This document shows, one piece after another, positions 1-64,000 of a stretch of 64,000 bases of DNA. Numbering within the stretch: the first letter of the stretch is position 1; the number at the start of each line of letters is the position of its first letter. Location: the IMG/VR virus record IMGVR_UViG_3300044957_000763, positions 248,001 through 312,000 of that record. One strand, given 5' to 3'. Below the pieces are notes generated by a model. That model saw only the letters and a list, made by a program, of their open reading frames with translations, made no database searches and had not been told where the DNA came from. Position numbers and translations under genes: made by a program.

Positions 1-22
1 GGTAAGCTCAATCAGGACTGAA

Positions 23-274
23 TCAGCTTTCCCCGGACACAGTTTTTGATTCATGTAGCACGCTCAATATGTCTTCAATATAGTCTTCTTTGGTTTGATT
101 GGGCTCGAGAATAATCACGTCATCTGCATTGTCACTTCCTATGTATTCGGTGATTCTTGCTCTAATCCAATGACTGCTTTCGCCCATCTCTTTGTACGCA
201 ATTGCTAAAGCTCGCCATTTCTTCATTAAACGTTTGCGCCGAATTTCTTGAAAGAATTTTATGATATTGCTCAT
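23..274 (-). CDS. hypothetical protein
   Basis: 83-aa ORF, overlaps the stop of the upstream Nudix gene. Confidence 0.5.
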   Translation of the reverse strand: MSNIIKFFQEIRRKRLMKKWRALAIAYKEMGESSHWIRARITEYIGSDNADDVIILEPNQTKEDYIEDILSVLHESKTVSGES

Positions 275-750
275 TCATCGCCCCACTGAGGTGTTATCAA
301 CAATTCTTGTTTGTCGAGCACACTCGCAAGTCTTTGCGCCGCCGGCCATGTGCACGGGAACGCCAGTTCGTTGATTGGCATTGTGTCAACTGTGAACCAA
401 TTCCATTCATAGAACTTATCAGGTTCTGCGTTGTACAAATCAAACCCAGGTATACGACTGGCTAGTGTATATACAGTCAGGTGATATGAGTCAAACTCTT
501 CTTTGTAATATGAGTGCGAACATAATTGACCAAGATATTTCACCACTAAACCACATTCCTCTTCGGTTTCGCGTTCTGTTGCGACACAAAAGTTCTCGCC
601 CCACTCGAGTCCGCCGCCAGGAAGACACCACAATCCGTCATCGTGCTTGCCAGTTTTGCGCCGACCCATTGGAAACCTTTTTTGTTCGTCTGGTACGAAC
701 ACGGCTACGCCTGGTCTGAATTTAAGTTTTCTTTCTATTTCTTTTGACAT
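271..750 (-). CDS. Nudix (MutT-like) hydrolase
   Basis: Nudix box GGGLEWGENFCVATERETEEECGL. Confidence 0.9.
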   Translation of the reverse strand: MSKEIERKLKFRPGVAVFVPDEQKRFPMGRRKTGKHDDGLWCLPGGGLEWGENFCVATERETEEECGLVVKYLGQLCSHSYYKEEFDSYHLTVYTLASRIPGFDLYNAEPDKFYEWNWFTVDTMPINELAFPCTWPAAQRLASVLDKQELLITPQWGDE

Positions 751-1098
751 TTATCTCACCCAATGGATTGTTGCAGTATTTCCGTTCACCTGTAATCCAA
801 GCCCATAAACATTTGGCTTGCTAACGGCAATATCTCTTGCTTCGTTGAATTTCTTGTTGACGCGCTCACCCGTGAGTCCCCATTTCTGTTCCCAGATTTC
901 TGCCTCTTGGTCATTGGCAAATACCGCGATAACATTGACCTCCATTGGGTCTGGACCCGCTGTTGTGGTGTTAACCGCAGCATATTTGCCAGCCCCAAGT
1001 GAAATCATGATGACCGCATCAGGAAAATCACCTGGGGTGTCAGTCATATCGCTGTCTTGCGAGTCAATCAGCTTATCAATGTCGATTACTGAACTCAT
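751..1098 (-). CDS. hypothetical protein
   Basis: 115-aa ORF tightly packed between neighbours. Confidence 0.6.
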   Translation of the reverse strand: MSSVIDIDKLIDSQDSDMTDTPGDFPDAVIMISLGAGKYAAVNTTTAGPDPMEVNVIAVFANDQEAEIWEQKWGLTGERVNKKFNEARDIAVSKPNVYGLGLQVNGNTATIHWVR

Positions 1099-1100
1099 GA

Positions 1101-1742
1101 CTATATTTTACCCCAAATAGCAATATGGTCTTGTTCTGGCGCGATGGCTCTTGAAACAATCCACGGATGGTATGCCTTATTATGCGGCAAATCCCACACG
1201 GGCTTCTCCCAGTGAGTTGTATCATTGCCAATATGAACGTAATTGTCGACCATGGCAATGATTTCTCTCTCATCAGGGCCGAACATGTTGCCAGTCGACA
1301 TACCCGGCTCCCACTTATGCGTGAGCCAGGATGCCACAACCACCTGCGGCTTGTATTTTGCCACAGCATCCACTGCATCAATGATGTCTACCACCGCAGG
1401 CGGACACGTACACGCCTGGCCCATCGCCTGATATTGTGCAATGATTTCCGGCCGCATCTGCATACCAGAATCCGTCATTGGAATACCAAGTGCATTGCCA
1501 AGATGACCATTACCAGCACCAACCTCGATTACGTTGCGACCAGCGATGAAATCGGTTAGGTATTCTACCAGCTCCTGCGTAGGGTACAAGTAGACGGCGT
1601 TCTGGCCACACCATAGCCTAAAGCTATCGCGATTGATGGCGTTGACTTCATCCGCTGGCAACACGCGACAGAAACCATTGCTGTCTAGCAATATGGAGTC
1701 AAGGTGTGTAACATCGTGTCTTTCAATGAAACTTACGTTCAT
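1101..1742 (-). CDS. class I SAM-dependent methyltransferase-like protein
   Basis: VIEVGAGNGHLG motif I; TGG-TATACT 6 nt before ATG. Confidence 0.6.
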   Translation of the reverse strand: MNVSFIERHDVTHLDSILLDSNGFCRVLPADEVNAINRDSFRLWCGQNAVYLYPTQELVEYLTDFIAGRNVIEVGAGNGHLGNALGIPMTDSGMQMRPEIIAQYQAMGQACTCPPAVVDIIDAVDAVAKYKPQVVVASWLTHKWEPGMSTGNMFGPDEREIIAMVDNYVHIGNDTTHWEKPVWDLPHNKAYHPWIVSRAIAPEQDHIAIWGKI

Positions 1743-1772
1743 TCAATCAGTATACCACGATATCACATTGGA

Positions 1773-1955
1773 TTACAACTCCGGTTCGTCAACCGGAGGT
1801 TTGGTGATAATTTTGGCGAACTCAAATAGCTCGTAGATTCGCCTTCTCCTATCAGCGCCCATGGTGTTGAGTGTAATAAAAACCGTAATGGTCATTTTAC
1901 CGGTTTGTTCATACTCGAGCAACTCGGACACTATTTCATTGTCGTCCATGGGCAT
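1773..1955 (-). CDS. small hypothetical protein
   Basis: start re-placed at ATG 1955, 5 nt after TATACT. Confidence 0.45.
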   Translation of the reverse strand: MPMDDNEIVSELLEYEQTGKMTITVFITLNTMGADRRRRIYELFEFAKIITKPPVDEPEL

Positions 1956-2009
1956 GATATAGTATACGGATTTTGCGCGTGTGTTACATGCATGTGCTAT
2001 AATCATATT

Positions 2010-2402
2010 ATGGAGTCTTTTTTGGAATCTTTGTTTCCGACCAACCCAGTGTTGCTGCAATGGGTTAGGAATAATTACCCAGACGCAGAGTGCATTATGT
2101 CTGGCTTGAACATGATGTCTGAATTGGGTTCCGTGGGGATGATGAGGCATCAAGTAAGAGATGTATCGCGCGCCACCGGCATTCCTACAAAAGACTTAGC
2201 TGAGTATTGCCGGTTGGTGTACGAAATAATGTCAAAAGACCGCCTAAGAATCACATTGGTTGAAATCAACATGTATGGCATTCAAGACGGTTGCACATTG
2301 TTGTGCCAAGTAGAGGAAGACGACGGTCCGTATGAAGTGGTCGAACGCATTTATGTTAAAGACCTACTTGACAAACACGGCATCATTTATCAAGAAATAT
2401 AG
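2010..2402 (+). CDS. hypothetical protein
   Basis: start re-placed at ATG 2010, 6 nt after TGC-TATAAT. Confidence 0.6.
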   Translation: MESFLESLFPTNPVLLQWVRNNYPDAECIMSGLNMMSELGSVGMMRHQVRDVSRATGIPTKDLAEYCRLVYEIMSKDRLRITLVEINMYGIQDGCTLLCQVEEDDGPYEVVERIYVKDLLDKHGIIYQEI

Positions 2403-3240
2403 CCTTGTCGTGTAGAGTGACTTTGTAACCGCTATTCTCTGCAACTTGTCTCACTGAAACCCACGCCCTGTTGTTCTCATCAATATCTGCCACGTCCAAC
2501 AGTACTGTTTTGGTACCTTGATTCCATTCAAGTTTGGAATTCTGAAGTAGCTTTACGGTGGAACCAGGAACGAGATATGTAGCGAAGTCTTTGGCGCGTG
2601 CAATCACAGAACCATTGGTAACACGATTATTTGTCCAGTCTTCTTTACCCGGAACAATAACAGTCCATTCTGAATAGTCTTCTGCATTTTCGTTCGCATC
2701 ATGACCATTAATGATTTCCTGAACAGCATTCACGACATAAGCCTTTTTCACCTTTGTGCCTGGACATGTTTTGCTGGTCTTTGGGTCATCACGGTGGAAT
2801 TTGATTGTATCTGCATTGACATCGAGCCTCTCGCACATAAGGGCTAATGCATGCATGGCATTATCGCGAACCAGCTTGCCTCTACCAGTGTCGAATGATT
2901 CAGTGTCATAGTACCCAAGCATTTCAACGCCCCATGACTTGTTGTTGAACGACGCTGCATGTACCCCTCGCTTGTCCATACGCTGAAATACAATAATTCC
3001 TTCGCCTTGGTCGTCTACGAACACATGCGGCGCACCGTTCCACCCAAGAGTGTTCTGATAGTAATGCAAAAGATTCTGCAAATGTTGCGCCGTAAATCCA
3101 TTGGGTCTTTGTGCCAACGAAGGAGACGCAGTGTGATGCAGTGTTACAAACGTGGGATTGAACGAAGAAAACTTCAGTGAATCCAGATAATCAGCAAATT
3201 CTTTGCGCGTCATGCGCTTACCAACAAACGGTACAGCCAT
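2383..3240 (-). CDS. N-acetylmuramoyl-L-alanine amidase (Amidase_2, endolysin-like) with C-terminal cell-surface domain
   Basis: TLHHTAS, GVHAASFN..SWGVEMLG, KFHRD...TCPG zinc-amidase motifs. Confidence 0.85.
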   Translation of the reverse strand: MAVPFVGKRMTRKEFADYLDSLKFSSFNPTFVTLHHTASPSLAQRPNGFTAQHLQNLLHYYQNTLGWNGAPHVFVDDQGEGIIVFQRMDKRGVHAASFNNKSWGVEMLGYYDTESFDTGRGKLVRDNAMHALALMCERLDVNADTIKFHRDDPKTSKTCPGTKVKKAYVVNAVQEIINGHDANENAEDYSEWTVIVPGKEDWTNNRVTNGSVIARAKDFATYLVPGSTVKLLQNSKLEWNQGTKTVLLDVADIDENNRAWVSVRQVAENSGYKVTLHDKAIFLDK

Positions 3241-3283
3241 GACTGTACTTATACATCTTAGTATCTATGCCGCATCATAATGC

Positions 3284-3739
3284 TCATTTGTGCTCTTCTT
3301 GATATTTGAGCGTTAGAGGCACGATGTACTGGGCAAAATTCTCATAGTTGGATTCTGCGAGTATCTTGGCCTGATTATCGTTAACACCAAGCGTGTGCTT
3401 GAAATAGAAAATCAGTGAATTCATGCCCAGTTGCTTTTTCTCTTCTGCTGCTTGTTCAAGACCAAGAATGTCATCCAGATAATCAAAGCACTCTTCGCCA
3501 TACTCATTCTCGTACCAACCAAACTCATCGCTGTCGCTAACAAAATTGTCCACAGACGAAGAAGACCCTACATAGCCATCAGAATGCTCTATGGCATATG
3601 CAATTGCATCTCGATAATCCTTGGGAGGGTTGTCTGTTTTGAATGTCTTGTTGAGACTCGGATTAGAGCTGTGCGTGACTTCAAATCCGTTGTAAACAAC
3701 CTTATCGTACTCGTAGTCGTAGTTGCAATTGATGAACAT
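3284..3739 (-). CDS. hypothetical protein
   Basis: ATG 3739 is 6 nt after TGC-TATACT. Confidence 0.6.
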   Translation of the reverse strand: MFINCNYDYEYDKVVYNGFEVTHSSNPSLNKTFKTDNPPKDYRDAIAYAIEHSDGYVGSSSSVDNFVSDSDEFGWYENEYGEECFDYLDDILGLEQAAEEKKQLGMNSLIFYFKHTLGVNDNQAKILAESNYENFAQYIVPLTLKYQEEHK

Positions 3740-3884
3740 GCATTGAGTATAGCACAATCATGCACAGTTATGATACGAAACCTGCCTCGTCGCTGCCTTG
3801 TCTTAATATCGTTACAATGTGGTATAATAATTGTGTTCGCCGGAGAACCAAATTTGTCAGTGGAGACGCACAAAGGAGGTACAA

Positions 3885-3950
3885 ATGGTAAAACAACTAG
3901 AGGATTTGATGAACCACATCATTGACTTGGTCATTAAAAACGACCACTAA
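3885..3950 (+). CDS. putative 21-aa small peptide MVKQLEDLMNHIIDLVIKNDH
   Basis: AAGGAGGT at 3873-3880; TGG-TATAAT at 3820-3828; not in the ORF track. Confidence 0.45.
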   Translation: MVKQLEDLMNHIIDLVIKNDH

Positions 3951-3952
3951 AC

Positions 3953-3975
3953 GAAAAGCCTACAAAGTAGTAGGC
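3953..3975 (-). terminator. intrinsic terminator
   Basis: GCCTAC/GTAGGC stem plus T-run on the minus strand, right after the stop at 3976. Confidence 0.55.
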
Positions 3976-4203
3976 CTACCAAAACTTTCGCACTGTGCGA
4001 AACACATCTTCTTCTGGGATATAGTACATCACCTTGCCAAACAAACCAATGAATCCGTTGTAAATACCAAGTTTGCTTGTGTAATACATTTGCTTGTCTT
4101 CGTCAAATTTCCATTGGAAGATTGAGTTGTCAGCAGTCTTTCTCTTTTTAGTCCAAAACAGTGGACGACTCCAATTTTCGTATTTTGCTTGATTGCTTGT
4201 CAT
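3976..4203 (-). CDS. hypothetical protein
   Basis: ORF starting MTSNQAK, 1 nt downstream of the previous stop. Confidence 0.55.
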   Translation of the reverse strand: MTSNQAKYENWSRPLFWTKKRKTADNSIFQWKFDEDKQMYYTSKLGIYNGFIGLFGKVMYYIPEEDVFRTVRKFW

Positions 4204-4204
4204 G

Positions 4205-4648
4205 TTATTTGCTCGGTGCTGTAAAGTACTCTCCAGCAATTGTGTGTGCGTCGAATACTTGTGTGCCATCAAAGTTTGTTATTTCGACTCCGCAATCTGG
4301 ATAGTCGCGCAAATCAATTGGAGCCATTTCAAGTGGACGTGCCTCTGAAAAACGACACAAGTCTTCAGCAACTTCCTTCGCCCTGGCCAGTGTTGGGTAT
4401 TCTGCAACACCATCGAGTTGCGGACCGTCTACTTTATATACGGTCCCGTGTTCTCCATTAATTGGGAACACATGGATGAATGTTCCGATTGGTTCAATGA
4501 TGTACCAATAATCCACTGACCCCAAGCCGTTGCGCTCCTGCTCCCACTTGATTGGTTTTGCATTACCCTTGATGACATCTACTGCTCGGTCAAGTTTTTC
4601 CCAGTATCTGCGGCTCTCTTCATTGTCGTAGTTGCGCTCGAATCTCAT
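4205..4648 (-). CDS. hypothetical protein
   Basis: 147-aa ORF; TGT-CATAAT 6 nt before ATG. Confidence 0.65.
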   Translation of the reverse strand: MRFERNYDNEESRRYWEKLDRAVDVIKGNAKPIKWEQERNGLGSVDYWYIIEPIGTFIHVFPINGEHGTVYKVDGPQLDGVAEYPTLARAKEVAEDLCRFSEARPLEMAPIDLRDYPDCGVEITNFDGTQVFDAHTIAGEYFTAPSK

Positions 4649-4655
4649 GATGTTA

Positions 4656-4895
4656 TTATGACACGTTTGTCAATTCCATCTCAATTGAAGCCAATTCGTG
4701 CTTCCGCATGCAAAACCTGCAATCCCTGAACTCTAACTCCACAGGGTCACCAAACGGTGCGATTTGCAACACCTAGACATTCGTGCCAATACACAATCCC
4801 AGTTCTTGAACCCTAAGCAGACAAACCTCATGACAAAGGAAGTTTGTCACTGTGCCCTTCCCGACTACGCGGAGCTCAGAAAGGAGCATGGTCAT
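4656..4895 (-). pseudogene. feoA: FeoA-family protein interrupted by an in-frame TAG (4773-4775)
   Basis: manual translation MTMLLSELRVVGKG...RVQELGLCIGTNV*VLQIAPFGDPVELEFRDCRFCMRKHELASIEM matches the FeoA pattern LGLxxGTxV..APxGDP...R. Confidence 0.8.
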
Positions 4896-4903
4896 CAACT
4901 GAC

Positions 4904-6241
4904 TTATACCAGAGCCAGCGGAGCACTGCCCAAAAACTCCTCGAGCAACTCAGGAATCCGGTGCTTATCCCAGTAGGGAATTACCAGAAGTGGAATGTTG
5001 TTGTCTTCACACCATTTGGCTTTGATGACGTCATGAAGTTGGACTTTGGCTAGATTGGCTGCCATTTGTTCTTGGGTGTCTTTACCAGAACTCCTGAATG
5101 AATATAGTTCATAGTGTTGTGTGCCATGAAATTCAATTAGCATTTGATTAGGCACACGAACACCAAAATCAAATGGTAGTGTCCTGGTGTCTCTGCAAAA
5201 AGTAAACCTAACTTGTTCTTGAAATTGATACCCTCGCTCAGCGAGCCATTTTCTAATTGTGTTTTCTCCTTTAGAAGAATGGCACCTTGGACAACCATTG
5301 CCTTGTAGGTGGCTTATGGGTTTTTGCTCAAAATCGCCATGCTTCTTGCATGTAATTACAACCATTGTTTTGTTGTGGACATACACCACCTTGTCGTAGT
5401 TGTACTGGTCTGTGCCATGAACCACCTTTGATTTCGCAACAAACTTTTCTGTGTTTGATTTGTTTCTATCTTTGTAACATTTTGGACAACCAGCACCTTG
5501 TAGGTGTTCGGTGGGTGTTTGCTTAAAATCGCCATGCTTTAAGCATATAATGGTAACCTTGGTGTGTGCACTGACATACACCACCTTGTCGTAATTGTAT
5601 GTGCCTGAATCATGAACCACCTTAGACCTGGCAACAAACTCTTCTGTGCTCGATTTTTTTCTATCATTACCACACTTAGTACAACCACGGCCTTGTATGT
5701 GTGTGCGGGGTCTTTGCTTAAAATCTCCATGCTTTAAGCATGTAATGACAACATTGGTTTGTGAATTGACATACACCACCTTGTCGTAATTGTATGTGCC
5801 TGAACCATGAGTCATATTAGACCTGGCAACAAATTCCTCAGTGTTTGACTTTTCATTGCCGGCACATTTTGGACAACCGGCACCTTGTAGGTGGCTTGCG
5901 GGACTTTGCTCAAAATCACCATGCTTCTTGCATATAATGACAACATTAGTGTAGCAACCAACATACACCACTTTGTCATAGCTGTACTGGTCTTCGCCAT
6001 GAACCACCTTGGACCTGGCAACAAATTCCTCAGTGTTTAATTTTTGCTTACCGCTACATTTTGAACAACCCCTACCTCGTAGGTGGCTGTTTGGCTTTTG
6101 TTCAAAATCACCATGCTTCTTGCATGTAATGATAACATTGGTTTTGCTTCTGGTATACACCACTTTGTCGTAGCTGTATCGCTTGTCATGAACAATATTA
6201 GCTCTATCAACAAACTCTTCTTTGTTTGATTTCGCAGGCAT
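4904..6241 (-). CDS. homing-endonuclease-like protein: five ~65-aa Cys/His zinc repeats plus C-terminal PD-(D/E)xK nuclease domain
   Basis: 5x YDKVVY...CxKHGDFxQxPxxHLxGxGCxKC; C-terminal LPFDF...LIEFHGTQHY. Confidence 0.8.
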   Translation of the reverse strand: MPAKSNKEEFVDRANIVHDKRYSYDKVVYTRSKTNVIITCKKHGDFEQKPNSHLRGRGCSKCSGKQKLNTEEFVARSKVVHGEDQYSYDKVVYVGCYTNVVIICKKHGDFEQSPASHLQGAGCPKCAGNEKSNTEEFVARSNMTHGSGTYNYDKVVYVNSQTNVVITCLKHGDFKQRPRTHIQGRGCTKCGNDRKKSSTEEFVARSKVVHDSGTYNYDKVVYVSAHTKVTIICLKHGDFKQTPTEHLQGAGCPKCYKDRNKSNTEKFVAKSKVVHGTDQYNYDKVVYVHNKTMVVITCKKHGDFEQKPISHLQGNGCPRCHSSKGENTIRKWLAERGYQFQEQVRFTFCRDTRTLPFDFGVRVPNQMLIEFHGTQHYELYSFRSSGKDTQEQMAANLAKVQLHDVIKAKWCEDNNIPLLVIPYWDKHRIPELLEEFLGSAPLALV

Positions 6242-6290
6242 AACACAAGTATTATGACTGTTTCTTCACCGGCACACCAATCTGAAAATA

Positions 6291-7646
6291 CCGTTCCTGT
6301 AAATCTACAAAAATCTACAAGTTTAAGTTTCAATCAGCTAAACCTATTGCTCGTCGCCGTTAGGCGACGTAGGCTTGTCTTAATGGATTGACAACTACTG
6401 GCGTTGCGGCAACGCTCCTATCCCATTCACAGCTGAAGGCTGTGTTTGGGAATACTTTTCGTCCTATGTTTGCACTGCCGTTGGCATCTGCATTAAGCAG
6501 CGCGCCTTCGGCACTGCGATACAAGCCTCGTTCTATACGAGTTCCAGAGAATGATTGTTCATTTTTCTGTCCTTTCTCCCAGACAGGGATTTCATCCCTA
6601 TCCAAGAACGATGCTTGACTTGTGTATGATTCTTCAGTAAAGATAACATCAATTCCCAAGGCGTTAGCCTTGTACTGAATTTTCTGCAACAAGTTACAGA
6701 AAGGAACAGATTGGAAGTTTTGATTAGTTTTCTTTCCTAGTTTTATCCCTGTTTTCCATCCATCGTTTTTTCCAATAACGATTGTTCCGATATTGTGCTT
6801 CGCACAATTCTCGATAATCATTTTGCTGACGTGATGGAAGTAATTTTCCAGTCTGAAGTATCTCTTTCGAGATGTTTTCTTACTGATATTTTTGTTGTAC
6901 CAGCGATTGAAACTCTTTACTATACGACCGTTGATAAGTATTGGACTATGCTTATCTGAAGTTATCGTTGCTAGATTATTCAATCCTATGTCAATGCAAC
7001 AAAAATTGTTCTTGTTGGCTCTCGCTTTCGGCAGAGCCTTCTGTTCGTATTGGACTTCGACCATAAAACCGAAGGTTTTTGGTGTAGCCACTACTTGTTT
7101 GAACGGTTTATCTGATTTGATGCTAAAGCATCCATTTGTTGGAGTTAGGAAATCCAACGGTTTTCCGCTTTGTCCTCCTTTAATAGTTTCATTATAGAAA
7201 ATGACTTGAGCTAGTTTCTTTTTATAATGCGGGGGCTTAGGACATCCAAGGAATTTGGATTTATCTTTTTTGTAAGCAGAGAGCGCCTTTCGATAATTAC
7301 TCCAATCCGTCAATACCTGACGGATTGTCTGCTTCGCCGTCTTTGTATTGTGTAGATTTTTGAAACAGTCTAGATGTTGAGTTTCTTTAATTAGAATACT
7401 AATATCTGGAAGTCTTTCTTTCTCAAACCAAGCCTTTCTCATGAGAAAATTGCATCTGTTGTAGAGTTCTTTGCTCATGCTTGCCAGTCTGAGCAATTCT
7501 TTCGTTGCTTTGATATGATGTCTTTCTACCACAATCACATAGTATATTTAAGGACATACCCTATCTTCACCTTATTGATTTATGAAGAAAGTAGAAATTG
7601 TTAGATATTCCTAGATTTTTGTAGATTTTTCAGAACAGTTTCGCAA
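6291..7646 (-). mobile_element. non-autonomous tnpB-only element with IS607-like ends
   Basis: GG at both junctions; perfect 17-bp inverted repeat at 6301-6317 and 7612-7628; removing the element restores the HNH C-terminus. Confidence 0.7.
6360..7538 (-). CDS. tnpB: TnpB RNA-guided endonuclease (rearranged RuvC-II type, no Zn finger)
   Basis: CIDIGLNNLAT, IGKNDGWK, EESYTSQASFLD, NADANGSANI. Confidence 0.9.
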   Translation of the reverse strand: MIVVERHHIKATKELLRLASMSKELYNRCNFLMRKAWFEKERLPDISILIKETQHLDCFKNLHNTKTAKQTIRQVLTDWSNYRKALSAYKKDKSKFLGCPKPPHYKKKLAQVIFYNETIKGGQSGKPLDFLTPTNGCFSIKSDKPFKQVVATPKTFGFMVEVQYEQKALPKARANKNNFCCIDIGLNNLATITSDKHSPILINGRIVKSFNRWYNKNISKKTSRKRYFRLENYFHHVSKMIIENCAKHNIGTIVIGKNDGWKTGIKLGKKTNQNFQSVPFCNLLQKIQYKANALGIDVIFTEESYTSQASFLDRDEIPVWEKGQKNEQSFSGTRIERGLYRSAEGALLNADANGSANIGRKVFPNTAFSCEWDRSVAATPVVVNPLRQAYVA

Positions 7647-8408
7647 CCCTTTAGGTGGCTTCTCTACACCCAGCCGCCGACACCATTTGTGAATGGCTGA
7701 ATCTGATACCCCAAGGTCGACGGCCAGTTGAGTCAATGGCTTAGACCATACGAGGGCCTTGAGCTCTTCCGCTGTTGGATGAGGAACTTTGTGACGAGAG
7801 GGACGGGGATTGGTGCGCCAGGTGGCACATTTGGCGCAATGTTTGAGCCTGCTATTAAATTGTGCATTACAATTTGGACATACTTTTTTGGGTTTGGCAT
7901 GAGCACAATTTCTTCCAGCAAATGTATCCGTTTGTGTATGGCAATGTGGGCACAAGATGCGCAAATTTTCAATACGGTTGTCGTTATTGTTGCCGTTAAT
8001 ATGGTCAAGCTGAAGAACCAGTGGCTTGTTGTTCCACACAGGTTTTTGCCCGCACTCTTCGCAAATGTCCAATTTTAGGCCAGCACTAATGAGTTTTCGC
8101 TTGAGGTCGCGACCATTGATGCCTGGGCCATTCAAAACTAAATATTCATTTAGGTTCCGACCAGTTTTCCATCCAGCTTTCTCGCCACTAGAGTATTGCT
8201 TAATGTGCGAATCATCAATGTTGTCTTGTTGAATTCTTGCTTTGAGAGTTCGTGAATAATACCCTCGATGGTCAAATCCCCAATAGTCCAATACTTCTGT
8301 ATATGTTTTTGATTTTAACACCAAAGCCTCAAAATCTATGACCGGCATTGTCCAAATTGGATTTCTTTTTCTTCTTGGCTTGATATTAGCAGAACAATTT
8401 TTCATCAT
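7611..8408 (-). CDS. HNH homing endonuclease
   Basis: CEECG...LQLDHINGNNNDNRIENLRILCPHCH; starts about 30 nt downstream of the tRNA cluster. Confidence 0.9.
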   Translation of the reverse strand: MMKNCSANIKPRRKRNPIWTMPVIDFEALVLKSKTYTEVLDYWGFDHRGYYSRTLKARIQQDNIDDSHIKQYSSGEKAGWKTGRNLNEYLVLNGPGINGRDLKRKLISAGLKLDICEECGQKPVWNNKPLVLQLDHINGNNNDNRIENLRILCPHCHTQTDTFAGRNCAHAKPKKVCPNCNAQFNSRLKHCAKCATWRTNPRPSRHKVPHPTAEELKALVWSKPLTQLAVDLGVSDSAIHKWCRRLGVEKPPKGLRNCSEKSTKI

Positions 8409-8438
8409 TGTGTTGTTCTTATACAACAAATGATAATT

Positions 8439-8513
8439 TGGCTCCCCGAGGAGGATTCGAACCGCCTTCTGGACGTTCAAAGCGTCCTATCCTAGCCAAT
8501 AGACGACCGGGGA
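8439..8513 (-). tRNA. tRNA-Gln(TTG)
   Basis: acceptor TCCCCGG/TCGGGGA, anticodon arm GGACG-CTTTGAA-CGTCC, TTCGAAT loop, encoded CCA. Confidence 0.92.
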
Positions 8514-8516
8514 GTA

Positions 8517-8591
8517 TGGCACCCAACCAAGGATTCGAACCTCGCTCTCGTGGTCCAGGGCCACGCGTCACTACCGCTAGACTAGTTGGGT
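8517..8591 (-). tRNA. tRNA-Gln(CTG) with C33
   Basis: acceptor ACCCAAC/GTTGGGT, anticodon arm CGTGG-CCCTGGA-CCACG, encoded CCA. Confidence 0.9.
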
Positions 8592-8594
8592 GTT

Positions 8595-8687
8595 TGGCTG
8601 CCGCTCCAGGGCTCGAACCTGGAAATCCATTCTGCATGGTCTTCTCGTTCAAAGCGAGAGATGTTCCCTAAATTACACTAAGCGGCA
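8595..8687 (-). tRNA. tRNA with TTG (Gln) anticodon and a 20-nt variable region
   Basis: acceptor TGCCGCT/AGCGGCA, arm TCTCG-CTTTGAA-CGAGA, variable AGACCATGCAGAATGGATTT, T-arm CCAGG-TTCGAGC-CCTGG, G73-CCA. Confidence 0.88.
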
Positions 8688-8779
8688 ATGCTGGTTTGTT
8701 GTGTGGGAAGCGCTGCTGTCTAACGTTTGCTGTTATTTTGCGAACGTTGTCGTGAGCTTGGCAGTATATTGCGTCAGCA

Positions 8780-8884
8780 TCACGCGACAGAGCGCGTGCG
8801 TTGCTGTTGTTGCTGGCGCACAGCAAGGATGCCGAGGGTGGAGGCCTTCGGTGAGCTGGTTCTGACTGTGTATGTCTTGCTCAT
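8780..8884 (-). CDS. 34-aa putative leader peptide with a Gln5 run
   Basis: AAGGA 8 nt before ATG; MSKTYTVRTSSPKASTLGILAVRQQQQQRTRSVA; upstream TGG-TATAAT at 8984-8976. Confidence 0.55.
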   Translation of the reverse strand: MSKTYTVRTSSPKASTLGILAVRQQQQQRTRSVA

Positions 8885-9036
8885 GTTAGTTTTCCTTGCG
8901 TTAATCAAGGCGAATCGGATATAAACTTGTCTCTCTCAGACTTGTTACTTATAGTCGATTCGCTTTGACATTGTTATTATACCACGTTTTGACGAGTAAA
9001 ACCTGTTTTTGTTCCAAAAAGGTAAAAAAGTCTGAT

Positions 9037-9735
9037 TTATGCTCCATGAACAGAGAAGCTGGACAGTGTGTATGCCACTGCGATTCCAACAATCATTGAC
9101 AGAATATTAATTTCTCGTCGGTTGCTTTTGTGTGTTTCTGGAATCATGTCAGCGGCCAGAATATAAATCAGTGTTCCGCACACGAATGCTGTTAGTGTGT
9201 CTGTTGCGATTGGAAGACCGATTGTGCCTGCTCCGAATCCCATCAGTGTTGCCACGATAATCAATCCAAACCATTCATAGATTACTTTGGTTGGCATTTT
9301 GTGTGTGAGCGCCAGTGCGACTAGTGCAATGCCGTCAATGGCTCGGTGCACACTGAGACCAATCAGTGCGTCTCTGACGTTACTGCTAGACAGAGAATAG
9401 ATGGCAAGACCGTCTAGTATTGCGTGCACAATAAAGCCAGTTACAAGTAACTTGGAGATTCCTTTGTGTTGTTCGTTGCTGCAATTGTGTTCGTCATGAG
9501 GACACATTGCCAAGCACGACGACAGCAAAAAATACAGACCAAATCCGACAACAACGGCAAATCCATTTGCGTGTGCCGATTCGTTTTGCATGATTTCTGG
9601 AATCAAATGCGTAAAAATGGTTGTGAGCAGTAGTCCGGCTCCGAACGGAATCAACCATTTCTTGATTTCCTTATTGTGTGCGAGGATGATTCCAAGTACT
9701 GGCGTGGTGATTGCGAATAGTATTAATCCGAGCAT
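9037..9735 (-). CDS. ZIP-family (ZupT-like) metal transporter
   Basis: multiple TM segments; HAILDG and HRAIDG metal-site helices; His-rich loop. Confidence 0.85.
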   Translation of the reverse strand: MLGLILFAITTPVLGIILAHNKEIKKWLIPFGAGLLLTTIFTHLIPEIMQNESAHANGFAVVVGFGLYFLLSSCLAMCPHDEHNCSNEQHKGISKLLVTGFIVHAILDGLAIYSLSSSNVRDALIGLSVHRAIDGIALVALALTHKMPTKVIYEWFGLIIVATLMGFGAGTIGLPIATDTLTAFVCGTLIYILAADMIPETHKSNRREINILSMIVGIAVAYTLSSFSVHGA

Positions 9736-10436
9736 TTGTTTTTTACCAATTGTGTTTTGTTCCAGTTATCGTCGCTTTTGAACCATGGTGCTACCATTTT
9801 ATATCTTCCTGTGCACCATTGTCCATCGCCGCTTTTCAAGTATACCCCTTCTCTGGCTTGATTTTGTGCATACAAACTTGGGCCATCGCGCATTTCCAAT
9901 AATGTTTTTGGCGTACACGTTCCACTGTGGATAACGCCAATCGTTGAGAACCCTGCTTCTCTAAGTAATTTCAAAGCCAGTGTTGGGTCAAGGAATTTTC
10001 GCTCATCAGAGTGATAGATGTCGTATGCCACAAACCAATCAGGCAATTCATTATATGCGATTGTGTGTTTTGCGAAAAGCCATTCGCCGTAAATACTGAT
10101 TTGGCCACCAGTGGCTTTGGACACACTTCTGATTTTATCAGCGTTCTCATATAGCCAAGTCCAAACCCTGGAGAACTGCTGTTGTGCTGGTGTTTTGCGT
10201 GCTGAATACCCTTTGCGCAGAATATGGCTGCGATTGCGGACTATTGGTTCGCCTTTGTGTATGGAAATACCCATGTTCGCACCGTCGATTTTCTCTTGAA
10301 TGCTGATTTCTCCGGCCAGAAACATTTCCATATCGCAGATAGTAGCTACACGGTCGTCGCTATCGGCATTGGGTTCCAACGGCAAGTGCATTGTCCGTGG
10401 GAATTCTGGCAATATTCTTTTCTCGATTTCGTACAT
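9723..10436 (-). CDS. ATP-dependent RNA ligase (Rnl2-like)
   Basis: nucleotidyltransferase motifs EKIDGAN, IYGEW, FVAYDI, REGVYLK, KMV. Confidence 0.85.
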   Translation of the reverse strand: MYEIEKRILPEFPRTMHLPLEPNADSDDRVATICDMEMFLAGEISIQEKIDGANMGISIHKGEPIVRNRSHILRKGYSARKTPAQQQFSRVWTWLYENADKIRSVSKATGGQISIYGEWLFAKHTIAYNELPDWFVAYDIYHSDERKFLDPTLALKLLREAGFSTIGVIHSGTCTPKTLLEMRDGPSLYAQNQAREGVYLKSGDGQWCTGRYKMVAPWFKSDDNWNKTQLVKNKCSD

Positions 10437-10645
10437 TATGTTTGTTCTTTGAATCCTTCACAATTGTCGCCTTGTGCTGTCATGGTGTTGTTGGCGACCC
10501 TTTCGTCTATCAAATCCTTCAAATCTGAATGCTTGAGGCAACAAAATTCACCCGGCAAGCCTCCAAGGTATCGACACGTGGCACTACGTTGCCCAATACG
10601 ACAAATTTCATTTACATGTGATATAGGAAGTAATACGTTTGACAT
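10436..10645 (-). CDS. small Cys-containing hypothetical protein
   Basis: 69-aa ORF; TGC-TATAAT 5 nt before ATG. Confidence 0.6.
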   Translation of the reverse strand: MSNVLLPISHVNEICRIGQRSATCRYLGGLPGEFCCLKHSDLKDLIDERVANNTMTAQGDNCEGFKEQT

Positions 10646-10646
10646 G

Positions 10647-10690
10647 CCTGATTATAGCACATAACATTCCTGATTATAGCACATAACATT
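10647..10690. repeat. perfect 22-bp tandem duplication containing a -10 box
   Basis: CCTGATTATAGCACATAACATT x2. Confidence 0.95.
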
Positions 10691-10705
10691 GAGTATAATC
10701 TGAAT

Positions 10706-11185
10706 ATGAATTTGATATATGCGCCGGAAAAAATTGATGTGACTGATTGGCACTCTGTGTTTCTCGCGGGACCAACTCCTAGAGACCCCAGTGTTGCGTC
10801 GTGGCGGCCAAAGGCGATTCAGTTATTTTCGGACATGAAGTTTAATGGTTCACTTTATATTCCAGAGCCAAGGAATGGTGGATTCGACCAAGATGATGAG
10901 GCCCGGTCAGAATGGGAGCATCTTGGTATAGCGAATGCCGGCGCAGTTTTATTCTGGGTTCCTCGCGACATTGCCGGCGGCATGCCTGGGTTTACAACCA
11001 ATGTGGAGTTTGGGTGGGTGGTTCGCATGGTATATGAAGAGGGCCATCCAGACAGGGTGTTTTATGGTCGCCCAGACCATGCTGAAGAGTGCAAGTATTT
11101 AGATTGGTTATATCATCGGTACGCGGAAAAAGAACCTCACAGTGACCTTGAGTCTATGGTTAGGTGTGTTGTTGATTGGTTGTAA
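10706..11185 (+). CDS. nucleoside 2-deoxyribosyltransferase-like protein
   Basis: VFLAGPTPR..SWR, EWE, VLFWVPR, TTNVEFG. Confidence 0.8.
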   Translation: MNLIYAPEKIDVTDWHSVFLAGPTPRDPSVASWRPKAIQLFSDMKFNGSLYIPEPRNGGFDQDDEARSEWEHLGIANAGAVLFWVPRDIAGGMPGFTTNVEFGWVVRMVYEEGHPDRVFYGRPDHAEECKYLDWLYHRYAEKEPHSDLESMVRCVVDWL

Positions 11186-11198
11186 CAACACCCAACGA

Positions 11199-12011
11199 CT
11201 ATCCCATTGCTTCCATTTCTTTCTTGAATGCTCGGTTTGCGGCACTCGAGAATATGCCAATGTAGATTGACATAAATGCGATTTCAGCAAAGATAAACAC
11301 CATTGCCAGGATTTTGCCAGGTATTGTGATGGGGAACAGGTCTCCGTACCCGGTGGTTGATGCGGTGACAACTGAATACCAAAAGCCATCGAACACCCTG
11401 ACATATTTGTCTGGTTGTGCAAACTTTTCTATTTCGTAAATCAGCGCCCCAAACAAGGCAATAATACCAAGGTTGAATGCAAAGATTTGACCAATCATTT
11501 GTTTGCCTTTCCAGATTTCTGTGATAAGTTGTTGCGCTTTGGGGCTGTATCGGTAGAATTTCAAAACGCTAACAATCCTCATAGCGCGAACTGCCCCCAG
11601 CCACGAAGCTGGTACAAAAAACCCTAACCAAAATGGCAATATAGACATCAGGTCAATGATTGCGGTGAGTTTTCGCGGCCACATGCGCGGATTACTACTG
11701 TTTTTCCATCGCACGAAGTATTCAATGGTGAAGACACACGCGATAAACCTTTCCACCCACAAGAAGAATATAGGTGACTCTAGTGAGTGTGCAGTGCGAT
11801 ATACGTCAGTTTCAACAACATAGCATCCTAATCTGACAAACACTAGCACCAGGATGAATCGTTCAATCCACCAGCTTAATGGTTGTCCGCGCATGCTTCT
11901 GGCAAGTGCGCCTATGGGCGCAAGTGTAAGGTCGCTTACGACATTTCCAACTGTTTGAATGCCGCCTACGATTCCTAATGGTTCCGTCGAATCATCTATG
12001 ATTTTAGGCAT
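11199..12011 (-). CDS. potassium channel (6TM, voltage-gated type)
   Basis: selectivity filter TTGYGD; S4-like RAMRIVSVLKFYRY. Confidence 0.9.
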   Translation of the reverse strand: MPKIIDDSTEPLGIVGGIQTVGNVVSDLTLAPIGALARSMRGQPLSWWIERFILVLVFVRLGCYVVETDVYRTAHSLESPIFFLWVERFIACVFTIEYFVRWKNSSNPRMWPRKLTAIIDLMSILPFWLGFFVPASWLGAVRAMRIVSVLKFYRYSPKAQQLITEIWKGKQMIGQIFAFNLGIIALFGALIYEIEKFAQPDKYVRVFDGFWYSVVTASTTGYGDLFPITIPGKILAMVFIFAEIAFMSIYIGIFSSAANRAFKKEMEAMG

Positions 12012-12678
12012 TGTTTTTATCCTCGAGTTGGGTCAACCTGGTCATGAACCGGTCGATTCCAATTGCAAATCCTATTCCTTCGGCATAGGCCCCACCGCCA
12101 ACGATTTGACCTTGTGCGCCCATGTCTGGGATTGAGATTTCAAAACCGTTTCCTGTATAGTATGACAGACCACGAGATGCCGCTGAATCAATCACCAGAA
12201 TGTTTTCTGGCACAAATGCGACCAGCATGCTTTTGGCCATTGCAATCATCTCATCAATGTAGTCTTTTCTAGGATTAAGTACCTCTACTCCGAATTGAGA
12301 AAACTCTCGGTATCGTCCGTCTTGAGGTTGTTCATAGCGCCAGCATCGGACGTCGTAGAACATTTTAACGTCCTTGTCAAAGCGATATTGTTGAGCAATC
12401 AACTGACACGTTGCCGTGCCCTCTGGTCTTAGACACAATGCGCGACCTTTCTTGTCTGGGAATCGGTACATTTGTCTTTCGACCAATTCCGGTCCCACTT
12501 TATCCAGGTACACTTCTTCTTTCTCGATTGAAGGAAGGATGATTTCTTTGTATCCGTATCCCAGTGCAATATCTGCCCAAGTATTGACAATCTTTCGCCT
12601 AAGCTCTGCTGTTGAACCGTACAGTATACGAGTGCCCTTGACTTGTTTTTCGCCTAGTTTGATTTCTCCATCTATCAT
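12004..12678 (-). CDS. histidyl-tRNA synthetase catalytic core only (about 224 aa)
   Basis: KGTR, LRPEGTA, RYEQPQDGRYREFSQFGVE, RGLSYYTG, GGG, GFAIGIDR; no anticodon-binding domain. Confidence 0.8.
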   Translation of the reverse strand: MIDGEIKLGEKQVKGTRILYGSTAELRRKIVNTWADIALGYGYKEIILPSIEKEEVYLDKVGPELVERQMYRFPDKKGRALCLRPEGTATCQLIAQQYRFDKDVKMFYDVRCWRYEQPQDGRYREFSQFGVEVLNPRKDYIDEMIAMAKSMLVAFVPENILVIDSAASRGLSYYTGNGFEISIPDMGAQGQIVGGGAYAEGIGFAIGIDRFMTRLTQLEDKNNA

Positions 12679-12760
12679 TGCGGTACCACTTGCGTTTTCA
12701 TGCGCTTTGTGCGATAATACCATACGTAAGGCAAAAAATGCCACGGAGAAAAAATCAAGA

Positions 12761-13331
12761 ATGTCGTATTTCAGTAAAATTTGGAACAGGTGGTTCGGTC
12801 GCAAATCGTCTGGTTCTGTTTCGTCTCAATCAACAACAGTTTCTACATCATCTAATGTGGATACGCTAAATGTAAGCACATCGCCCTCGAGTCCACAAAC
12901 CAATAGCAAAATACGCACTGCGTCACGAGGTCAAAGTGGTGCAGGTTATAGCGGCGAATCATCCGCTTCATACGTTGACCCTGCAACTGTAATCATGGTT
13001 GCTAATAATTACAGTGACCCTAGTCCAGCGCACACAGAAGAACAGCGAGTGTCTTCCGGCGAACCTTCACCCTATCTTGCGCCATATGAGGCCCATGAAC
13101 AATACTATCATGACTCGTCCGGTTCGTCACATCGAAATAGTGACAACAGTAGTCATGATTCCAGCTATGGCCATCACGAGTCAAAGCTATAGCCATCACG
13201 ATTCTGGTAGCAGCTATCACGAGTCAAGCTATAGCCATCACGATTCTGGTAGCAGCCATCACGATTCTGGCAGTAGTTATAGCTCAGACTCTGGCGGTGG
13301 TTGTGACGGTGGCGGTGGCGGTGGCGACTAA
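12761..13331 (+). pseudogene. Ser/His/Gly-rich low-complexity protein with an apparent 1-nt frameshift at 13183-13185
   Basis: track ORFs 12416 and 12999 join if one A is removed; the repeat copy at 13218-13256 has AA where this copy has AAA. Confidence 0.65.
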
Positions 13332-13354
13332 GCCACATAAGCATTTGAATTCTT

Positions 13355-13392
13355 AAGTGATTGCTATGGCTTACTCATAGCAATCACTTTTT
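13355..13392 (+). terminator. intrinsic terminator between convergent genes
   Basis: 14-bp perfect stem AAGTGATTGCTATG/CATAGCAATCACTT plus T-run. Confidence 0.8.
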
Positions 13393-13470
13393 CATTAGGT
13401 CTTCGTCTGTTGGTTTCACCTTGCGGTACAAACTTCAAGCACTCTTCAAAGCTGGCATTCATGTTGTCTT

Positions 13471-14568
13471 TTAGACAGTACACGCCATTGCTGAGTTGGT
13501 GTACGCAGGGTCGTTAGTAACATCTAACGCCTCTTTTGCCCATGTTGGCAACATGAATTTATTTGATGCTTCTTCGCTTTCAAACTCGCATTCTAGTGTG
13601 ATAAGACCATCAAGATGTCCATGATAGATGTCTAACTCAAGTGTGTGTCCGTCATATGGTATGTAATAACGAGTTTTACAAACACTTGGCCAGTTTGCGC
13701 CCATAGTGTCAAAGAGCTCCATAGGTATTTTGGTTTCCCATTCCATTCTCTTAAGTGCGCCGCTACCTTTAATGCAAAGTTCAAATACAGACTTATCGTA
13801 AGACCTAGTCCTGATGACAAATCTGTCATCTTTCATAACATAGTGTTGGTTGATTTCTTTGCTGGTGGCAGTTTCTAAAACTTCTCTTGGCACACTATTT
13901 AGCTTAAACTTGCGTTCGATTTCAACATCAAGAATAGGGTGCAACAAAGACAGAATTGCTTGCAACTTAGCGTCTAAACTTTGTCCCGCTGGAATGAACA
14001 CCCAATTGGGGTGGTTTTTCCATGCTTCAACCAGTACAGTGTCTCGTTCAATGGCCATTTTTGCTGTGTCATACCGAGCTGGATTTGTAGAGCACAACCT
14101 GTCGTAGTCTTCGGCACTATGGCAAGCTAATGATTGCATGTGAATAACCATGCTGTATCTGGACATTACTGCGTCAATGTCCATTCCATATCGTGTGGAC
14201 ATTGTAATGTTCCCACCTGGTAGATATGCAGCCGGGTCTAACAATCCACGGTCAAAGAACACTGCGCGTTTTTTGGATTCTGCAGCCGCGTGTAGGTGCC
14301 CGTTTTCCATTGCCACCTGCGTCGGAATAATGGTTTCGTTGATGTAGTTCAGCCAATCTTCAGAAAACATTACATCACTGCCTGGTTTTGGGTATCCATT
14401 TGTCAGCAACATCGACGCAACCTCTGTCATAAATCTGGCTTTGTCTGCATAAGCGCCTTCTAAATAGTTAATGACAGTGCTTTTTCCAGCCAGCGGACCT
14501 CCAGTGAAAACAATGCGGTGTTGAACCTGGTTGACAATTGGGTCGGTGATTTGCTTGTGGTTTAGCAT
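13471..14568 (-). CDS. P-loop kinase-like (AAA_28) plus CYTH domain fusion
   Basis: GGPLAGKST, FFDRG; EIERKF, EWET, KTRY, LELDIY, LECEF. Confidence 0.85.
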   Translation of the reverse strand: MLNHKQITDPIVNQVQHRIVFTGGPLAGKSTVINYLEGAYADKARFMTEVASMLLTNGYPKPGSDVMFSEDWLNYINETIIPTQVAMENGHLHAAAESKKRAVFFDRGLLDPAAYLPGGNITMSTRYGMDIDAVMSRYSMVIHMQSLACHSAEDYDRLCSTNPARYDTAKMAIERDTVLVEAWKNHPNWVFIPAGQSLDAKLQAILSLLHPILDVEIERKFKLNSVPREVLETATSKEINQHYVMKDDRFVIRTRSYDKSVFELCIKGSGALKRMEWETKIPMELFDTMGANWPSVCKTRYYIPYDGHTLELDIYHGHLDGLITLECEFESEEASNKFMLPTWAKEALDVTNDPAYTNSAMACTV

Positions 14569-14709
14569 ATTGTATTATGGCACAATAATCAAAAGGGGTA
14601 TCTTGAAGTCCGCCGCCCCGCCAGCAATGCAGACCCTATCGGATTGCCAGCGCAATATGCACATCAATGCAAGAGGTCGCAGATGTTTTTTATTACACCA
14701 AGATGTATG

Positions 14710-15789
14710 CTAATCAACTGAGCTAACTGGAATCGCTTTAACAGTATTCCAGTCCAGCAGGGCGAATGCATCTTCGGTCATTGGCCCTGCTGTGGTAAAT
14801 CCAACAGCCATTCTGCACCTTGGGTGATTGTTCAACCTTCTGCATCCGTACATTAGCCAATCAGGTCGCAAGTTTCTGGGCACATTCTTAATTCCACATT
14901 CCGTAACCACTATTTGGCATTCTGTGTCCTCGGGGCTGATTGCGTCGTGTATTGCAACAAAGTCGACAAATCTTTGATACAGCCTATCGCCCCATTGTTG
15001 TCTTGTCATTCCCGCTTGATAATCCGGTGCATATACATGCACGTTTATAAACGAACTGGCTTTTAAGAAAGGTGCCTTGAGTGTGGTTATCTCTTGTCTT
15101 AAACCATCGGCATACTGGTATTCATAGCTTGGTCTTATCAGCAACGCACCTTGAGTGTTTACAGAATTTGGCCCGAGCCATCTGTTGTTCATCATTTCTT
15201 TGAAGCTCTGACTAAAAGTGCCATACGGGGCATATCCGGGGTTTTCGTTAACCTCGGAGTCTATTACCCAAGCCGATTCATTCTCGTCTTCAACCATTCC
15301 ATATTGTTGCCAAGACAATCCCTTTTCGCGATATGCAACCGCAAAAGTATCAATAACTTGGTTTCTCAACCATATCATTGGTTCCCAAAATGCTACATCG
15401 ACGTTTTTCCTTGGGTTGGTATATTCGTTCCAGTTTTTCCAAAGGTGCACATCAAGTTCATTAGTGAAATCCATTTTGTGGTATTCGGCATAATGCATTC
15501 GCCATGCTTTAGTGTTGGCAATATACGTGTTTGTTTGAACAATAATTCCAAGTCCTGCGGTCGCAGCTTCAAGTGCGATAAACCGATGAATTTCTTGCTG
15601 GGTGTAAGTGTTCGGCCCTTTTGCGCCTATTTCAGATAGCGCAGTATCAATCCGCACAACGTTGGCCTTATTGGCCTTTGCGGATTGAATACAGCGACGA
15701 TGAATTGCTCTATTGGGAGCATTTGCGCTGGTGCCCTCATAACCCCACGGGAGATGAAGCCCAACCAGCTTAGGAGTAATTGTGACCAT
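14710..15789 (-). CDS. putative clan GH-A glycoside hydrolase
   Basis: DENES (acid/base-like), INVHVY, VVTECG (nucleophile-like). Confidence 0.5.
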   Translation of the reverse strand: MVTITPKLVGLHLPWGYEGTSANAPNRAIHRRCIQSAKANKANVVRIDTALSEIGAKGPNTYTQQEIHRFIALEAATAGLGIIVQTNTYIANTKAWRMHYAEYHKMDFTNELDVHLWKNWNEYTNPRKNVDVAFWEPMIWLRNQVIDTFAVAYREKGLSWQQYGMVEDENESAWVIDSEVNENPGYAPYGTFSQSFKEMMNNRWLGPNSVNTQGALLIRPSYEYQYADGLRQEITTLKAPFLKASSFINVHVYAPDYQAGMTRQQWGDRLYQRFVDFVAIHDAISPEDTECQIVVTECGIKNVPRNLRPDWLMYGCRRLNNHPRCRMAVGFTTAGPMTEDAFALLDWNTVKAIPVSSVD

Positions 15790-15821
15790 AGAATCATATT
15801 ATGATTCTTAGTTTAACAGCC

Positions 15822-17501
15822 CTACATACTGTCTGGCATAGAAACCCCAAGGATGCCACCAACCAGAGACAGTGTTTGCTTTGTTAATTGCACAATTTGC
15901 AATCGGGCATAAGTTTGTTCCGGTTCGTTTTCTTGGATAACTTTACAGTTTTCATAGAATTCGTGAAACATCTTTGATAGCTCTACGGCAAAGTGCGCCA
16001 ATTGATGAACACTGCATGTCTCGGCGCATTTGTGAACCTCATCATTTAGCGATAGACACTTGACAATCAGCTTGTTTTCTTGAATGGTCAACTTGTGATT
16101 CCAGTCAAATTCAACATGCTGCGACGGTGCTTTGGCCAAGATTGACGCACATCGCGCATGGGCATACTTGACATAGAAACAAGGGTTGTCTTGCGCTTGC
16201 TTAACTGCAAGTCCTATATCAAAGTCCATGTGCTTGCTGGCAGAAACATACAGGTAGAAGAATCGCACCACGTCTTTTGCAGTGTCGAAATCTGACCCAA
16301 GTTCTTGCGCAACCTCGTTAATCAAATCAACCAGGGTATACAAGTTGCCATCTCGCTTTCGCATTAACACAGGCTGACCTTCTTTGATAAATCGCACAGC
16401 CTGGAAAATCACAACATTGAGCGATTCTGGGTTATGACCAAGTGCAGCCACACCTGCCTTTAATCGCGGAATGTAACCATGATGGTCTGGTCCAAACAAG
16501 TCAACCACATGCTGGTTACCTCGAGCGTATTTGTCGTGATGATAACTGATGTCACTTGCGGCATATGTCATTCGTCCGTCTGACCGCACTAGAACTCGGT
16601 CGTCGGAATCTCCGTACTGTTTGGTCAATAACCACGTTGCGCCATCAATTTTTGCAGATTGGCCACTGTCTTGAAGGTGTTGTAATGTGACACCCACCTT
16701 ACCAGACTCAATCATCGCCTGCTCACTGACCCACATGTCGAACTCAACTCCGAACTGAGCGAGTTCTTGTTTCTGATTGTCAATCATCATTTGTTGTGAG
16801 GTTGATTGATACCAATTCGTGTCGGCGTTTATTAAGTGCGCCGCATCGTACATTGATACCAGCACACTTGCAATGCCCTCAACGTATTCTCCTTTGTATC
16901 CATTTTCAGGCATGTCGTAAGACATACCAAGTAAATTGAACACATGGTGCTTCACGCTTTCGGAAAACAGTCGCATTTGCTCGCTGTTGACACCATCATT
17001 GATGTAATACTCTCGTGTCACATTGTGACCAATCATAGTCAAGACTCGAGACAGCACATCACCAATAGCAGCGCCTCGGGCAGCGGCTACCGTAATCGGT
17101 CCGTTTGGGTTGACCGAAACATACTCAACACTATAGCTCTCAGGTTGTTTGGTGCTTGATATTGTTTCCCCACCAAGTGCGCTTTGTGTTGCGTGTTGCA
17201 ATAGTGTCGTGTCTACTTTGACGTTGAGAAACCCTGGCTTAGACCATATAAACGTCAAACCCTGCTCTTCAAGACCGGCGAAGCCTTTGGTCTGGTTAAT
17301 TGCATGGAACACACCATAACTGTCGGTGCCAGAGATTTTAGCTGCCCGCATACAAAATGTTGTGGTGTAATCATATTCTATATTAGATGCTGATGGCTGA
17401 AGGTCTATTGGAATAGACAACAACGAATCATGCAACAATCCTGCAATCACAGTCTGTTCGACGGCGTGTTCAATATGTTTTTCAATATCCAGTTGCAACA
17501 T
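15822..17501 (-). CDS. argS: arginyl-tRNA synthetase with a degenerate HIGH motif
   Basis: VEYVSVNPNGP, REYYIND, RSDGRMTYAASD, FGPDHHGY, NPCFYVKYAHAR; 559 aa. Confidence 0.92.
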   Translation of the reverse strand: MLQLDIEKHIEHAVEQTVIAGLLHDSLLSIPIDLQPSASNIEYDYTTTFCMRAAKISGTDSYGVFHAINQTKGFAGLEEQGLTFIWSKPGFLNVKVDTTLLQHATQSALGGETISSTKQPESYSVEYVSVNPNGPITVAAARGAAIGDVLSRVLTMIGHNVTREYYINDGVNSEQMRLFSESVKHHVFNLLGMSYDMPENGYKGEYVEGIASVLVSMYDAAHLINADTNWYQSTSQQMMIDNQKQELAQFGVEFDMWVSEQAMIESGKVGVTLQHLQDSGQSAKIDGATWLLTKQYGDSDDRVLVRSDGRMTYAASDISYHHDKYARGNQHVVDLFGPDHHGYIPRLKAGVAALGHNPESLNVVIFQAVRFIKEGQPVLMRKRDGNLYTLVDLINEVAQELGSDFDTAKDVVRFFYLYVSASKHMDFDIGLAVKQAQDNPCFYVKYAHARCASILAKAPSQHVEFDWNHKLTIQENKLIVKCLSLNDEVHKCAETCSVHQLAHFAVELSKMFHEFYENCKVIQENEPEQTYARLQIVQLTKQTLSLVGGILGVSMPDSM

Positions 17502-17538
17502 GCGGATATTCTACCACAAACGTGCTATAATCACAATG

Positions 17539-18036
17539 ATGTTTAGAAAGCAAAGACAGAAGTTGCTCGAGGCACGTATCTATGAACTGGAAAAAGAACT
17601 GGAATCAAAACGCGAGATAATTCGAGTGCTTGAGGCCAACTGTGACATATTTATTGCTGAACGCCACAGTGCGTGTGAACACGAGTATCAAATGGTATGT
17701 GCTTGTGTTTTGCCAGACATAGAACCATATGAAACTGGCGGAATGTTTTCTTCAGTACCAGGTGTGACTAAAACCTTTTTTCATCCAGCAGAACACGATG
17801 ACAGTGATACAGTTGCAATATACGCACACAGATGCAAAAAGTGCCACCATCTGAAGCCAGCTACGTGTTTTGATGTCGCTGCAGAAGCATCAAGTAAATG
17901 GGTTGAATATGAAGGAGCGGCAATCCGAGAAGGTCATAAATATATGGTGTGTGAGTCATCCCATAAACCAAAGCCAGTCAACAAACTAGATGCAATCGTT
18001 GCTGAATGTGAAAATTATAAGACATCCAAATTGTAG
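17539..18036 (+). CDS. hypothetical protein, C-terminal NKLDAIV motif
   Basis: start re-placed 7 nt after TGC-TATAAT; divergent from argS. Confidence 0.6.
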   Translation: MFRKQRQKLLEARIYELEKELESKREIIRVLEANCDIFIAERHSACEHEYQMVCACVLPDIEPYETGGMFSSVPGVTKTFFHPAEHDDSDTVAIYAHRCKKCHHLKPATCFDVAAEASSKWVEYEGAAIREGHKYMVCESSHKPKPVNKLDAIVAECENYKTSKL

Positions 18037-18646
18037 TCCAGACGCCAATCCTAATTGGCAACATATCGCTATTGTAGGTGGCACATTTGACCCACCTCAT
18101 TGGGGACATTCTACGCTTATCAAAGCTGCACAAGACAGCCTAAAGTGTGACTTAACCGTCATTCGACCATGCAACGGAAACCCACTTAAAACAAAATCAC
18201 ATGGTGACTTCAATCATCGCGTAGAAATGTGCGACATATTGTTTGGCGACATTCCTGGTGTTGAAATTTTTACATTCGAACAAGAACTTTCATATCCAAC
18301 ATACAGCTATGTTACGGTTCAAAGTATGTTCAATAAAAAAAAGTACGGCAATGCGTATTATCATTTCATGGTTGGAGAAGACTGTTTTGAGAGCATTGAA
18401 CAATGGAAAAATCTTAGTGAACTCTTTGCATACGCAAACATTTATGCTGTTGGGCCCAATGTGATTCAGGCATATGAGCGACTTCCTGAGTGGATTCGGC
18501 GCAACATGGGATACGTACAGATGCATTCAGTGGTCGATATCCATTCAACTCAAATTCGCAATCAGGTTTCAAATGGTAAGTATGACGAGCAGTACACATC
18601 TATAAATGTGCTACAATATATCAGAGAGCACAATCTATACAGGTGA
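17990..18646 (+). CDS. nadD: nicotinate/nicotinamide-nucleotide adenylyltransferase
   Basis: GGTFDPPHWGH, GEDC..SIEQWK, IHSTQIR. Confidence 0.9.
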   Translation: MQSLLNVKIIRHPNCSPDANPNWQHIAIVGGTFDPPHWGHSTLIKAAQDSLKCDLTVIRPCNGNPLKTKSHGDFNHRVEMCDILFGDIPGVEIFTFEQELSYPTYSYVTVQSMFNKKKYGNAYYHFMVGEDCFESIEQWKNLSELFAYANIYAVGPNVIQAYERLPEWIRRNMGYVQMHSVVDIHSTQIRNQVSNGKYDEQYTSINVLQYIREHNLYR

Positions 18647-18650
18647 CAAA

Positions 18651-19232
18651 ATGAAAGAATACACAATGAATGACGTCCGCCTTGCGGTCAACATGGCTTT
18701 TGATATGTTTGGAGACAAGATTCGCAAAGGCGATAAAACGCCATACATCGGCCACCTGTTGCGCGTGCTTGGCATTGTTCAAGAGGGTTCAGGTGGATTT
18801 CGCGCCCAGGTCGGTGCGGTGTTGCACGATGTGATTGAAGATATTGACGGTGGCGAAGATGCCATCCGTCAAGCGTTTGGGGAAGACATGGTTAGCCTAG
18901 TGCGCGAGTGCTCTGATACAGATGTTAGACCCAAGCCGGCATGGAAAGAGCGCAAAATTATGCACATTGCTCACATGGAGCATGCCTCTGCCGACGCATT
19001 GCGTATTTTGCTGGCCGACAAGATTGACAATGGCCGCAGTCTTTGCGTATTGGCAAACTATGCCGACCTCAATAGTTTTAATGCCACACCTCACGACCAA
19101 GCATGGTATTTTCACTCGGTTTCGGCCGCAATGTCGGCTTGGTCAGACATTCTTCCTGGGTATCAAGTTGATGAACTATCGGATATTGCAGAAGAATTAG
19201 CCGACCTTGTAGACTACGTTCCAGTAGAGTGA
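18651..19232 (+). CDS. HD-domain (p)ppGpp-hydrolase-like protein (SpoT/Mesh1 type)
   Basis: RKGDKTPYIGHL, AVLHDVIED, LADKIDN. Confidence 0.8.
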   Translation: MKEYTMNDVRLAVNMAFDMFGDKIRKGDKTPYIGHLLRVLGIVQEGSGGFRAQVGAVLHDVIEDIDGGEDAIRQAFGEDMVSLVRECSDTDVRPKPAWKERKIMHIAHMEHASADALRILLADKIDNGRSLCVLANYADLNSFNATPHDQAWYFHSVSAAMSAWSDILPGYQVDELSDIAEELADLVDYVPVE

Positions 19233-19272
19233 TTACCAGTAATTTTACCAGCCAGCAATGCAATGAATGTCA

Positions 19273-19330
19273 TTAAAAATTCCTAATGTTACAAGTGGTT
19301 CACTACCAGTGGCACTAGGAGTTTTTAATG
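19273..19330 (+). promoter_or_regulatory. hairpin sequestering the SD and start of the downstream gene
   Basis: 19273-19292 pairs with 19309-19328 (one mismatch, three G-U pairs), covering AGGAG and the A of ATG. Confidence 0.55.
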
Positions 19331-20929
19331 GCAATTTCAACATATCGCAAGCGGTTTCCGCTTCCTGAAGTCAAGTATCTCAATGGTCTTGGCTTCAATC
19401 TTCATTGGGACAACGGTGGTTTGCCAGGAGAACTGGCCGCAATTCGCGCAACAGGCGCAAGATGGGTTAGAACCGACCTGCTTTGGAACGCTGTTGAATT
19501 CAATGGCTCTTACAACTTTTCTCGATGGGATAAGCACTTTGCAGGTCTAAAAGAAAACGGATTGCGCTCGGTTAATATTCTTTGTTACAATCACCCAGAC
19601 TACATGAGTCCAGAACAAAAATCGCAAATGGTAAACGCATGGGATACCAGTTTTGGTCTCTATGGTGACCAACAGATAGCCGGGTTCTTGGCCTACGTCG
19701 AAGCCACGGTCAAGCGATATGCCGGCCAAGGTCATATTTGGGAGTTTTGGAACGAACCCAATGTCGGTCATTTTTGGAAACCAGCAATTGACCCTGCACA
19801 ATTTATGCATGTCTTCTCACAAGTTGCTAAACTTATCAGAGATATTGCGCCAGATGAATATATTGCTATTGATGCTAGTCATATTAATGGTGATTCTCCA
19901 TCAGGTATGTTTCTGGAAAACTGCATAAAGCTCGGATTGCTAGACTTGATTGATGTGTGGTTCATACACCCGTACACTACCATTTGGAATACAGGTTCTG
20001 TATTGAACGCCGAGGCCGCAGGTGCCCAATATACATGGGCCAAGAAATTGATTGCAAAATACATACCAAAGGGCAGGTATATTCGCGTGTTTCAGGGTGA
20101 ATGTGGGATAACTGAAACGGACTGTGATTTTTACGAGCCGTCTCCATTTACTACCACAAACACAACATCCACCGGCGGCACAAAGACTGATTCTGCAACT
20201 GACTCTGCAGACGCCGCGGCTCTTCCGACACGAAGTGAAAACCTATTAGGAGAACTGTCGACCAACTTTAATAATCCGCTATGGAGAGGGTATTGGCTCA
20301 AGCCTAATATGGTTACCGGAGTTCTAGACCCGCTTGGCAAGAATAATGCTGTTCGTTTGCTTAGTGCTGATAGAGATGCCGACCCAGGCAGGAATGTGTC
20401 AGGATTGATTGCTGGCTCAAATACTATCGTAGGAAGCACGACCAACCCTCAATATTATGTTGTTAGTTATTACGCCAGAGCTACTAAGGACAATTTGTTT
20501 GTATTCTTTGGATTATCAGACAAATACATTGCATACCATCTTTTGGATGATAAATGGAGACGATATTACATCACTTTCAAGGTTACATCAAATGAAACTC
20601 GGGCATTTCAGGTGTATGAACGATTCCCCAACAATGTTGATTGGGAAATTGCTTATCCTATGGTTGAGAGAATTGACAATCCAGAACCCAACACACAAGA
20701 GAGAAGACAAGCACTTCAAGCAGAGTATGCGAAGAAACAATGGCAAGTTGCTCTTAAAAACGGAGTGGCAATGAACATATGGTACAATTGGATGGACGAC
20801 GGGTCAAACGCCCTGGGCTATTACGACAATTTTGGAGTTGTAGAAGAGGATAGGTTAACCAAAAAACCAGCGTATCATGCGTTACAACAAGCATACTTTG
20901 ATTGGCGAACCAACGGTATTCCTAAATAG
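19328..20929 (+). CDS. GH39/GH5-like glycoside hydrolase with an inserted beta-rich domain
   Basis: WVRTDLLW, WEFWNEPN, HPY, QGECG, C-terminal WYNWMDD...KKPAY. Confidence 0.75.
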   Translation: MAISTYRKRFPLPEVKYLNGLGFNLHWDNGGLPGELAAIRATGARWVRTDLLWNAVEFNGSYNFSRWDKHFAGLKENGLRSVNILCYNHPDYMSPEQKSQMVNAWDTSFGLYGDQQIAGFLAYVEATVKRYAGQGHIWEFWNEPNVGHFWKPAIDPAQFMHVFSQVAKLIRDIAPDEYIAIDASHINGDSPSGMFLENCIKLGLLDLIDVWFIHPYTTIWNTGSVLNAEAAGAQYTWAKKLIAKYIPKGRYIRVFQGECGITETDCDFYEPSPFTTTNTTSTGGTKTDSATDSADAAALPTRSENLLGELSTNFNNPLWRGYWLKPNMVTGVLDPLGKNNAVRLLSADRDADPGRNVSGLIAGSNTIVGSTTNPQYYVVSYYARATKDNLFVFFGLSDKYIAYHLLDDKWRRYYITFKVTSNETRAFQVYERFPNNVDWEIAYPMVERIDNPEPNTQERRQALQAEYAKKQWQVALKNGVAMNIWYNWMDDGSNALGYYDNFGVVEEDRLTKKPAYHALQQAYFDWRTNGIPK

Positions 20930-21177
20930 AACCTATCGCACGCCGGCGCATCTATGCGGGCTGATGAGATATATTCAAGTTGGAGATGTCGCATCAGCCC
21001 GCTCTGCTGTTGAGGCAACTGGCGCATTAGTAATTTCTGATGGCCGACTCGATTCTACGTTTGCCGTCTATGTAATTGACCCTCGATATGAAGCGATTAT
21101 GAATGCGCTGAAGAAATAATAGACTTGTCTATTGTTCTATGGTGTAATTCTGGTTTTACTTTGTGATATACTAGAAT

Positions 21178-21621
21178 ATGGCTACTTTACAAAGAGCAAT
21201 TGAACTGACCGTATTGTTGCACTCAAAACAAGTGGACAAATCCGGTCAGCCATATATACTTCACCCAATGCGCATTATGCTCAGGTGTTCAACAGCAGAA
21301 GAACGCCAGGCGGCTATAATGCACGACCTTATAGAAGACACTAATCTTACGATTGAAGAACTCGCCAAAGAGGGTTTTTGTCAATCCGTGATTGATTGCG
21401 TAAACTGTCTTACGCGCCGTGATGGTGAAACCTACGCAGATTTCATTGAACGATGCTGCGAGAACTCAATGGCAATCAAAATCAAGTTGTTGGACATTGC
21501 GGACAATATGGATGTCACACGGCTTGATACACTGGGAGAGAGCGACCTTGGTCGACTCAAGCGGTATCATCGAGCGAGAAAGCGATTACTTGAAGCACAA
21601 GGTGCGATAAGTATAGTATGA
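21178..21621 (+). CDS. small HD-domain protein (SpoT-like)
   Basis: GQPYILHP, MHDLIED, DIADNMDVTRL. Confidence 0.8.
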   Translation: MATLQRAIELTVLLHSKQVDKSGQPYILHPMRIMLRCSTAEERQAAIMHDLIEDTNLTIEELAKEGFCQSVIDCVNCLTRRDGETYADFIERCCENSMAIKIKLLDIADNMDVTRLDTLGESDLGRLKRYHRARKRLLEAQGAISIV

Positions 21622-21920
21622 GCGAAAACACAAACCCTCGACAACTTGTTTATGACGCTATCGACCGTGAGCGAGATTACCAAGATATGGTATGGGGTCG
21701 CGGCCATGATGAAGCACACGACCTTCCAGCATGGTTGTTAATCATGCGACATCTACTCGCTGAGGCCGAGACAGCATGGTTGAATGGCGGACCTGGAGAA
21801 AGCCAAAGAAAAATTCTTCAGACCGTCGCTACAGGTGTTGCTGCCATTGAAGTCTGCGGACTTTACGAACGTAATTACACGTCAAGCAGAAAGAGAAACG
21901 ACAACGTTCGCTACGGGTAA
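21618..21920 (+). CDS. MazG-like all-alpha NTP pyrophosphohydrolase
   Basis: ERDYQDMVWG...QTVATGVAAIE pattern. Confidence 0.5.
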   Translation: MSENTNPRQLVYDAIDRERDYQDMVWGRGHDEAHDLPAWLLIMRHLLAEAETAWLNGGPGESQRKILQTVATGVAAIEVCGLYERNYTSSRKRNDNVRYG

Positions 21921-22331
21921 TAGACATACCAGATGGAAAAATTGGTCTAGGGTTACATAGACCACAAATCCCGCAGGCGTATTGAATCGTTCTTTGAATT
22001 TTTCAATAGTTTGCGCGTGTGGGTCTTTGGTTAATTTTCTATACCAAAAAAGTGGCTTGTAGCTGTCAATAATGAAATGGCTGAAATAAATCCATGTTAT
22101 CAACAGTCCAAAAGTAACCCAATGTTCGCTCCATGCTTGTGGTGTTCCCCTCCAAAATAACATAAGCAAACCCACGCACAGTGTGTAAATAGCGCAATGT
22201 TTTGAGCGAACAACAGGGTCTTTCGTTTTGTTTTCTGCCATTGTTTGTGTTTGGAACAACCAGTCTCCTGTCATATGGCCTATTCCAAATAGAACAATGA
22301 GCGCACCGCCAATTGATTCGAGATTTGTCAT
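21882..22331 (-). CDS. DUF3307-like membrane protein
   Basis: HMTGDWLFQT, HCAIY, SHFIID, DQFFH. Confidence 0.8.
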   Translation of the reverse strand: MTNLESIGGALIVLFGIGHMTGDWLFQTQTMAENKTKDPVVRSKHCAIYTLCVGLLMLFWRGTPQAWSEHWVTFGLLITWIYFSHFIIDSYKPLFWYRKLTKDPHAQTIEKFKERFNTPAGFVVYVTLDQFFHLVCLLPVANVVVSLSA

Positions 22332-22459
22332 AATCCACCTCTTACTCCCATTATAACAAATTTCACCAAGGGGTTGACAAATCGCTCAAAAACATGCAAT
22401 CATACAAATCGTATTTCGTTTGTGGTATCATATCCACGTCGAAAGACATAGGAGAAACA

Positions 22460-24277
22460 ATGAATTCGAAGTTAACGCCTTTGGGCAAAATTACAATCTT
22501 GGTCGTTGTCACCACGGTTGCCTTCCTTGGATGGCGCATGTTTGGAGACAAGGTTAAATCAATGCTTGGTGGTGAAACAACCGCTTCGGTTGTGCCTAAG
22601 CAGGTCAATCTTCCTGCATTGACTGTATCGGCAGGTGAAGGCACCAACCTTCAACTCAACACGATTACAGAAACCCCATCTGCGAATGGTGGTACGTCTA
22701 TGCGTATGCTTTTGTGGGCATGGAATGCTCAGTCTGGTCTGATGCTTGCCAATGGTGGCGCAAAAACCACTCAGGGTTCGCTTATGGAACAGTTGGGAGT
22801 TAACTTACAGTTGACTCGCCAAGATGACCCGAGCAAGATGCAAGAAGCACTTATTGCATTCGCACAAGAACTCAAGAATGGCAATCCTCAGCCAAAATCT
22901 GGTGCGCACTATGTTGCCATCATGGGCGATGGTGCGGCCGCTTTCTTGAAGCCTGTCAATGACCAGTTGCGCAAACTCGGACCTGAATATACCGCCAAGG
23001 TTATCGGTTCAGCCGGTTATTCCCGTGGTGAAGATAAGTTCATGGGACCCGCAGAGTGGAAGAACAATCCAAATCTTGCAAAGGGCGGTGTTGTTGCTGG
23101 ATATCTGCGTGACGGAGACTGGAATATTGCTTTGAAGTGGCTTGGTGACAACAACATCAAGAACAACCCTGATGAGCGAACCTGGGACCCGGATGCACTG
23201 AACTGGGTTGCAGCCAATGACTACATTGACGCATCTGAAAAGTATATCGCCGGATACAACGAAGACCGCCCTGTGGTTCGCAACGGCAAGCGCACTGGTG
23301 AAACCAAGCGCATTACTGTTCAGGGTGTTGTAACGTGGACTCCCGGTGACGTTATTGTTGCCGAAAAGAAAGGTGGACTTGTTTCCATCGTGTCCACTCG
23401 AGAGTATTCCGCTCAGATGCCTAACACAATCATCGGCATCGACAAGTGGATGAAAGACAACCGAAAGGATGTCGAGAACATGTTGTCCGGTGTCTTTGCT
23501 GGCGGTGACGCTATTAAGTCGTCAGATGAGGCCTTGAAGAAGGCTTCGCAGATTAGCGCAAGCGTGTACAACGAGTCCGGTGCGGACGCCAATTACTGGT
23601 ATATGTACTTCAAGGGCACTACTAAGCGAGATGCAAAGGGTCTAATGGTTGAACTTGGTGGTTCGTCTGTCAACAACCTTGCAGACAATATGTTGCTGTA
23701 TGGCATGGTGCCTGGTTCTCAGAACCTGTTCGCCGCAACATACACAACTTTTGGAGATGTTGTTGTTCAGCAGTATCCCAACCTCGTGCCTTCGTATGAC
23801 CCAGTAAGTAGCATTCTTGATACTTCTTATATCAAGAATCTATCTGGTCGGTCTAACCAAACGTTGCGTAACGCTCAGATTGCCCAGGCTTCACCCAAGT
23901 ATGACCCGTCTGGCACAATTCAGCCAATTGGTTCAAAAAATAGCTGGCGGGCTTTCTTTGCTCCTGGTCAGACAGACATTCCTGCAAATGGTTCTAAGAC
24001 ACTGCGAACAATGTTGAATGACTTGTTGGTTGCTGGCAATGCCTATGTTGAAATTCATGGTCATGCTGACGGTGCCTCTGAGCGAGGTAAGTCTGATTCA
24101 TTGTCTGAGTCTCGTGCCTTCGCTATCAAGCGCTGGTTGGAAACACAGGCACCTGTGAACTTCCCGGCCGGTCGAATCCGTGTTGTATCGCACGGCAATT
24201 CGAATCCGTTGGAACCAAACACCGCTCGTGGTAGCGTTTGGAACCGACGTATCGAGGTTGTGATTGGCGTTCGATAA
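22460..24277 (+). CDS. ABC substrate-binding (NMT1/SsuA-like) protein with C-terminal OmpA domain
   Basis: SD AGGAGA; N-terminal TM helix; C-terminal IHGHAD..LSESRA...NRRIEV. Confidence 0.85.
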   Translation: MNSKLTPLGKITILVVVTTVAFLGWRMFGDKVKSMLGGETTASVVPKQVNLPALTVSAGEGTNLQLNTITETPSANGGTSMRMLLWAWNAQSGLMLANGGAKTTQGSLMEQLGVNLQLTRQDDPSKMQEALIAFAQELKNGNPQPKSGAHYVAIMGDGAAAFLKPVNDQLRKLGPEYTAKVIGSAGYSRGEDKFMGPAEWKNNPNLAKGGVVAGYLRDGDWNIALKWLGDNNIKNNPDERTWDPDALNWVAANDYIDASEKYIAGYNEDRPVVRNGKRTGETKRITVQGVVTWTPGDVIVAEKKGGLVSIVSTREYSAQMPNTIIGIDKWMKDNRKDVENMLSGVFAGGDAIKSSDEALKKASQISASVYNESGADANYWYMYFKGTTKRDAKGLMVELGGSSVNNLADNMLLYGMVPGSQNLFAATYTTFGDVVVQQYPNLVPSYDPVSSILDTSYIKNLSGRSNQTLRNAQIAQASPKYDPSGTIQPIGSKNSWRAFFAPGQTDIPANGSKTLRTMLNDLLVAGNAYVEIHGHADGASERGKSDSLSESRAFAIKRWLETQAPVNFPAGRIRVVSHGNSNPLEPNTARGSVWNRRIEVVIGVR

Positions 24278-24289
24278 GGTAACACGCAT

Positions 24290-25123
24290 ATGTCCACAGT
24301 AGTTGCTTCTCAATCCCCCAAGCCCCGCAAGGACTTGGGGGACATTCTCTCGGCGTTTGCACCAAACCACGTGCTATCTGCCTCTACAATGAAAATCATT
24401 GTATTGTTGCAAGTTATTGCGTGTTTGGTAGTGTGGATTAACTCACCATTCACAGTTCTACCAAAGCCAATGGAAGTGTGGCATGCACTGATTGAGTTGT
24501 TTACAAACCAGGGCATGGGTGGAGAAATCATTACAAGCATGGAGTTGAACATCAAAGCTATGCTGTTTACATGTGTGTTAGCACTTGGGCTCGCATACCT
24601 TACGGTGATGCCATTCTTTCGTCCTATAGTAACCGCAATGTCCAAAGGGCGATTTCTTAGCTTGGTTGGATTCACCTTTGTTTTTACATTGATGGTTGGT
24701 GGTGGTCACCCGCTTAAAATGTCATTATTGGTGTTTGGTATGACTGTGTTCTTCCTTACATCAATGGCTTCTGTAGTTGCTGAAATACCCAGAGAGGCTT
24801 TTGACCACGCAAGGACTCTTAGAATGAGTGAGTGGCGCACCGTATGGGAAGTCGTGATTCTAGGAACTGCCGATAAGGCACTTGAAGTATTACGACAAAA
24901 CGCCGCTATTGGATGGATGATGCTTACAATGGTAGAAGGCATCTCTCGTTCAGAAGGCGGAATAGGTGCCATGTTGTTGAATCAACAAAAGCATTTTCGC
25001 ATTGCAGAAGTGTTTGCGATTCAGCTTACAATTTTGATGGTTGGATTGTGCCAAGACTATGTGCTTGGTCTCATTAGACGTATTGTATGTCCGTATGCAT
25101 ATTTGACATTGGAGAGAAAATGA
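24290..25123 (+). CDS. ABC transporter permease
   Basis: multi-TM; EAFDHARTL EAA-like loop. Confidence 0.85.
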   Translation: MSTVVASQSPKPRKDLGDILSAFAPNHVLSASTMKIIVLLQVIACLVVWINSPFTVLPKPMEVWHALIELFTNQGMGGEIITSMELNIKAMLFTCVLALGLAYLTVMPFFRPIVTAMSKGRFLSLVGFTFVFTLMVGGGHPLKMSLLVFGMTVFFLTSMASVVAEIPREAFDHARTLRMSEWRTVWEVVILGTADKALEVLRQNAAIGWMMLTMVEGISRSEGGIGAMLLNQQKHFRIAEVFAIQLTILMVGLCQDYVLGLIRRIVCPYAYLTLERK

Positions 25124-25923
25124 ACTACTCTTATGAATTTACAGATACATTATTGTCTGTCCAAGGTGTCAACTTAAGCCTTGGTGGCAAAGAAATCCTG
25201 CGAGATGTCAACCTTGAAATCAAAGACATCCGTCGCCCTGACACCAAGCAAGGGCAAGTTGTTGGTCTGCTCGGCCCTTCTGGTATTGGAAAAACCCAGT
25301 TGTTCCGAATTATCTCTGGACTCAACAAACCAGATAGTGGTCGTGTACTGGTTGGCTTAGAACAAAAACCCGTGAACAAGGGTGATGTCGGAGTTGTAGC
25401 CCAAAACTATCCGCTGTTTCAGCACCGCACTGTGTATAGCAACGTGTTGGTTGCATCTGGTGGCAATGTTGAAAAGACAAGTGCACTACTGGAGCAATTT
25501 GGGATATCTGAACACGCAACAAAATATCCAGCACAACTTTCAGGCGGCCAAAGGCAACGCGCAGCTATTGCACAGCAATTTGCCTGTAGTGAACACTTGC
25601 TTTTGATGGATGAGCCATTTTCTGGTCTAGACTGCATTGCACTTAGACGGGTGAGCGAATTCATCAATAAGATTGCTTCTAGTAATGAGTTGGCAACAAT
25701 TATCATCGTTACACACGACGTTTCGGCAGCACTTACGGTTTGCGACACGATTGTGTTGTTGGGCAGAGACCGAAACGAAGATGGCGAAATCATTCCTGGT
25801 GCCAAGGTTCAGTCAGTCTATAACCTCATTGATGCCGGTCTCGCATGGAGAGAAGGGATTGAAAACAGTCCTCAATTTTTCACCATGCTCAACGAAGTTC
25901 GCGACAAATTTGCTACACTATAA
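25120..25923 (+). CDS. ABC transporter ATP-binding protein
   Basis: GPSGIGKT, LSGGQRQR, LLMDEPFS, VTHD; ATGA overlap with the permease. Confidence 0.95.
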   Translation: MNYSYEFTDTLLSVQGVNLSLGGKEILRDVNLEIKDIRRPDTKQGQVVGLLGPSGIGKTQLFRIISGLNKPDSGRVLVGLEQKPVNKGDVGVVAQNYPLFQHRTVYSNVLVASGGNVEKTSALLEQFGISEHATKYPAQLSGGQRQRAAIAQQFACSEHLLLMDEPFSGLDCIALRRVSEFINKIASSNELATIIIVTHDVSAALTVCDTIVLLGRDRNEDGEIIPGAKVQSVYNLIDAGLAWREGIENSPQFFTMLNEVRDKFATL

Positions 25924-25925
25924 TC

Positions 25926-26390
25926 ATGGACATCAGAAGTGGTTGTGGATACCCAGGTGCGTCTCTGAGCAATTTTGCGCCTCACAAGTTCATCATTGAT
26001 GATGTTGAGTGCAACAGCATGGAGGGCTTTTTGCAAAGTTTGAAATTCAAAAACCCAGACATGCAATTGGTTATATGTCTGTTGGTTGGCAAAAGTGCAA
26101 AGTTTGCCGGCAAGAAAAAGAAGTGGTGGAGTGACCAAAAGCTATATTGGCGCGGCAAAGAAATCATGCGTGATTCATCAGAGTATCAAGAACTCCTCGA
26201 CCGGGCGTATAACGCTCTGTGTGAACAAAGCGAGAAATTTAGGCTTGCTTTATTGGCCACAGGAAATGCTACAATAGAACACAGCATGGGCAAAACTGAC
26301 AAAGCACAAACCGTGCTGACACGACAAGAGTTCTGTTCTAGGCTGACAAAACTACGCACAGAACTACAAAAAGAGAATCATGAGGCTTAA
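25926..26390 (+). CDS. NADAR-family (T4 gp30.3-like) protein
   Basis: LSNFAPH..SMEGFLQSLKF...ALLATG..HS.G pattern. Confidence 0.7.
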   Translation: MDIRSGCGYPGASLSNFAPHKFIIDDVECNSMEGFLQSLKFKNPDMQLVICLLVGKSAKFAGKKKKWWSDQKLYWRGKEIMRDSSEYQELLDRAYNALCEQSEKFRLALLATGNATIEHSMGKTDKAQTVLTRQEFCSRLTKLRTELQKENHEA

Positions 26391-27267
26391 TCAATATATT
26401 GAAGCATTTAAGGAACCTGGAAATCTTCTGGCACTAGCAAGTTTTGCCATGTTATCTACTGCCACATGGGACCCAAGGGTATTATGTGTTGGTGCGGTGG
26501 TTGAGGCGTTGTATTTGCTAGTATTTGCAGACAGCAAAATTTACCACAAGAAACTAAGGGACAAAGAAAACAAGCTCAAAGAAGAAGTGTTCCGCAGAGA
26601 GTTTGAAGAACTGCGTCAAAAAGCCATTGGTGAAGTGTCAAAACCTATAGCAGAGCGATTTCAAACTCTTGAGCATATTAGAAATCAAGTTGAACAGGCT
26701 TCGGTTGACAAGGAAACTTGGTATCTTGATGTTGTGCGCAAGCTAGACCAAATGTTGATGGCGTTCTTAAATTTTGGCCTCAAGGAGTCGCAGTTTAGAA
26801 ACCACTTACATAATGCAATGCGCACGCTTGCAACACAGAAAAAGCGCAACGTCGGCAAGGTAGGAGCGTGTCCTGATGATGCGACACTTGAAGAGGTCGA
26901 ACAATGGACTAGAGACGTCGCTGAACACATCACACAATCGTACAGTGATGAGATTGCCGATGTTGAAAACAAAATAAATCAAACACAGGCCGCAGACCCA
27001 AACTTGCCGATTCTTCAAAAACGCGCTGAGTTGATTAAGCGACGCAGTGAGTATGCAGGCAAAGTAGGTAGAATGCTAGTGAGTATGCATCACCAAATGC
27101 GCTTGCTTGAAGACACATTTGGTCTTATCTCTGACGAGGCTCAGAGCAGACCGCCACAACAAGTGCTGACAGACATTGAAGAAGCAGTGTTCCAAAGCAC
27201 ATTGTTGACCAACGCAATTGATGAATTCGCCTCTTCTAACGAACAGGTGTTAACCGTAGGAGCATAA
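26380..27267 (+). CDS. membrane-anchored coiled-coil protein
   Basis: two N-terminal hydrophobic segments, then a long helical region. Confidence 0.7.
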   Translation: MRLNQYIEAFKEPGNLLALASFAMLSTATWDPRVLCVGAVVEALYLLVFADSKIYHKKLRDKENKLKEEVFRREFEELRQKAIGEVSKPIAERFQTLEHIRNQVEQASVDKETWYLDVVRKLDQMLMAFLNFGLKESQFRNHLHNAMRTLATQKKRNVGKVGACPDDATLEEVEQWTRDVAEHITQSYSDEIADVENKINQTQAADPNLPILQKRAELIKRRSEYAGKVGRMLVSMHHQMRLLEDTFGLISDEAQSRPPQQVLTDIEEAVFQSTLLTNAIDEFASSNEQVLTVGA

Positions 27268-27271
27268 CATA

Positions 27272-28027
27272 ATGAGTGATATTCTAAAGAAAGTCAAAGG
27301 GTTGTTTGTCGAAGGTGGCGATAGCCAAAGCACAGATATGCCCAGTGAATCTGCCGGCAACATTGGTGGCGATGACGCATGGAAGCAATGGGAAAACATT
27401 GCAAAAGGGGAGGCGAGTCGCACCCCAATGCCTCTAGCAGAAGCCATTGCGCGACAACCAGGACCAGATATAGACTCTGTGTCTGTCACACTACCACCAC
27501 CTGCGGCCAAGCCGGCTGATGAGTTTGTCATGCCAAAGAAGCGCGAAGACGGTAGCTGGGACTTCTCGCCAATTTATGCACACTCCAATTTACAACCGCC
27601 GGCATTCACTGCAGAGCAGGCCAGAGACATTATCTCGTCTTTGCCCACATCTCTTCCCCTTGAGGTACGCAGGGAAACGGTGAGCAAGACAATTGGTGCC
27701 ATTGGCAAAACACTTGGTATTACACCAGATGTTATTGCGTCTGATGCCGCATTGAAGATTGTGGCTGTTGAAGACTTTCGCGGCAAAATGAATCAGCGAT
27801 TTGGCGAGTATGAAGTTAAGGCACAACAGGCCATTTCTGAATACGAGAAAAAGATTGCTGAAACAAAGCTAAGTATTGAGTCGGCAAAAGCTAGGTCAGC
27901 AGAAGTCATGAGCGCATGCGATACAGAGATTGATAGACTCGATGATGTCACTGAGTTCTTTACACTTGACACCGGTTCTAGCAAACATGTCGCATCTGCC
28001 TCAAAACCAGAGAAAGTGGGTGTATAA
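27272..28027 (+). CDS. coiled-coil hypothetical protein
   Basis: N-terminal MSDILKKVKGLFVE amphipathic helix, Pro-rich linker, C-terminal coiled coil. Confidence 0.7.
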   Translation: MSDILKKVKGLFVEGGDSQSTDMPSESAGNIGGDDAWKQWENIAKGEASRTPMPLAEAIARQPGPDIDSVSVTLPPPAAKPADEFVMPKKREDGSWDFSPIYAHSNLQPPAFTAEQARDIISSLPTSLPLEVRRETVSKTIGAIGKTLGITPDVIASDAALKIVAVEDFRGKMNQRFGEYEVKAQQAISEYEKKIAETKLSIESAKARSAEVMSACDTEIDRLDDVTEFFTLDTGSSKHVASASKPEKVGV

Positions 28028-28228
28028 CCAAATCAGGAGGCAATCTACACATGATGCACTTGATGAAAAATAGCACTTTACAGACTCGTTTACCACATGG
28101 CCCCAGACACTCAAGACACTCCATTCAACAATTGTTGAACTGATTGTTGCATCTCGAAATAGTTGCCAATGCCCTCAATTTGGCACCCGACGAGTCTGCA
28201 GCAAGCCGCGAGGGTGTAGTTGCCCGTC

Positions 28229-28267
28229 CACGAATAACCTGCTTTTTGCAGGTTATTCGTGTTTTTT
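28229..28267 (+). terminator. intrinsic terminator ending the ABC/OmpA cluster
   Basis: 14-bp stem CACGAATAACCTGC/GCAGGTTATTCGTG followed by T6. Confidence 0.85.
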
Positions 28268-28316
28268 GTTTAACATTAAATCGGGAGTAACCCAAAAACA
28301 AAACAAAGAGGTAACT

Positions 28317-28859
28317 ATGCTACGATTTATTTTCACAATTAATGTCGCTATTGCGGCTGCAAAACGCGCAACATTTTCTCGACAACGACTCGCAGATACT
28401 TGGTATGAGCGATACATTCGACACTATGTCAGGCTTTCACTCATGCGACCAAATAGCTTTTTTATGTTGACAGGTCCAAACCGAACCAGCAGATTGCTTC
28501 CATCAGGTCCTAATTTGCTGGTTACAACAGGTGTCATCAAATGGAATCAATCATGCGAAGTGTTTGGTCCTATTGAAAAATCTCAAACCAGGCTCAACTT
28601 CAAACACAAAAATCAAAGTGACACGCTTGCCAATTACCACCCTGATTTAGAAGATAACAAAAAATTCAAGTCTAATGTGGCGGCTTGTGTATATTTTGAA
28701 GAATTGCAAAGGCCAAATACTGTTGAAGAGATTGAAATTACCTACGAAGACGCAATGACCAAAGTAAATACTGACATTATTGGCGCACTTGATGAATACA
28801 TTAAGGCAGACAAGGAGTCAGAAAATACCGATAACAAAAATCAAGTCGGATTAAACTAA
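28317..28859 (+). CDS. hypothetical protein
   Basis: GAGG SD before ATG 28317. Confidence 0.6.
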   Translation: MLRFIFTINVAIAAAKRATFSRQRLADTWYERYIRHYVRLSLMRPNSFFMLTGPNRTSRLLPSGPNLLVTTGVIKWNQSCEVFGPIEKSQTRLNFKHKNQSDTLANYHPDLEDNKKFKSNVAACVYFEELQRPNTVEEIEITYEDAMTKVNTDIIGALDEYIKADKESENTDNKNQVGLN

Positions 28860-29398
28860 TTTGATTTAGTTTCGCGCAAGAGTGTTTTGATATCTTCTCT
28901 TAAGGCTTCGATTTCAGACAATGCATTTTGTGTTTCACGAGTAAGTGCCTTGATATCTTCGTTCATAGTCCCAACTTCTTCTTGCATATTTTGCAATTGG
29001 CGATTTGTTTCTAGATTCATCAAGTATTCGTGCTGAGCTCGAAGCCTGTCTCGGTCTGCTTGTCGTCTTTGACTCATCAAAATGATTGGTGCCTGAAGTG
29101 CCGCAATGGTAGACAAAATCAAATTTAGCAATACAAAAGGCGGTGCGTCAAAAGAGTGTGGCTGGAAAAACCTTAGTGTGTTGAACGCAATCCAACACAG
29201 CATAGTGCAACAGAAGCAACCAACGAACCACCAACTTCCAGCGACCTCGGTTACCTTGTCTGCAAGGTTGTCGCCAAAGGTTTTTGCCCGTTCGAATTCC
29301 TCCATTGCCTCGAGCAATTTAGAATCACTTTGGGCGAATAGTTCGTCCCAGCGACCGGTGTTTCGAGCGTTGTTATTTGTGTTGCGAATGTGTCCCAT
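28856..29398 (-). CDS. DUF1003 membrane protein
   Basis: GSWWF...PPFVLLNLILSTIAALQAPIILMSQRRQADRDR. Confidence 0.9.
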   Translation of the reverse strand: MGHIRNTNNNARNTGRWDELFAQSDSKLLEAMEEFERAKTFGDNLADKVTEVAGSWWFVGCFCCTMLCWIAFNTLRFFQPHSFDAPPFVLLNLILSTIAALQAPIILMSQRRQADRDRLRAQHEYLMNLETNRQLQNMQEEVGTMNEDIKALTRETQNALSEIEALREDIKTLLRETKSN

Positions 29399-29486
29399 CT
29401 ACGGCCGCCTCCTTTCATTTGATATTCACCTGAAGTCTTATTATATCACACTTGACATACGACCTTTAGTTGTGCTAGAATCAGGT

Positions 29487-29672
29487 ATGGAATTCAAACG
29501 TGGTGAAAAAGTTACAGACGGTCTATTAACTGGTATTGTTTGCAAGCCTAAGACATATATTGACGACGAATTGCGAACGGTTATTGTGCTGTCAAAATCA
29601 AAACAGCATATTGACTTAGACCCATCAACGCTGACCAAGATTAAAAAAGACGACGAAGAGCAATGGTGGTAG
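29487..29672 (+). CDS. small hypothetical protein
   Basis: TTGACA-18-TAGAAT-5-ATG. Confidence 0.6.
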   Translation: MEFKRGEKVTDGLLTGIVCKPKTYIDDELRTVIVLSKSKQHIDLDPSTLTKIKKDDEEQWW

Positions 29673-29673
29673 T

Positions 29674-30081
29674 GTGAACAACGCAGATTGGACTAGTAAG
29701 CCATCTTATAAGGAAGAAATCCTGCCTTGGCTTTGTGGACTTTTTCATGGTAGAGAACAGAAATCCAATCTTCGTGTGTCAGATGTTTGCCAAGAGTTGA
29801 TTCTTGCTCTTGATAACAGACTTATTTGCGTTTATCGTTCTTCAATGCTGAAGCGCAATGAGGTTATTGTCAAATGCACCCAACGAGGTCAAAAAATTCT
29901 TGATAGAGACACATCAAAACGGATTTCTTTCCCTCCAGAAATTGGTTGTGACGATGACTCACTCGACAAGTATTACGCTAGTGCCACTCAGGTTTTTGCT
30001 GCTGATTTGGTTCAAATGTGTACCAAATCTAGTTTTTTAGACGATATTTTGGAACAATTTTCAATACTTGAGCGAAATTAA
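29674..30081 (+). CDS. hypothetical protein with SSFLDDIL tail
   Basis: 135-aa ORF. Confidence 0.6.
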   Translation: MNNADWTSKPSYKEEILPWLCGLFHGREQKSNLRVSDVCQELILALDNRLICVYRSSMLKRNEVIVKCTQRGQKILDRDTSKRISFPPEIGCDDDSLDKYYASATQVFAADLVQMCTKSSFLDDILEQFSILERN

Positions 30082-30117
30082 GCAGTCCCTTTTGCCGCCA
30101 AATTGTAATAATAGAGT

Positions 30118-30591
30118 GTGGTAAATGGAATAGGAGCAGTTCGTCATCTGTTGATACAGCACAGAATGGCGCAATTTCAGAATATGCAAACCGTCGACCC
30201 GAGTCGCGGCGGAGTTCATATTGGCCAACAGCCTGTCGCTATTCAGGCGCAAGACCCAAACCAGCTCAATGACATTCGCAATAACTTCATGTCAAACGGA
30301 TATGCGACTCCAGTTCGACTTCAAAACGGGAAGACTGTCATTATTGCCCATGGTGCGCCTCCACAAAATGGTCAAAGATATTGGTTTATTGGCCCGTCAG
30401 CAACACAGTTTGGAAGCAATGACGGGTGGTTAAACGCAGAACAGTCCAAAGCCTGGGCCGCATCCCAGGGATATCCAGGCGCAGAGTTCATTTCATGCTA
30501 TAACCAGGGCGCATTTGACAACACAGGAAAACTTGAGATTGGAGTGCCCACAGACACTAACAGTACTGAGTTTACTGTAAAGGCGGACTAA
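30118..30591 (+). CDS. hypothetical protein (possible His/Cys dyad)
   Basis: IIAHG and FISCY motifs. Confidence 0.55.
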   Translation: MVNGIGAVRHLLIQHRMAQFQNMQTVDPSRGGVHIGQQPVAIQAQDPNQLNDIRNNFMSNGYATPVRLQNGKTVIIAHGAPPQNGQRYWFIGPSATQFGSNDGWLNAEQSKAWAASQGYPGAEFISCYNQGAFDNTGKLEIGVPTDTNSTEFTVKAD

Positions 30592-31151
30592 TGTCAAAAA
30601 ATTATGATTGGCAATTATGCCACAATCAAGGCGTTAATGACGCCAGGGTTGTCATGGGTAAGTTGAAGTCCGCTGGTCATATTCATCATTTTGAAGAAAA
30701 AAATGATGGTGTGAGCCAAAAGAAACAACGCGACTTCTTGGTGTGGTTCCAAAACGGTCTCGAGAAACCGTCACACGTTGAAGTTAAGAGTGAAAAATGG
30801 CAATTTATCAACATCGCTCTTGAGTTGATTCATGATATAGATAACAACACTCCCGGTAAACATATTAGTTTTGATAACGACTACTATCTGCACTATATGG
30901 TACCAGACAATTTAGCAGTGCGTTTTGATTGTAAACCAGTCCGGGACAATCTTCTTTTGCCACTTTTAGAAGAGAAAGACCATTTTGTGTCTGGGCAAAA
31001 AACGGCATATGAGTTTAATGGAACCAAACTCAAACTAACATATCCAAAAACATTTCGCTCGGGCACATACTCACATACGAGTTGCACGTTGATTGCACCA
31101 AAGGAATTAGTTGAAGAATACGCAGATTCGTGGCAACTCTATCAACTTTAA
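30591..31151 (+). CDS. PD-(D/E)xK nuclease-like protein
   Basis: RDFLV...HVEVKSEK...NIALE. Confidence 0.6.
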   Translation: MSKNYDWQLCHNQGVNDARVVMGKLKSAGHIHHFEEKNDGVSQKKQRDFLVWFQNGLEKPSHVEVKSEKWQFINIALELIHDIDNNTPGKHISFDNDYYLHYMVPDNLAVRFDCKPVRDNLLLPLLEEKDHFVSGQKTAYEFNGTKLKLTYPKTFRSGTYSHTSCTLIAPKELVEEYADSWQLYQL

Positions 31152-31171
31152 GCAAAATGCCATAATACGCT

Positions 31172-31582
31172 ATGGATAGTTGTACATTCACTGACGCCAA
31201 AGGTACTGTAAATTTTTTTGACAAAGATAGGGTGTCATTGCTTGCCAAAAGCATCGCTCCGGTAATAGATTATATGTGGCCTAAGGCTAAGGTCGATGAC
31301 ATTATTGAACTTAGTGACAAGGCACTATGGATGTTCTTGGAGCTATCAAATGAATATGATGTTTTGAGTCCCGCTGGAAGGTCTGATGTGTGTGAGCGCG
31401 TAGGCAAAGAACTCAATGAAGCGTATACCCACCGTTGTAAACCAAGAGTGCTTAAGAACAACAAGAAACCATCCAAGAAACAACTTGGTACGCACGAGGC
31501 GTTTTTTATTCAATATGCATCAGTTATAGCCTTTATTGTCTATGGAGACTTGAAATCAAAATACAAATTGGTGGAAGCATGA
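31172..31582 (+). CDS. hypothetical protein
   Basis: TGC-CATAAT 5 nt before ATG. Confidence 0.6.
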   Translation: MDSCTFTDAKGTVNFFDKDRVSLLAKSIAPVIDYMWPKAKVDDIIELSDKALWMFLELSNEYDVLSPAGRSDVCERVGKELNEAYTHRCKPRVLKNNKKPSKKQLGTHEAFFIQYASVIAFIVYGDLKSKYKLVEA

Positions 31583-32064
31583 CAAATACAGAATTCATAT
31601 CTCAAATCGAACAAATGGTTGCGCAACTTCCAACTGATTTGATGCGCATGAAAGAACTCCCAGAAAAACGCGGAGCTCTGTTGTATTCAGGTCCTGTACC
31701 AGATGTTTCACAATTCCACGAATGGGTTGAGAAAGCCCTGTGGATGCTTGAAAACTCAGCCGTGGCTGCAAGAAATTTGCCGGCTGGAAAGTTTGTGGCA
31801 CTTGCGTACAAGGGCGGATACGTAATTATATCTGACGACCTCAAAGATTCTTTATCAGAAGAAATGTTTAAGGCCTGTCGTGTCGTCACATATTCTGATT
31901 TTGGTCTAGAGAGAGGGTCAACGTGCTTGGTTTTCACACGTGTTCCATTTGAGCTTTCTATAGTGTTTAATGGAGATGTGTGCATGGTTTTCCTTGCGGG
32001 CAACTCTGAAGCCGACGTTGTGGTGTATTCTCCAGAACGACTGAGGCAAATTATGGTACACTAA
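31579..32064 (+). CDS. hypothetical protein
   Basis: 161-aa ORF, ATGA overlap. Confidence 0.6.
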   Translation: MTNTEFISQIEQMVAQLPTDLMRMKELPEKRGALLYSGPVPDVSQFHEWVEKALWMLENSAVAARNLPAGKFVALAYKGGYVIISDDLKDSLSEEMFKACRVVTYSDFGLERGSTCLVFTRVPFELSIVFNGDVCMVFLAGNSEADVVVYSPERLRQIMVH

Positions 32065-32068
32065 ATTT

Positions 32069-32764
32069 ATGGCTGAATATGCTAACTTTCATGAATTCCG
32101 CAGATATATGAACCAAGCAGACGTTGTTGGACTTTGTGATGCGATTACATGTCACAAGAACAAAGAACAATTGTCTAAATGGTTACAGTCTCAAATGAAC
32201 AGGAGAGTTGCGTCTGATGCGGCGTCTATGCATGGTATGGCATTTTGTAGTTTTGAGCACACTTTACAGTGTCCAATGAGCTATTTATCGGATGAGGTTC
32301 TAAAGTGTGCCGGTGTTGCAATTGAAAGAATAATAACCCGCTTAATCGCACAGAAAGATGTAGACGCAACATCATATGGAGATGCATTTACATATCAATA
32401 CGAGAATGCATATGGTCTGCACAGTTATGATTCTGATTCTATTCGGGTTGGCAACGATGAAGTTTTGGTTTCAGTAAACAGTCCGGCACCAGATGATTTT
32501 ATTGAAGGATTCAAGAATTGTTTTGCTGTGAGACACAAGCAGCACCACTCATCGCTTTTATCAGTGGTGCCCAAAGATTGTTTTGCTATTGGATTGGCTA
32601 TTTTGGCAAAAAGCAGTAAGATGATTCAAATTCATGTTGGTGTTGCGTTGAAAAATCCGATGAATGTGCGTATAATTACAAACGAGGCTAAAAGTAGTCC
32701 ATTTGACAAAATGATGGCTGTTAACACCATTATTGACAAGGCAGGTTTTCATGAGCAAATATAG
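32069..32764 (+). CDS. hypothetical protein
   Basis: 231-aa ORF; TGG-TACACT 6 nt before ATG. Confidence 0.6.
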   Translation: MAEYANFHEFRRYMNQADVVGLCDAITCHKNKEQLSKWLQSQMNRRVASDAASMHGMAFCSFEHTLQCPMSYLSDEVLKCAGVAIERIITRLIAQKDVDATSYGDAFTYQYENAYGLHSYDSDSIRVGNDEVLVSVNSPAPDDFIEGFKNCFAVRHKQHHSSLLSVVPKDCFAIGLAILAKSSKMIQIHVGVALKNPMNVRIITNEAKSSPFDKMMAVNTIIDKAGFHEQI

Positions 32765-34772
32765 AGACCCAGAAGATACACGAGATAATCATATACCAGG
32801 ACTGCCAGATAGCATGGAACAACAGCGTGTTTCAGAAGACGTTATCAAGTCTAGAGTACGTGAAATCAACGAAGTTGGTGCAAAACTTAAAACTGAATTT
32901 GCTGGCATTGACAAGCAGATTGACACCATCATTCGCTATGTAACCCCTTTTTACGCGACGCCAGAATTGCTCACAAGACCCATAGTAGTGTGCCTGTGGG
33001 GCATGACTGGCGTAGGTAAGACACACGTTCTTCGTCGTTTGGCCAATTTAACCAACATGCAATCTCGATACGCCACATTCGATATGGGGGAATATTCTGG
33101 TGGATTCTCGGAATATACACTCAGGTATCAGCTTGACGATGTGGCAGACACTGTTGAAGACGGTAGGGCAATGATTGTGTTTGATGAAATGCAAACCATT
33201 AGGTTCATTGACGAAACAGGAAGCGAAGTCGACCGCCCGGCTGCAAGATTGATTTGGGACGTGCTGGATGGTGCACCGATGACTCGAAATACGTCTTTTA
33301 ACAATGATGTACTCGAGATGGTTAAAGACTTCAAGCGACTGCGACGACTCGGTGTAACTATTGAGAAGAACACGGTTGTATCTGGCACAAATCATTTCAA
33401 GAAAATCCGCCGACGATGGTCTAGAGAAGATTCAGAAGACACATTTACTGCTATAAATTCTGATGATTTTGAAACGATGTACAGGGCTAATCCTGTGCAC
33501 TTCAATTACAACGAAGACTATGAAGCATGGTTAAAGGTTTTTGAAGAATTCAAAGACATCAACGATTTCATTTCTTATATCCAGTTGGTTAGTGATGGGT
33601 ACAAACTTGGTGAACCAAACAACCTGTCTCGTAGTTTGATTTTCTGCGTTGGCAATCTTGATGAGGTATATCATGAAAGCCACGATATCAGCCCTGATAT
33701 TGACATTGAAAGCCTGCGAGAATACACTGAGAAAGTCACGCTTTCTCAGGTGAAAACCGCACTATTAGACAGATTCAGACCAGAACAGATTGCAAGACTT
33801 GGCAACAACCATGTTATCTATCCAAGCCTTGACAGAAATAGTTACTGGAAAATCATTAGAAAACACATAAGCAACTCGCTTGCCAGGGTCAAATCGGCAT
33901 ACAATGTTGACTTGAACGTGGACGAAAGCGTGGCTGAACTTATTTTCAAAGAGAGCGTATTTCCAACTCAGGGCGCAAGACCGGTAAATAACTCATTCAG
34001 CATGTTGTTTGACTCATATCTTGCCGATGCATTGTGCCAATTACCAGCCACTGGACCAATTGATTGGAAATATGATGCTACCAATCGAAAATACCAGTTC
34101 TCTCGTGGTGAAAGCACGTATTCGGTTGATGTTCAACTTATGGTTGAGTCGCAACGCGATAATGAAGAAAATGACAAGCAGGCAATTATAGCTGTTCACG
34201 AGGCAGGCCATGGACTCGCTGCCGCGCTCTATACTGGCAGATGGCCAAAGGAACTTCGCTCTCGCACTGCTGGAACAGAGGGCGGATATACGACGTTTGA
34301 ACCGCTTCAGTTCAAAACTCGCAATGACATTCTTGGAATAATTAAACAAGGCATGGCTGGCATTGTAGCTGAGGAAGTAATTTATGGAGTCGATAACATC
34401 AGCAATGGTTCCGGAGAAGACTTTTCGATGATTACTAAAGAAATCCAACAAGCAGTTGCCGCACTTGGGCTCTTCAGAGAGTCTTGGATTGGCACAAGCA
34501 ATTCACATGTTGGCCTTCTTTCAGATTCGCAAAGCATGAAGAAAGTGTCTCAAATCGTTATTGACTTGATTAAAGAATCACACAGCACGATGGTTGAGGA
34601 CTTTATTCAGCACAAAGAACTAATTTTGCGAATTGCAGAATACTTGATATCCCATACTGTCATGCCGGGGGTCATGTTTGCCGAGATGTGCGAAAAGCAC
34701 GGGGTGAAATTGCCAACTAGATTTAGTCACAGAGAATCACTACTGCAGTCATTAAAAGAAATCAATAGTTAA
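32751..34772 (+). CDS. soluble AAA+ ATPase fused to an M41 (FtsH-type) zinc protease domain
   Basis: GMTGVGKT, IVFDE, FRPEQIARLG, GARP; HEAGH, AEEV, GSGED; no TM segment. Confidence 0.85.
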   Translation: MSKYRDPEDTRDNHIPGLPDSMEQQRVSEDVIKSRVREINEVGAKLKTEFAGIDKQIDTIIRYVTPFYATPELLTRPIVVCLWGMTGVGKTHVLRRLANLTNMQSRYATFDMGEYSGGFSEYTLRYQLDDVADTVEDGRAMIVFDEMQTIRFIDETGSEVDRPAARLIWDVLDGAPMTRNTSFNNDVLEMVKDFKRLRRLGVTIEKNTVVSGTNHFKKIRRRWSREDSEDTFTAINSDDFETMYRANPVHFNYNEDYEAWLKVFEEFKDINDFISYIQLVSDGYKLGEPNNLSRSLIFCVGNLDEVYHESHDISPDIDIESLREYTEKVTLSQVKTALLDRFRPEQIARLGNNHVIYPSLDRNSYWKIIRKHISNSLARVKSAYNVDLNVDESVAELIFKESVFPTQGARPVNNSFSMLFDSYLADALCQLPATGPIDWKYDATNRKYQFSRGESTYSVDVQLMVESQRDNEENDKQAIIAVHEAGHGLAAALYTGRWPKELRSRTAGTEGGYTTFEPLQFKTRNDILGIIKQGMAGIVAEEVIYGVDNISNGSGEDFSMITKEIQQAVAALGLFRESWIGTSNSHVGLLSDSQSMKKVSQIVIDLIKESHSTMVEDFIQHKELILRIAEYLISHTVMPGVMFAEMCEKHGVKLPTRFSHRESLLQSLKEINS

Positions 34773-34776
34773 TACA

Positions 34777-35385
34777 ATGATTATCAACGTACTTCCACCA
34801 GAAAAAATACGCGATGAGTTTGGTTGGGCTAGCATCGAGTGGTGGCAGTATATGTTTTGCACTGTTCAGCGTGTGGATTACATTTACGAACCATTCATGA
34901 CTATAAATGTTGATAGCTTTGATTCTCTTCGGAATGCTTTGCACGCCATAGAAGAAGAAGCACTGATGTACATGGTCAACGAAACAGCCAGAGGCAAGTC
35001 CGCTGAAATCAAAGACTTGATTCCCGATAACGACCTTGTGATTATCAGCAAACACACCGACATATCATTGGTCAACCAGTTATATGCCCCTAGTGTACTT
35101 CAGTGTTGGCACAGGATGTTCGAGCACGAAGGTGATTTGTACGATGACACCGACCTGGTTTTACGCCACGGCATGGTCTTAGATGATAAGATACCAATAG
35201 CCGTCAAAATTGATAATTTGCCTGGTGAGTGCGAACTCGGAAACATGGGTTCTGCTGTTATCTCTGCGGTCATTGTTGAATCAGACGCGAGCAAACTCAA
35301 TTTTGAAACGCACACAATACACAGACTAAAGCCAGACAATGACAAAAAAGCCTCCACACTTGACATACTTTTGGGGATGCAATGA
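34777..35385 (+). CDS. hypothetical protein with KKASTLDILLG tail
   Basis: 202-aa ORF. Confidence 0.65.
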   Translation: MIINVLPPEKIRDEFGWASIEWWQYMFCTVQRVDYIYEPFMTINVDSFDSLRNALHAIEEEALMYMVNETARGKSAEIKDLIPDNDLVIISKHTDISLVNQLYAPSVLQCWHRMFEHEGDLYDDTDLVLRHGMVLDDKIPIAVKIDNLPGECELGNMGSAVISAVIVESDASKLNFETHTIHRLKPDNDKKASTLDILLGMQ

Positions 35386-35529
35386 GTACCAAACAAAAAA
35401 ATGACATAATGATGCTGTTGGCGGTTTTTATTGTATCGTATTTCTTGTATCAAACAAGAAACTCTTTGCATTGGCCGCTCGTCGTTATTATCGAAATCTT
35501 TGTAATTGCGAGGCTAAGCCAATTGTCGC

Positions 35530-35955
35530 GTGATTAAAATGTCAATTGATAAAGACATAGAAGCATACGTTTTAACCGAACTCAAAACTCGGAATACTAT
35601 TTACGAACCTACAGTTGGTGACGTAATGTGTTTTTACACGCCACACGGTGTTTATGGCCCGGTTCCATACGAGTCTAATGCGTATTATTCTACATTCTCT
35701 ACCCAAGAAAAGATAGTAAATTCAAATGCAAAGGCGTCCGCCGAAGCGTGCATAGTCAAAATTCAAGAAAAAATCAACATCGCCAAACAAGAAGTTGCCT
35801 CGGCAGCAAACAACGAATTGAGCTTTGTACACGTAAGGTTTTATGGACTCAGGACTCGGATTTGCCGGTCATTTGTATTAGTTTCCGCCGATGTTTGTGT
35901 GGCATGTTCGTACAAGCATATTGGTTTTTTAGATGCACTGTTTGACTTTGGTTAA
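35530..35955 (+). CDS. hypothetical protein with GFLDALFDFG tail
   Basis: 141-aa ORF. Confidence 0.6.
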   Translation: MIKMSIDKDIEAYVLTELKTRNTIYEPTVGDVMCFYTPHGVYGPVPYESNAYYSTFSTQEKIVNSNAKASAEACIVKIQEKINIAKQEVASAANNELSFVHVRFYGLRTRICRSFVLVSADVCVACSYKHIGFLDALFDFG

Positions 35956-35977
35956 TCACATGTGATATAATCAATAT

Positions 35978-36355
35978 ATGCCTATAACCGATGGTGTGCA
36001 TATGATGCATGAATTGAAACAATTGTCTGAGCAATACAATCAGCTCGAACTTGCAGACAGGCTTGGAATTAGTCAATCGTATGTAAGTATGCTTTTAACC
36101 GGAAAGCGACAAGCAAGTACCACTCTCGCTGGTAGAATCAAGCGTCTTTATAGCGGGACTGAGACCCAAACCGCAAAATGGGACAAAAAGCACGGTTCTG
36201 GTTCTGTAGTTGTTTCTTTGACTTGTCCACATATGACGTCAGAAGAAAAGACCAAACTGGCCCAAGTTTTGGCGTATTACGCCTCGGCATACATGAAAGC
36301 AGAAGTTGACGCAGCAGCAGGCGTGCCTAGCGAACGACCTAAGCCACTGCCTTAA
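35978..36355 (+). CDS. XRE-family HTH protein
   Basis: NQLELADRLGISQSYVSMLLTGKR; TTGACT-18-TATAAT-6-ATG. Confidence 0.85.
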   Translation: MPITDGVHMMHELKQLSEQYNQLELADRLGISQSYVSMLLTGKRQASTTLAGRIKRLYSGTETQTAKWDKKHGSGSVVVSLTCPHMTSEEKTKLAQVLAYYASAYMKAEVDAAAGVPSERPKPLP

Positions 36356-36600
36356 AGCGAAAAGTTTCCAGTGCGTCGTTGCATTATCAGCAAAAGGCGC
36401 ATAGATGTTCCTATCATATACCTGAGTTCAGCGGCTATTTCCTCATCGCTTCCGTGCTTAGACACACCTTGGGAAAGACAGTGCCTCATTGCAGTCTCCG
36501 AACTTGGAAATTCTTTGGCAGAGCCGGCGGCCGCGTCTGCTGACTGCTGTGCAATTCTAGAAAGGTGATACTGAATGGCGTGTGTGCTTTCTTCTGGCAT
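36352..36600 (-). CDS. hypothetical protein
   Basis: CATAAT 6 nt before ATG. Confidence 0.55.
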   Translation of the reverse strand: MPEESTHAIQYHLSRIAQQSADAAAGSAKEFPSSETAMRHCLSQGVSKHGSDEEIAAELRYMIGTSMRLLLIMQRRTGNFSL

Positions 36601-36673
36601 ACTGTAATTATGCGAGAAATTCAGAGTTTTATAAACGGAAAAGAGGTGAAAGTTGACAATCTCAGCAATTTCT

Positions 36674-37931
36674 ACAAAAAAGGCAGGAATATGTAAATAG
36701 AATATATAAGTAATTCTATGTGCTGAAGGCTTTTAAGTACAGAATATATCCGAACCAGAAACAGGTTGAAATGTTCAACGAACATTTCGGAGCAACACGA
36801 TTCGTCTATAACTGGGGATTGGAAAAGAAAACGAAAGCCTATCAACAAGAGTCGAAGACTTTATCGTGTTTTGAGTTAACTAATCGACTGAAGCAACTCA
36901 AAGAAGAGCAGCCTTGGTTGAAGGCTGTGAATAGCCAATCACTCCAGATGGCATTGCGTCATTTAGACAGTGCTTACACTAGGTTCTTTCGAGAGAAGAA
37001 AGGATTTCCCAAGTTCAAATCAAAACACAATCCAAAACAATCATTTCAGTGTCCTCAGAATTCATCTGTTGACTGGAATAGTGAAACGCTCTCTATTCCG
37101 AAAATCAAGGGGATTAAAGCCAGGCTCCATCGAAAATTCGATGGAGAAATCAAAACTGTCACAATAAGCAAGAATTGTGTTGGACATTATTATGCATCAA
37201 TTCTTGTTGAGACAACAGAATTGATGCCGCAAAAGACGGTTCTGGACATTGACAATGCCGTAGGCATAGATGTTGGCATTAGTAGATTCCTAACCACTTC
37301 AGATGGAATGATTGTTGAGAATCGAAAGTTCTTCAAAAAGTCAGAGAAGAGACTGGCTTATGAACAGTATCGACTTAGTAAGATGAAGAAAGGCTCTGCT
37401 AACAGAACTAAACAAAAGAAAAGAATTGCCCGTATTCACGAGCATGTATCCAATCAAAGACGAGATTTTCTGCACAAAGTGACGAGAAAACTAGTTGACG
37501 AGAATCAAGCGACTACGTTTTGCATCGAAGACCTTTCAATTAAGAACATGCAGAAGAATCACTGTCTTGCCAAATCCATCGCAGACGCATCTTGGGGTAT
37601 GTTCTTTGAACTCCTGAAGTACAAATGTGATTGGTCAGGAAAGAATCTTCTTGATATCGGAAGATTTGAACCAAGTAGCAAGATGTGCAGTGCATGTGGT
37701 GCTGTAAACAGAGAACTAAAGCTATCTGATAGAACATGGACATGCGCCTGTGGCGCATGTCATGACAGAGATAAAAATGCCGCCGAGAACATTCGTAGAA
37801 TGGCTTTTCAGCGTCAGAACTTAATTAGATGTATAGGGCTGGAACAGCCCGAATCAACGCCTTTGGACACTGTAGCAATAGCTACGTGAATGAAAAAGGA
37901 AGTCGCACACTTTATGCGTGCGGCAGTTCAC
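36674..37931 (+). mobile_element. tnpB-only IS200/IS605-type element
   Basis: right end hairpin CGCAC..GTGCG then GGCAGTTCAC; left junction inferred from promoter restoration. Confidence 0.65.
36720..37889 (+). CDS. tnpB: TnpB RNA-guided endonuclease
   Basis: KAFKYRIYP, GIDVG, IEDL, SSKMCSACG, CACG..HDRDKNAA. Confidence 0.95.
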   Translation: MLKAFKYRIYPNQKQVEMFNEHFGATRFVYNWGLEKKTKAYQQESKTLSCFELTNRLKQLKEEQPWLKAVNSQSLQMALRHLDSAYTRFFREKKGFPKFKSKHNPKQSFQCPQNSSVDWNSETLSIPKIKGIKARLHRKFDGEIKTVTISKNCVGHYYASILVETTELMPQKTVLDIDNAVGIDVGISRFLTTSDGMIVENRKFFKKSEKRLAYEQYRLSKMKKGSANRTKQKKRIARIHEHVSNQRRDFLHKVTRKLVDENQATTFCIEDLSIKNMQKNHCLAKSIADASWGMFFELLKYKCDWSGKNLLDIGRFEPSSKMCSACGAVNRELKLSDRTWTCACGACHDRDKNAAENIRRMAFQRQNLIRCIGLEQPESTPLDTVAIAT

Positions 37932-37950
37932 GCCATAATTACAGTATACT

Positions 37951-39027
37951 ATGTCTGAGAAAAGTGAACAACCAGGCTGGATGGTCAACAAAAAATACGG
38001 ACATGTTTCCGATATTACATGGCATCAGTTGCCAGATGACGATGACCACATTTACGTTAACCATTTCAAAAAAATTCGTGGTTTAACAGCCGCCCCTAAA
38101 AAAATTGCCAAAAACCCATCCGAGCCTCACGAAAATGAAGAGGCATGGGTGTTCACAGATGAAACTACAATGAACGATTGGTTGCGCGATGACGCCGCAC
38201 TATTGTCAAGAAAGTTGCAAAATTATCTGGAGAAACTTTCTAGCATAGACTCGCGTGCAAACTTTATGATAAGCTCAATATGGCCAGATAATTTCATTTT
38301 AGGATATGTGCCAAAAGACTATAGGGATTATTCAAGGGTGTATTTATCAGCCCGAAAAATTTGTGAATACAGCGTGGATTCAGTGGTGAAATACACTGAA
38401 AAACAACTTGGGATGCCACTTTGTGAATTCAATCGTGTGTGGAATAAAATGGAATACGCTCAATACAACAACGAGTTGAGCATTGTGCTTGCGATAAGTT
38501 CCCAAGAACAAATAGATTACTTCAATAAACACTCACCAAATGAATCTGTTGTTGTAGACAAAATTGCATTTGTTATGAAGGCTATGTGCCCAGAATTGAA
38601 GTACAACCTTACGGTTCGTCGTACTCCAAGATATTTGTTTGGCGACGACAAGCATCTTGTAAGCCTGGCTACAGACTTTGATACCGAGTTTTACAAAGTA
38701 CTGGGCAACAACATTAAAACCAAGCTCAGCAACGCAGTGCGGCGACCACTATTACACAGTGCAAATATTTCTGCCTATCTTGTGGGTCGAGATATGCTTG
38801 GAAAAGTTCCATCCCATGTACTTCAACGCTCAATAATATTGCCATATACCTATGCTTCTGCTAAATGCTACACAGTATATGCGCCCATCAACATTAATGT
38901 TTGGGCAAGACCAGATAATACGATAATTGTTGATACCAACCTGGCCACCGGTTCCGCAGAGTTGACCAGATTCAATAATACACTTTCATCAAGCAATATT
39001 CTAGACCAGTTATTGGAGATGTCCTAA
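37951..39027 (+). CDS. hypothetical protein with SNILDQLL tail
   Basis: 358-aa ORF. Confidence 0.7.
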   Translation: MSEKSEQPGWMVNKKYGHVSDITWHQLPDDDDHIYVNHFKKIRGLTAAPKKIAKNPSEPHENEEAWVFTDETTMNDWLRDDAALLSRKLQNYLEKLSSIDSRANFMISSIWPDNFILGYVPKDYRDYSRVYLSARKICEYSVDSVVKYTEKQLGMPLCEFNRVWNKMEYAQYNNELSIVLAISSQEQIDYFNKHSPNESVVVDKIAFVMKAMCPELKYNLTVRRTPRYLFGDDKHLVSLATDFDTEFYKVLGNNIKTKLSNAVRRPLLHSANISAYLVGRDMLGKVPSHVLQRSIILPYTYASAKCYTVYAPININVWARPDNTIIVDTNLATGSAELTRFNNTLSSSNILDQLLEMS

Positions 39028-39524
39028 TGACACACAAAGAACTGGTGATGAGGGCGGCCAAGTGGCTCACCAACACGCGCAAGTGCTCCGTGGTTGTTAC
39101 TGAATTTGTGACATCTGGAATTACGGAAAGTCCAGATGCACTTGGATGGAAAAATGCCAGGAATACGATTTTGATTGAGTGCAAAACCAGTAAAACAGAT
39201 TTCAACAGAGACCATGACAAGCCTTTCCGTAGATTTTGGGAGTTTGGTCTTGGCCAAGTCAGATATTATCTTACTCCACCAGACTTGATTACAGTTGAGG
39301 ACTTGCCAGACGGGTGGGGGTTGTTGTATTGTCATGCCAACAGGATTCAAATAGTTCACGAACCCAATAAAAAAGCCACCAGCAAAGATGTGGCGTGGAA
39401 CGAAAATGCCATACTGTATTCACTAGTCAGAAGGGCGGTAATCAGGGGGTTTGACATTCATTCTCCATATAGTGAGGCTCCAAAAGCAGGTAGAAAACGT
39501 CGTAAAAGGAGAAAGTCTAAATAG
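39027..39524 (+). CDS. PD-(D/E)xK nuclease-like protein
   Basis: ESPDALGW..ILIECKTSKTDF..D..KP. Confidence 0.7.
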   Translation: MTHKELVMRAAKWLTNTRKCSVVVTEFVTSGITESPDALGWKNARNTILIECKTSKTDFNRDHDKPFRRFWEFGLGQVRYYLTPPDLITVEDLPDGWGLLYCHANRIQIVHEPNKKATSKDVAWNENAILYSLVRRAVIRGFDIHSPYSEAPKAGRKRRKRRKSK

Positions 39525-39567
39525 GTCGACACTTATAGTGTCAAATATGATATAATCTGGTTGTTCT

Positions 39568-39840
39568 ATGGAAGTGCACCTTAAAAAGCCACATCTCATC
39601 GTTCTCTGCCAAGCATTTGATGGCGATAGCATTCTATCGCCAGATATCACTCATTTTTACTGGAGGCGCCGGCAAACGAAATTGAAACCTGGAGACTTCG
39701 CAATTTTGTTTGAAACGGGTCTAATGGAGTGGATTGACGGATTGGACTTTGGCCAATCTTCAAGCGAGGGAGTCATTACACCAGCCGGGAAAGAACTGGT
39801 TGAAGAACTTGGATTGTGCACGTATGCATACTCCAAATGA
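39568..39840 (+). CDS. hypothetical protein
   Basis: 90-aa ORF. Confidence 0.5.
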   Translation: MEVHLKKPHLIVLCQAFDGDSILSPDITHFYWRRRQTKLKPGDFAILFETGLMEWIDGLDFGQSSSEGVITPAGKELVEELGLCTYAYSK

Positions 39841-39875
39841 GTATGCAATGCGCAAAGATATGGTATCATACCATC

Positions 39876-40190
39876 ATGAAACACACAGCGCATGTTTTGA
39901 ACGACGAGGGTGATATTGTTTTAACATGGGACCCAAAGATTCGTGAAGACCGAGAAAACATGAAGCAAATATTTGCGACATTCATCGAACAGGGTTATGA
40001 AGCGTATGCAGTCAGTGAAAAGCCATCCAAACTAGATGCAATGCTTGGTGTCGAGTACGTAAAAACCAAGCAAGTGTTTGACCTTGATGCAACTATTGGC
40101 AAGCTGATTATGCGCAAGAAGGTGGTAATCGCTCCTGCCACTGTTCATGGCGGATACCCCAAGTCAGGAATGAATCAAGGACGCCTATAA
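39876..40190 (+). CDS. small conserved phage protein with near-terminal GG
   Basis: GDIVLTWD...GYEAY...PATVHGG; TGG-TATCAT 6 nt before ATG. Confidence 0.65.
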   Translation: MKHTAHVLNDEGDIVLTWDPKIREDRENMKQIFATFIEQGYEAYAVSEKPSKLDAMLGVEYVKTKQVFDLDATIGKLIMRKKVVIAPATVHGGYPKSGMNQGRL

Positions 40191-41125
40191 TGCGCAAACC
40201 AGCACTTAGTAAAACCAACCGAGTCAAGCAGAGGCCGAACAAACCGATTGAACTAGATGTTGAACTCCACCCCCCAATCAGCACCGTGACTGAGAACGAG
40301 TTGGAGTTTCCACACGACAGGTGTGAAATGGTTCGCACACCGCAAGAATGGCACCAAGAACATTTTCAATTCATGGAGCATACTCATGGGTTGTGCTCAA
40401 ATATAGAAGAAGCTGAAGAACTTGAAGCCGTAGTGTATTTTGACCACGCACACGTTCGTGTGGTTTTCTGTTGCACACATTGTCTTGAAATGGTGCCTTG
40501 GGTCGGTGAAATGTTTGGCAGAACACACGTTTGTACTAATTGCAATGCAAATATGACCGGAGAACAAGCGTGTCGTGCAGCATATCTTGCGCTTTTAGGC
40601 ATCAGGCACCCGAACTGCACATTAAACGAACAAGACTTCAAATCTAAGACAGACAACCTAGACCCATATGCTTTTGTTGAACAATACGTTTCGTTTGTTG
40701 AATTGTGTATTAACGACAGAAACACAGCCGAACGACGCGCTTTGAATCTAATGAAACACTTATTCGGTGAGCGTGTATATAATCAGATTGTCAACAACGG
40801 TGAAACATGGGTTAAGGGCGCAGACGGTATGTATTATCGTTTGTTTTGGAGCCGGCACGGCAATGTCGCGGTATATGAATACCGATACAAAACCCAAGCA
40901 GCAAAAGCAGGAAAAGCCTGGAAGCCAGTGGCGGCATACTGCGGCCACTTCGGTGAAAACTACCCAATCAGTGACCAGATTATTGCACAAATTTGTATGC
41001 TGAAAACAGACCCGAATAGGTACATCAATCAAGCCAACAAGGTGCAAGACGAACACTTGTCAAATTGCGGGCCCGAAGTTTTGCACAAAGCAATGATGGA
41101 TAAAATCATGGCAATACAGATTTGA
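40190..41125 (+). CDS. hypothetical protein, Cys-rich N-terminus and conserved C-terminal domain
   Basis: CTHC/CTNC pairs; AERRAL...GNV...YCGH..YPISDQIIAQ. Confidence 0.65.
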   Translation: MRKPALSKTNRVKQRPNKPIELDVELHPPISTVTENELEFPHDRCEMVRTPQEWHQEHFQFMEHTHGLCSNIEEAEELEAVVYFDHAHVRVVFCCTHCLEMVPWVGEMFGRTHVCTNCNANMTGEQACRAAYLALLGIRHPNCTLNEQDFKSKTDNLDPYAFVEQYVSFVELCINDRNTAERRALNLMKHLFGERVYNQIVNNGETWVKGADGMYYRLFWSRHGNVAVYEYRYKTQAAKAGKAWKPVAAYCGHFGENYPISDQIIAQICMLKTDPNRYINQANKVQDEHLSNCGPEVLHKAMMDKIMAIQI

Positions 41126-41144
41126 TTCATGGTATACTTTGGGT

Positions 41145-41756
41145 ATGAAGGTGTTTTTTACATCAGACACTCATCTTGGGGACACCAGATTCAGCGTGAT
41201 GAATCGCCCAGGATTCAAAGATGCCCAATCAATGGTTGACCACTTGGTAGAACTTCACAACTCAATTGTTTCGCCAGAAGACCTTGTTTATCATATTGGA
41301 GACGTGTGCTATGACCAAGCACCAGAGTTCTTGCCGCAGATTGACCGATTTAATGGCGCGAAGATTTTGTTGCGCGGCAATCATGACCGAGTATTTACAG
41401 ACGAACAGCTTAAACCTTATTTTACGCGAATCTACGCAGAGGGTGAGGGTGTTGAAGTTGAAGCAAATGGCATACCGTGCTATGCTGTCCATTACCCGCA
41501 CATGGGGGTCAATGACCGGTTCAATCTAACTGGGCACATTCATAGTGCTTGGCGATTCCAGCTCAATACGATGAATGTTGGAGTGGATGTCAACCATTAT
41601 CGACCAACTTCCGCCGATGACATTCCGAGAGTACTCAAGGCAATCACTGAATTCTACGATGATGATGTATGGGTGGCTTACGCCGAGTGCAACAAACGAT
41701 ACCAAAACGTGCGCGGCAAGAAAGGCAATCGTGTCGCAGAGTATCATAACCGATAA
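41145..41756 (+). CDS. calcineurin-like metallophosphoesterase
   Basis: SDTHLG, HIGD, RGNHD, HYP, GHIH. Confidence 0.9.
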   Translation: MKVFFTSDTHLGDTRFSVMNRPGFKDAQSMVDHLVELHNSIVSPEDLVYHIGDVCYDQAPEFLPQIDRFNGAKILLRGNHDRVFTDEQLKPYFTRIYAEGEGVEVEANGIPCYAVHYPHMGVNDRFNLTGHIHSAWRFQLNTMNVGVDVNHYRPTSADDIPRVLKAITEFYDDDVWVAYAECNKRYQNVRGKKGNRVAEYHNR

Positions 41757-41777
41757 CAAACGTGGTATACTAAAGAC

Positions 41778-42245
41778 ATGAAAGGCAAAAGTTTTTCAGA
41801 CCATATCATTCCAATGGAGCTAACCACCTATTGGACAATCATGCCAAAGGACACCAACTATATGTTTCCACTGGTATTTGGCGGAGCGATGATGTCACAG
41901 GTCGACCTTGCCGCAGCCACACACACGCGCATGCTTCTGCATTGGACAGGTTGCGACAAAGCCGTTACTCATAAGGCCAACATATTGTTCTCGGCACCTT
42001 CGTATGCCGGCGACACCATCAGGTTCGATTCAAAATTAGTCGAAGTAAGAGACAACTCGCTTCGGTTTATTGTGGAGGTGTATCGCATCCCACTGACAGA
42101 CAACACTGTGCCAAAGCAAATCACCTATGAGCACATTGGCACTCACGAATTGGTGTTTGTAACCATGTCAGGTGAGAGTTTTACGCCTCATCGACTGCGT
42201 GATGTAATTCCTGCCGAAGTTTTGAAGACGATGGACAATGCTTGA
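41778..42245 (+). CDS. hotdog-fold acyl-CoA thioesterase
   Basis: DTN...VFGGAMMSQVDLAA. Confidence 0.75.
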   Translation: MKGKSFSDHIIPMELTTYWTIMPKDTNYMFPLVFGGAMMSQVDLAAATHTRMLLHWTGCDKAVTHKANILFSAPSYAGDTIRFDSKLVEVRDNSLRFIVEVYRIPLTDNTVPKQITYEHIGTHELVFVTMSGESFTPHRLRDVIPAEVLKTMDNA

Positions 42246-42750
42246 TGCACAGCAAGTATTAAACGAATACCTGCATAGTCCGCGCAGGGCGCTTGAGTTG
42301 ACTATCAACGTGCCATCGTTTAGCGTGTTTTTTGACCCGCGAAATGAGTTTGTTCAATGGATGAAAGAGTTTTGTGGCGACAAGACGGTTATTGACTGTG
42401 GCTGTGGCCGTGGTCAAACGATAGCTGTGTTGCGTCATGCTGGATTAGAGGCTGTTGGAATTGATTTGTATGGTGCTGAAATACCTCTCATCCGTGATAT
42501 TCATTTGATTAATGCTGTGTACTTTCCATTTAGTCCAGAAAACGTTGCACTGATTTGCAGACCATGTCGCGGCGAGTGGATTCATGCTACAATCTGCAAA
42601 GCTGTGGAGAGCGGTGCAAAGTGCGTGTATGTTGGCAAAGAAAGTCACTACGAAGAAGACCTTGAGCCTCTGCCATACAGGGTTGAAAAAGTGCTGTCTA
42701 GTGCCGGTATGCAAAACGAAACCGCTTGGGTCATAAGCAAGGAAGAATAA
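42238..42750 (+). CDS. class I SAM methyltransferase-like protein
   Basis: VIDCGCGRG, VGID. Confidence 0.7.
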   Translation: MLDAQQVLNEYLHSPRRALELTINVPSFSVFFDPRNEFVQWMKEFCGDKTVIDCGCGRGQTIAVLRHAGLEAVGIDLYGAEIPLIRDIHLINAVYFPFSPENVALICRPCRGEWIHATICKAVESGAKCVYVGKESHYEEDLEPLPYRVEKVLSSAGMQNETAWVISKEE

Positions 42751-43481
42751 TGCCTAATTTTTCAAGACTCTTGTGGATACGAGGTGTCAACTGGTCAGAG
42801 GACACTAAGCCGCTGTTGGTTGGTATTAGAGCTGGCATTGATAAAGATTACATGCATTGGTCTGCCGCTGACTCTTACACCACTTGGAACCCAGACGAAT
42901 ATGTAGTTGTCAGGGAGTTTGAATACTCTGGATATGACTCGATTGACGATGCCGAAGCCGAACTTAACAAAACTTATGCGCCAAAACCACAACCACCATC
43001 GGCCCGTCTGGGTTGGGTTTCTCCCAGTGGTGAATGGTATCCTTGTGGATATTGTTGCCATTCAGACTTAGAGTCATTGCTTGGAGAAATTTATTATAGT
43101 CAAACTTATCCCAATCTTGAAAATCGCGGATGGGTTTCTATAAAAGGCGGCGCACTTATTGGAGTGCGAGAAGACAACTGCCCAATCAGTGAAGACACCA
43201 AAAATACGGTGCGAAAAGTTGTTGAAGAGTTTGAACTAGCGGAATCACTTAACCCAGATATCAATTGGGATAATGTTCTACTAGCAAATCCAGAAGGCTA
43301 TCGCGAAGAGTCTTGGTTCACGCGGCCGAGCGAAATCTATGGAATCAAACAAGACAACACGTATGCGCAAAAATTGCGCGACTCATACGAAGTGTATTTT
43401 GGAGACTATCACAAAGAAGTCGCACCATTGATTACACCACCAACTCGAGTTAAGCGAGTTGGCGAACACCCAGGAGATTAA
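42750..43481 (+). CDS. hypothetical protein
   Basis: GWVSPSGEW...H motif. Confidence 0.6.
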   Translation: MPNFSRLLWIRGVNWSEDTKPLLVGIRAGIDKDYMHWSAADSYTTWNPDEYVVVREFEYSGYDSIDDAEAELNKTYAPKPQPPSARLGWVSPSGEWYPCGYCCHSDLESLLGEIYYSQTYPNLENRGWVSIKGGALIGVREDNCPISEDTKNTVRKVVEEFELAESLNPDINWDNVLLANPEGYREESWFTRPSEIYGIKQDNTYAQKLRDSYEVYFGDYHKEVAPLITPPTRVKRVGEHPGD

Positions 43482-43482
43482 C

Positions 43483-43710
43483 ATGAAAAAAGCAGTAGTT
43501 GTATCGTTTAACTGGAATACCCGAGATATCAAGTTCACCGATTTTGAGGGCCCGGATGCCGGCTGGCAAGCCGAAGAGTGGGTCGACCCAAATTCTTTTG
43601 TGTGGAAAGATTTTCCTGCAAGCGAGGGTTGGACTCATATTCTTCACAAGAACGAAGAGTGCATGGAATCTGATAGCAAAGATTTAGTAGACTGGATTAT
43701 GAGATTATAA
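43483..43710 (+). CDS. hypothetical protein
   Basis: AGGAG SD before ATG. Confidence 0.55.
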   Translation: MKKAVVVSFNWNTRDIKFTDFEGPDAGWQAEEWVDPNSFVWKDFPASEGWTHILHKNEECMESDSKDLVDWIMRL

Positions 43711-43824
43711 ACAGCAGGCGCAAAGCCCAAAAAGTTCCACAATAGGTTGACACCTGTGATTGTGTGTCATAATACCAATCATGGCACGAAAAAAGACTGG
43801 ATTCAAGTGTGGTAGAATAAACAC

Positions 43825-44373
43825 ATGAACAAAGACCCTCGAAACGTCATGGACGTTTATAAGTATTGGTCTACAGATGCTATCTTGGCAGACTTAGACA
43901 CAAAGCGACACAACTTCTCTGTGTTGTGCGCCAACGTACACGGAGACTTCAATATTGGCACTGTGATTCGCAATGCCAATGCATTTTTAGCTTCTGAGGT
44001 CATGTTGTATGGCCGCCGCAAGTGGGACAGGAGGTCGGCTGTTGGCACCCAGAACTACACTCACTTCAAGCATGTCAGAGACATTGATGGTCTGGCAGAA
44101 ATTAAGAATGAAGCCTATGTTATTGGTGTAGATAATATTGATAGGGCAGAGCCTATTGACTTTGCAGAAATTCCAACTGACCGACATGTGGTCTTTGCTT
44201 TCGGTGAAGAGCAGGTTGGACTTCCACAGGAAATGCTTGATATTTGTGACAAAGTGGTCTATATTCGACAGTTTGGCAGCGTGCGCAGCTTGAATGTTGG
44301 AGTAGCATCTGGAATTGTAATGTACGAGTATTGCCGGCGACTGGATTTGTTGTCTGGACTTCAGCAGGAATAA
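43825..44373 (+). CDS. SpoU/TrmH-family RNA methyltransferase
   Basis: NIGTVIRNANAF, FGEEQVGL, RSLNVGVASGI. Confidence 0.9.
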   Translation: MNKDPRNVMDVYKYWSTDAILADLDTKRHNFSVLCANVHGDFNIGTVIRNANAFLASEVMLYGRRKWDRRSAVGTQNYTHFKHVRDIDGLAEIKNEAYVIGVDNIDRAEPIDFAEIPTDRHVVFAFGEEQVGLPQEMLDICDKVVYIRQFGSVRSLNVGVASGIVMYEYCRRLDLLSGLQQE

Positions 44374-44399
44374 CACAATTCCGGGTGTAAAAATACCAT

Positions 44400-45872
44400 G
44401 TGCGTTCAAAGACACAAGCCATCATACGTCTAGCGCAAATCTTTGAAGATTACGGGCTACATGCTACCGCTGATATTGTCGACGGTAGCATGTGGCGAAT
44501 TGCACTCGACTTGAGCGATGTTGCACCAGAACACGACGCAAGCAGGTTGTCGGAAGAAGAAGCATTGGAAGACATTAAAACCCAAGTGCGCGACGGTTTT
44601 GAATCATTGTATGGTACCAAAGCCATTGATGAATCAGTGAATAGTGTGTCTGACTGGGGCACTTCTTTTTGGATTATGCCTGATGGTTCTAGAATCGACC
44701 TTGGTTACACACATCACGATAGTTCAATATCGAATATTATCAGAGAACAAGACTTGCACGACCATCCTGCTTATAGCAAATTCATGGAATATGGCTCGTA
44801 TAAACTTATGGGCATGTATTTTGGAGCATTGCGTGTTTATTATGAAGGCGACAAGCTGTCTGTAACATCGAATGCGCAACCAACACCGGCGCAAATGTCA
44901 TCAATCGAATTTCTAATAGAACAAATCGAACCCATGATAGTAAAAATTGAACAAGAAAAGCTATCAGAAAGAACTGGTGGGCACTTAGGATATGACGAAT
45001 ATTCATCAGTTGCCGATTGGCGAGATGCTATTTTTAGAAAATCCAAACAAACCAATTTTGTTAAAACCGTTCAAGACATAGAAGATATTTCTGGTACAGG
45101 CTCTCAACTTTGGAAAAACATCGAGATGCGTAATCTTATACAACGATACCCAGGTGATGAAAATGCTAAGTTTAGACGCATGTATATGCGTTCTGCCAGT
45201 ACTCGACTTGCGAACAGAAATGAATACTACAAACAAGCACTTGAGGCTGGCCATAAAGAAATGTTCAGTGTGATTGAACCCGATGAAAATACAATAGAAT
45301 TCCACAATATGCACTCATTCTGGTTGTACCCTGATGGTCGATTAATGGACTTGGGCAAACAATGGCACGAAATGGCTTTTGATAAAGTAATGCATGAAAA
45401 AGGCCTCGACACCGAAGAAGAATTTGGCAATATGTATTCATCTAAAGATGGACCACATGAAATCATGAGCGATTATTTTGGTATGATTAGGTTGTTTATT
45501 CAAAACAAAAACATCTTGATAGTTACTTCATACCGCAGACCTACACAGATGCAAATTGACCAAATTCAAAACATATCACAAAAAAGCAACCGAGGAGTTA
45601 TAAAGATTGAACAATATGGTTATGTCAATGGTGGTCGACTGGTTACAAACTCTATGTCTAAATGGATTGAAGAACTTGACAAATATCGACCTGATTCAAA
45701 AGGTGAATCTTCGTATAATAAAATGCGCAATAACATTGGTGAGGTCGAGGAAGACGCCACTAATCAACCATACTGGAAGGCTAGGGAGCGACAAAACTTA
45801 GAAACAACATATCCTGGCCCGGAGAATGAGCAGTTGCGCAAAATGTATGAGAGGTCTGCTAGTTATGGGTAA
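44400..45872 (+). CDS. hypothetical protein with two internal domain repeats
   Basis: SFWIMPDG..DLG..H and SFWLYPDG..DLG..H, each followed by YFGxxR. Confidence 0.7.
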   Translation: MRSKTQAIIRLAQIFEDYGLHATADIVDGSMWRIALDLSDVAPEHDASRLSEEEALEDIKTQVRDGFESLYGTKAIDESVNSVSDWGTSFWIMPDGSRIDLGYTHHDSSISNIIREQDLHDHPAYSKFMEYGSYKLMGMYFGALRVYYEGDKLSVTSNAQPTPAQMSSIEFLIEQIEPMIVKIEQEKLSERTGGHLGYDEYSSVADWRDAIFRKSKQTNFVKTVQDIEDISGTGSQLWKNIEMRNLIQRYPGDENAKFRRMYMRSASTRLANRNEYYKQALEAGHKEMFSVIEPDENTIEFHNMHSFWLYPDGRLMDLGKQWHEMAFDKVMHEKGLDTEEEFGNMYSSKDGPHEIMSDYFGMIRLFIQNKNILIVTSYRRPTQMQIDQIQNISQKSNRGVIKIEQYGYVNGGRLVTNSMSKWIEELDKYRPDSKGESSYNKMRNNIGEVEEDATNQPYWKARERQNLETTYPGPENEQLRKMYERSASYG

Positions 45873-46206
45873 TAAATGTTCACTTGCGACAGATGGAATT
45901 TTGATGTTTGTGTGTCCTGGCTGTGACGAAGTTCATGGTATTCGTGTTGAAGGCGAACACTCATGGGGTTGGAACAAATCTATGGAGACTCCGACGTTCA
46001 CACCAAGCATTATTGTTACGCAAACACTATACGGACCCGACAAACTTCCATTTGGAAAATACAAAGGAGAATATCCTTGCGAGTCCACCAAAGCAGTGTG
46101 TCACTCATTTGTGACAGATGGTCAAATCAGATTTCTCGAAGACAGTTATCATAGTCTGGCAGGACAAACTGTGCCACTTCAAGATTGGGAATCAGCATTT
46201 GGTTAA
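45865..46206 (+). CDS. DUF6527-like Cys/His protein
   Basis: CPGCDEVH, PTFTPSI, CHSFVTDG..LAGQTV. Confidence 0.6.
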   Translation: MGNKCSLATDGILMFVCPGCDEVHGIRVEGEHSWGWNKSMETPTFTPSIIVTQTLYGPDKLPFGKYKGEYPCESTKAVCHSFVTDGQIRFLEDSYHSLAGQTVPLQDWESAFG

Positions 46207-46995
46207 TTGTGGTACAAGTGGCTTATTTGTACTAAGTGCGATAATCAAGTTATGCACGATGCACAAATACATGCAGGAAAAGTAGTCGCCGGCGCATTAC
46301 AATTGATGAAAACACTCACTGAACAAGGTGAGCGTAACACGCTTGAACTCAACAACGCTGCAGAAAAATACATGTTTGAGTACGACGTGTACCCATCGTG
46401 TAAAGGTTATGAGCCAAAGTGGAACTCATCCATGATTTATCAATATGGCACATGTATATCTGTGAATCATGAAATCGGCCACGGTCCACCAGCCGCAGAC
46501 AAAATGCTTGTTGACGGCGATGTGGTCAAATTCGATATAGTCGGAGCACATCAAGGATGGCACGTCGATGCCGCCATTACAGTCCCAGTAGGCAATATCT
46601 CTGACGAACGAGCAAGGCTCATAAAAATCACTAAGACCGCCTGCGCTATTGGTATTGAACAGGCTGTCCCAGGAAATACAGTTGGTCATATCACTCGCGC
46701 CATTGCCAAAGTCGCACTTGACAATAATCTTGGTATCGTTGTTGGGCTCAATGGCCACGGTATCGGACAAGCCATTCATGAATTACCAAACATACCAAAC
46801 ATTGGGACTGGCGGAAATGAGGTACTGAAAGAAGGTCAAACCATTTGTATCGAGCCAATGTTCACGCTTGGCTCTGGCGATAACAAGGTGCTAGAAGATG
46901 GGTGGACAATCGTTACCATTGATGGCAGTTGCGCGGCTCACTGCGAACATACCGTGTGTGTTCAAGAAAAACCATTGATTTTAACCGTGAAGTAA
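46207..46995 (+). CDS. map: type I methionine aminopeptidase
   Basis: CISVN...HG, D..D, GHGIG..HE, IEPM, HCEHT; exact start uncertain. Confidence 0.92.
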   Translation: MWYKWLICTKCDNQVMHDAQIHAGKVVAGALQLMKTLTEQGERNTLELNNAAEKYMFEYDVYPSCKGYEPKWNSSMIYQYGTCISVNHEIGHGPPAADKMLVDGDVVKFDIVGAHQGWHVDAAITVPVGNISDERARLIKITKTACAIGIEQAVPGNTVGHITRAIAKVALDNNLGIVVGLNGHGIGQAIHELPNIPNIGTGGNEVLKEGQTICIEPMFTLGSGDNKVLEDGWTIVTIDGSCAAHCEHTVCVQEKPLILTVK

Positions 46996-47021
46996 TTTTA
47001 TCAATGTGCTATAATAACCAT

Positions 47022-47546
47022 ATGAAGGTTCTTAGATACGAAAATACCATCGAAGAGATTCTTGCAGAATCCGAATACCCCAAAATCTTTTTAGCCGGGC
47101 CTACGGTTCGTGGCAATCAACAACATCTTACATCGTGGAGATTTGAAGCCGCAAGTATCTTTGAGCGCATGGGGTTTGATGGCACTTTGATTGTTCCAGA
47201 GTTTACAGACCGTGCCGAGTCCGATTTAGGGAAAGACTGGATTGTCACCTGGGAATTCACTGGGTTAAAAAAGGCCGACTGCATTATGTTTTGGATTCCT
47301 CGAACTCGTGAACTTATTGGACTCACCACCAATTTTGAAATGGGATATTGGATGGGCAGGGAAAGGGACAAGATGGTTTATGGTCGACCCAATGACGCCT
47401 ATCGCATCAATTACCCGGATTTGATGTGGGTGCTCGATAGTGAAGATGTAGGCACCGGACAACCTACTGATATTTTCACAACTCTTGAGGACACCATTAG
47501 TGATTCCATTCGATTAGCCAATTATCGACATAACAAGAGTGGGTAA
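47022..47546 (+). CDS. nucleoside 2-deoxyribosyltransferase-like protein (second copy)
   Basis: IFLAGPTVR..SWR, MFWIPR, TTNFEMG. Confidence 0.8.
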   Translation: MKVLRYENTIEEILAESEYPKIFLAGPTVRGNQQHLTSWRFEAASIFERMGFDGTLIVPEFTDRAESDLGKDWIVTWEFTGLKKADCIMFWIPRTRELIGLTTNFEMGYWMGRERDKMVYGRPNDAYRINYPDLMWVLDSEDVGTGQPTDIFTTLEDTISDSIRLANYRHNKSG

Positions 47547-49026
47547 TATGATTGTGAAAAGAATTTTCAATGTTTTGGCCTTGATGACCATGGCTGTTTT
47601 GAGTTTGGCACAAGAAGTCTTCGTGACGCCAAGCAACCACAATGGTTGGACTTTTGCTGTTGTAGGCCCAAACAAGACACCCTCTGCTCGCTGGTACATT
47701 GGTCACAATCAAGGAGTCAGTCATATTGGAAATGGCTCAATGTGGCTTTACACAGGCGACAATGATAGTGTGGTGTATGCCAGAAACACCAACCTAAAGG
47801 GTATTAAGGTGTCTGATATCGGCAAGTTGCGATATCGTACCTATACAAGCGGCGTGCTTAAAAACATTGCTCCACAACTGGTGTTACGCATTGATATTAC
47901 AGGCGATGGCAAGGGCGACGTGTCTCTATTCCACGAACCGTCTTTTCAAGGCAACATTCCTCGCAACCAGTGGTTTGAGTGGAATACGCTGTCTGGCAGG
48001 TGGTGGTGTGATAAGAATGGCATCAATGACCTCAAGACCTTGGACTCTTGGTTGCGCGAATACAATACCAACGCGGTAGTTGATTATTTGCAAATTCAAG
48101 CAGGTACGTGGGCAGACCCGAACAGCGCATGGGGGCGGTCTTGGCTTGGGGTTGATATTATTCATAGTGTTGTTGGACTTGGGCAAGATTTGATTTACAA
48201 TTTTGAACCAGACCCAGTGTCGCCGCCTCAAACCCAAAAACCAATCGCTAAGCCTATTGGCGATACCATTATCGTCAATCCGTTTATTGTGGTCAACCCC
48301 ATCGTTATTAACAACCCCGTTTACTACATTGATATGGGCAAAAAAGTCAATCAAAAGTTGGACATAGAAGGTGTTGATGATTCTAAACCCAAGAAAGACA
48401 CGCCTGAGCAAGACCCATACAAGACAGACGACAACATGTTTGTTCCATTGCTCTTTAGTGGAAACACCAATATAACAAACATTCTATCTCAGATTGGAGC
48501 AATTGGCAATCCTGACCAGCAACTTACAGCCGGCGGTGCATTTAAGTTCGGCGGGGTGCCATTCTATATCCCCAAAGGTCGTAACAACGTGTGGGACGCA
48601 CTCGCCTACAAAGACGAAGCAGAACACAAACTAACTGTTAAGGCCGGATTACAAGGCGCAATCGAAGTTCATACCATTATGAATTTGACTGTGTGGGGCA
48701 AAGAGAAAGCAGGCTTGTTTATTGAGTTTCGTGGTTCTGCTGGTGCGTATCACAAAGTTGATTTGGTTCCAGACCGTGATGTTCGAGACTGGCACAAGCG
48801 AGACAATGACAATATCGTCTCACCATCTCATGTGGTGTGGAGCCGGCCTATAAACACACACAATGGGCATCAACCGTGTGAGGTTCGGTTAGACTCTCAA
48901 TTCTTCAAGTTACCAGATGATTTTGCCAAACAAGAACTTACTTCTGTCACAATCGTTGACCAAGGCAACAAAAAGTCACACCGAGTGTTTGTTGTTGGTG
49001 TGACAGTAAAAATCAAGGTTAAGTAA
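47539..49026 (+). CDS. secreted multi-domain hypothetical protein
   Basis: signal-peptide-like KRIFNVLALMTMAVLSLAQ; Pro/Lys linkers. Confidence 0.65.
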   Translation: MGNMIVKRIFNVLALMTMAVLSLAQEVFVTPSNHNGWTFAVVGPNKTPSARWYIGHNQGVSHIGNGSMWLYTGDNDSVVYARNTNLKGIKVSDIGKLRYRTYTSGVLKNIAPQLVLRIDITGDGKGDVSLFHEPSFQGNIPRNQWFEWNTLSGRWWCDKNGINDLKTLDSWLREYNTNAVVDYLQIQAGTWADPNSAWGRSWLGVDIIHSVVGLGQDLIYNFEPDPVSPPQTQKPIAKPIGDTIIVNPFIVVNPIVINNPVYYIDMGKKVNQKLDIEGVDDSKPKKDTPEQDPYKTDDNMFVPLLFSGNTNITNILSQIGAIGNPDQQLTAGGAFKFGGVPFYIPKGRNNVWDALAYKDEAEHKLTVKAGLQGAIEVHTIMNLTVWGKEKAGLFIEFRGSAGAYHKVDLVPDRDVRDWHKRDNDNIVSPSHVVWSRPINTHNGHQPCEVRLDSQFFKLPDDFAKQELTSVTIVDQGNKKSHRVFVVGVTVKIKVK

Positions 49027-49027
49027 T

Positions 49028-49291
49028 ATGGTTCAAGAATACTGGAATTTAGGAGAAGAACAGTCCGCAACCAAGCAATGGCCACGCAACAGCGTACAAT
49101 GCCTTGGTAAAATCACCCGTGCGCTTGTTGAACTCAATGGACAAATGCTTTCGTCTCATATATTGCAGAGTGGATATTCTGAAGGTAGAGAACCTATTAT
49201 TATGAGAATTTCCTTACCTGTTGGTCAAAAGGAAAAATTTGAACAATTAGTTGGCTTTCCTCTCACTAAACCCGATGAGGTTGAAATCTAA
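49028..49291 (+). CDS. hypothetical protein
   Basis: 87-aa ORF. Confidence 0.55.
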   Translation: MVQEYWNLGEEQSATKQWPRNSVQCLGKITRALVELNGQMLSSHILQSGYSEGREPIIMRISLPVGQKEKFEQLVGFPLTKPDEVEI

Positions 49292-49292
49292 C

Positions 49293-49595
49293 ATGGGTAT
49301 GTTCGATACTTTTGTCTTTGATTGCCCTAATTGCGGCGCACAGATACAACAACAAACTAAGGAATTTGGTTGCACGCTGTCTATCTTAAAAGAGGGAACT
49401 GAACTAGAAAGCAGTTCTTGGGACAAGATTGACTTTACTGGATATTTACGTATCCAACACTATACTGAACCATATACATGTCAAGATTGCAAAAAGAACG
49501 CCTATGCAGCAATTTTGCGTGGTACAATTATCAAATTCTGCCCACAAGAAGAGGGTGAGGCGTTTACGGAAATGTTCGAAGGAGAAAAAGAATGA
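49293..49595 (+). CDS. zinc-ribbon hypothetical protein
   Basis: MGMFD...CPNCG, CQDC. Confidence 0.6.
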   Translation: MGMFDTFVFDCPNCGAQIQQQTKEFGCTLSILKEGTELESSSWDKIDFTGYLRIQHYTEPYTCQDCKKNAYAAILRGTIIKFCPQEEGEAFTEMFEGEKE

Positions 49596-49748
49596 CTACG
49601 ATTACTGGACAACGAAAGAAGCGAGAACCCAAGTGGTATGAAACACCAATTGGAAAAATCAGATTAAAATTCATTGTGATTGCCAGCAAAATGCCATTGA
49701 TTGGCAAGACCGTCAAGGCTAAATACTATAATTTGCCAGGTGTTGGCA

Positions 49749-50072
49749 ATGCCAAAAATCCCCGATAAATACGATACACCTGATAATGTGTACTGGCTGT
49801 TAGACCGCATTGAGAATATGCGCACGTTTAACGCCGTGGTTGATGCTATTACAGACCTCAAGCTGGAGGATATCAACGACGCCAGCGAACAAGAAATCTC
49901 AGAAGCACTCGAGAGATACACAGACCCAGGAGTAAACACAATGGCGGCCACAATGGCTATACAGCGATTTTATTCGCGATTGCACGATTTAGGTGCGACA
50001 ATATCTATGGTGGCATTGACACATCGTAGCAACGCCCCGTATATACCAATAGAAAAGTTACAGGAGAAGTAA
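49749..50072 (+). CDS. hypothetical protein
   Basis: coding-like ORF, start uncertain. Confidence 0.5.
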   Translation: MPKIPDKYDTPDNVYWLLDRIENMRTFNAVVDAITDLKLEDINDASEQEISEALERYTDPGVNTMAATMAIQRFYSRLHDLGATISMVALTHRSNAPYIPIEKLQEK

Positions 50073-50073
50073 C

Positions 50074-50340
50074 ATGGAACTTTTACACGTATATGCCTCG
50101 GATTTTCCACACGGAGAGGTTTATATCGCCGGCACAAAGGATGGTTTAAGATTGCTTAAAAAAGCCATTGAAGACGCAATCGAGAATGAAAAGAGCACGA
50201 GTGATGAATTCTACACAAATGATGGAGAGGGATACAACGTTTTGATTGCAGCCGTAGACGAAGGCACAATGACATCATATGTTGAACCATACGCCGAATT
50301 GCAACGTAACGGACCGGGTCCGTGGTTGATTTGGCGGTGA
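50074..50340 (+). CDS. hypothetical protein
   Basis: 88 aa; GGAG SD. Confidence 0.6.
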   Translation: MELLHVYASDFPHGEVYIAGTKDGLRLLKKAIEDAIENEKSTSDEFYTNDGEGYNVLIAAVDEGTMTSYVEPYAELQRNGPGPWLIWR

Positions 50341-50361
50341 TAAATGTGGTAGGATAGAACA

Positions 50362-50907
50362 ATGAGCCTTTACAACATGATGAACGGGTACAACGAGCAC
50401 GCTGGTTTGTTATGCCATATTCTGGGACTTAAGGTCAGAGAAGACATGGAAGGAACTCCAGTGGGTAGATTTCGTGACATCAGTCTCAACGCAGACGGAA
50501 CCGAAATCTACCTTCTAACCAGGAATGGTGGTGGTAATCGTGAGTGCTGGAACAATACAGAAGATTCAACATCAGGAAATTGTCTTTGTCCTGGTTGTAT
50601 TCAGACCCAATTGTTGCCACAACATGAAAACTACATCAACGACCGTGACGACGACTTTGATTGCACTTTCGCAATCACTATTTTCAGTGTTCCAAAAGAG
50701 TATTTGGAACTCACTAAGTCGCTGGCCACTGGCGAAGAACCGATGACGCTTGAGCAGAAGACCATGGCTTCAATTGAGCGCATTAAGAACATGTCGTCTA
50801 AAGAACTACGCGCAGACCCTGGCATTGGCGGATTGATGAATCAACTTGAGGAAGCACTGCAACAATCAGGTGCGATTGCCATGCTGGACGCTGACATTCA
50901 GCAATGA
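50362..50907 (+). CDS. conserved phage hypothetical protein
   Basis: GRFRD, TRNGGGNRE, DDDFDCT; leaderless promoter. Confidence 0.65.
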   Translation: MSLYNMMNGYNEHAGLLCHILGLKVREDMEGTPVGRFRDISLNADGTEIYLLTRNGGGNRECWNNTEDSTSGNCLCPGCIQTQLLPQHENYINDRDDDFDCTFAITIFSVPKEYLELTKSLATGEEPMTLEQKTMASIERIKNMSSKELRADPGIGGLMNQLEEALQQSGAIAMLDADIQQ

Positions 50908-52052
50908 GCAAACTTCCAAAGAACAAGACTACTGTGTGGTTGACTAACTACTCAGCAGGAACCATTGAAGAGAAAATATTAGTCAAGAGAAAGTCTGGAG
51001 TATATAGCATTCAGCATACAGATATTATCTTAGACCACACACTCACACCAAGCATCGAGCAATCTATTGCAGAACAAAACACTGACGAACATGTATACTC
51101 ATGGGGTGTAAAATTAAACACCACGCTGTCTATTGCGTCTAGTCTTGACTGGGCATTGTGGTGTTTAGAATCTGAAAAGTCAAATAATGAAAAGCGGCTT
51201 GAAACGATAAATCAAATCCTGCAAACCTATAACATTGGGGACTCGTCATTATTGCACAATATGCAACCATTTGTGCATGCACAACTTGTGCGACTGAATA
51301 GCGATGACACTAGTGGTTTTGTAGAGGTGTATTACAAGTCAAATTGGAGCAGCGCTATGCATCAATCAATGGGGCGCAATGCTAACTTGTTGTTGCACCA
51401 GGGTCTTGGTGTGAAAGAAGGCCGACTAAGCCAAGAAAACATGTATGTGCGAATCGGTCGGTATGGTGTTGGGTTCTACATTACTGATGATTTGTTTAAC
51501 GAACTTGTTCACGAATCGCAAAGTTTAATTGACCAAGCAGAAACAGTAAAACAATTACAGGCAATGTGGGGCAATCACCAATATGGATTCAGTATTGAAT
51601 TCCAACAGAGTCCGCCGCACCCATATATGGCATACAAGAATCACTGGTGTCATTTTGAAGAGGGCGATTATGAACGAGCGCAAAAAATAATTTCAAAACA
51701 ATTGCCTACGGCTTTGTCGGTTGCAGCACGGTCTAACTTAAAAACAAAATCCAAAGCCCCGGTTGTGCAATTCGCACTGTCTCGTTCCGCAGCCGAACGC
51801 GAAGGTGTGAATAGTGAAACTGATGGACATTGTTTGATTGAATACTCCGCAAAGGCCGATTTGCGCAAAAACACATACTATGGAATGAGTAAACCACTAA
51901 CAGGATTGTGCTTTGGGCGCACAGATGGCACTGTTAGCTTGTATATTCAAGGAGACCCAAATCACGTGCACAAGTTGACCGCAGAGGCTTATAGACAATT
52001 GATGCGCAAATCTACTAGCGTTCTTGACGCACTTATTGAGGCAGACCAATGA
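50904..52052 (+). CDS. hypothetical protein with TSVLDALI tail
   Basis: 382-aa ORF. Confidence 0.7.
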   Translation: MSKLPKNKTTVWLTNYSAGTIEEKILVKRKSGVYSIQHTDIILDHTLTPSIEQSIAEQNTDEHVYSWGVKLNTTLSIASSLDWALWCLESEKSNNEKRLETINQILQTYNIGDSSLLHNMQPFVHAQLVRLNSDDTSGFVEVYYKSNWSSAMHQSMGRNANLLLHQGLGVKEGRLSQENMYVRIGRYGVGFYITDDLFNELVHESQSLIDQAETVKQLQAMWGNHQYGFSIEFQQSPPHPYMAYKNHWCHFEEGDYERAQKIISKQLPTALSVAARSNLKTKSKAPVVQFALSRSAAEREGVNSETDGHCLIEYSAKADLRKNTYYGMSKPLTGLCFGRTDGTVSLYIQGDPNHVHKLTAEAYRQLMRKSTSVLDALIEADQ

Positions 52053-52223
52053 TTACATTACACCACGACCATGAAGCCGTCACTATTGACGAACCTCATC
52101 TTAACCTCATGCGCTCGTTTCAACTGTCGACTGAAACCGCATATGTCGAACGCATTAGAGTAACATAATTGTGCCTGAAATTCAATCATGCACGACTCGT
52201 ATTAGATGTGATATAATCAAGAC

Positions 52224-52571
52224 ATGGGAATGAATCTCTCTGTCTACGCAGGCCCAATGGTTGAAATTAAGTCTGATGGTCCACTTGGTACGTCACGTGA
52301 CATGCGCGAGTTTGCTTATGAAATACTGGAAGAGGCACTTTGGGTACCAGAAATCCATGGAGACCCTCTGTATTTCTTGCCCAATTGGCATGACTTTGCC
52401 GTATTCAGTGGCACATGGTCAAAATACGATAGTGATTCTCCAAATATAATCAATCCAGACATAGAATCGGACAAAAGTTGGTTTGCCAACCAAATCCAAG
52501 ACCTAACAAGTCAATTCCCTGAAGGCACTCAATATGAAATCATTTGGGGAGTGGTATCATATTGGATATAA
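52224..52571 (+). CDS. hypothetical protein (paralog A)
   Basis: VYAGP motif; leaderless promoter. Confidence 0.65.
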   Translation: MGMNLSVYAGPMVEIKSDGPLGTSRDMREFAYEILEEALWVPEIHGDPLYFLPNWHDFAVFSGTWSKYDSDSPNIINPDIESDKSWFANQIQDLTSQFPEGTQYEIIWGVVSYWI

Positions 52572-52912
52572 ACCCAGAATGGTATAGAGTATACGCCGGC
52601 CCTGTGGTAGTTATTGGAATTGAACACGAACAATATGTTCAATTGTTTTGTGAATCATGTGATGGTGATTTCAGAACAGTAAAAAACCCCAATGCAATCA
52701 TTTTGATTCCAAATTCAATGGAGTTAAGACAATTCGGAGATATTTTCTCTTGCTACGGCTCAGACACGAGTTTTTTAGACTCTCCTGATTGTTTTCAGGC
52801 TATCGTCAATCTAATTAAAGCTGCTGCCATACACCTTGCAAAACTCGCAACCGATGCGATAGAATATGATGTGATGTGGGCGTGTGTTGAGTTCAATGAG
52901 GAATCGCAATGA
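52544..52912 (+). CDS. hypothetical protein (paralog B)
   Basis: VYAGP motif; start uncertain. Confidence 0.6.
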   Translation: MGSGIILDINPEWYRVYAGPVVVIGIEHEQYVQLFCESCDGDFRTVKNPNAIILIPNSMELRQFGDIFSCYGSDTSFLDSPDCFQAIVNLIKAAAIHLAKLATDAIEYDVMWACVEFNEESQ

Positions 52913-53964
52913 ACGAAGATGAAATCCTTAATCTGATAAAGTCAAACGTTATTTCAAACAAGGAAATGGAATTGCTGTATTCAAAATACACCAATGACCC
53001 AATTTCTTTCAACGACATGTGGACTATAAAACATAGTTTAACTGCATCCACCGACTACGATTACGGAACCTTAGTATTCAATCGGCTAAAAGATGTATTC
53101 AATCGGCTAAAAGATAATGACAAGGAGTTGCGTAAAAAAATCGCAAAGATTGTTAAACTATGGACTGGAGTTTATAAAACAGGATTCAAAGCACTTACAC
53201 CTGATTTGCTGACCTCTCTCAATGAACAATGCAATCAGATTGCAACATGTGTGGCCAACCGAGACAGCCTGTTGCCAAGATGTTTTGAGTATGGATATAG
53301 TCAAGAAGAAGTAAGTGATTTTGCACAAACATATAGCCACATTGAAAAAGCGGTCGTATATTGTATTACACAGTCATGGTGCGCAAGCACAGGCAAAAAC
53401 ACTGACGCAGACCAACAAGATGTTCTTGCAAACTTGATTGGGCTCAATATATCCGAAGAAATCAACACAAACATGCTTCAGATTATTACTGTGTCTCCTT
53501 GGGACATGCCGCCGCTTCCGCCGCTTGTGATACCGGAACGACCAGCAGTTATTCTTGAAGTAATGAAAGTTGGCGAAGGATGGGTGAATGCAGGCTGGGA
53601 AGACTTGTTCAACCCAATTGTTATGGTTGAATGCTTAGAAGTAGATGAGCCACTCTCTATTGGTGACCGAATCATTGTCAAAGGTTCTAAATGGAACCCA
53701 AAAACCTCGTTGATTCAAGAGCCAGAATATGACGGTATAGCAGAACCTGAATGCCCATTGTCAACCGAAGAAGAACTATTGGAGCTTAGATACGAATTCA
53801 ACCCAGAACAGGAACAAGAGAGGCTATATGACAACCACAAAAAGGCGTGGATGAAGTCCAATTGGATAGCGCATACAGAAGAACAACTGTGCAAAATCGC
53901 GGATGGAAAAACACTTGAAGAAATATTTGATGAAGCAATTTCAGATTTGATTGCTCAAATTTGA
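52909..53964 (+). CDS. hypothetical protein
   Basis: 351-aa ORF. Confidence 0.7.
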   Translation: MNEDEILNLIKSNVISNKEMELLYSKYTNDPISFNDMWTIKHSLTASTDYDYGTLVFNRLKDVFNRLKDNDKELRKKIAKIVKLWTGVYKTGFKALTPDLLTSLNEQCNQIATCVANRDSLLPRCFEYGYSQEEVSDFAQTYSHIEKAVVYCITQSWCASTGKNTDADQQDVLANLIGLNISEEINTNMLQIITVSPWDMPPLPPLVIPERPAVILEVMKVGEGWVNAGWEDLFNPIVMVECLEVDEPLSIGDRIIVKGSKWNPKTSLIQEPEYDGIAEPECPLSTEEELLELRYEFNPEQEQERLYDNHKKAWMKSNWIAHTEEQLCKIADGKTLEEIFDEAISDLIAQI

Positions 53965-54089
53965 AATTTTCCAACACAGAATATAACAGAAAATGTGTCT
54001 TGGATATACAGCACATACAGCACATGCAACAAAGAATTGTACAGTTCGACAACACTCAAATCCATCAATACAGTTTAAGGAATTATAAC

Positions 54090-54638
54090 ATGGCCAATCA
54101 CGCATACGTCACAACCAAAAAACACATGACGCCAGAGAAGGTTCGTTCTGTTCTAGACAGATTAAACACAGAGCTGTTCTTCGATTGTTTGGTGATTACA
54201 GACACTGTGTACGATGATGGTACATCTGGGTGGCATATCTGCATCAAGGGCGAAAGCGAATACGTACTAAGGCAGTGCTGGCTAAACAGCCGCCGCAGTT
54301 TTGAAATCAGACACGGCGGCGGCACAGACTTTATATGGTGGGTAGACCAACGAATTCAAGACGAAATCAGCAAGGTCTTCGACGGCCGCGTCAAGGACGA
54401 CGGCGGTGATGGGTGGGATGAAGTTCTAACGTCTTGGAATATGGCAGATTCATACCCAGAACATATCAAAAGGCGCATAGAGTCGTATAAGAAGTGGGCA
54501 ATTGCAGAAGGCAGGGTGTGGGACCATATTTGGGTGATGTGCCTTAGTAAAATGCGATGGATGCTTTGGGATTATCCAAAGTCATACCGCGAACCATACA
54601 AGGCCGCACAAAGGAAGAAGAAACATGCACATGCATGA
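54090..54638 (+). CDS. hypothetical protein
   Basis: AAGGA SD before MANHAYV. Confidence 0.65.
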   Translation: MANHAYVTTKKHMTPEKVRSVLDRLNTELFFDCLVITDTVYDDGTSGWHICIKGESEYVLRQCWLNSRRSFEIRHGGGTDFIWWVDQRIQDEISKVFDGRVKDDGGDGWDEVLTSWNMADSYPEHIKRRIESYKKWAIAEGRVWDHIWVMCLSKMRWMLWDYPKSYREPYKAAQRKKKHAHA

Positions 54639-54688
54639 GACCTTCTGAGTTGACAAATCACCGTGTGATAAGGTAGTATTACAAAGTA

Positions 54689-55492
54689 ATGAGACGCTCA
54701 AGAGAAACATCTATCATTCGCGATGACAACGGGGTTGTTATCGGTGTCACTATGAAGGCTGATTTTACAGCAGAGCACGAATGGGGCATCAAAGACCTCA
54801 AAAACACTCTCGGGGTAAATGACACCAAGTTGGGCATCAAAGGCCGAATCATCAATAACTGCGGACGATTGTTCTACTTCAAAACCAACAAGGGCGCATA
54901 CTTGTGCGTCCCTGGGTACTTTGACCCCAAACCTGAAAACCTGGACAAAGAAGGCGAGTTGCACGGCTGGAGAGAAACGCTTTCTAGCGCATGGAGCGGA
55001 CAGGACATGTACATCTATGCCAAGGGCGAAAAAGATGTACTTGCTCTTGAAGAGATTTACAAGCAAGCGCAAAAGAAAAATGTCGCTATTGGACTTGGCG
55101 GGGCAGACCCTCGAAATCCGTTCGACCGCGCGGGACTCAATATCATGATTGTGTCTAATATGCCAAAAGACGTTTTGCAGAAAATCTATGATGATGACCT
55201 GGATTATCAGAACCTACAAAAAGCCGACAAGAAAACTAAGCTGAAAGAGGCTATCAATGCCAAGTACAAGGACACATGGAAAAAACCAAGTATTAGAGCT
55301 GGGTGGGCAAATGGTCACAGCGCAACTCGTGAGGGCAAGCCTATCGCAGAGGCAACGAAGTACGCTGTTGTTTACTGGCTCAATGCAGGAGATTATTACG
55401 GGTGGTACACTGTAGAAGAAATTCGCGAGTGGCTAAAAACTGACAAAGGAATCATTGCAAGCGAAAAGAATAAAAAACACGCAAGTGTGTAA
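54689..55492 (+). CDS. hypothetical protein
   Basis: 267-aa ORF. Confidence 0.7.
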   Translation: MRRSRETSIIRDDNGVVIGVTMKADFTAEHEWGIKDLKNTLGVNDTKLGIKGRIINNCGRLFYFKTNKGAYLCVPGYFDPKPENLDKEGELHGWRETLSSAWSGQDMYIYAKGEKDVLALEEIYKQAQKKNVAIGLGGADPRNPFDRAGLNIMIVSNMPKDVLQKIYDDDLDYQNLQKADKKTKLKEAINAKYKDTWKKPSIRAGWANGHSATREGKPIAEATKYAVVYWLNAGDYYGWYTVEEIREWLKTDKGIIASEKNKKHASV

Positions 55493-55508
55493 ATTTGGGT
55501 CTATAAAA

Positions 55509-55838
55509 ATGAAAATCAACAATGAAGAGGCCAGAAAACTGTCATTTAGCTTTCACGAATGCCTAAGTCAACAATTCAATGATAGTGTTTCTGGAATTAT
55601 TTATGATATAGATAATTCCATCAAAGCTGACGCCGAAAAGGGGTTTTTTGATACGCAGTTCACACTTGCTAAAAACTCGTTTATGAGTCACGTCGTGCGC
55701 AAAAACCGCCTCGGCCTGTATGTTCTCACTAATGAAGGCCAAAAAGTATGGTCTATCCTTCAAAGTTGTGGATTCTGTGTAAAAAAATCTTGGTTTACTG
55801 GCACTATATACGTTAACTGGAAAAAATCAAGTTCTTGA
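55509..55838 (+). CDS. hypothetical protein
   Basis: ORF starting MKINNEEAR. Confidence 0.55.
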   Translation: MKINNEEARKLSFSFHECLSQQFNDSVSGIIYDIDNSIKADAEKGFFDTQFTLAKNSFMSHVVRKNRLGLYVLTNEGQKVWSILQSCGFCVKKSWFTGTIYVNWKKSSS

Positions 55839-56091
55839 TATTAGGAATAATGCAAATTAAACTCTTCTGGAAACCAGACCTTGCTAACGCCTATTTTGTT
55901 GCTGAGAAACAGTCAAGATGCGACCAACCAGTTTTGCTCGAGCCTACATCAAAAAAGCCAGAAAGAGCGCAGAAGACATCGTAATTCGTTGGTTCAAAGG
56001 CATGGGCATTGATGTCACTGTTGAAAAGCCGAAATTTGAAAAGGAAAAGCCGTGGGCGATTAAGGCGATAAACAAAACTGTATAAGCATTC

Positions 56092-57156
56092 TTGTCGAGC
56101 ATGAAACCTAGAGTTTTGCTGCGACAGGAGCTTAATATGCCTATTACACCTAACGAAGTTGCTATTATGCGCAACGAATGCACAGTCAACAAACTGTGCG
56201 CACTTATCGACAAGAAACTTGAACAGTACACAGAAACAGAACTACTAGAGTTCTCATTCCACGCCGGAACCGGCGCCCAAATTGAACAAACTATCCTCGA
56301 GACCTACAGACAGGCCGGATGGAATGTCTCACTTGACTACAGCGCACACAAATTAGTGTTCTGCCCAGCCGGTGAAACCAATCAAAATGTAGCACTGCGC
56401 GAATCTCATTTAGCCGAGGTCTTAGAAACAGTCAGCAGACTAATTACGCACATATCAATCGCCAGAAAGATATTAATGGTGGATGCTCTGGAAAATGATA
56501 TTGTTGGTTCATACATTGACGAATCGAATGATGCACAATCATTGTGCATCAATAACCTTGGTCAAGTGGTGGATTACACAGGTCCGGACTCAAACAATCT
56601 CATACATCTGCGCGAGTATGTAAAAACAGACTGCAAAAGCACTATAATTGCCAACACACTCGTTGAGCAGGAAGAGGCTCTTGTGGCCAAGCTGTTGAAT
56701 TCGGCCGCAACACACGAACAAACCATTTACACCTATTCAGACACATTCAACAGAGCGGTGCTTGATTCAATGTCGTCACTGGAGAATCTCGGTCTAATGC
56801 CCGCCAAGTTGATAATGAATGCTTTTACGTACAGAAGACTGATGTACTTGGATTGTATTCATGGTAAGTTTGAAGAATGTACGCAACGAGACATACTCAT
56901 GCGCGGACTATATGCCCATCTTTTCACAATGGATGTACATATCTGTCAATCAATTCCTGTTGATTTTGCTTACATTGTGCCCCCGGCACAACTCCTTGGA
57001 GTGTTCACAATCCCAAAAACCAAAGGGTTCCACGTGTATGCAGATGAAGTTGCAACTCATGGTCTGCATACCGAATCAAGGTTGGTGAGTGAAACCAACT
57101 CGTACCAGACCCTGATTTATCCACAGCATGTGAGAAAAATCGCAATACGTTGGTAA
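56092..57156 (+). CDS. hypothetical protein; C-terminal half resembles large-phage major capsid protein
   Basis: TQRDILMRGLYAHLFTMDVHICQSIP recalled as similar to jumbo-phage capsid segments; not verified. Confidence 0.5.
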   Translation: MSSMKPRVLLRQELNMPITPNEVAIMRNECTVNKLCALIDKKLEQYTETELLEFSFHAGTGAQIEQTILETYRQAGWNVSLDYSAHKLVFCPAGETNQNVALRESHLAEVLETVSRLITHISIARKILMVDALENDIVGSYIDESNDAQSLCINNLGQVVDYTGPDSNNLIHLREYVKTDCKSTIIANTLVEQEEALVAKLLNSAATHEQTIYTYSDTFNRAVLDSMSSLENLGLMPAKLIMNAFTYRRLMYLDCIHGKFEECTQRDILMRGLYAHLFTMDVHICQSIPVDFAYIVPPAQLLGVFTIPKTKGFHVYADEVATHGLHTESRLVSETNSYQTLIYPQHVRKIAIRW

Positions 57157-57205
57157 AACAGTATACCAGTTGCGTCACAACAGACACAACTGGTATACTC
57201 CTAAC

Positions 57206-57382
57206 ATGACCGAAATCGAATACACCGAACTTGAAGTCGAAAAGATGCGTGCGTGGCTGATTCAAGCCGGCGCAGGTGGTGCTTTTGCATCACCTAACAC
57301 ACCAACCTACTGGGAGGCCGAACAAATCATTGAAGAGTTTGAGAAGCGTGTCCCAGAACCAGAACGCAAGTGGATTATCTAA
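57206..57382 (+). CDS. small hypothetical protein
   Basis: TGG-TATACT 6 nt before ATG. Confidence 0.55.
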   Translation: MTEIEYTELEVEKMRAWLIQAGAGGAFASPNTPTYWEAEQIIEEFEKRVPEPERKWII

Positions 57383-57424
57383 CCACCCTTGACAGACCGC
57401 ACCATTCGGTGCTACAATATCAAT

Positions 57425-57760
57425 ATGCCACGAATCAAAGTAAACAACAAAGAAATCGTCGTGTGCTTCCAGCACGGTCAACAGCCTAGTCGTTATGTTG
57501 GCGCAATTCGCAATCACATTCCAGCGCAAATTGCAAATCCAGTGCCCAATACTGACTACACTAAGTGTGTCGTTCTTGTCGGAGAAAATAACTGTCGTGA
57601 CGAAGATAAGTCGACCGTTGGCAAAGCCACCGTTGTGCGTTACTACAAGGACGCGCCGAATCGCGTTGTCGCTCGGCGCATCGCACTGCAAAAGGCATTG
57701 GAAAACTCTTCGCTTAACCACTATGAACGAGAAGCTGTCTGGTCACTGATTCGCAAATGA
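57425..57760 (+). CDS. hypothetical protein
   Basis: TTGACA-18-TACAAT-6-ATG. Confidence 0.65.
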   Translation: MPRIKVNNKEIVVCFQHGQQPSRYVGAIRNHIPAQIANPVPNTDYTKCVVLVGENNCRDEDKSTVGKATVVRYYKDAPNRVVARRIALQKALENSSLNHYEREAVWSLIRK

Positions 57761-58362
57761 AAACGATTCTGCACCTGTGCGCAGACACAGGAAGCGACTC
57801 TAAGCCTTATGCCGACCATGGATACAATGTTATCCTGGTCGGCAGTGCTATTGGTGTAGAACACTTTCACCCACCACCCGACGTACATGGAATCATAGCC
57901 AACCCCGTGTGCACCGAGTTCAGCATCGCACCAGGATTCCACAAAGAACGCGACTACGACAAAGGTTTGTTTCTGGTGCGAGAATGCCAGCGCATTGTCT
58001 CAGAATGCAATCCTGAATGGTGGGTAATGGAAAACCCCGCCACAGGGCGTCTGAAGGAGTTTCTAGGCGCACCCGTCATGACTTATGAACCGTGGGAGTT
58101 CGGTTCGCCATGGACTAAAAAAACGGCATTGTGGGGCAAATTCAACAAACCACAGAAGATTTACAGCCGTTGGGAAGACGTGCCCAAGATTGACGGTCTG
58201 TATACCAGACCTGGAAGGTCAAAGCCGTCACTTGCATTCATGCACAAAAGCCATGCCAAACTCATTCCAGAATTCGCTTGCTTCAACCCGGAAAGCGATA
58301 TGGAATTCCGCTCATTGTGCTCACAAAAGTTCGCACAAGCGTTCTTTGAGGCAAATCCTTAA
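57757..58362 (+). CDS. short C5-cytosine DNA methyltransferase-like protein
   Basis: ILHLC, ANPVCTEFS (catalytic Cys), MENP, PWEFG..KKTALW. Confidence 0.75.
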   Translation: MKTILHLCADTGSDSKPYADHGYNVILVGSAIGVEHFHPPPDVHGIIANPVCTEFSIAPGFHKERDYDKGLFLVRECQRIVSECNPEWWVMENPATGRLKEFLGAPVMTYEPWEFGSPWTKKTALWGKFNKPQKIYSRWEDVPKIDGLYTRPGRSKPSLAFMHKSHAKLIPEFACFNPESDMEFRSLCSQKFAQAFFEANP

Positions 58363-58394
58363 AAGAACAAGACCAAGAAGAATACGCAAGATGT

Positions 58395-58625
58395 TTGTGT
58401 GGTAGCTTAAGGTTTCAATGTAGCAGCATGGCGCCAGATTCGTGCGTTATCTGCGCACAGTGCCATATGGTTTGGGAGATTAACGACAATGGTGAACTTG
58501 AAACCTGCCAATACCAATTTGACAACCAGCGCAAACAAGAAATTATTGACTCACTAGATGGTGTCAATTGTGCTTATGCGCCTAAGAAAAAATTACTGTC
58601 GATACTTGACATGATGCTAGAATAA
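58395..58625 (+). CDS. small Cys-rich protein with LSILDMML tail
   Basis: 76-aa ORF. Confidence 0.55.
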   Translation: MCGSLRFQCSSMAPDSCVICAQCHMVWEINDNGELETCQYQFDNQRKQEIIDSLDGVNCAYAPKKKLLSILDMMLE

Positions 58626-58694
58626 GCATGTAATTTACGCCATTTCAGCCATTCACCGAAAGGAACAGCCGCAATGATTTCATAAATCAAAAGT

Positions 58695-59402
58695 ATGAAT
58701 CTGCTCGGTTTATATCGGTCTCTTAAATCTGGGGGCAAGATTTCTAAGCGCGACGAACATTGGTTGATAGAAACCAATGGCGAAACTGTAAATGTCGACA
58801 GTTCTGTTGTCCAAAAAGCCATCGAACTAAACATGGTGCGCGAAAAACAAGACGGGCAAATCGTATTAAATGATAACATTGTGATAACATCGAATCAAGT
58901 TGATGTTAGCTATCTATATGACAAAGTACGACTGGCCGCAGTTATCAAAAGCCAGTTGATGAACAATGAATTTGATGAAGTGATTGAAGATTGTGTCCAT
59001 AGAGTCACAACCATACTCGATTGTCCTATCTCAATTATGACAATCATAGATGGCGAAGTTCAGTTCTTAAAAAGTAGTTACGGATTGACAGACTCCATCG
59101 AAGTCGCAAAAATTACACCACTGTCTGAAACCTTCTGCCAATTCACAGTCGCAAACAAAGGCGAATTTGTCGTTGAGAATTCACTAGAACATCCATTACT
59201 CAAGGACATTAATACACCAGGAATCCTGGCTTACATGGGGCACCCAATCAAATCTGACGGAGAAGTAGTCGGAACACTTTGCGCAATGGATAGACAGCCC
59301 CGCAAATGGACAGCACACGAACTAGCCACATTGAAAATTATTGCAAACATGGTCAATCTACACATCCAAGGAGTTCAAATTGACTGGCTTTCTGTTTTGT
59401 AA
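58695..59402 (+). CDS. stand-alone GAF-domain protein
   Basis: TFCQFTV, AYMGHPI, VGTLCAMDRQPRKW. Confidence 0.85.
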   Translation: MNLLGLYRSLKSGGKISKRDEHWLIETNGETVNVDSSVVQKAIELNMVREKQDGQIVLNDNIVITSNQVDVSYLYDKVRLAAVIKSQLMNNEFDEVIEDCVHRVTTILDCPISIMTIIDGEVQFLKSSYGLTDSIEVAKITPLSETFCQFTVANKGEFVVENSLEHPLLKDINTPGILAYMGHPIKSDGEVVGTLCAMDRQPRKWTAHELATLKIIANMVNLHIQGVQIDWLSVL

Positions 59403-59420
59403 ATCTGCTATACTTGAATC

Positions 59421-59837
59421 GTGTTTACATTCAAGTTCAAAGTAAACGAAGACAGGTCTGTGAAAATTTACGGACTTGAAACAGGAGCAGTGAAAGAACT
59501 CGCCGGCGCAGGACAAACATGGCGCATGTGGTCAGTGTCAGGACATGGCTATCAATCCGGCCGAGAATGGAAATATGGCCAGAGTAGCATCTGGATTGTT
59601 CAAGTGGATGGCGACAATATGCTTGCTGACATTGGGTTTGAACTCGGTCACAAATGGAAGGCTGGTCGCAAAATCATCGCACAAATCGTTGAACAACTCA
59701 ACCAAAACCCCGGAGCCAACCACCTGCCATATTTGATAGAACTGTCGAAAAAAGTCCGTGACTGGCATTGCGAACAACAAGAACTAACACCAATCCAAAG
59801 ACTGGAAAAAGCCATAAAAACAATCAAAAATGAATAA
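59421..59837 (+). CDS. hypothetical protein
   Basis: TGC-TATACT 6 nt before GTG. Confidence 0.65.
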   Translation: MFTFKFKVNEDRSVKIYGLETGAVKELAGAGQTWRMWSVSGHGYQSGREWKYGQSSIWIVQVDGDNMLADIGFELGHKWKAGRKIIAQIVEQLNQNPGANHLPYLIELSKKVRDWHCEQQELTPIQRLEKAIKTIKNE

Positions 59838-60093
59838 ATTGATATGCCACTGCAAATGCTATCTATTCTTTAGTGTCGAAGATGGAACAATTGTGGTGTG
59901 TAACAAATGTTTTTCACAATGGAAATGGCATGTCGGACAAAGACTTGTAGAAGTGCATTCAAGCGAAACAGATAGACTTTTTCTATCTGAAAAAAGACCA
60001 CCAACAACAACGCTCAAAGAGTATTACGCCAAAGACATCCAACCACTATCGGCGCAAAAAACATCGCTGCTTGACACGCTCTTCATGCTATAA
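59830..60093 (+). CDS. small Cys protein with TSLLDTLF tail
   Basis: 87-aa ORF. Confidence 0.6.
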   Translation: MNKLICHCKCYLFFSVEDGTIVVCNKCFSQWKWHVGQRLVEVHSSETDRLFLSEKRPPTTTLKEYYAKDIQPLSAQKTSLLDTLFML

Positions 60094-60100
60094 TAACAGC

Positions 60101-60322
60101 GTGAAAGCAAAATGCAAATGCACTAAGTTCTTCGACGGACCTTACCGAGATGAACAATGGCTAGTTGTGTGTATTAAATGCTTCACATTGTATCAGCTTA
60201 ATCCACAAACAGCGAAGCTGACACTAATTCAACCGCAACTCACTGAAAAAGAGCGCGTTGAATATGCTATTTGGGCGCAACAAGGCAAGAAAGCCAAGTC
60301 ATATCAAACTACAAGTGAATAG
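60101..60322 (+). CDS. small Cys protein
   Basis: TGC-TATAAT 6 nt before GTG. Confidence 0.55.
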   Translation: MKAKCKCTKFFDGPYRDEQWLVVCIKCFTLYQLNPQTAKLTLIQPQLTEKERVEYAIWAQQGKKAKSYQTTSE

Positions 60323-60324
60323 CG

Positions 60325-60621
60325 ATGAACAATAGATTCAATCAAACAGTGACGAACACACAACTTGAAACCTCAAAATCACTCATTAACATAATCGCAG
60401 AATTAGACTTATTAGTGCCAGTCGACGGAACGTGCATCGAGTGCGCAACAGGCAAGTATAGATTCCAATTCCATATGTCTGTAGTGGAAAAGTACGCAGG
60501 ACAAATTAGAGAACTTATGAGCGAATCACCGTGCTACTGCGGCGGCTACCTGTGGCTGGTGAGTATACCACCAAAACCCAACAAACTCGACAATATGATT
60601 GAGGAAAAAACACCATGTTAG
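60325..60621 (+). CDS. small Cys protein with PNKLDNMI tail
   Basis: 98-aa ORF. Confidence 0.55.
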   Translation: MNNRFNQTVTNTQLETSKSLINIIAELDLLVPVDGTCIECATGKYRFQFHMSVVEKYAGQIRELMSESPCYCGGYLWLVSIPPKPNKLDNMIEEKTPC

Positions 60622-60848
60622 ACAATCAGTGGAAACCAATAACAACAGCACCTAAAGACGGCAGCAGAATACTAGGAACCTCAAATAGCACACAAGTACA
60701 CTGCTACTATTTCCATCAAACAGATAAACAATGGTGGATTGATTACGCAGATGGACCAAGCTGGCAACCAACACACTGGATGAATGTGCCCGAATACTGC
60801 GAAACACCAAAAATCAGCTTGCTCGATGCAATATTCATGGTGGAATAA
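60615..60848 (+). CDS. DUF551-like small protein with SLLDAIF tail
   Basis: WKPITTAPKDG...PTHWM. Confidence 0.7.
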   Translation: MLDNQWKPITTAPKDGSRILGTSNSTQVHCYYFHQTDKQWWIDYADGPSWQPTHWMNVPEYCETPKISLLDAIFMVE

Positions 60849-60850
60849 CG

Positions 60851-61299
60851 TTGAGAACTACAGAAAAAACAATTATGTATGACGCATATCACGCATACCA
60901 ATATGCACTGGATGTAATCAAAGACCGATGGCTGGAGGCCGAACCTATCATAATGAAGGATGCTGAATACGCATACTTATACGCAAAAGAAGTAATCAAA
61001 GGACGATGGCCGGTAGCAGAACCAACTATCCAGCAGGATGCTGAATTTGCATACTACTACGCACAGAGAATCATCAAAGGACGCTTTCTGGCAGCCGAAC
61101 AAACCATCCTGCAGAATGCTGAATACATGCAACAATACACTGACCATTTCTTCCCATACACAAAAGTTGTCACAAAGAGAAAAATTAATGATGATTGGCT
61201 ATGGGAAAAAAGCGGCGCAATAGGATGCTTTGCACCAGAAGAATGTTCAAAATTAAAATCAGCATTCTAGATGCTATACTAGAAACAGAAGTATGTTGA
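60851..61299 (+). pseudogene. 26-aa-repeat protein, unit 1 (3 repeats), frameshifted near 61243
   Basis: one A missing relative to unit 2; correction restores ...ISILDAILETEVC*. Confidence 0.75.
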
Positions 61300-62048
61300 C
61301 AATTACAAAAGACACTACACCAAAAGAAGCATACTTATACGCAAAAGACGTCATCAAAGGACGTTGGCCGGAGGCCGAATCAATCATCCAGCAGGATGTA
61401 AAATACACATACTTATATGCACGATACCTAATCCCAGGACGTTGGCTGGAAGCCGAACCTATTATCCTGCAGGATGCTGAATATGCATGCTTGTACGCAG
61501 AATACGTCATCAAAGGTCGTTGGCCGGAGGCCGAACCAACCATCCTGCAGGATGCTGAAGAAGCATTCTACTACGCACGTAACGTCATCAAAGGACGTTG
61601 GCCAGAGGCCGAACAAACTATTCAGCAGAATGCATATTACGCATACTGCTACGCACGAGACGTAATCAAAGGTCGCTGGCCGGAGGCCGAACCAATCATC
61701 CAGCAGGATGCACAATACGCATACGAATACGCACGAGACGTAATCAAAGGTCGCTGGCCGGAGGTCGAACCTATTATCCTGCAGGATGCTGAATATGCAT
61801 GCTTGTACGCAGAATACGTAATCCAAGACCGTTGGCCGGAGGCCGAACCAACCATCCTGCAGAATGCTGAATACATGCGTCAATACATCGCCCATTTCTT
61901 CCCATACACAAAAGTTGTTACAAAAGAACAAATTAATGATGATTGGCTATGGAAAAAAAGCGGCGCAATAGGATGCTTCGCACCAGAAGAAATGTTCAAA
62001 ACAAAAACCAGCCTGCTAGATGCTATACTAGAAACAGAAGTATGTTGA
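61293..62048 (+). CDS. 26-aa-repeat protein, unit 2 (7 repeats)
   Basis: YAxxYAxxVIKGRWPEAEPxIxQDA repeats. Confidence 0.85.
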   Translation: MLTITKDTTPKEAYLYAKDVIKGRWPEAESIIQQDVKYTYLYARYLIPGRWLEAEPIILQDAEYACLYAEYVIKGRWPEAEPTILQDAEEAFYYARNVIKGRWPEAEQTIQQNAYYAYCYARDVIKGRWPEAEPIIQQDAQYAYEYARDVIKGRWPEVEPIILQDAEYACLYAEYVIQDRWPEAEPTILQNAEYMRQYIAHFFPYTKVVTKEQINDDWLWKKSGAIGCFAPEEMFKTKTSLLDAILETEVC

Positions 62049-62485
62049 CAATTACAAAAGACACTACACCAGAAGAAGCATACGCACACGCACTTAACGT
62101 AATCCAAGACCGCTGGCCGGAGGCCGAACCAATCATCCAACAAAACAGGGAGTATGCATACTACTACGCAAACGGCGTCATCAAAGGACGTTGGCCGGAA
62201 GCCGAACCAACTATCATGCAGAATTCAAAATACGCATTGTGTTACGCAACAGACGTAATCCAAGACCGTTGGCCGGAGGCCGAAGCAACCATCCAACAGG
62301 ATGCATATTATGCGCGGCACTACACTGAACATTTCTTCCCAGGAATAAAAGTTGTTACAAAACAACAAATTAACAATAATTGGTTATGGGAGAAAAATGG
62401 CGCAATAGGATTTTTTGCACCAAAAGAACTCTTCAAACCAACAACCAGCATTCTAGATACTATACTAGAAACAGAAGTATGTTGA
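62042..62485 (+). CDS. 26-aa-repeat protein, unit 3 (3 repeats)
   Basis: real start ATG 62042, overlapping the previous stop (ATGTTGA). Confidence 0.85.
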   Translation: MLTITKDTTPEEAYAHALNVIQDRWPEAEPIIQQNREYAYYYANGVIKGRWPEAEPTIMQNSKYALCYATDVIQDRWPEAEATIQQDAYYARHYTEHFFPGIKVVTKQQINNNWLWEKNGAIGFFAPKELFKPTTSILDTILETEVC

Positions 62486-63714
62486 CAATTACAGAAAACA
62501 CCACACCAAAAGAAGCATACTGCTACGCACGAGACGTCATCAAAGGACGCTGGCCAGAGGCCGAATACATCATCCAGCAGGATGTACAACACGCATACTT
62601 CTACGCACTTAACGTCATCAAAGGACGCTTTCTGGAAGCCGAACCAACTATCCAGCAGAATGCACAATACGCATACGAATACGCACGAGACGTAATCAAA
62701 GGCCGCTGGGAAGAAGCTGAACCAGCCATCCAGCAGTGTAACGAGTGTGCATGCGCCTACGCACACGATGTAATCCAAGCCCGCTTCTTAGCGGCCGAAC
62801 CAACTATTCAACAGTCTGCATATTACGCATACGAATACGCAAAAGACGTAATCAAAGACCGCTGGCCAGAAGCAGAACCAGCCATTCTGAAAAGTGCAAA
62901 ATATGCATACTTATACGCATATGAAATCCTTGAAAACCGCTGGCCGGAGGCCGAATCAATCATCCAGCAGGATGCTGAATATGCATGTTGTTACGCACGC
63001 AACCTAATCGAAGACCGATGGTTAGAAGCCGAACCAACCATCCAGCAGGATGCAAAAGAAGCATACTTATACGCATTTAACATCATCAAAAACCGTTGGC
63101 CGGAGGCCGAATCAACCATCCAGCAGGATGCAAAATACGCATGCTTATACGCAGAATACCTAATCCAAGACCGTTGGCCGGAGGCCGAACCTATCATCCA
63201 GCAGAATGCAAAATGCGCATACAAATATGCACTGAACGTAATCCAAGACCGATGGCCGGAGGCCGAACCAATCATCCAACAAAACAGGGAGTATGCATAC
63301 TACTACGCAAACGACGTCATCAAAGGACGTTGGCCGGAGGCCGAACACATCATTCAGCAGAATTCAAAATACGCATACTACTATGCACGAGACGTAATAC
63401 AAGACCGATGGCTGGAGGCCGAACCGACCATCCGAAAGAATGCATTTTACGCATACTGCTACGCACGAGACGTAATCAAAGACCGCTTCCTAGCAGCCGA
63501 ACTAACTATCCAGCAGAGCGCCGAATACACGCAACAATACACTGACTGCTTCTTCTCAGGAACAAAAGTTGTTACAAAACAACAAATTAACGATGATTGG
63601 CTATGGGAGAAAAAGGGCGCAATAGGATTTTTTGCACCAGAAGAAATGTTCAAAACAAAAACCAGCATTCTAGATGCTATACTCCAAGAAAGTCCGCAAT
63701 GGGCCAACATATAA
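62479..63714 (+). CDS. 26-aa-repeat protein, unit 4 (13 repeats)
   Basis: real start ATG 62479 with the same overlap. Confidence 0.85.
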   Translation: MLTITENTTPKEAYCYARDVIKGRWPEAEYIIQQDVQHAYFYALNVIKGRFLEAEPTIQQNAQYAYEYARDVIKGRWEEAEPAIQQCNECACAYAHDVIQARFLAAEPTIQQSAYYAYEYAKDVIKDRWPEAEPAILKSAKYAYLYAYEILENRWPEAESIIQQDAEYACCYARNLIEDRWLEAEPTIQQDAKEAYLYAFNIIKNRWPEAESTIQQDAKYACLYAEYLIQDRWPEAEPIIQQNAKCAYKYALNVIQDRWPEAEPIIQQNREYAYYYANDVIKGRWPEAEHIIQQNSKYAYYYARDVIQDRWLEAEPTIRKNAFYAYCYARDVIKDRFLAAELTIQQSAEYTQQYTDCFFSGTKVVTKQQINDDWLWEKKGAIGFFAPEEMFKTKTSILDAILQESPQWANI

Positions 63715-64000
63715 CCCTACCAAATACCAAACAACATACTCGATACAATAAACAGGTGAAGAAATGAGCGGAAATGCACTGCCAGAAGACTACGAAGAAC
63801 TATGGAGACAAGAAGAACTCAAATCAAAGAACAAGAAGGAAATCAAATGCGTGTGCGTCTGTGGAAGAGAAAGAATACTGGAAGTGGATAAAGACAACGA
63901 AGACCTGACACAAATCACAAATTACCCGTGCAAGTGCGGACTGTTTATGTGCGTGGTGGGAACAAAACCAGGACTCCATACACCAATAGACTTAATGTGG

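What the first reader, a model, noticed from the sequence alone, without database searches (positions are those of the whole stretch)
8439..8984. Gln5 leader peptide directly upstream of three tRNA-Gln genes: possible codon-sensing attenuator controlling phage tRNA supply
Seen (minus strand): extended -10 TGG-TATAAT (8984-8976), SD AAGGA, and a 34-codon ORF (8884-8780) containing CAG CAA CAA CAG CAA, followed by 92 nt of C/A-rich, G-poor sequence, then tRNA-Gln(TTG, long arm), tRNA-Gln(CTG) and tRNA-Gln(TTG). The run uses both Gln codons, matching both anticodons downstream, and these are the only tRNAs found in the window. Established: his/trp/phe/thr attenuator peptides sense charged tRNA via runs of cognate codons. 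Inference: ribosome stalling at Gln5, when host tRNA-Gln is depleted or cut by an anticodon nuclease, switches on replacement tRNAs, perhaps through Rho-type termination since no clear intrinsic terminator is visible. Caveat: the peptide also contains KASTLGIL, one residue from the KASTLDIL tag, so it could simply be a small protein.
Basis: partly seen in the sequence, partly recalled or inferred. Interest (0 to 1): 0.8.

Follow-up and report, generated by a model that had tools for sequence, protein, structure and literature searches.

The report
Gln-codon leader before phage tRNA-Gln genes
A clade of very large freshwater and wastewater phages keeps a folded RNA leader, holding a tiny reading frame with a run of glutamine codons, directly in front of its glutamine tRNA genes; this looks like a sensor of glutamine-tRNA supply, which would be a new target for a classic bacterial control principle, but regulation is not shown.

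Summary

The window is part of a 479 kb IMG/VR viral contig. I recovered 19 related loci falling into three deep lineages. Every locus that has a tRNA-Gln array (1-5 very diverse copies) has exactly one copy of this ~280 nt leader directly upstream, and the leader occurs nowhere else.

- **RNA structure:** the leader is a conserved structured RNA. Of 60 predicted pairs, 97% are paired, and 15 show compensatory changes against 5.2 in shuffles.
- **ORF:** it stays open at 34-35 codons in all three lineages, although its first two thirds change freely.
- **Gln codons:** they persist as Q5, Q4 and QQRQ, twice through synonymous CAA-to-CAG changes.
- **"C/A-rich spacer":** this is really a conserved three-way junction that contains the stop codon.
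- **Expression platform:** I found no intrinsic terminator and no alternative hairpins, so it is not a classical attenuator.

The best reading is a translated Gln-codon sensor that tunes tRNA-Gln output (about 0.45), possibly through Rho. The main rival is a processing or stability leader in which the ORF is incidental. No family in Rfam release 15 matches the motif.

The parts
8976..8984 (-). Extended -10 promoter TGGTATAAT. The predicted transcription start is G 8969, by analogy with the phage's leaderless genes, which place +1 six nt after the -10 box.
   Evidence: The motif is invariant in 10 of 11 distinct leaders; L018 has GTGTATAAT. TGNTATAAT occurs 14 times against 2.7 expected in the window.
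8905..8968 (-). P1: a long 5'-terminal hairpin that starts one nt after the predicted start of the RNA.
   Evidence: RNAalifold and pair counts (helices 1-3): 23 pairs, 6 with changes on both sides. It is also predicted independently in single-sequence folds of window, L007, L011 and L018.
8893..8899 (-). Shine-Dalgarno-like GCAAGGA, 8 nt before the AUG. It can pair with the anti-SD UCCUUGC at 8829-8823.
   Evidence: AGGA is kept in all three lineages, 7-9 nt before the AUG. The SD:anti-SD helix appears in the minimum-energy fold of each lineage with different flanking pairs: GCAAGGA/UCCUUGC, AGGAC/GUCCU and AGGAA/UUCCU.
8780..8884 (-). Leader ORF of 34 codons plus a UGA stop. The first two thirds are variable; the last third is frozen.
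   Evidence: The ORF is open in all 19 loci, with 34, 34 and 35 codons in the three lineages. The other frames carry stops in L011 and L018. P(open | shuffle) is 0.5, 0.27 and 0.27.
8852..8883 (-). P2: the helix UGAGC/GCUCA, which holds the UG of the start codon (8883-8879 paired with 8856-8852).
   Evidence: helix 4. It is invariant in 11 of 11 leaders, so there is no covariation test for it.
8832..8851 (-). P3: a hairpin inside the ORF.
   Evidence: (helices 5-6): 8 pairs, 6 with changes on both sides. Examples are CCGAGAAC/GUUCUCGG, CGAUGAUGG/CCAUCAUCG and CAAAUGC/GCAUUUG.
8823..8829 (-). Anti-SD UCCUUGC, inside the ORF (codons 19-21) and 7 nt upstream of the Gln run.
8801..8815 (-). Five consecutive Gln codons (CAG CAA CAA CAG CAA), lying in a stretch (8831-8796) that is single-stranded in the consensus structure.
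   Evidence: The run is Q5 in the main lineage, Q4 in L011/L012 and QQRQ in L018.
8710..8795 (-). Three-way junction. P4 is 8795-8786 paired with 8720-8710; P5 is 8784-8751 and contains the UGA stop; P6 is 8748-8722.
   Evidence: (helices 7-10). It is almost invariant in sequence. Both-side changes occur in P4 (U:A to A:U in L018) and in P6 (two pairs in L020-22).
8688..8709 (-). Single-stranded C/A-rich linker with almost no G, forming the 5' leader of the first tRNA.
   Evidence: Its length is 17-23 nt in most lineages. In L017 and L018 it is followed by extra spacer of about 85-90 nt before the first tRNA.
8595..8687 (-). tRNA-Gln(UUG), 93 nt, with a 4-bp variable arm, U1:A72, G73 and an encoded CCA.
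8517..8591 (-). tRNA-Gln(CUG), 75 nt, with A1:U72, G73 and anticodon loop CCCUGGA (C33 in place of the usual U33).
8439..8513 (-). tRNA-Gln(UUG), 75 nt, with U1:A72 and G73.

Best explanation
The region is one transcription unit: a host-type extended -10 promoter, a ~280 nt structured leader RNA, and then an array of phage tRNA-Gln genes.

The leader carries a short translated ORF whose only conserved coding content is a cluster of Gln codons near its end. I propose that this ORF reports the supply of charged tRNA-Gln to the transcript that makes more tRNA-Gln.

Proposed course of events (inferred, not shown):
1. The ribosome-binding site is free only until the anti-SD, about 65 nt downstream, has been transcribed. 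Essentially one pioneer ribosome therefore loads and follows RNA polymerase.
2. If Gln-tRNA is plentiful, that ribosome runs to the UGA. The UGA lies inside helix P5, and the last five codons form the 5' strand of helix P4.
3. While the ribosome sits there, the three-way junction cannot fold. The C-rich, G-poor 3' part of the leader stays naked. That gives a termination factor such as Rho, or a nuclease, access, and output of the array falls.
4. If the ribosome stalls on the Gln codons, the junction folds behind the polymerase and transcription runs into the tRNA genes.

The result would be feedback that raises phage tRNA-Gln when host tRNA-Gln is scarce, uncharged or destroyed.

What is shown:
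- the anatomy of the unit;
- its conservation and covariation;
- its strict linkage to tRNA-Gln arrays.

What is inferred:
- translation of the ORF;
- stalling at the Gln codons;
- the direction of the effect;
- the factor that acts on the leader.
For: **Linkage**
- All 8 distinct tRNA-Gln arrays in 19 related loci have one leader copy directly upstream. A profile of the leader finds no other copy in 274 kb of window plus loci.

**Conserved RNA**
- 60 pairs are 97.4% paired. 15 pairs have changes on both sides, against 5.2 +/- 1.7 in shuffles (0 of 500) and 0-3 in slid controls.
- Single-sequence folds give z-scores of -6.8, -7.3, -8.5 and -3.9.
- G:U pairs fix the transcribed strand as minus.

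**ORF**
- AUG, frame, length (34/34/35 codons) and UGA are kept in three lineages whose variable ORF segment is only 53-62% identical. This includes an in-frame 3-nt insertion.
- The other frames carry stops in the diverged lineages. P(open | shuffle) is 0.5 x 0.27 x 0.27.
- AGGA lies 7-9 nt before the AUG in all lineages. Internal genes of this phage use the same kind of SD.

**Leader-peptide signature**
- There is no codon-position bias in the variable part (6/6/8), with mostly non-synonymous change. Gln codons are kept nonetheless, twice by synonymous CAA-to-CAG changes in L018.

**Specificity**
- This is the only (CAR)4-or-longer run in 64 kb, against 0.46 expected on both strands. It lies about 115 nt upstream of the only tRNAs, which read exactly these two codons.

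**Geometry**
- The stop codon and the last codons lie in P5 and P4, and the anti-SD lies just 5' of the Gln run.
- Masking a ribosome at the stop codon removes P4 and P5. Masking it at the first Gln codons leaves the junction intact.

**Context**
- An RNA ligase gene sits one gene upstream (next to ZIP) in the ZIP-carrying loci, and an RlaP-type RNA-repair gene sits next to the ligase in L011. The tRNA-Gln copies are unusually diversified.
- This is consistent with the published idea that phage tRNAs replace tRNAs attacked by host nucleases (PMC10264068).
Against: - There is no intrinsic terminator and no pair of mutually exclusive hairpins. Every lineage predicts one stable fold.
- The candidate Rho entry site is largely base-paired and short where it is single-stranded.
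- The Gln codons are identical at the nucleotide level in the main and L011 lineages, so RNA-level constraint could explain their conservation there.
- Only three independent lineages exist. The ORF-conservation statistic is therefore modest, roughly 0.004-0.04 depending on whether frame-keeping is counted.
- In L018 the run has decayed to QQRQ.
- The SD is predicted to be sequestered, so the ORF may be poorly translated.
- Gene callers did not call the ORF, and no called protein resembles the peptide.
- No RNA-end or ribosome data exist. RNA-library contigs of relatives also cross the promoter, so they may be DNA carry-over or read-through.
- The host is unknown, so the presence of Rho is unknown.
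Confidence: 0.45

Rival explanations
1. The leader is a structured non-coding 5' part of the tRNA precursor. Its job would be stability (a 5'-terminal hairpin), correct folding or processing of the array, or a role of its own as a stable small RNA after RNase P releases it. On this reading the ORF and the Gln codons are by-products of RNA-level constraints.
For: - The fold is strong and covarying.
- The last 17 codons, including the Gln run, show no synonymous change across the main lineage, although the neighbouring ZIP protein is only 75-78% identical.
- The AUG and the stop codon both lie in invariant helices.
- The variable part shows no coding periodicity.
- There is no expression platform.
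- From my own knowledge, phage T4 co-processes small stable RNAs with its tRNA cluster.
Against: - The frame stays open at the same length in three lineages, while the other frames close.
- The indel is in frame.
- AGGA keeps proper spacing before the AUG.
- The Gln codons lie in a stretch that is unpaired in the consensus, and two are kept by synonymous change in L018.
- The codon run matches the tRNAs downstream and is unique in 64 kb.
Confidence: 0.32
2. The ORF encodes a functional micro-protein with a polar N-end, a hydrophobic middle and a Gln/Arg-rich C-end. It is simply co-transcribed with the tRNAs.
For: - The ORF is conserved in length and has an SD.
- The hydropathy layout is similar in the three lineages.
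Against: - Substitutions in the first 23 codons are mostly non-synonymous, with no third-position excess.
- Only 9 of 34 columns are invariant, and most of those lie in RNA helices.
- A profile search of 1.8 billion representative proteins finds no homologues.
Confidence: 0.1
3. The leader senses its signal directly as RNA. The three-way junction would be an aptamer (for glutamine, for example), or the exposed CAA/CAG triplets would pair with tRNA-Gln anticodons in the manner of a T-box.
For: - The junction nucleotides are almost invariant, as in aptamers.
- The Gln triplets are single-stranded and cognate to both anticodons.
Against: - There is no match to any Rfam family, including T-box and the glutamine riboswitches, even at E up to 10.
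- No UGGC is present to pair with the GCCA 3' end, by my reading of the leader sequences.
- No terminator or SD of a downstream gene is available to act on.
Confidence: 0.08

Closest known systems
Leader-peptide transcription attenuators of amino-acid operons (trpL, hisL, pheL, thrL, leuL)
   Same: - A constitutive promoter is followed by a short ORF with an RBS in a structured leader.
- A run of codons is cognate to what the operon supplies.
- The peptide is otherwise unconstrained, and the ORF end overlaps the regulatory RNA structure.
- From my own knowledge, sequestration of the leader RBS after a first round of translation has been described for the trp leader.
   Different: - The controlled genes are tRNA genes, not enzymes.
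- There is no terminator hairpin with a U tract and no alternative 1:2 / 2:3 / 3:4 pairings.
- I know of no Gln-codon attenuator.
- The element is in a phage.
pheM leader of the pheST (phenylalanyl-tRNA synthetase) operon
   Same: A cognate-codon leader peptide controls a component of the translation apparatus for the same amino acid (from my own knowledge).
   Different: pheM works through a classical intrinsic terminator and controls a synthetase, not tRNA genes.
Rho-dependent leader-ORF switches (mgtL of mgtA with Pro codons; tnaC of the tna operon)
   Same: - These leaders have no intrinsic terminator.
- The position of a ribosome on a short ORF decides whether downstream RNA is open to Rho (from my own knowledge; reviewed in PMC12360218, which I found but did not read in detail).
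- The 3' leader here has a C:G ratio of about 2.
   Different: - Rho dependence is untested and the host is unknown.
- The C-rich part is mostly a conserved three-way junction.
T-box riboswitch
   Same: Both would read tRNA status through a codon-like triplet in a leader RNA.
   Different: - There is no Stem I, specifier loop or T-box sequence, and no Rfam match.
- T-boxes control synthetase and amino-acid genes and need no translation.
Phage tRNA clusters as replacements for tRNAs attacked by host nucleases (PMC10264068; PMC11464382; PMC11555353)
   Same: - The phage carries extra, sequence-diversified tRNAs for one anticodon family, some with altered anticodon loops (C33) or an added arm.
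- RNA ligase and RNA-repair genes lie in the neighbourhood.
   Different: - Those studies do not describe a codon-sensing leader in front of the tRNA genes, as far as the passages I searched show.
- No Gln-specific nuclease is tied to this host. Retron Eco2 is reported to cut tRNA-Gln among several tRNAs (PMC12916289).

Membership tests
Classical ribosome-mediated (leader-peptide) transcription attenuator | Short leader ORF with a start codon and a ribosome-binding site, maintained in relatives | tested here: met
   The ORF has 34/34/35 codons and AGGA lies 7-9 nt before an invariant AUG in three lineages. The other frames are closed in the diverged lineages.
Classical ribosome-mediated (leader-peptide) transcription attenuator | Tandem regulatory codons cognate to the regulated product | tested here: met
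   The run is Q5, Q4 and QQRQ, always upstream of tRNA-Gln(UUG/CUG). It is the only (CAR)4-or-longer run in 64 kb.
Classical ribosome-mediated (leader-peptide) transcription attenuator | Mutually exclusive antiterminator and terminator hairpins | tested here: not met
   Each lineage predicts a single conserved fold. Ribosome-masked folds give no new hairpin.
Classical ribosome-mediated (leader-peptide) transcription attenuator | Intrinsic terminator (G+C-rich hairpin plus U tract) before the regulated genes | tested here: not met
   None lies on the minus strand between 8780 and 8688. Only L018 has an A+U-rich hairpin followed by a U-rich stretch in its extra spacer.
Classical ribosome-mediated (leader-peptide) transcription attenuator | Downstream expression responds to the charged cognate tRNA | not testable with these tools
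   This needs reporter or RNA-end experiments.
Rho-dependent leader-ORF attenuator (mgtL / tnaC type) | C-rich, G-poor, unstructured Rho entry region of some tens of nt, exposed or hidden by the ribosome | tested here: inconclusive
   C is 28-35% and G 16-18% over 76-92 nt after the stop. Most of this region is paired in P4-P6. It is single-stranded only if a ribosome holds the 5' strands.
Rho-dependent leader-ORF attenuator (mgtL / tnaC type) | Termination depends on Rho | not testable with these tools
   The host is unknown. This needs bicyclomycin treatment or in vitro Rho assays.
T-box riboswitch | Stem I with a specifier loop and a T-box antiterminator that pairs with the tRNA 3' end | tested here: not met
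   No Rfam match at E up to 10. By my reading, the leader contains no UGGC.
Glutamine riboswitches (glnA RNA, Downstream-peptide) | Match to the family covariance model | tested here: not met
   No match.
Bacterial-type tRNA-Gln | Cloverleaf, UUG or CUG anticodon, weak 1:72 pair and G73 | tested here: met
   ARAGORN and Rfam recognise them. All 30 copies end in G73-CCA and have U1:A72 or A1:U72. Whether the long-arm and C33 copies are charged with Gln was not tested.

The most novel reading that the evidence does not exclude
Phage tRNA genes are placed under autoregulation by a cognate-codon leader peptide. A pioneer ribosome reading four to five Gln codons decides, through a three-way junction that contains its own stop codon, whether the transcript continues into an array of diversified tRNA-Gln genes. 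The phage would then switch on replacement tRNA-Gln exactly when the host's charged tRNA-Gln is depleted, for instance by a tRNA-cutting defence. This would be the first attenuator-type control of tRNA genes and the first for glutamine, and it would use an expression platform without a terminator hairpin.
Probability: 0.35. Interest if true: 0.85.

Novelty: new variant of a known kind. Interest (0 to 1): 0.72.

Why it matters
- **New target for an old principle.** Attenuation by runs of cognate codons is a textbook mechanism, but as far as I know it controls amino-acid biosynthesis and synthetase genes, not tRNA genes. It has not been described for glutamine or in a phage.
- **Link to phage defence.** A codon-sensing switch in front of replacement tRNAs would join two active fields: tRNA-targeting defence and phage counter-measures, and leader-ORF regulation. 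It would show that a phage can measure the state of the host translation apparatus and respond.
- **A clean test object.** It is about 280 nt long, with a defined ORF, Gln codons in an unpaired stretch that can be recoded without touching helices, and a compact junction.
- **Value if the sensor idea fails.** The leader would still be a new, covariation-supported RNA motif strictly tied to tRNA-Gln arrays in huge phages. The arrays themselves, with long-arm and C33 tRNA-Gln variants, are unusual.

Tried and rejected
**Searches for relatives that gave nothing new**
- blastn of the region against 50,697 phage records gave only a 42-nt tRNA match.
- Three exact-pattern scans of IMG/VR found only the source contig.
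- One scan was wasted on a gap range that excluded even the window itself.
- A relaxed junction pattern in IMG/VR and in the GTDB genomes hit only a GC-rich Acetobacter prophage gene by chance.
- The single metagenome scan gave one true relative (L013) and one chance hit in GC-rich coding DNA (L014).
- Relatives were found instead through homologues of the flanking ZIP and RNA ligase proteins. At about 56% ligase identity (L024) the synteny and the tRNAs are gone.

**RNA and peptide searches**
- Rfam at gathering and at permissive thresholds gave nothing but tRNA.
- A profile of the peptide against 1.8 billion representative proteins gave only two spurious hits in long proteins. The word-index protein search refuses queries under 40 aa.

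**Sequencing runs**
- The DNA comes from lake water, and relatives come from sediment, wastewater and sludge.
- Wastewater metatranscriptome runs hold relatives' leaders, but only as assembled contigs without ends or strand. Some cross the promoter, so they do not show a transcript.

**Ideas rejected**
- tmRNA-like element: ARAGORN finds none, and the ORF has its own AUG and SD.
- boxA antitermination site: the GCUCU resemblance lies in helix P4 and is broken by the compensated change in L018.
- Gln run displayed in a hairpin loop: true only for the main lineage; the stem is broken in L011/L012.
- Gln run pairing with an upstream UUGCUGU: not conserved.
- A gene on the plus strand: the G:U pairs fix the strand as minus.
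- KASTLDIL 'tag': it occurs once in the window, with 19 of 24 nt identity, and is not conserved.
Full report
**1. What is in the window**

On the minus strand the sequence reads as follows:
- TGGTATAAT at 8984-8976.
- About 85 nt of untranslated RNA.
- AAGGA at 8897-8893.
- An ATG at 8884 that opens a 34-codon ORF ending with TGA at 8782-8780.
- Inside that ORF, CAG CAA CAA CAG CAA at 8815-8801.
- 92 nt of spacer.
- Three tRNA-Gln genes.

ARAGORN and Rfam agree on the tRNAs: 8687-8595 (UUG, 93 nt), 8591-8517 (CUG) and 8513-8439 (UUG). They find no other tRNA in the 64 kb. The first tRNA has a real extra arm, a 4-bp stem in the variable region. The second has C33 instead of U33.

A run of four or more CAR triplets occurs nowhere else on either strand of the window, against 0.46 expected.

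**2. Where the DNA comes from**

The window is identical to part of IMGVR_UViG_3300044957_000763, a contig of 478,840 bp. It is also found in a second JGI sample and in a Logan assembly. The runs that hold it are lake-water metagenomes. Relatives occur in freshwater sediment, wastewater and sludge.

The window carries these genes:
- ArgRS and a HisRS-like core.
- An ion channel and a ZIP transporter.
- An RNA ligase.
- An FtsH-like protease.
- TnpB and HNH genes.
- A weak major-head-protein match.

This fits a huge phage.

Two properties of its gene starts matter for this finding:
- TGNTATAAT is five times over-represented (14 against 2.7).
- In 15 of 74 long ORFs a -10 box ends 5-6 nt before the ATG (14 of them at exactly 6), against 2.5% at random ATGs. 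Many genes therefore appear to be leaderless, while internal genes of operons carry AGGAG- or AAGGA-type sites.

By the same 6-nt rule, the leader RNA should start at G 8969.

**3. Relatives**

DNA patterns found nothing beyond the source contig in IMG/VR. Homologues of the flanking ZIP protein (64-78% identity) and of the RNA ligase led to syntenic contigs. One metagenome pattern hit added another.

Every such locus that reaches far enough has an array of tRNA-Gln genes at this place, and no other amino acid is represented:
- The arrays hold 1 to 5 copies.
- The single exception is one copy in L008/L009 whose anticodon loop has drifted so that ARAGORN calls it Lys-CUU.
- The 30 copies are strikingly diverse in every arm. 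Several have 13-20 nt variable arms. All end in G73-CCA with a U:A or A:U first pair.

Every array is preceded by the same leader. A profile of the leader finds exactly one copy per locus, always directly upstream of the array. It finds nothing else in 274 kb of window plus loci.

The leaders fall into three deep lineages:
- A main group: window, L005-L010, L013, L017 and L020-L023.
- L011/L012.
- L018, which has lost ZIP and keeps a single tRNA-Gln.

**4. The leader is a conserved structured RNA**

The window's leader folds at -85.6 kcal/mol against -58.1 for shuffles, z = -6.8. L007, L011 and L018 give z = -7.3, -8.5 and -3.9 with the same architecture.

On the 11-sequence alignment A5, RNAalifold predicts 60 pairs. 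Counted independently:
- 97.4% of cells are paired.
- 15 pairs show changes on both sides, against 5.2 +/- 1.7 in column shuffles (0 of 500 reach 15).
- Versions with partners slid by one to three columns give 0-3 such pairs.

The elements, in window coordinates:

| Element | Coordinates | Note |
|---|---|---|
| P1 | 8968-8905 | 5'-terminal hairpin, starting one nt after the predicted +1 |
| P2 | 8883-8879 with 8856-8852 | Holds part of the AUG; invariant |
| P3 | 8851-8832 | Hairpin inside the ORF; 6 covarying pairs |
| Unpaired stretch | 8831-8796 | Contains the Gln codons |
| P4 | 8795-8786 with 8720-8710 | Closing stem of the three-way junction |
| P5 | 8784-8751 | Contains the UGA stop |
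| P6 | 8748-8722 | Third arm of the junction |
| Linker | 8709-8688 | Single-stranded, almost free of G |

Two further points:
- In each lineage's own minimum-energy fold, the AGGA pairs with a UCCU element just 5' of the Gln run. The flanking pairs differ by lineage: GCAAGGA/UCCUUGC, AGGAC/GUCCU and AGGAA/UUCCU.
- The hairpin that puts the Gln run in a loop in the window's fold is not kept in L011/L012.

It is mostly a conserved junction.

**5. Is the ORF real?**

For:
- AUG, frame, length and UGA are kept in all loci. The three lineages have 34, 34 and 35 codons, the last through a 3-nt insertion.
- The variable two thirds are only 53-62% identical between lineages. They stay open, while the other two frames carry 1-3 stops in L011 and L018.
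- Shuffles of that segment stay open with probability 0.5, 0.27 and 0.27. The product is 0.036, and roughly ten times less if frame-keeping is counted.
- AGGA lies 7-9 nt before the AUG throughout.

Against a functional peptide:
- Variable columns are spread 6/6/8 over the codon positions, and most codon changes between sub-lineages are non-synonymous.
- No called protein resembles it.

Unclear:
- The last 17 codons are identical at the nucleotide level within the main lineage, although the neighbouring ZIP protein is 75-78% identical. RNA-level constraint is therefore strong there (P4 and P5).
- The Gln codons themselves lie in the unpaired stretch. In L018 two of them are kept by synonymous CAA-to-CAG change and one is lost (CAG to CGC).

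Together this is the signature of a regulatory leader ORF: it must be read, its Gln codons matter, and the rest of the peptide does not. With only three lineages this is suggestive, not proof.

**6. How it may work**

A classical attenuator is excluded by two of its own defining features:
- There is no terminator hairpin with a U tract.
- There are no alternative pairings. Masking a ribosome at Gln1, Gln3, Gln5 or the stop codon only opens what the ribosome covers.

What the geometry does offer is the following.
- The anti-SD is made about 65 nt after the SD, so loading is favoured during a short co-transcriptional interval.
- A ribosome that reaches the UGA covers the 5' strands of P4 and P5. 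That keeps the following 75-90 nt, with a C:G ratio of about 2, unfolded.
- A ribosome held at the first Gln codons leaves the junction free to fold.

I therefore favour a switch in which the state of the junction decides the fate of the transcript. The most economical factor is Rho loading on the unfolded C-rich RNA, as in other leader-ORF systems without terminators (named from my own knowledge: mgtL, tnaC). This step is inference.

Other outputs are equally open, including nuclease access and RNase P or RNase E processing. The direction of the effect is also not established.

The biological sense would be feedback on phage tRNA-Gln supply. Several features fit the published view that phage tRNAs replace tRNAs attacked by host nucleases (PMC10264068):
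- An RNA ligase gene in the same conserved block, one gene upstream of the leader.
- An RlaP-type repair gene in L011.
- The diversity of the tRNA-Gln copies.

tRNA-Gln is among the substrates reported for retron Eco2 (PMC12916289). No Gln-specific system is known for this unknown host.

**7. Rivals**

- **Non-coding leader.** The main rival is a purely non-coding leader for stability or processing, or a stable RNA of its own, with an incidental ORF (about 0.3). It explains the fold and the frozen nucleotides. It does not explain the open frame in diverged lineages, the in-frame indel, the SD spacing, or the match between the unique codon run and the tRNAs.
- **Functional micro-protein** (about 0.1). 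This is disfavoured by the substitution pattern.
- **Direct RNA sensor** (about 0.08). This has no family match and no platform.

**8. Comparison and novelty**

The element works most like a leader-peptide attenuator. It is not a member of the classical family, because two defining features were tested and not met. It may belong with Rho-dependent leader-ORF switches, but that is untested. It is not a T-box or a known riboswitch.

My literature searches found no description of a cognate-codon leader in front of tRNA genes. Absence from that library is not proof.

I rate it a new variant of a known kind, with a new RNA motif.

**9. Limits**

- There are only three independent lineages.
- The host is unknown.
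- No strand-specific RNA ends or ribosome data exist. RNA-library contigs of relatives cover the leader and the tRNAs but also cross the promoter.
- The rest of the 479 kb genome could not be searched for other tRNA clusters with analogous leaders.

Noticed in passing
window, whole; e.g. 1742, 15789, 17501 (minus strand) and 35978, 41139, 41778, 43825, 50362 (plus strand): Many genes have a -10 box (TGnTAnAnT) ending exactly 6 nt before the ATG: 15 of 74 long ORFs against 2.5% at random ATGs. This suggests widespread leaderless mRNAs. SD-like sites appear mainly before internal genes of operons.
   Followed up: partly
window 8595-8687; also L005:6198-6378, L008:4543-4732, L011:4081-4171, L017:2890-2982: Some tRNA-Gln genes have a long, base-paired variable arm (88-93 nt in total), a shape normally limited to Leu, Ser and Tyr tRNAs in bacteria. 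They still carry the Gln-type U1:A72 (or A1:U72) and G73. Whether they are charged with Gln is unknown.
   Followed up: partly
window 8517-8591; L007:2885-2959; L008:4736-4810: One tRNA-Gln lineage has C33 instead of the near-universal U33. Its anticodon loop drifts between copies: CCCUGGA (CUG), CCUUGGA (UUG) and CCCUUGA (called Lys-CUU by ARAGORN). This could be loop variation of the kind proposed to evade anticodon nucleases.
   Followed up: partly
window 6360-8408; L020:8269-9830: Mobile genes sit directly downstream of the tRNA array and differ between relatives. The window has an HNH endonuclease (7611-8408) followed by TnpB (6360-7538); L020/L021 have an IS200/IS605 pair (Y1 transposase plus TnpB); L007 has HNH plus an AIPR-domain gene. 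The array's downstream edge looks like an insertion hot spot.
   Followed up: no
L017:2806-2889: Between the leader and the first tRNA lies an ~85 nt spacer that resembles pieces of two different tRNA-Gln copies of relatives. It looks like a chimeric dead tRNA. Together with the 1-5 copy range, it shows that the arrays turn over by recombination.
   Followed up: no
L018:8990-9290: Six copies of a CTGGATACACC-like motif, spaced about 50-65 nt apart, follow the single tRNA-Gln. They run into a 101-aa ORF with repeated LDIPVKLD peptides. Their meaning is unknown.
   Followed up: no
L020:1-872: A glutamine synthetase gene (Gln-synt_N/C) lies about 6.6 kb upstream of the leader in this relative. 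This may be a further link to glutamine metabolism, or coincidence.
   Followed up: no
window 9723-17501 and syntenic loci: A conserved block lies upstream of the leader: ArgRS (seen in the window's own contig only), an AAA_28 protein, a HisRS-like class II core without an anticodon-binding domain, a voltage-gated-type ion channel, a nucleoside deoxyribosyltransferase-like gene (opposite strand), an RNA ligase and a ZIP metal transporter. L011 adds an RlaP RNA-repair gene beside the ligase.
   Followed up: partly
window 35347-35370 versus 8848-8825: KASTLDIL at the C-end of ORF 34777-35385 shares 19 of 24 nt with the KASTLGIL part of the leader ORF. It occurs once in the window, and the leader segment is not conserved in relatives. 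I judge this a coincidence.
   Followed up: yes
window 8395-8437 (minus strand): A 14-bp A+U-rich hairpin (-11.9 kcal/mol, z = -3.7) directly after the last tRNA encloses the start codons of the HNH gene. It has no U tract, so it is not a standard terminator.
   Followed up: no

What the first reader, a model, noticed from the sequence alone, without database searches (positions are those of the whole stretch)
8595..8687. tRNA with a Gln anticodon but a class II long variable arm
Seen: a 93-nt tRNA with anticodon TTG, a 20-nt variable region containing a CCAT-GCAGA-ATGG hairpin, G73 and U1-A72. Established: bacterial tRNA-Gln has a short variable loop; a long arm plus G73 are principal SerRS identity elements, and SerRS ignores the anticodon. 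Inference: it may insert Ser at CAA codons (mistranslation or recoding), or be a nuclease-resistant or decoy tRNA-Gln.
Basis: partly seen in the sequence, partly recalled or inferred. Interest (0 to 1): 0.68.

Follow-up and report, generated by a model that had tools for sequence, protein, structure and literature searches.

The report
Phage glutamine tRNA with long arm
A giant lake-water phage encodes a real glutamine tRNA carrying the extra hairpin arm normally reserved for Ser/Leu/Tyr tRNAs; it belongs to a recurrent, almost virus-only tRNA type that I could not find described, and it most likely still carries glutamine rather than serine.

Summary
Window 8595-8687 (-) is a 93-nt tRNA with anticodon UUG, U1-A72, G73, encoded CCA and a 20-nt variable region with a CCAU/AUGG hairpin (Rfam tRNA 45.8 bits). 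It heads a three-gene operon with two canonical 75-nt tRNA-Gln genes, in a complete 479-kb phage with 62 tRNAs.

It is not a one-off. Pattern scans of viral contigs recovered 36 distinct long-arm tRNA-Gln genes (24 UUG, 12 CUG), and U1 is kept in 35 of 36. The 15-48 tertiary pair covaries (A-U 28, G-C 6), and V hairpins beat shuffles in 19 of 36. The discriminator varies (G/A/U).

The same strict pattern hit 11 viral tRNA arrays. In 185,579 prokaryotic genomes it hit only 2 tRNAs, both in phage-like arrays.

With the V-arm removed, the body is most like Gln and among the least like Ser, Leu or Tyr. Two carrier phages encode GlnRS, one right beside the Gln tRNA cluster.

The serine-insertion reading is therefore not supported. 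CAA is the phage's main Gln codon (2.5% of all codons). Best reading: a Gln-accepting, structurally distinct second decoder. Escape from tRNA-targeting nucleases is the likeliest purpose of the arm, but that is inferred. No RNA or charging data exist.

The parts
8595..8687 (-). Long-arm tRNA-Gln(UUG), 93 nt including encoded CCA (8595-8597). First gene of a three-tRNA operon.
   Evidence: ARAGORN; Rfam tRNA 45.8 bits; MFE cloverleaf
8650..8652 (-). Anticodon UUG (reads CAA/CAG), in the 7-nt loop CUUUGAA closed by G31-C39. No alternative register is possible.
   Evidence: Sequence
8623..8642 (-). 20-nt variable region AGA-CCAU-GCAGA-AUGG-AUUU. Stem strands are 8636-8639 and 8627-8630, loop 8631-8635. 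The last nucleotide (U, 8623) pairs with A15 as the Levitt pair.
   Evidence: Homologue L219 keeps the flanks AGACC / GGAUUU but has a stem 2 bp shorter, a compensated indel.
8517..8591 (-). Canonical 75-nt tRNA-Gln(CUG): A1-U72, G73, CCA, 4-nt V loop. Lies 3 nt downstream of the long-arm gene.
   Evidence: (48.4 bits)
8439..8513 (-). Canonical 75-nt tRNA-Gln(UUG): U1-A72, G73, CCA. Same anticodon as the long-arm gene.
   Evidence: (44.8 bits)
9723..10436 (-). Context only: RNA ligase gene 1 kb upstream of the tRNA operon. May act in tRNA repair.
   Evidence: Pfam PF09414, E 7.7e-26; PHROG RNA ligase families

Best explanation
This is a functional, phage-encoded glutamine tRNA whose short variable loop has been replaced by a class II-like hairpin arm. 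It belongs to an old, almost virus-specific lineage of long-arm tRNA-Gln genes (UUG and CUG). These usually sit beside canonical tRNA-Gln genes in phage tRNA arrays. It is probably transcribed with its two canonical neighbours and folds into a normal L-shape with the extra arm protruding from the core. It is probably charged through the glutamine system: host or phage GlnRS, or non-discriminating GluRS plus amidotransferase. From general knowledge, these class I enzymes bind the D-arm side of the tRNA, leaving the variable region towards solvent. It would then decode CAA/CAG as Gln. The arm gives the phage a second decoder of the same codons with a different shape. The most likely purpose, by inference only, is that a host tRNA-targeting nuclease or inhibitor that reads the tRNA body cannot disable both versions. 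Shown: the gene, its fold, the family, its virus restriction, its Gln-type body and acceptor end, and selection on the arm and on the tertiary pair. Inferred: Gln charging, use in translation, and the anti-defence role.
For: It is a real tRNA. The family has 36 distinct genes in viral contigs, 24 UUG and 12 CUG. On the 38-sequence alignment, 94.4% of helix cells pair against 58% in shuffles and about 44% with slid partners, with 288 double-sided changes; the 15-48 pair is A-U 28, G-C 6, with no single-sided changes. V-region MFE averages -3.18 against -0.76 kcal/mol for shuffles, and 19 of 36 reach p<=0.05. Gln features: U1 in 35 of 36; the target's U1-A72, G73, G2-C71, G10, U11-A24, U35 and G36 match the neighbouring canonical Gln tRNAs and the Gln rules (PMC9976931). 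The body is nearest to Gln. Two carrier phages encode true GlnRS (TIGR00440, 611 and 585 bits), one abutting the Gln tRNA cluster. Virus restriction: the strict pattern gives 11 viral hits, all in tRNA arrays, against 2 tRNAs among 32 hits in 596 Gb of prokaryotic genomes. Long-arm genes are not recent copies of their neighbours: same-phage identity is 0.42, no higher than between phages, and the nearest relative is another long-arm gene for 27 of 37. 16 of 35 fetched stretches also hold a canonical Gln gene. CAA is the major Gln codon. Context: an RNA ligase lies 1 kb away. Defence nucleases that cut tRNA variable loops, and phage tRNAs that evade tRNA-targeting defences, are published (PMC13096335 and PMC11555353, abstracts).
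Against: There is no expression, maturation or aminoacylation data. All holders found are DNA metagenomes, and they are 100% identical at the locus, so they give no population signal. The target itself has G73, G2-C71 and a long arm, which are the elements SerRS uses, so some serylation cannot be excluded. C3-G70 and A38 differ from the E. coli GlnRS set (from memory). The host and its Gln-charging route are unknown, and this phage has no GlnRS/GluRS or GatB. The target's own V hairpin is only marginal on its own (4 bp, p=0.05). The anticodon loop and T-loop of family members were fixed by my search pattern and cannot count as conservation. The anti-nuclease role has no direct support. Both Gln(UUG) genes here have identical anticodon loops, so the arm would only help against enzymes that read the tRNA body.
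Confidence: 0.55

Rival explanations
1. Serine-accepting tRNA. SerRS recognises the long arm plus G73 and ignores the anticodon, so CAA is partly read as Ser (mistranslation or recoding).
For: The long arm, G73 and G2-C71 (no C2-G71 antideterminant) are present. [quoted passage not shown] There is precedent: nematode V-arm tRNAs with Gly/Ile anticodons are charged with Leu (PMC3333845).
Against: The body is least like Ser, whereas nev-tRNAs derive from a class II body. The target has U11-A24 and U1-A72, not the C11-G24 seen in most phage tRNA-Ser here. The arm is shorter (4 bp) with more unpaired 3' bases than in the phage tRNA-Ser sampled here (5.2 bp and 1.0 nt on average). In the family N73 is A or U in about 20 of 36, also among the target's closest homologues, while U1 is kept. 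Both Gln anticodons occur. A canonical tRNA-Gln(UUG) lies in the same operon and CAA makes up 2.5% of all codons. CAA aligns with E/D/Q/R, not S, in ArgRS (low power). The genome has no SerRS.
Confidence: 0.1
2. Non-translational decoy: a tRNA-shaped RNA that soaks up a host tRNA-Gln-directed nuclease, toxin or modification enzyme (or serves another non-ribosomal use) and is not used in decoding.
For: It duplicates the anticodon of an adjacent canonical gene. Many phages pair canonical and long-arm versions. Some published irregular tRNAs are charged but not used in translation (PMC5389517).
Against: All features needed for charging and for EF-Tu and ribosome use are kept across the family: a fully paired 7/5 acceptor/T branch, encoded CCA in many members, and the Levitt pair. 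Some phage stretches show only long-arm Gln genes (L183). A decoy for an anticodon-loop reader would not need an arm.
Confidence: 0.12
3. Near-neutral structural drift. Phage tRNAs are under relaxed constraint and the variable region tolerates insertions, so the arm has no function of its own.
For: V-regions vary in length (14-21 nt) and sequence, and some do not fold. Other class I isotypes in viral arrays also show expansions, about 12 of 220 in unselected loci, and many tRNA-Leu have lost their arm.
Against: Hairpins are far more frequent than in shuffles (19 of 36 at p<=0.05). There are compensated stem changes (target against L219). Long-arm genes cluster with each other rather than with their neighbours. 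The type persists across phages from 42 kb to 543 kb and is almost absent from cellular genomes.
Confidence: 0.18
4. The extra segment is an intron-like insert removed during maturation, giving an ordinary 73-75-nt tRNA-Gln.
For: None direct. An RNA ligase gene lies 1 kb away.
Against: The insert is in the variable region, not at the canonical 37/38 intron site, and it forms a plain hairpin rather than a bulge-helix-bulge. The genome has no splicing endonuclease. At 20 nt it is far too short for a group I intron. The last insert nucleotide covaries with position 15 as a tertiary pair, so it belongs to the mature fold.
Confidence: 0.03

Closest known systems
Canonical bacterial and phage tRNA-Gln (class I, 4-5-nt variable loop)
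   Same: UUG anticodon in a CUUUGAA loop, U1-A72, G73, G2-C71, G10, U11-A24, a 7/5 acceptor/T branch, and a D-arm GUGU...ACAU typical of the phage Gln tRNAs sampled here.
   Different: A 20-nt variable region with a hairpin in place of 4-5 nt. C3-G70 and A38 differ from the E. coli GlnRS set (from memory).
Class II tRNAs (tRNA-Ser, tRNA-Leu, bacterial tRNA-Tyr)
   Same: A long variable arm closed by a stable loop, with a single nucleotide 48 pairing with 15.
   Different: Gln anticodon and a Gln-type body. The target has U11-A24 where the phage tRNA-Ser sampled here are mostly C11-G24. The arm averages 4.1 bp with 2.5 unpaired 3' nt, against 5.2 bp and 1.0 for phage tRNA-Ser. Body identity to Ser, Leu and Tyr is the lowest of all isotypes.
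Nematode nev-tRNAs and eukaryotic noncanonical V-arm tRNAs (Hamashima et al., PMC3333845, PMC4300185)
   Same: A V-arm combined with an anticodon of a class I amino acid. The genes are conserved, yet no mistranslation was detected in vivo.
   Different: nev-tRNAs derive from tRNA-Leu and are charged with Leu. The phage tRNA derives from tRNA-Gln and keeps the Gln acceptor features. The organisms differ too (animals against phages).
allo-tRNAs and irregular tRNAs of bacteria and phages (Mukai et al. 2017, PMC5389517)
   Same: Unusual tRNAs with long V-arms and non-Ser anticodons, some found in phage tRNA clusters.
   Different: allo-tRNAs have 8/4 or 9/3 acceptor/T branches and Sec-like D-arms with presumed Ser identity. 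This tRNA is 7/5 with an ordinary D-arm.
Phage tRNAs that evade tRNA-targeting defences (PMC11555353; Septu cutting the tRNA-Tyr variable loop, PMC13096335)
   Same: Phage-encoded duplicates of host-type decoders whose altered structure could avoid a defence nuclease. An RNA ligase lies nearby.
   Different: As I recall the published cases, those tRNAs escape through small sequence changes. Here a whole arm is added, and no matching defence system is known.

Membership tests
tRNA (Rfam RF00005, canonical 7/5 cloverleaf) | Covariance-model score above the gathering threshold over the full model | tested here: met
   45.8 bits against 29, model positions 1-71
tRNA (Rfam RF00005, canonical 7/5 cloverleaf) | 7-bp acceptor stem, 5-bp T-stem, U33, T-loop UUCGA, G18G19, and a 15-48 tertiary pair | tested here: met
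   A15-U48 in the target, covarying in the family.
tRNA-Gln (glutamine identity) | Weak first pair U1-A72, which also marks tRNA-Gln for GluRS2 and the indirect pathway | tested here: met
   U1-A72 in the target. U1 in 35 of 36 family members. Rule from PMC9976931.
tRNA-Gln (glutamine identity) | Anticodon U35 and G36 with a Gln wobble base | tested here: met
   UUG. The family has only UUG and CUG, but the search patterns fixed this.
tRNA-Gln (glutamine identity) | Acceptor-stem and discriminator set of E. coli: G73, G2-C71, G3-C70 | tested here: inconclusive
   G73 and G2-C71 are present. Position 3-70 is C-G, not G-C. The host's own rules are unknown.
tRNA-Gln (glutamine identity) | The 10-25 pair with G10 | tested here: met
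   G10 pairs with U25 as G.U. G10 occurs in most family members.
tRNA-Gln (glutamine identity) | Aminoacylation with Gln (directly, or via Glu and amidation) | not testable with these tools
   Needs biochemistry. Indirect support: GlnRS genes in two carrier phages.
tRNA-Ser (SerRS substrate) | Long extra arm of sufficient size | tested here: inconclusive
   The 20-nt region has a 4-bp stem. The phage tRNA-Ser sampled here average 5.2 bp with 1.0 unpaired 3' nt; the target has 4 unpaired 3' nt in the MFE.
tRNA-Ser (SerRS substrate) | G73, conserved | tested here: not met
   The target has G73, but so do the canonical Gln neighbours. Across the family N73 is roughly G 16, A 15, U 5 (my tally of the rows).
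tRNA-Ser (SerRS substrate) | Ser-type body (C11-G24, acceptor-stem elements, overall tRNA-Ser tertiary design) | tested here: not met
   U11-A24 as in 27 of 31 canonical Gln tRNAs, against C11-G24 in 23 of 38 Ser. Mean body identity to Ser is 0.39, the lowest group.
allo-tRNA / tRNA-Sec-like | 8/4 or 9/3 acceptor/T branch and a long D-stem with a tetraloop | tested here: not met
   7/5 branch, 4-bp D-stem and 10-nt D-loop
nev-tRNA-type (class II body with a class I anticodon) | Body phylogenetically derived from tRNA-Leu or tRNA-Ser | tested here: not met
   The nearest bodies are Gln. Mean identity to Leu is 0.43 and to Ser 0.39.
Intron-containing tRNA | Insert at the 37/38 site or a bulge-helix-bulge motif, plus a splicing enzyme | tested here: not met
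   The insert lies in the V region as a plain hairpin. PF01974 is absent from the genome.

The most novel reading that the evidence does not exclude
Phages systematically switch the class of their tRNAs. They add a hairpin arm to class I tRNAs (Gln, Ile, Cys, Asn, Glu, Thr, Met and others) and remove it from tRNA-Leu. That would create a shadow set of decoders with altered shape, one that host body-reading tRNA nucleases or inhibitors cannot recognise, or that phage enzymes such as phage GlnRS can single out. The long-arm tRNA-Gln would be the clearest member of a general, undescribed viral counter-defence or orthogonalisation strategy in translation.
Probability: 0.25. Interest if true: 0.85.

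Novelty: new variant of a known kind. Interest (0 to 1): 0.64.

Why it matters
Textbook tRNA biology reserves the long variable arm for Leu, Ser, bacterial Tyr and Sec, where it serves as an identity or shape mark. A conserved, virus-restricted lineage of glutamine tRNAs with such an arm breaks that rule. Similar expansions occur in other class I tRNAs, and many tRNA-Leu in the same phage arrays have lost the arm. So phages seem to explore tRNA architectures that cells avoid. If the arm shields the tRNA from host tRNA-targeting immunity, it is a new kind of counter-defence. If it changes which synthetase acts on the tRNA, it gives natural orthogonal tRNA scaffolds for genetic-code engineering. 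It also matters for annotation. ARAGORN skipped at least one apparent member (L213), and any annotation rule that reads a long arm as a sign of Ser/Leu/Tyr would be misled.

Tried and rejected
- Annotated phage collection (blastn, distant mode, 4 kb around the locus): only a 130-nt HNH match, so no relatives.
- Synteny search with the neighbouring RNA ligase: one distant locus at 36% identity, not informative.
- Sequencing runs: 12 lake or sediment DNA metagenomes and no RNA run. Laid contigs are 100% identical, so they give no population variation and no maturation evidence. The only by-product was a partial long-arm Gln(CUG) homologue on another organism's contig.
- ArgRS codon test for CAA recoding: consistent with Gln, but only 22 CAA sites and poorly conserved columns, so low power.
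- Sigma-70 promoter and terminator scan: nothing on the tRNA strand. This is uninformative for a phage of unknown host.
- PDB sequence search for the RNA ligase: no hit.
- D-loop comparison (nucleotides after G18G19) as a Ser-versus-Gln discriminator: too noisy, because ARAGORN varies between 3- and 4-bp D-stems. I used only the 11-24 pair from it.
- Eight literature searches found no description of long-arm tRNA-Gln or of V-arm-bearing class I tRNAs in phages. The library lacks most subscription journals, so this is not proof of novelty.
- I did not run the large protein searches, structure prediction or complex prediction, because the question concerns an RNA.
- Rejected readings: a tRNA-Ser(UGA) read in a shifted register (the loop is closed by G31-C39, so the register is fixed), allo-tRNA, and intron.

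Full report
**1.
ARAGORN finds three tandem tRNA genes on the minus strand:
- 8595-8687: anticodon TTG, 93 nt.
- 8517-8591: CTG, 75 nt.
- 8439-8513: TTG, 75 nt.

Rfam's tRNA model matches all three over its full length, at 45.8, 48.4 and 44.8 bits against a gathering score of 29. For the first gene it places an 18-nt insertion in the variable region.

The structure of the 93-nt gene has these parts:
- a 7-bp acceptor stem with U1-A72, G2-C71 and C3-G70, then G73 and encoded CCA;
- a 4-bp D-stem (GUGU/ACAU) with a 10-nt loop;
- an anticodon stem UCUCG/CGAGA closing the loop CUUUGAA;
- a 20-nt variable region AGA-CCAU-GCAGA-AUGG-AUUU;
- a T-arm CCAGG-UUCGAGC-CCUGG.

The thermodynamic MFE of the whole RNA is this five-arm cloverleaf. 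The anticodon register is fixed by the G31-C39 closing pair, so this is not a tRNA-Ser(UGA) read out of register. Every detail in the finding is correct.

**2. Where it lies.**
The window is bases 248001-312000 of a single 478,840-bp viral record with direct terminal repeats, rated 100% complete. GC content is 44.5%. The genome carries 62-63 tRNA genes, a tmRNA and two suppressor-type tRNAs, so it is a huge phage. It occurs, 100% identical at this locus, in several lake-water metagenomes.

Genes around the tRNA-Gln operon:
- an HNH endonuclease and a TnpB downstream;
- a ZIP transporter, an RNA ligase (PF09414), a K+ channel, a HisRS-like N-terminal piece, an AAA protein and a full ArgRS upstream.

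The genome has no GlnRS/GluRS catalytic domain, no GatB and no credible SerRS (18.6 bits, below the cut-off). Charging must therefore rely on the host.

The standard code fits. Frames of 200 aa or more cover 73% of the genome and all three stop codons are used.

**3. It is not unique in its genome.**
The same phage carries other tRNAs of non-canonical class:
- tRNA(UAU), 94 nt, with a long arm;
- tRNA-Thr(GGU), 86 nt, with a small V hairpin;
- tRNA-Thr(UGU), 83 nt;
- two tRNA-Leu of 77-78 nt that lack the long arm.

**4. It is one of a family.**
I scanned the viral contig collection with a loose pattern: CTTTGAA, then 22-34 nt, then GGTTCGANNCC. This requires a UUG anticodon loop and a variable region of 14 nt or more. 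After ARAGORN filtering it gave 21 further tRNA-Gln(UUG) genes of 84-92 nt.

A loose end of a lake contig showed a homologue with anticodon CUG. I therefore ran the CUG version of the pattern, which gave 13 long-arm tRNA-Gln(CUG) genes.

In all there are 36 distinct genes, 24 UUG and 12 CUG. They come from records of 42 kb to 543 kb. Some phages have long-arm versions of both anticodons (L164, L183, L278). In 16 of 35 fetched stretches a canonical tRNA-Gln lies nearby, often adjacent.

**5. The family is under structural selection.**
On the 38-sequence alignment, 94.4% of helix cells form standard pairs, against 58% in shuffles and about 44% with slid partners. There are 288 double-sided changes.

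The tertiary 15-48 pair links D-loop position 15 to the last nucleotide of the variable region. It is A-U in 28 sequences and G-C in 6, with no single-sided change. The insert is therefore part of a normal L-shaped core.

The V-regions (14-21 nt) have unrelated sequences but fold better than their shuffles. Mean MFE is -3.18 against -0.76 kcal/mol, and 19 of 36 reach p<=0.05 where about 2 are expected. Many are capped by GNRA-type loops.

The target's closest homologue, L219 (CUG), shares its D-arm, T-loop, G73 and the V flanks AGACC / GGAUUU. Its stem is 2 bp shorter: CC-GAGAA-GG against CCAU-GCAGA-AUGG. That is a compensated change. On its own the target's hairpin is only marginal (p=0.05).

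One caution applies. The anticodon loop and T-loop were fixed by my patterns and do not count as conservation.

**6. It is a viral feature.**
A stricter pattern adds a TTGG D-loop anchor and uses the CUG anticodon, so tRNA-Ser cannot be confused with it.
- In the viral collection it gives 11 hits, all inside tRNA arrays. ARAGORN of them tRNA-Gln.
- In 185,579 prokaryotic species genomes (596 Gb) it gives 32 hits, and only 2 are tRNAs. Both lie in multi-tRNA arrays of Planctomycetota MAGs.

**7. Which amino acid?**
I removed the V-region and anticodon and compared 57 structural positions with 454 tRNAs from the phage and the fetched loci. The target is closest to Gln (best 0.68, mean 0.51). It is among the farthest from Ser (0.39), Leu (0.43) and Tyr (0.32). 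Part of the Gln set was pattern-selected, but unselected canonical Gln tRNAs also rank at the top.

The target's G73 and U1-A72 are shared by its canonical neighbours. Its U11-A24 matches 27 of 31 canonical Gln tRNAs, whereas Ser is mostly C11-G24.

Across the family U1 is kept in 35 of 36, while N73 is G, A or U. That holds among the target's near homologues too.

According to the identity review (PMC9976931):
- Glutamine identity lies in the anticodon, the acceptor stem with N73, and the 10-25 pair. U1-A72 marks tRNA-Gln in the indirect pathway.
- Serine identity rests mainly on arm size, with G73 and acceptor elements adding to it.

The family pattern fits Gln, not Ser. Two carrier phages encode a true GlnRS (TIGR00440, 611 and 585 bits, cut-off 426). 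In one of them the gene abuts the Gln tRNA cluster that holds the long-arm gene.

From general knowledge, class I GlnRS and GluRS approach tRNA from the D-arm side and leave the variable region towards solvent. An added arm should therefore be tolerated.

CAA is the phage's preferred Gln codon, at 24.6 against 11.4 per 1000 for CAG. Ser insertion would hit 2.5% of all codons. In ArgRS, CAA sites align with E, D, Q and R in five bacterial homologues (low power).

I cannot exclude some serylation of this particular member, since it has G73, G2-C71 and a long arm.

**8. What the arm is for.**
This part is inference. Long-arm genes are not recent copies of their canonical neighbours. Same-phage identity is 0.42, no higher than between phages, and the nearest relative is another long-arm gene for 27 of 37. 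The type is therefore old and maintained.

It usually accompanies a canonical decoder of the same codons. Other isotypes show the same trend. In unselected viral loci about 12 of 220 class I tRNAs carry a true arm (Ile, Cys, Met, Asn, Asp, Glu), and 30 of 71 tRNA-Leu across all sampled loci are short.

Defence systems that cleave tRNAs, including in the variable loop, are published, as are phage tRNAs that evade such systems (PMC13096335 and PMC11555353, abstracts). An RNA ligase also sits 1 kb from this operon.

My preferred reading is a shape-variant back-up decoder that a body-reading nuclease or inhibitor cannot recognise. The alternatives are a decoy, selective use by phage enzymes, or near-neutral drift.

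An intron-like insert is unlikely. It is in the wrong position, it has no bulge-helix-bulge, the genome has no splicing endonuclease, and its last base takes part in a covarying tertiary pair.

**9. Comparison with known systems.**
- Nematode nev-tRNAs also combine a V-arm with class I anticodons, but they derive from tRNA-Leu and accept Leu (PMC3333845). They cause no detectable mistranslation in vivo (PMC4300185).
- allo-tRNAs have 8/4 or 9/3 branches (PMC5389517).

The phage tRNA is neither. It is a 7/5 tRNA-Gln that acquired an arm. Eight full-text searches found no description of such tRNAs, but the library is incomplete.

**10. Verdict.**
- The Ser-insertion interpretation is not supported.
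- The nuclease-resistance idea stays open and is plausible.
- The tRNA is a new structural variant of a known kind, and part of a wider class-switching pattern in phage tRNA arrays that deserves experimental work.
- Interest: 0.64.

Noticed in passing
G000:C1:205077-205170 (-), outside the window; also L033 and L179: A 94-nt tRNA with anticodon UAU (AUA codon), A73 and a long V-arm whose loop CAGAUUA/CAGAUAA is kept in two other phages (92-95 nt). It parallels the nematode nev-tRNA-Ile(UAU), which is charged with Leu. Its identity (Ile or Leu) is open.
   Followed up: partly
G000:C1:217174-217250 and 217524-217601 (-), outside the window: tRNA-Leu(CAA) of 77 nt and tRNA-Leu(CAG) of 78 nt with 5-6-nt variable loops, that is class I-like leucine tRNAs. 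30 of 71 distinct tRNA-Leu in the sampled viral loci are short.
   Followed up: partly
G000:C1:206179-206264 and 207295-207377 (-), outside the window: tRNA-Thr(GGU) of 86 nt with a 3-bp V hairpin and tRNA-Thr(UGU) of 83 nt with an 11-nt V loop, each beside a canonical 76-nt copy. Expanded Thr, Asn, Glu, Ile, Cys and Met tRNAs recur in other phage arrays.
   Followed up: partly
G000:C1:157728-157803 (+) and 233368-233442 (+), outside the window: Suppressor-type tRNAs with anticodons CUA and UCA in a genome whose ORFs fit the standard code and use all three stop codons. I did not examine whether they act late or at specific genes.
   Followed up: no
G000:C1:144131-144485 (+), outside the window: Phage-encoded tmRNA with the predicted tag ANNNFALAV.
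   Followed up: no
window 6360-7538 (-) and 7611-8408 (-): A TnpB-family RNA-guided endonuclease gene (NF040570, 116 bits) and an HNH endonuclease lie directly downstream of the tRNA-Gln operon. Mobile elements may shuffle tRNA genes here.
   Followed up: no
window 12004-12804 (-) and 15822-17501 (-): A 266-aa protein matching only the N-terminal catalytic part of HisRS/HisZ (below the equivalog cut-off), and a full-length ArgRS (TIGR00456, 302 bits). Among five bacteria tested, the ArgRS is closest to the proteobacterial enzymes (34-35% identity).
   Followed up: partly
L006 8584-8669 and 10351-10436; about 17 other viral loci (L017, L019, L022 and others): A nearly identical 86-88-nt element (starting GCGAGCGTAGTTCAACGG) that ARAGORN calls tRNA-Lys(UUU) with a long variable region. 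It recurs in 40-60-kb viral contigs, twice in L006. The anticodon assignment looks doubtful.
   Followed up: no
L213 2970-3066 (-): A 97-nt gap in a 35-tRNA array matches the long-arm Gln(CUG) pattern, but ARAGORN calls no gene there. Long-arm class I tRNAs are probably under-called by standard finders.
   Followed up: no
L269 709-2313 (-) with L025; L268 907-2490 (-): Phage-encoded GlnRS genes (534 and 527 aa). In L269/L025 the gene abuts a cluster of four tRNA-Gln genes that includes a long-arm one. This may be a co-evolved enzyme-tRNA pair.
   Followed up: partly
G000:C1:319134-319203 (+), outside the window: A 70-nt ARAGORN 'tRNA-Gln(UUG)' without CCA and with G instead of U at position 33. 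It is probably a tRNA pseudogene or fragment, and its D-arm (GUGU...ACAC) resembles that of the long-arm gene.
   Followed up: no

What the first reader, a model, noticed from the sequence alone, without database searches (positions are those of the whole stretch)
22460..28267. Phage-borne membrane operon: OmpA-fused ABC binding protein, permease, ATPase and two coiled-coil proteins
Seen: a tightly coupled block, SD-led at its first gene, closed by a 14-bp terminator. The binding protein has an N-terminal TM anchor and a C-terminal peptidoglycan-binding OmpA domain, followed by a 2-TM coiled-coil protein and a soluble amphipathic-helix coiled-coil protein. A complete ABC system is unusual in a phage. 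Inference: an envelope-stress, membrane-repair or superinfection-exclusion complex rather than simple nutrient uptake; the OmpA domain suggests a diderm host.
Basis: partly seen in the sequence, partly recalled or inferred. Interest (0 to 1): 0.66.

Follow-up and report, generated by a model that had tools for sequence, protein, structure and literature searches.

The report
Phage copy of PspA-linked ABC operon
A 479-kb lake-water phage carries a complete, intact copy of a little-known bacterial envelope operon: a cell-wall-tethered binding protein, an ABC transporter and two membrane-associated helical proteins, which in bacteria sits next to membrane-repair (PspA) genes, so the phage probably uses it to manage its host's inner membrane, not just to feed.

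Summary
The block is real: promoter-like site, SD-led first gene, six (not five) tightly coupled genes, and a 14-bp terminator.

The cassette is not an orphan. A scan of one genome per species found 417 g1-encoding stretches, mostly Acidobacteriota and Armatimonadota. Among the best 80 loci, g2/g3 are adjacent in 73, g5-like genes in 63, g6-like in 36, true PspA in 28 and a double AAA+ ATPase in 17. Nine other large-phage contigs carry a second variant in which a g6-like gene and a TM-anchored PspA-like gene precede the ABC genes.

The operon type was already noted computationally (Ravi et al. 2024). A 2026 preprint reports ABC systems next to PspA in huge phages.

This phage's version matches the Armatimonadota arrangement. 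It lacks adjacent PspA and AAA+; its PspA lies 73 kb away.

The most likely role is envelope or membrane-stress management coupled to transport of an unknown solute. This rests on context only, and no RNA run holding the stretch was found.

The parts
22374..22403 (+). Sigma-70-like promoter candidate (TTGACA, 18 nt, TG-extended AATCAT), 57 nt upstream of g1
   Evidence: 10 of 12 matches. It is a consensus match only; the region holds no more such sites than shuffled sequence.
22460..24277 (+). g1, 605 aa: N-terminal TM anchor (about 5-29), disordered linker (29-66), class-F (NrtA/CmpA/SsuA/TauA-like) binding-protein fold (about 78-465), linker, OmpA-like peptidoglycan-binding domain (499-602)
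   Evidence: The Asp537/Arg552 pair of the OmpA-like motif is invariant in alignment A4.
24290..25123 (+). g2, 277 aa: ABC importer-type permease with about 5 hydrophobic segments and a degenerate EAA loop around residues 165-190
   Evidence: BPD_transp_1, 20.3 bits, below cut-off. (SaoP, NtrB and TauC models, all far below cut-off). (phrog_6743).. 41-72% identical to neighbours of g1 homologues in 73 of 80 bacterial loci and 8 viral loci.
25120..25923 (+). g3, 267 aa (278 aa if started at 25087): ABC ATPase with all catalytic motifs
   Evidence: ABC_tran, 95.2 bits.. (GPSGIGKT, Q-loop, LSGGQ, MDEP, H-loop). ATGA overlap with the g2 stop.
25926..26390 (+). g4, 154 aa: T4 gp30.3-family protein inserted between the ATPase and g5. 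It is not part of the conserved module.
   Evidence: PF08010, 176 bits. (phrog_652). Weak TIGR02464 hit, E 0.006. Among all loci it is present only in the window and in the close relative L011.
26380..27267 (+). g5, 295 aa: N-terminal helical hairpin in the membrane (13-49), then six long cytoplasmic helices; residues 108-295 form a BAR-like antiparallel bundle
   Evidence: (pLDDT 89.2, pTM 0.79).. Family found next to the ABC genes in 63 of 80 bacterial loci.
27272..28027 (+). g6, 251 aa: soluble. N-terminal amphipathic helix, Pro/Ala-rich low-complexity linker, conserved helical core (FTAEQ...SLP..LP), coiled coil, and a conserved acidic C-terminal motif (LDDV.EFF.LD)
   Evidence: Homologous to the about 215-aa gene that precedes the PspA-like gene in other phage loci (hhalign probability 94.6, E 7e-8). 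Some bacterial members hit both profiles.
28229..28267 (+). Intrinsic terminator: 14-bp stem, 5-nt loop, T-run. It is preceded by 200 nt of untranslated sequence (28028-28228).
   Evidence: No Rfam family matches in 21000-29500.

Best explanation
**What it is.** The block is a phage-carried, apparently functional copy of a bacterial envelope module. Comparative genomics has already flagged this module, but nobody has studied it experimentally. It consists of:
- a membrane-anchored, peptidoglycan-tethered solute-binding protein (g1);
- an importer-type permease (g2) and an ABC ATPase (g3);
- two cytoplasmic-face helical proteins: g5, membrane-inserted by a hairpin, and g6, soluble with an amphipathic N-terminus.

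In bacteria the same genes are repeatedly joined to PspA (a bacterial ESCRT-III protein) and to a double AAA+ ATPase.

**Shown computationally.**
- The domain make-up and folds.
- Intact ATPase motifs.
- Operon signals.
- Conservation of the five-gene set in Armatimonadota in the same order.
- The PspA and AAA+ linkage in Acidobacteriota.
- A second phage variant with a TM-anchored PspA-like gene.

**Inferred.** g1 docks on a g2 dimer energised by g3 and moves a small solute of unknown identity. The fold class contains binders of nitrate, bicarbonate, sulfonate and thiamine precursors. The OmpA domain fixes the complex between the inner membrane and the cell wall.

g5 and g6 act on the cytoplasmic leaflet, by sensing, scaffolding or curving it. 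They act together with PspA, which this phage supplies from a separate locus.

The phage acquired the cassette from, or exchanged it with, an Armatimonadota-like diderm host. It expresses the cassette as one transcript to keep the host inner membrane and envelope working through a long huge-phage infection. g4 (gp30.3) is an unrelated insertion.
For: Anatomy.

Phage setting: 478,840-bp IMG/VR record with a 127-bp terminal repeat, CheckV 100%, 63 tRNAs plus a tmRNA.

Conservation:
- 417 g1-encoding stretches in one-genome-per-species bacteria.
- Among the best 80 loci: g2/g3 in 73, g5-like in 63, g6-like in 36, PspA in 28, double AAA+ in 17.
- The order g1-g2-g3-g5-g6 is shared with Armatimonadota loci and a bacterial-looking contig, L012.
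- Bryobacterales order: g6-like, PspA, g1, g2, g3, g5-like, AAA+.

Other phage loci, L002-L010: g6-like gene, then a 2-TM helical gene that matches PspA (hhalign probability 82.8, E 9e-6), then g1-g2-g3.

Tree: window plus L011 form a clade on the Armatimonadota side of a 100% SH-aLRT split from 50 of the 52 Acidobacteriota rows.

Literature:
- Preprint 10.64898/2026.10.24.761521 reports 15 huge-phage PspA genes next to complete ABC systems.

The phage's own PspA (104 bits) lies beside a vWA-like gene at G000:196,892-198,375.
Against: - No member of the system has an experimentally known function or substrate. The stress or remodelling role rests on gene neighbourhood alone.
- In the window itself neither PspA nor the AAA+ ATPase is adjacent.
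- The transporter parts look like a normal, competent importer, so simple uptake is not excluded.
- No RNA run holding the stretch was found, so expression is unshown.
- The direction of transfer between phage and bacterium is not resolved by the tree.
- Five standard Pfam hallmark families (terminase, HK97 capsid, tail sheath) found nothing in the genome. Viral identity therefore rests on IMG/VR and CheckV, the terminal repeat and gene content.
Confidence: 0.6

Rival explanations
1. Ordinary auxiliary metabolic gene set. It is a NitT/TauT-type importer for nitrate, bicarbonate, a sulfonate or a similar small solute, boosting host nutrition during infection. Tethering of the binding protein is just a local variant of lipoprotein anchoring, and g5 and g6 are regulators or irrelevant passengers.
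For: The best structural matches are NrtA, CmpA, TauA and SsuA. The permease and ATPase score best, though far below cut-off, against nitrate, taurine, sulfonate and sulfate models. All ATPase motifs are intact. Phages are known to carry binding proteins and ABC parts (PHROGs families).
Against: The binding domain has no sequence similarity to any NMT1, NrtA or SsuA family: Pfam and PDB profile searches were blank or gave only chance-level rows. The OmpA fusion and the g5/g6 partners are conserved across phyla and gene orders, which passengers would not be. There is recurrent linkage to PspA and AAA+ and none to assimilation genes.
Confidence: 0.2
2. Envelope-spanning mechanical or signalling device, not a transporter. 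ATP hydrolysis by g3 drives conformational changes through g2 into the wall-anchored g1, in the manner of FtsEX-like or MotB-like systems. This reports or adjusts the spacing between inner membrane and peptidoglycan, or recruits ESCRT-III-like polymers. The phage uses it to build or stabilise a membrane structure.
For: g1 is fixed at both ends, to the membrane by its TM helix and to the wall by OmpA. The binding domain is extremely conserved (about 100 invariant columns across phage lineages) yet unlike any solute-binder family. Partners with membrane-curving-type folds sit on the cytoplasmic side.
Against: The permease is of the type-I importer kind, for which no mechanotransmission example is known to me (own knowledge). 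There is no direct evidence. Complex prediction gave no verdict on g5 with g6.
Confidence: 0.12
3. Superinfection exclusion or anti-phage function. The module alters the envelope so that other phages cannot inject or the cell resists lysis from without.
For: It is located in a phage and acts on the envelope. The gp30.3 gene inside the operon shows the site tolerates phage-type insertions.
Against: The module is mainly chromosomal in bacteria, among housekeeping and glycoside-hydrolase genes, and not in defence islands. No defence library (PADLOC) was run. Nothing in the parts resembles known exclusion proteins.
Confidence: 0.05
4. The block is not phage-borne. It is bacterial DNA joined to a viral bin or contig by mis-assembly.
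For: A relative of the genome is contiguous with bacterial DNA in a 1.36-Mb MAG contig. No standard Pfam structural hallmark was found.
Against: The cassette lies 270 kb inside a 479-kb record with terminal repeats. GC content is continuous with its surroundings, 0.455-0.468 against 0.41-0.46. The same synteny (DUF3307, cassette with gp30.3, DUF1003, FtsH-like) holds in the 531-kb relative, whose cassette is 79% identical, whereas that MAG's own bacterial copy is only 57% identical. Identical pieces occur in further lake metagenome runs.
Confidence: 0.03

Closest known systems
PspA / TM-Snf7 / double-AAA+ operons with an ABC ATPase, permease and PBPb-OmpA protein (Ravi et al., mSystems 2024, PMC11237479, section 18 and Table S3, example OGG56892.1)
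   Same: The PBP-OmpA fusion with an N-terminal anchor, the permease, the ABC ATPase and a following membrane-anchored helical protein are shared. The g5 family occupies that slot in Bryobacterales operons that also hold PspA and the AAA+ gene. An unnamed 'X' gene before PspA corresponds in position to the g6 family.
   Different: The window has no PspA and no AAA+ gene in the operon, and PspA lies 73 kb away. It carries an extra gp30.3 gene. It is on a phage. The published 'divergent Snf7' call for the g5-type protein could not be reproduced here.
Complete ABC systems adjacent to PspA in huge phages (bioRxiv 10.64898/2026.10.24.761521)
   Same: Huge-phage setting. Binding protein, permease and ATPase together with a membrane-stress protein. 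The L002-L010 loci (g6-like, TM-PspA-like, g1, g2, g3) probably belong to this set.
   Different: The preprint anchors on PspA. The window's cassette would be missed by that criterion, because its neighbours are g5 and g6 and not PspA. I could not check whether the 15 cases have the OmpA fusion.
NitT/TauT-family importers: NrtABCD, CmpABCD, SsuABC, TauABC
   Same: The fold of the binding domain (Foldseek E 1e-9 to 1e-6). A tethered binding protein; from my own knowledge NrtA and CmpA are lipoproteins. The permease and ATPase are nearest to these families.
   Different: No sequence-level membership. The C-terminal peptidoglycan anchor. The two helical partners. No assimilation genes nearby. The ligand is unknown.
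Classical Psp and Lia systems (PspABC, LiaIH, mycobacterial PspA-Rv2743c-Rv2742c)
   Same: A soluble effector plus a small membrane anchor acting on the cytoplasmic face of the inner membrane. The language-model search placed g5 nearest, among named clusters, to Rv2743c (0.86, a lead only).
   Different: g5 and g6 match no Psp family. No ABC transporter or wall anchor is part of the classical systems.

Membership tests
PspA-linked PBPb-OmpA ABC operon (Ravi et al. 2024) | Anchored protein combining a periplasmic binding-protein domain with a C-terminal OmpA domain | tested here: met
   PF00691, 49.3 bits. Class-F PBP fold. N-terminal hydrophobic helix.
PspA-linked PBPb-OmpA ABC operon (Ravi et al. 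2024) | Adjacent ABC permease and ABC ATPase | tested here: met
   Translationally coupled.
PspA-linked PBPb-OmpA ABC operon (Ravi et al. 2024) | Membrane-anchored helical protein (published as divergent Snf7) downstream of the ATPase | tested here: inconclusive
PspA-linked PBPb-OmpA ABC operon (Ravi et al. 2024) | PspA gene in the same operon | tested here: not met
   No PspA within the block. The only PF04012 match in the genome is at G000:196,994-197,641, about 73 kb away.
PspA-linked PBPb-OmpA ABC operon (Ravi et al. 2024) | Double (inactive plus active) classical AAA+ ATPase gene | tested here: not met
   The best genome hit to the bacterial AAA+ partner is 27% identity over 269 aa at G000:410,016-411,641, far away and not the same architecture. 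The FtsH-like gene at 32733-34772 is unrelated.
NitT/TauT ABC importers (NrtA/CmpA/SsuA/TauA type) | Binding protein belongs to the NMT1, NMT1_2 or SsuA sequence families | tested here: not met
   No Pfam hit for the isolated domain. One of nine relatives hits NMT1_2 at E 0.079. The PDB profile search found no binding-protein match, only two chance-level rows (E 1 and 1.4).
NitT/TauT ABC importers (NrtA/CmpA/SsuA/TauA type) | Class-F two-lobe binding-protein fold | tested here: met
   Foldseek: 2g29, 2i49, 6ssy, 3uif and 3ksx, with E 7e-9 to 3e-6 and TM-target 0.48-0.65.
NitT/TauT ABC importers (NrtA/CmpA/SsuA/TauA type) | BPD_transp_1 permease with EAA coupling loop | tested here: inconclusive
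   20.3 bits against a cut-off of 26.4. A degenerate EA-x-D-x-A-x-x-L motif was seen by eye.
NitT/TauT ABC importers (NrtA/CmpA/SsuA/TauA type) | Known ligand-contact residues for nitrate, bicarbonate or sulfonate | not testable with these tools
   No residue-level structural superposition is available.
PspA/IM30 (PF04012) | g5 or g6 matches the family profile | tested here: not met
   By contrast, the 2-TM protein of the other phage variant (A2) does match (probability 82.8, E 9e-6).
T4 gp30.3 family (PF08010), for g4 | Full-length profile match above the curated cut-off | tested here: met
   176 bits against a cut-off of 36, profile positions 1-137 of 138.
Tailed huge phage (setting of the block) | Terminase, major capsid or tail sheath genes | tested here: inconclusive
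   PF03237, PF17289, PF03354, PF05065 and PF04984 gave no hit. In favour: IMG/VR record, 127-bp terminal repeat, CheckV 100%, 63 tRNAs plus a tmRNA, a gp30.3 gene and many ORFans.

The most novel reading that the evidence does not exclude
The five conserved genes form one envelope-spanning machine. The wall-anchored binding domain does not feed the cell. It gates ATP hydrolysis in response to an envelope cue. g5 (hairpin-anchored, BAR-like) and g6 then shape or patch the inner membrane, with PspA recruited in trans. The phage version is a natural minimal set, without PspA or AAA+ in cis. It would be a new type of ABC-driven membrane-remodelling device, which huge phages deploy to hold the host membrane together or to build an infection compartment.
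Probability: 0.15. Interest if true: 0.8.

Novelty: new member of a known kind. Interest (0 to 1): 0.45.

Why it matters
The operon is widespread in soil and freshwater diderms: the scan found 417 g1-encoding stretches among one genome per species. It has also been captured at least twice by very large phages. Yet no component has a known substrate or phenotype.

It is one of the few cases where a transporter, a cell-wall anchor and ESCRT-III-type membrane proteins are genetically welded together. Working out what it moves or senses would bear on how bacteria, and the phages that need them alive for a long infection, maintain the inner membrane.

This analysis adds four things to the published notes:
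- The soluble g6 family is a conserved partner that links the two phage variants and the bacterial operons.
- The binding domain is a new sequence family recognisable only by fold.
- The Armatimonadota-type arrangement works without PspA or AAA+ in cis, and this is the version the phage carries.
- It gives a host lead (Armatimonadota) for a 479-kb lake phage.

Tried and rejected
- **Nucleotide search.** megablast of the block against 50,697 phage records found no match.
- **Protein search against phages.** One distant hit, LR756500.1, an unannotated record.
- **g5 and the other-variant 2-TM protein.** Direct tblastn of g5 and g6 against the other viral loci found nothing. Single-sequence hhalign was not significant. 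Only the profile-profile comparison linked g6 to the upstream 215-aa family. g5 against the other variant's 2-TM protein stayed negative even with 42 sequences, so I do not claim they are homologous.
- **g5 and PspA.** hhalign was negative.
- **Family and structure libraries for g5 and g6.** Pfam, NCBIfam and PHROGs gave nothing. PDB profile searches gave nothing for g5.
- **TAL-effector rows for g6.** These are sums of many sub-threshold repeat matches (0 stretches pass alone), and I treat them as spurious.
- **Language-model search.** It gave only unnamed clusters plus an Rv2743c lead at 0.86, which could not be verified.
- **Complex prediction on g5 with g6.** No verdict, so it is not evidence either way.
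- **Hallmark families.** Searches in the genome were blank.
- **Rfam.** Blank for the 200-nt tail and for the whole block.
- **Genetic code.** No alternative genetic code was used.
None is in the block. A vWA-like gene sits beside the phage's distant PspA; this was seen by motif only.

Full report
**Setting.** The window is bases 248,001-312,000 of a 478,840-bp IMG/VR virus record with direct terminal repeats and a CheckV completeness of 100%. In the laid genome I found an exact 127-bp terminal repeat, 44.5% GC, 63 tRNA genes and a tmRNA. Around the block are an arginyl-tRNA synthetase, a cytidylyltransferase, HD-domain proteins, a GH39-like protein, DUF3307, DUF1003, an FtsH-like AAA-protease, two TnpB-type genes and many ORFans. 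Five standard Pfam hallmark families (Terminase_6N, Terminase_6C, TerL_ATPase, Phage_capsid, Phage_sheath_1) gave no match. The viral call therefore rests on the record's classification, the repeat and the gene content. The GC content of the block (0.455-0.468) is continuous with its flanks.

**Observation.** On the + strand there are six coupled genes, not five:
- g1 22460-24277
- g2 24290-25123
- g3 25120-25923 (longest ORF from 25087)
- g4 25926-26390
- g5 26380-27267
- g6 27272-28027

g1 is preceded by AGGAGA and by a TTGACA/TG-AATCAT promoter-like site at 22374-22403. The block ends, after 200 untranslated bases, in a 14-pair hairpin with a T-run at 28229-28267. No Rfam family matches the region.

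**The ABC part.**
- *g1* has one N-terminal hydrophobic helix and a C-terminal OmpA-like domain (PF00691, 49.3 bits). The Asp/Arg pair of that motif is invariant among relatives.
- The 390 residues between these two elements match no Pfam, NCBIfam or PDB sequence, even as a profile. An AlphaFold model built on nine homologues (mean pLDDT 73, with 78-96 over most of residues 71-300 and mostly 62-93, with dips, to 460) folds as a two-lobe class-F binding protein. Its best matches are NrtA, CmpA, TauA, SsuA, ThiY and Thi5 (Foldseek E 7e-9 to 3e-6, TM-target 0.48-0.65).
- *g2* is a weak BPD_transp_1 match with about five hydrophobic segments.
- *g3* has every catalytic ABC motif.

The binding domain is a new sequence family recognisable only by fold.

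**g4.** This is a full-length T4 gp30.3 homologue (176 bits). Among all the loci examined it is present only here and in the closest relative. I read it as an insertion and not a component of the module.

**g5 and g6.** Neither matches any family library.
- *g5:* a model on 42 sequences is confident (pLDDT 89.2, pTM 0.79). It shows a helical hairpin at 13-49 followed by six long helices. Lys/Arg-rich flanks place the bundle in the cytoplasm; this is inferred from the positive-inside rule.
- *g6* is soluble. It has an amphipathic N-terminus, a low-complexity linker, a conserved helical core, a coiled coil and a conserved acidic C-terminal motif.

**Relatives in viruses.**
- Eight IMG/VR contigs (42-179 kb) and the 462-kb record LR756500.1 encode g1-g2-g3 at 30-55% identity. 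There the two genes upstream of g1 are a protein of about 215 aa and a 2-TM helical protein of about 350 aa.
- Profile-profile comparison shows that the 215-aa family is homologous to g6 (probability 94.6, E 7e-8).
- The 2-TM family is not detectably related to g5. It does match PspA (probability 82.8, E 9e-6, aligned on the N-terminal DP..L....M signature).

**Relatives in bacteria.** A scan of one genome per species found 417 g1-encoding stretches. The best 80 are 52-62% identical to the window's g1, closer than the other viral copies. They come from Acidobacteriota (52), Armatimonadota (23), Abditibacteriota, Myxococcota and one Actinomycetota-labelled MAG. Many of these contigs are cut short. 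Within them:
- g2/g3 are adjacent in 73 loci;
- a g5-family gene is present in 63;
- a g6-family gene in 36;
- a true PspA in 28 (PF04012, 62-72 bits in the two tested);
- a double AAA+ ATPase of about 580 aa in 17.

Three arrangements recur:
- Armatimonadota: g1-g2-g3-g5-g6, as in the window.
- Bryobacterales: g6-like, PspA, g1, g2, g3, g5-like, AAA+.
- Thermoanaerobaculia: g2-g3-g5-like-g1. In four of these loci (L013, L014, L016, L025) PspA and the AAA+ gene lie on the opposite strand, preceded in at least two by a g6-like gene.

A bacterial-looking 63-kb contig (L012), flanked by glycoside hydrolases and a GAF kinase, has g1-g2-g3-g5-g6 without gp30.3.

**Phylogeny and host.**
- In a g1 tree, the window pairs with L011 (79% identity, 100% SH-aLRT). 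It lies on the side of a 100%-supported split that holds the Armatimonadota and the other viral copies, apart from 50 of the 52 Acidobacteriota rows. The direction of transfer is not resolved.
- L011 lies on a 1.36-Mb contig of an Armatimonadota MAG. Its first 531 kb are a collinear, circularly permuted relative of the whole phage genome at 64-72% nucleotide identity.
- At about 531.3 kb the GC content rises from 54% to 60%, and the genes become bacterial: GH116, CcmF and multihaem cytochromes. This is either a very large prophage or a chimeric join.
- That MAG also has its own bacterial cassette, at 57% identity (L039).
- All of this fits a diderm, Armatimonadota-like host.

**What is known.**
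- Ravi et al. [quoted passage not shown] Their Table S3 string for OGG56892.1 has the same order as the Bryobacterales loci here.
- A 2026 preprint (10.64898/2026.10.24.761521) reports complete ABC systems next to 15 PspA genes of huge phages.
- The kind of system, and its presence in huge phages, are therefore already on record, though only as gene-neighbourhood notes.
- The window's copy differs in three ways. It has neither PspA nor AAA+ in cis. The phage's PspA (104 bits) lies 73 kb away beside a vWA-like gene. It carries the gp30.3 insertion.

**Mechanism.**
- *Shown (computationally):* the architecture, the intact ATPase, the operon signals and the conserved partnerships.
- *Inferred:* g1 docks on g2/g3 and moves or senses a small molecule while pinned between membrane and wall. 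g5 and g6 work on the cytoplasmic leaflet with PspA-type proteins. The phage expresses the set to keep the host membrane competent.
- I put 0.6 on this reading, 0.2 on a plain nutrient importer, 0.12 on a non-transporting mechanical or signalling device, 0.05 on superinfection exclusion and 0.03 on an assembly artefact.

**Other data.** The stretch occurs at 100% identity in fragmentary contigs of further lake-water metagenome runs. No RNA run holds it, so expression is untested. The single complex prediction (g5 with g6) returned no verdict and is not used as evidence.

Noticed in passing
window 25926-26390: A T4 gp30.3-family gene (PF08010, 176 bits) is inserted, translationally coupled, between the ABC ATPase and g5. 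It has a faint hit (E 0.006) to the YbiA/NADAR-type N-glycosidase model TIGR02464, which hints at a nucleotide or ADP-ribose-processing role unrelated to the module.
   Followed up: partly
G000:196,892-198,375 (outside the window): The phage encodes its own PspA (PF04012, 104 bits). Immediately upstream on the same strand is a 244-aa protein with a vWA-type DxSGS motif. This is the PspA-vWA pairing that the 2026 preprint describes for other huge phages.
   Followed up: partly
L011 / G001:C5:1-548,000: A 1.36-Mb contig of an Armatimonadota MAG (GCA_018268375.1) begins with a 531-kb collinear, circularly permuted relative of this phage and then continues into 60%-GC bacterial genes (GH116, CcmF, cytochromes). 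A few hundred bases at contig position 1 and at about 531 kb match overlapping parts of the same G000 region (G000 about 135.9-136.4 kb and about 136.2-138.2 kb). This is either a half-megabase prophage or a chimeric join.
   Followed up: partly
G000:157,728-157,803 (outside the window): ARAGORN reports a tRNA with anticodon CTA (an amber suppressor, labelled Pyl) among 63 tRNAs and a tmRNA with the tag ANNNFALAV. I did not test whether TAG is recoded anywhere in the genome. All genes of the block read cleanly in table 11.
   Followed up: no
whole genome G000: No match to Terminase_6N, Terminase_6C, TerL_ATPase, HK97 Phage_capsid or Phage_sheath_1. The structural genes of this lineage are too divergent for these Pfam models, or are of another type.
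   Followed up: partly
window 6360-7538 (-) and 36720-37889 (+): Two TnpB / IS605 OrfB-type genes (OrfB_IS605 plus Cas12f1-like TNB domain). The second is full-length and includes the HTH domain.
   Followed up: no
window 21882-22331 (-): A DUF3307 membrane protein lies divergently just upstream of g1. The same neighbour is found in L011, and a homologue lies about 6 kb upstream of the cassette in viral locus L002, so it may be a loosely associated partner.
   Followed up: no
window 15822-17501 (-) and 32733-34772 (+): A phage-encoded arginyl-tRNA synthetase and an FtsH-like AAA/M41 protease flank the region. Both are syntenic in L011. The FtsH-like gene is unrelated to the double AAA+ ATPase of the bacterial operons.
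   Followed up: partly
window 28028-28228: There are 200 nt of non-coding sequence between the g6 stop and the terminator. No Rfam match was found, and I did not fold the stretch or compare it across relatives.
   Followed up: no
g6 profile (A6) positions 114-161: The conserved FTAEQ...SLP..LP...R segment draws summed hits to TAL-effector repeats in the PDB (E to 2e-11, but no single stretch significant). This is probably a chance helix-loop-helix resemblance inflated by the number of repeats.
   Followed up: no
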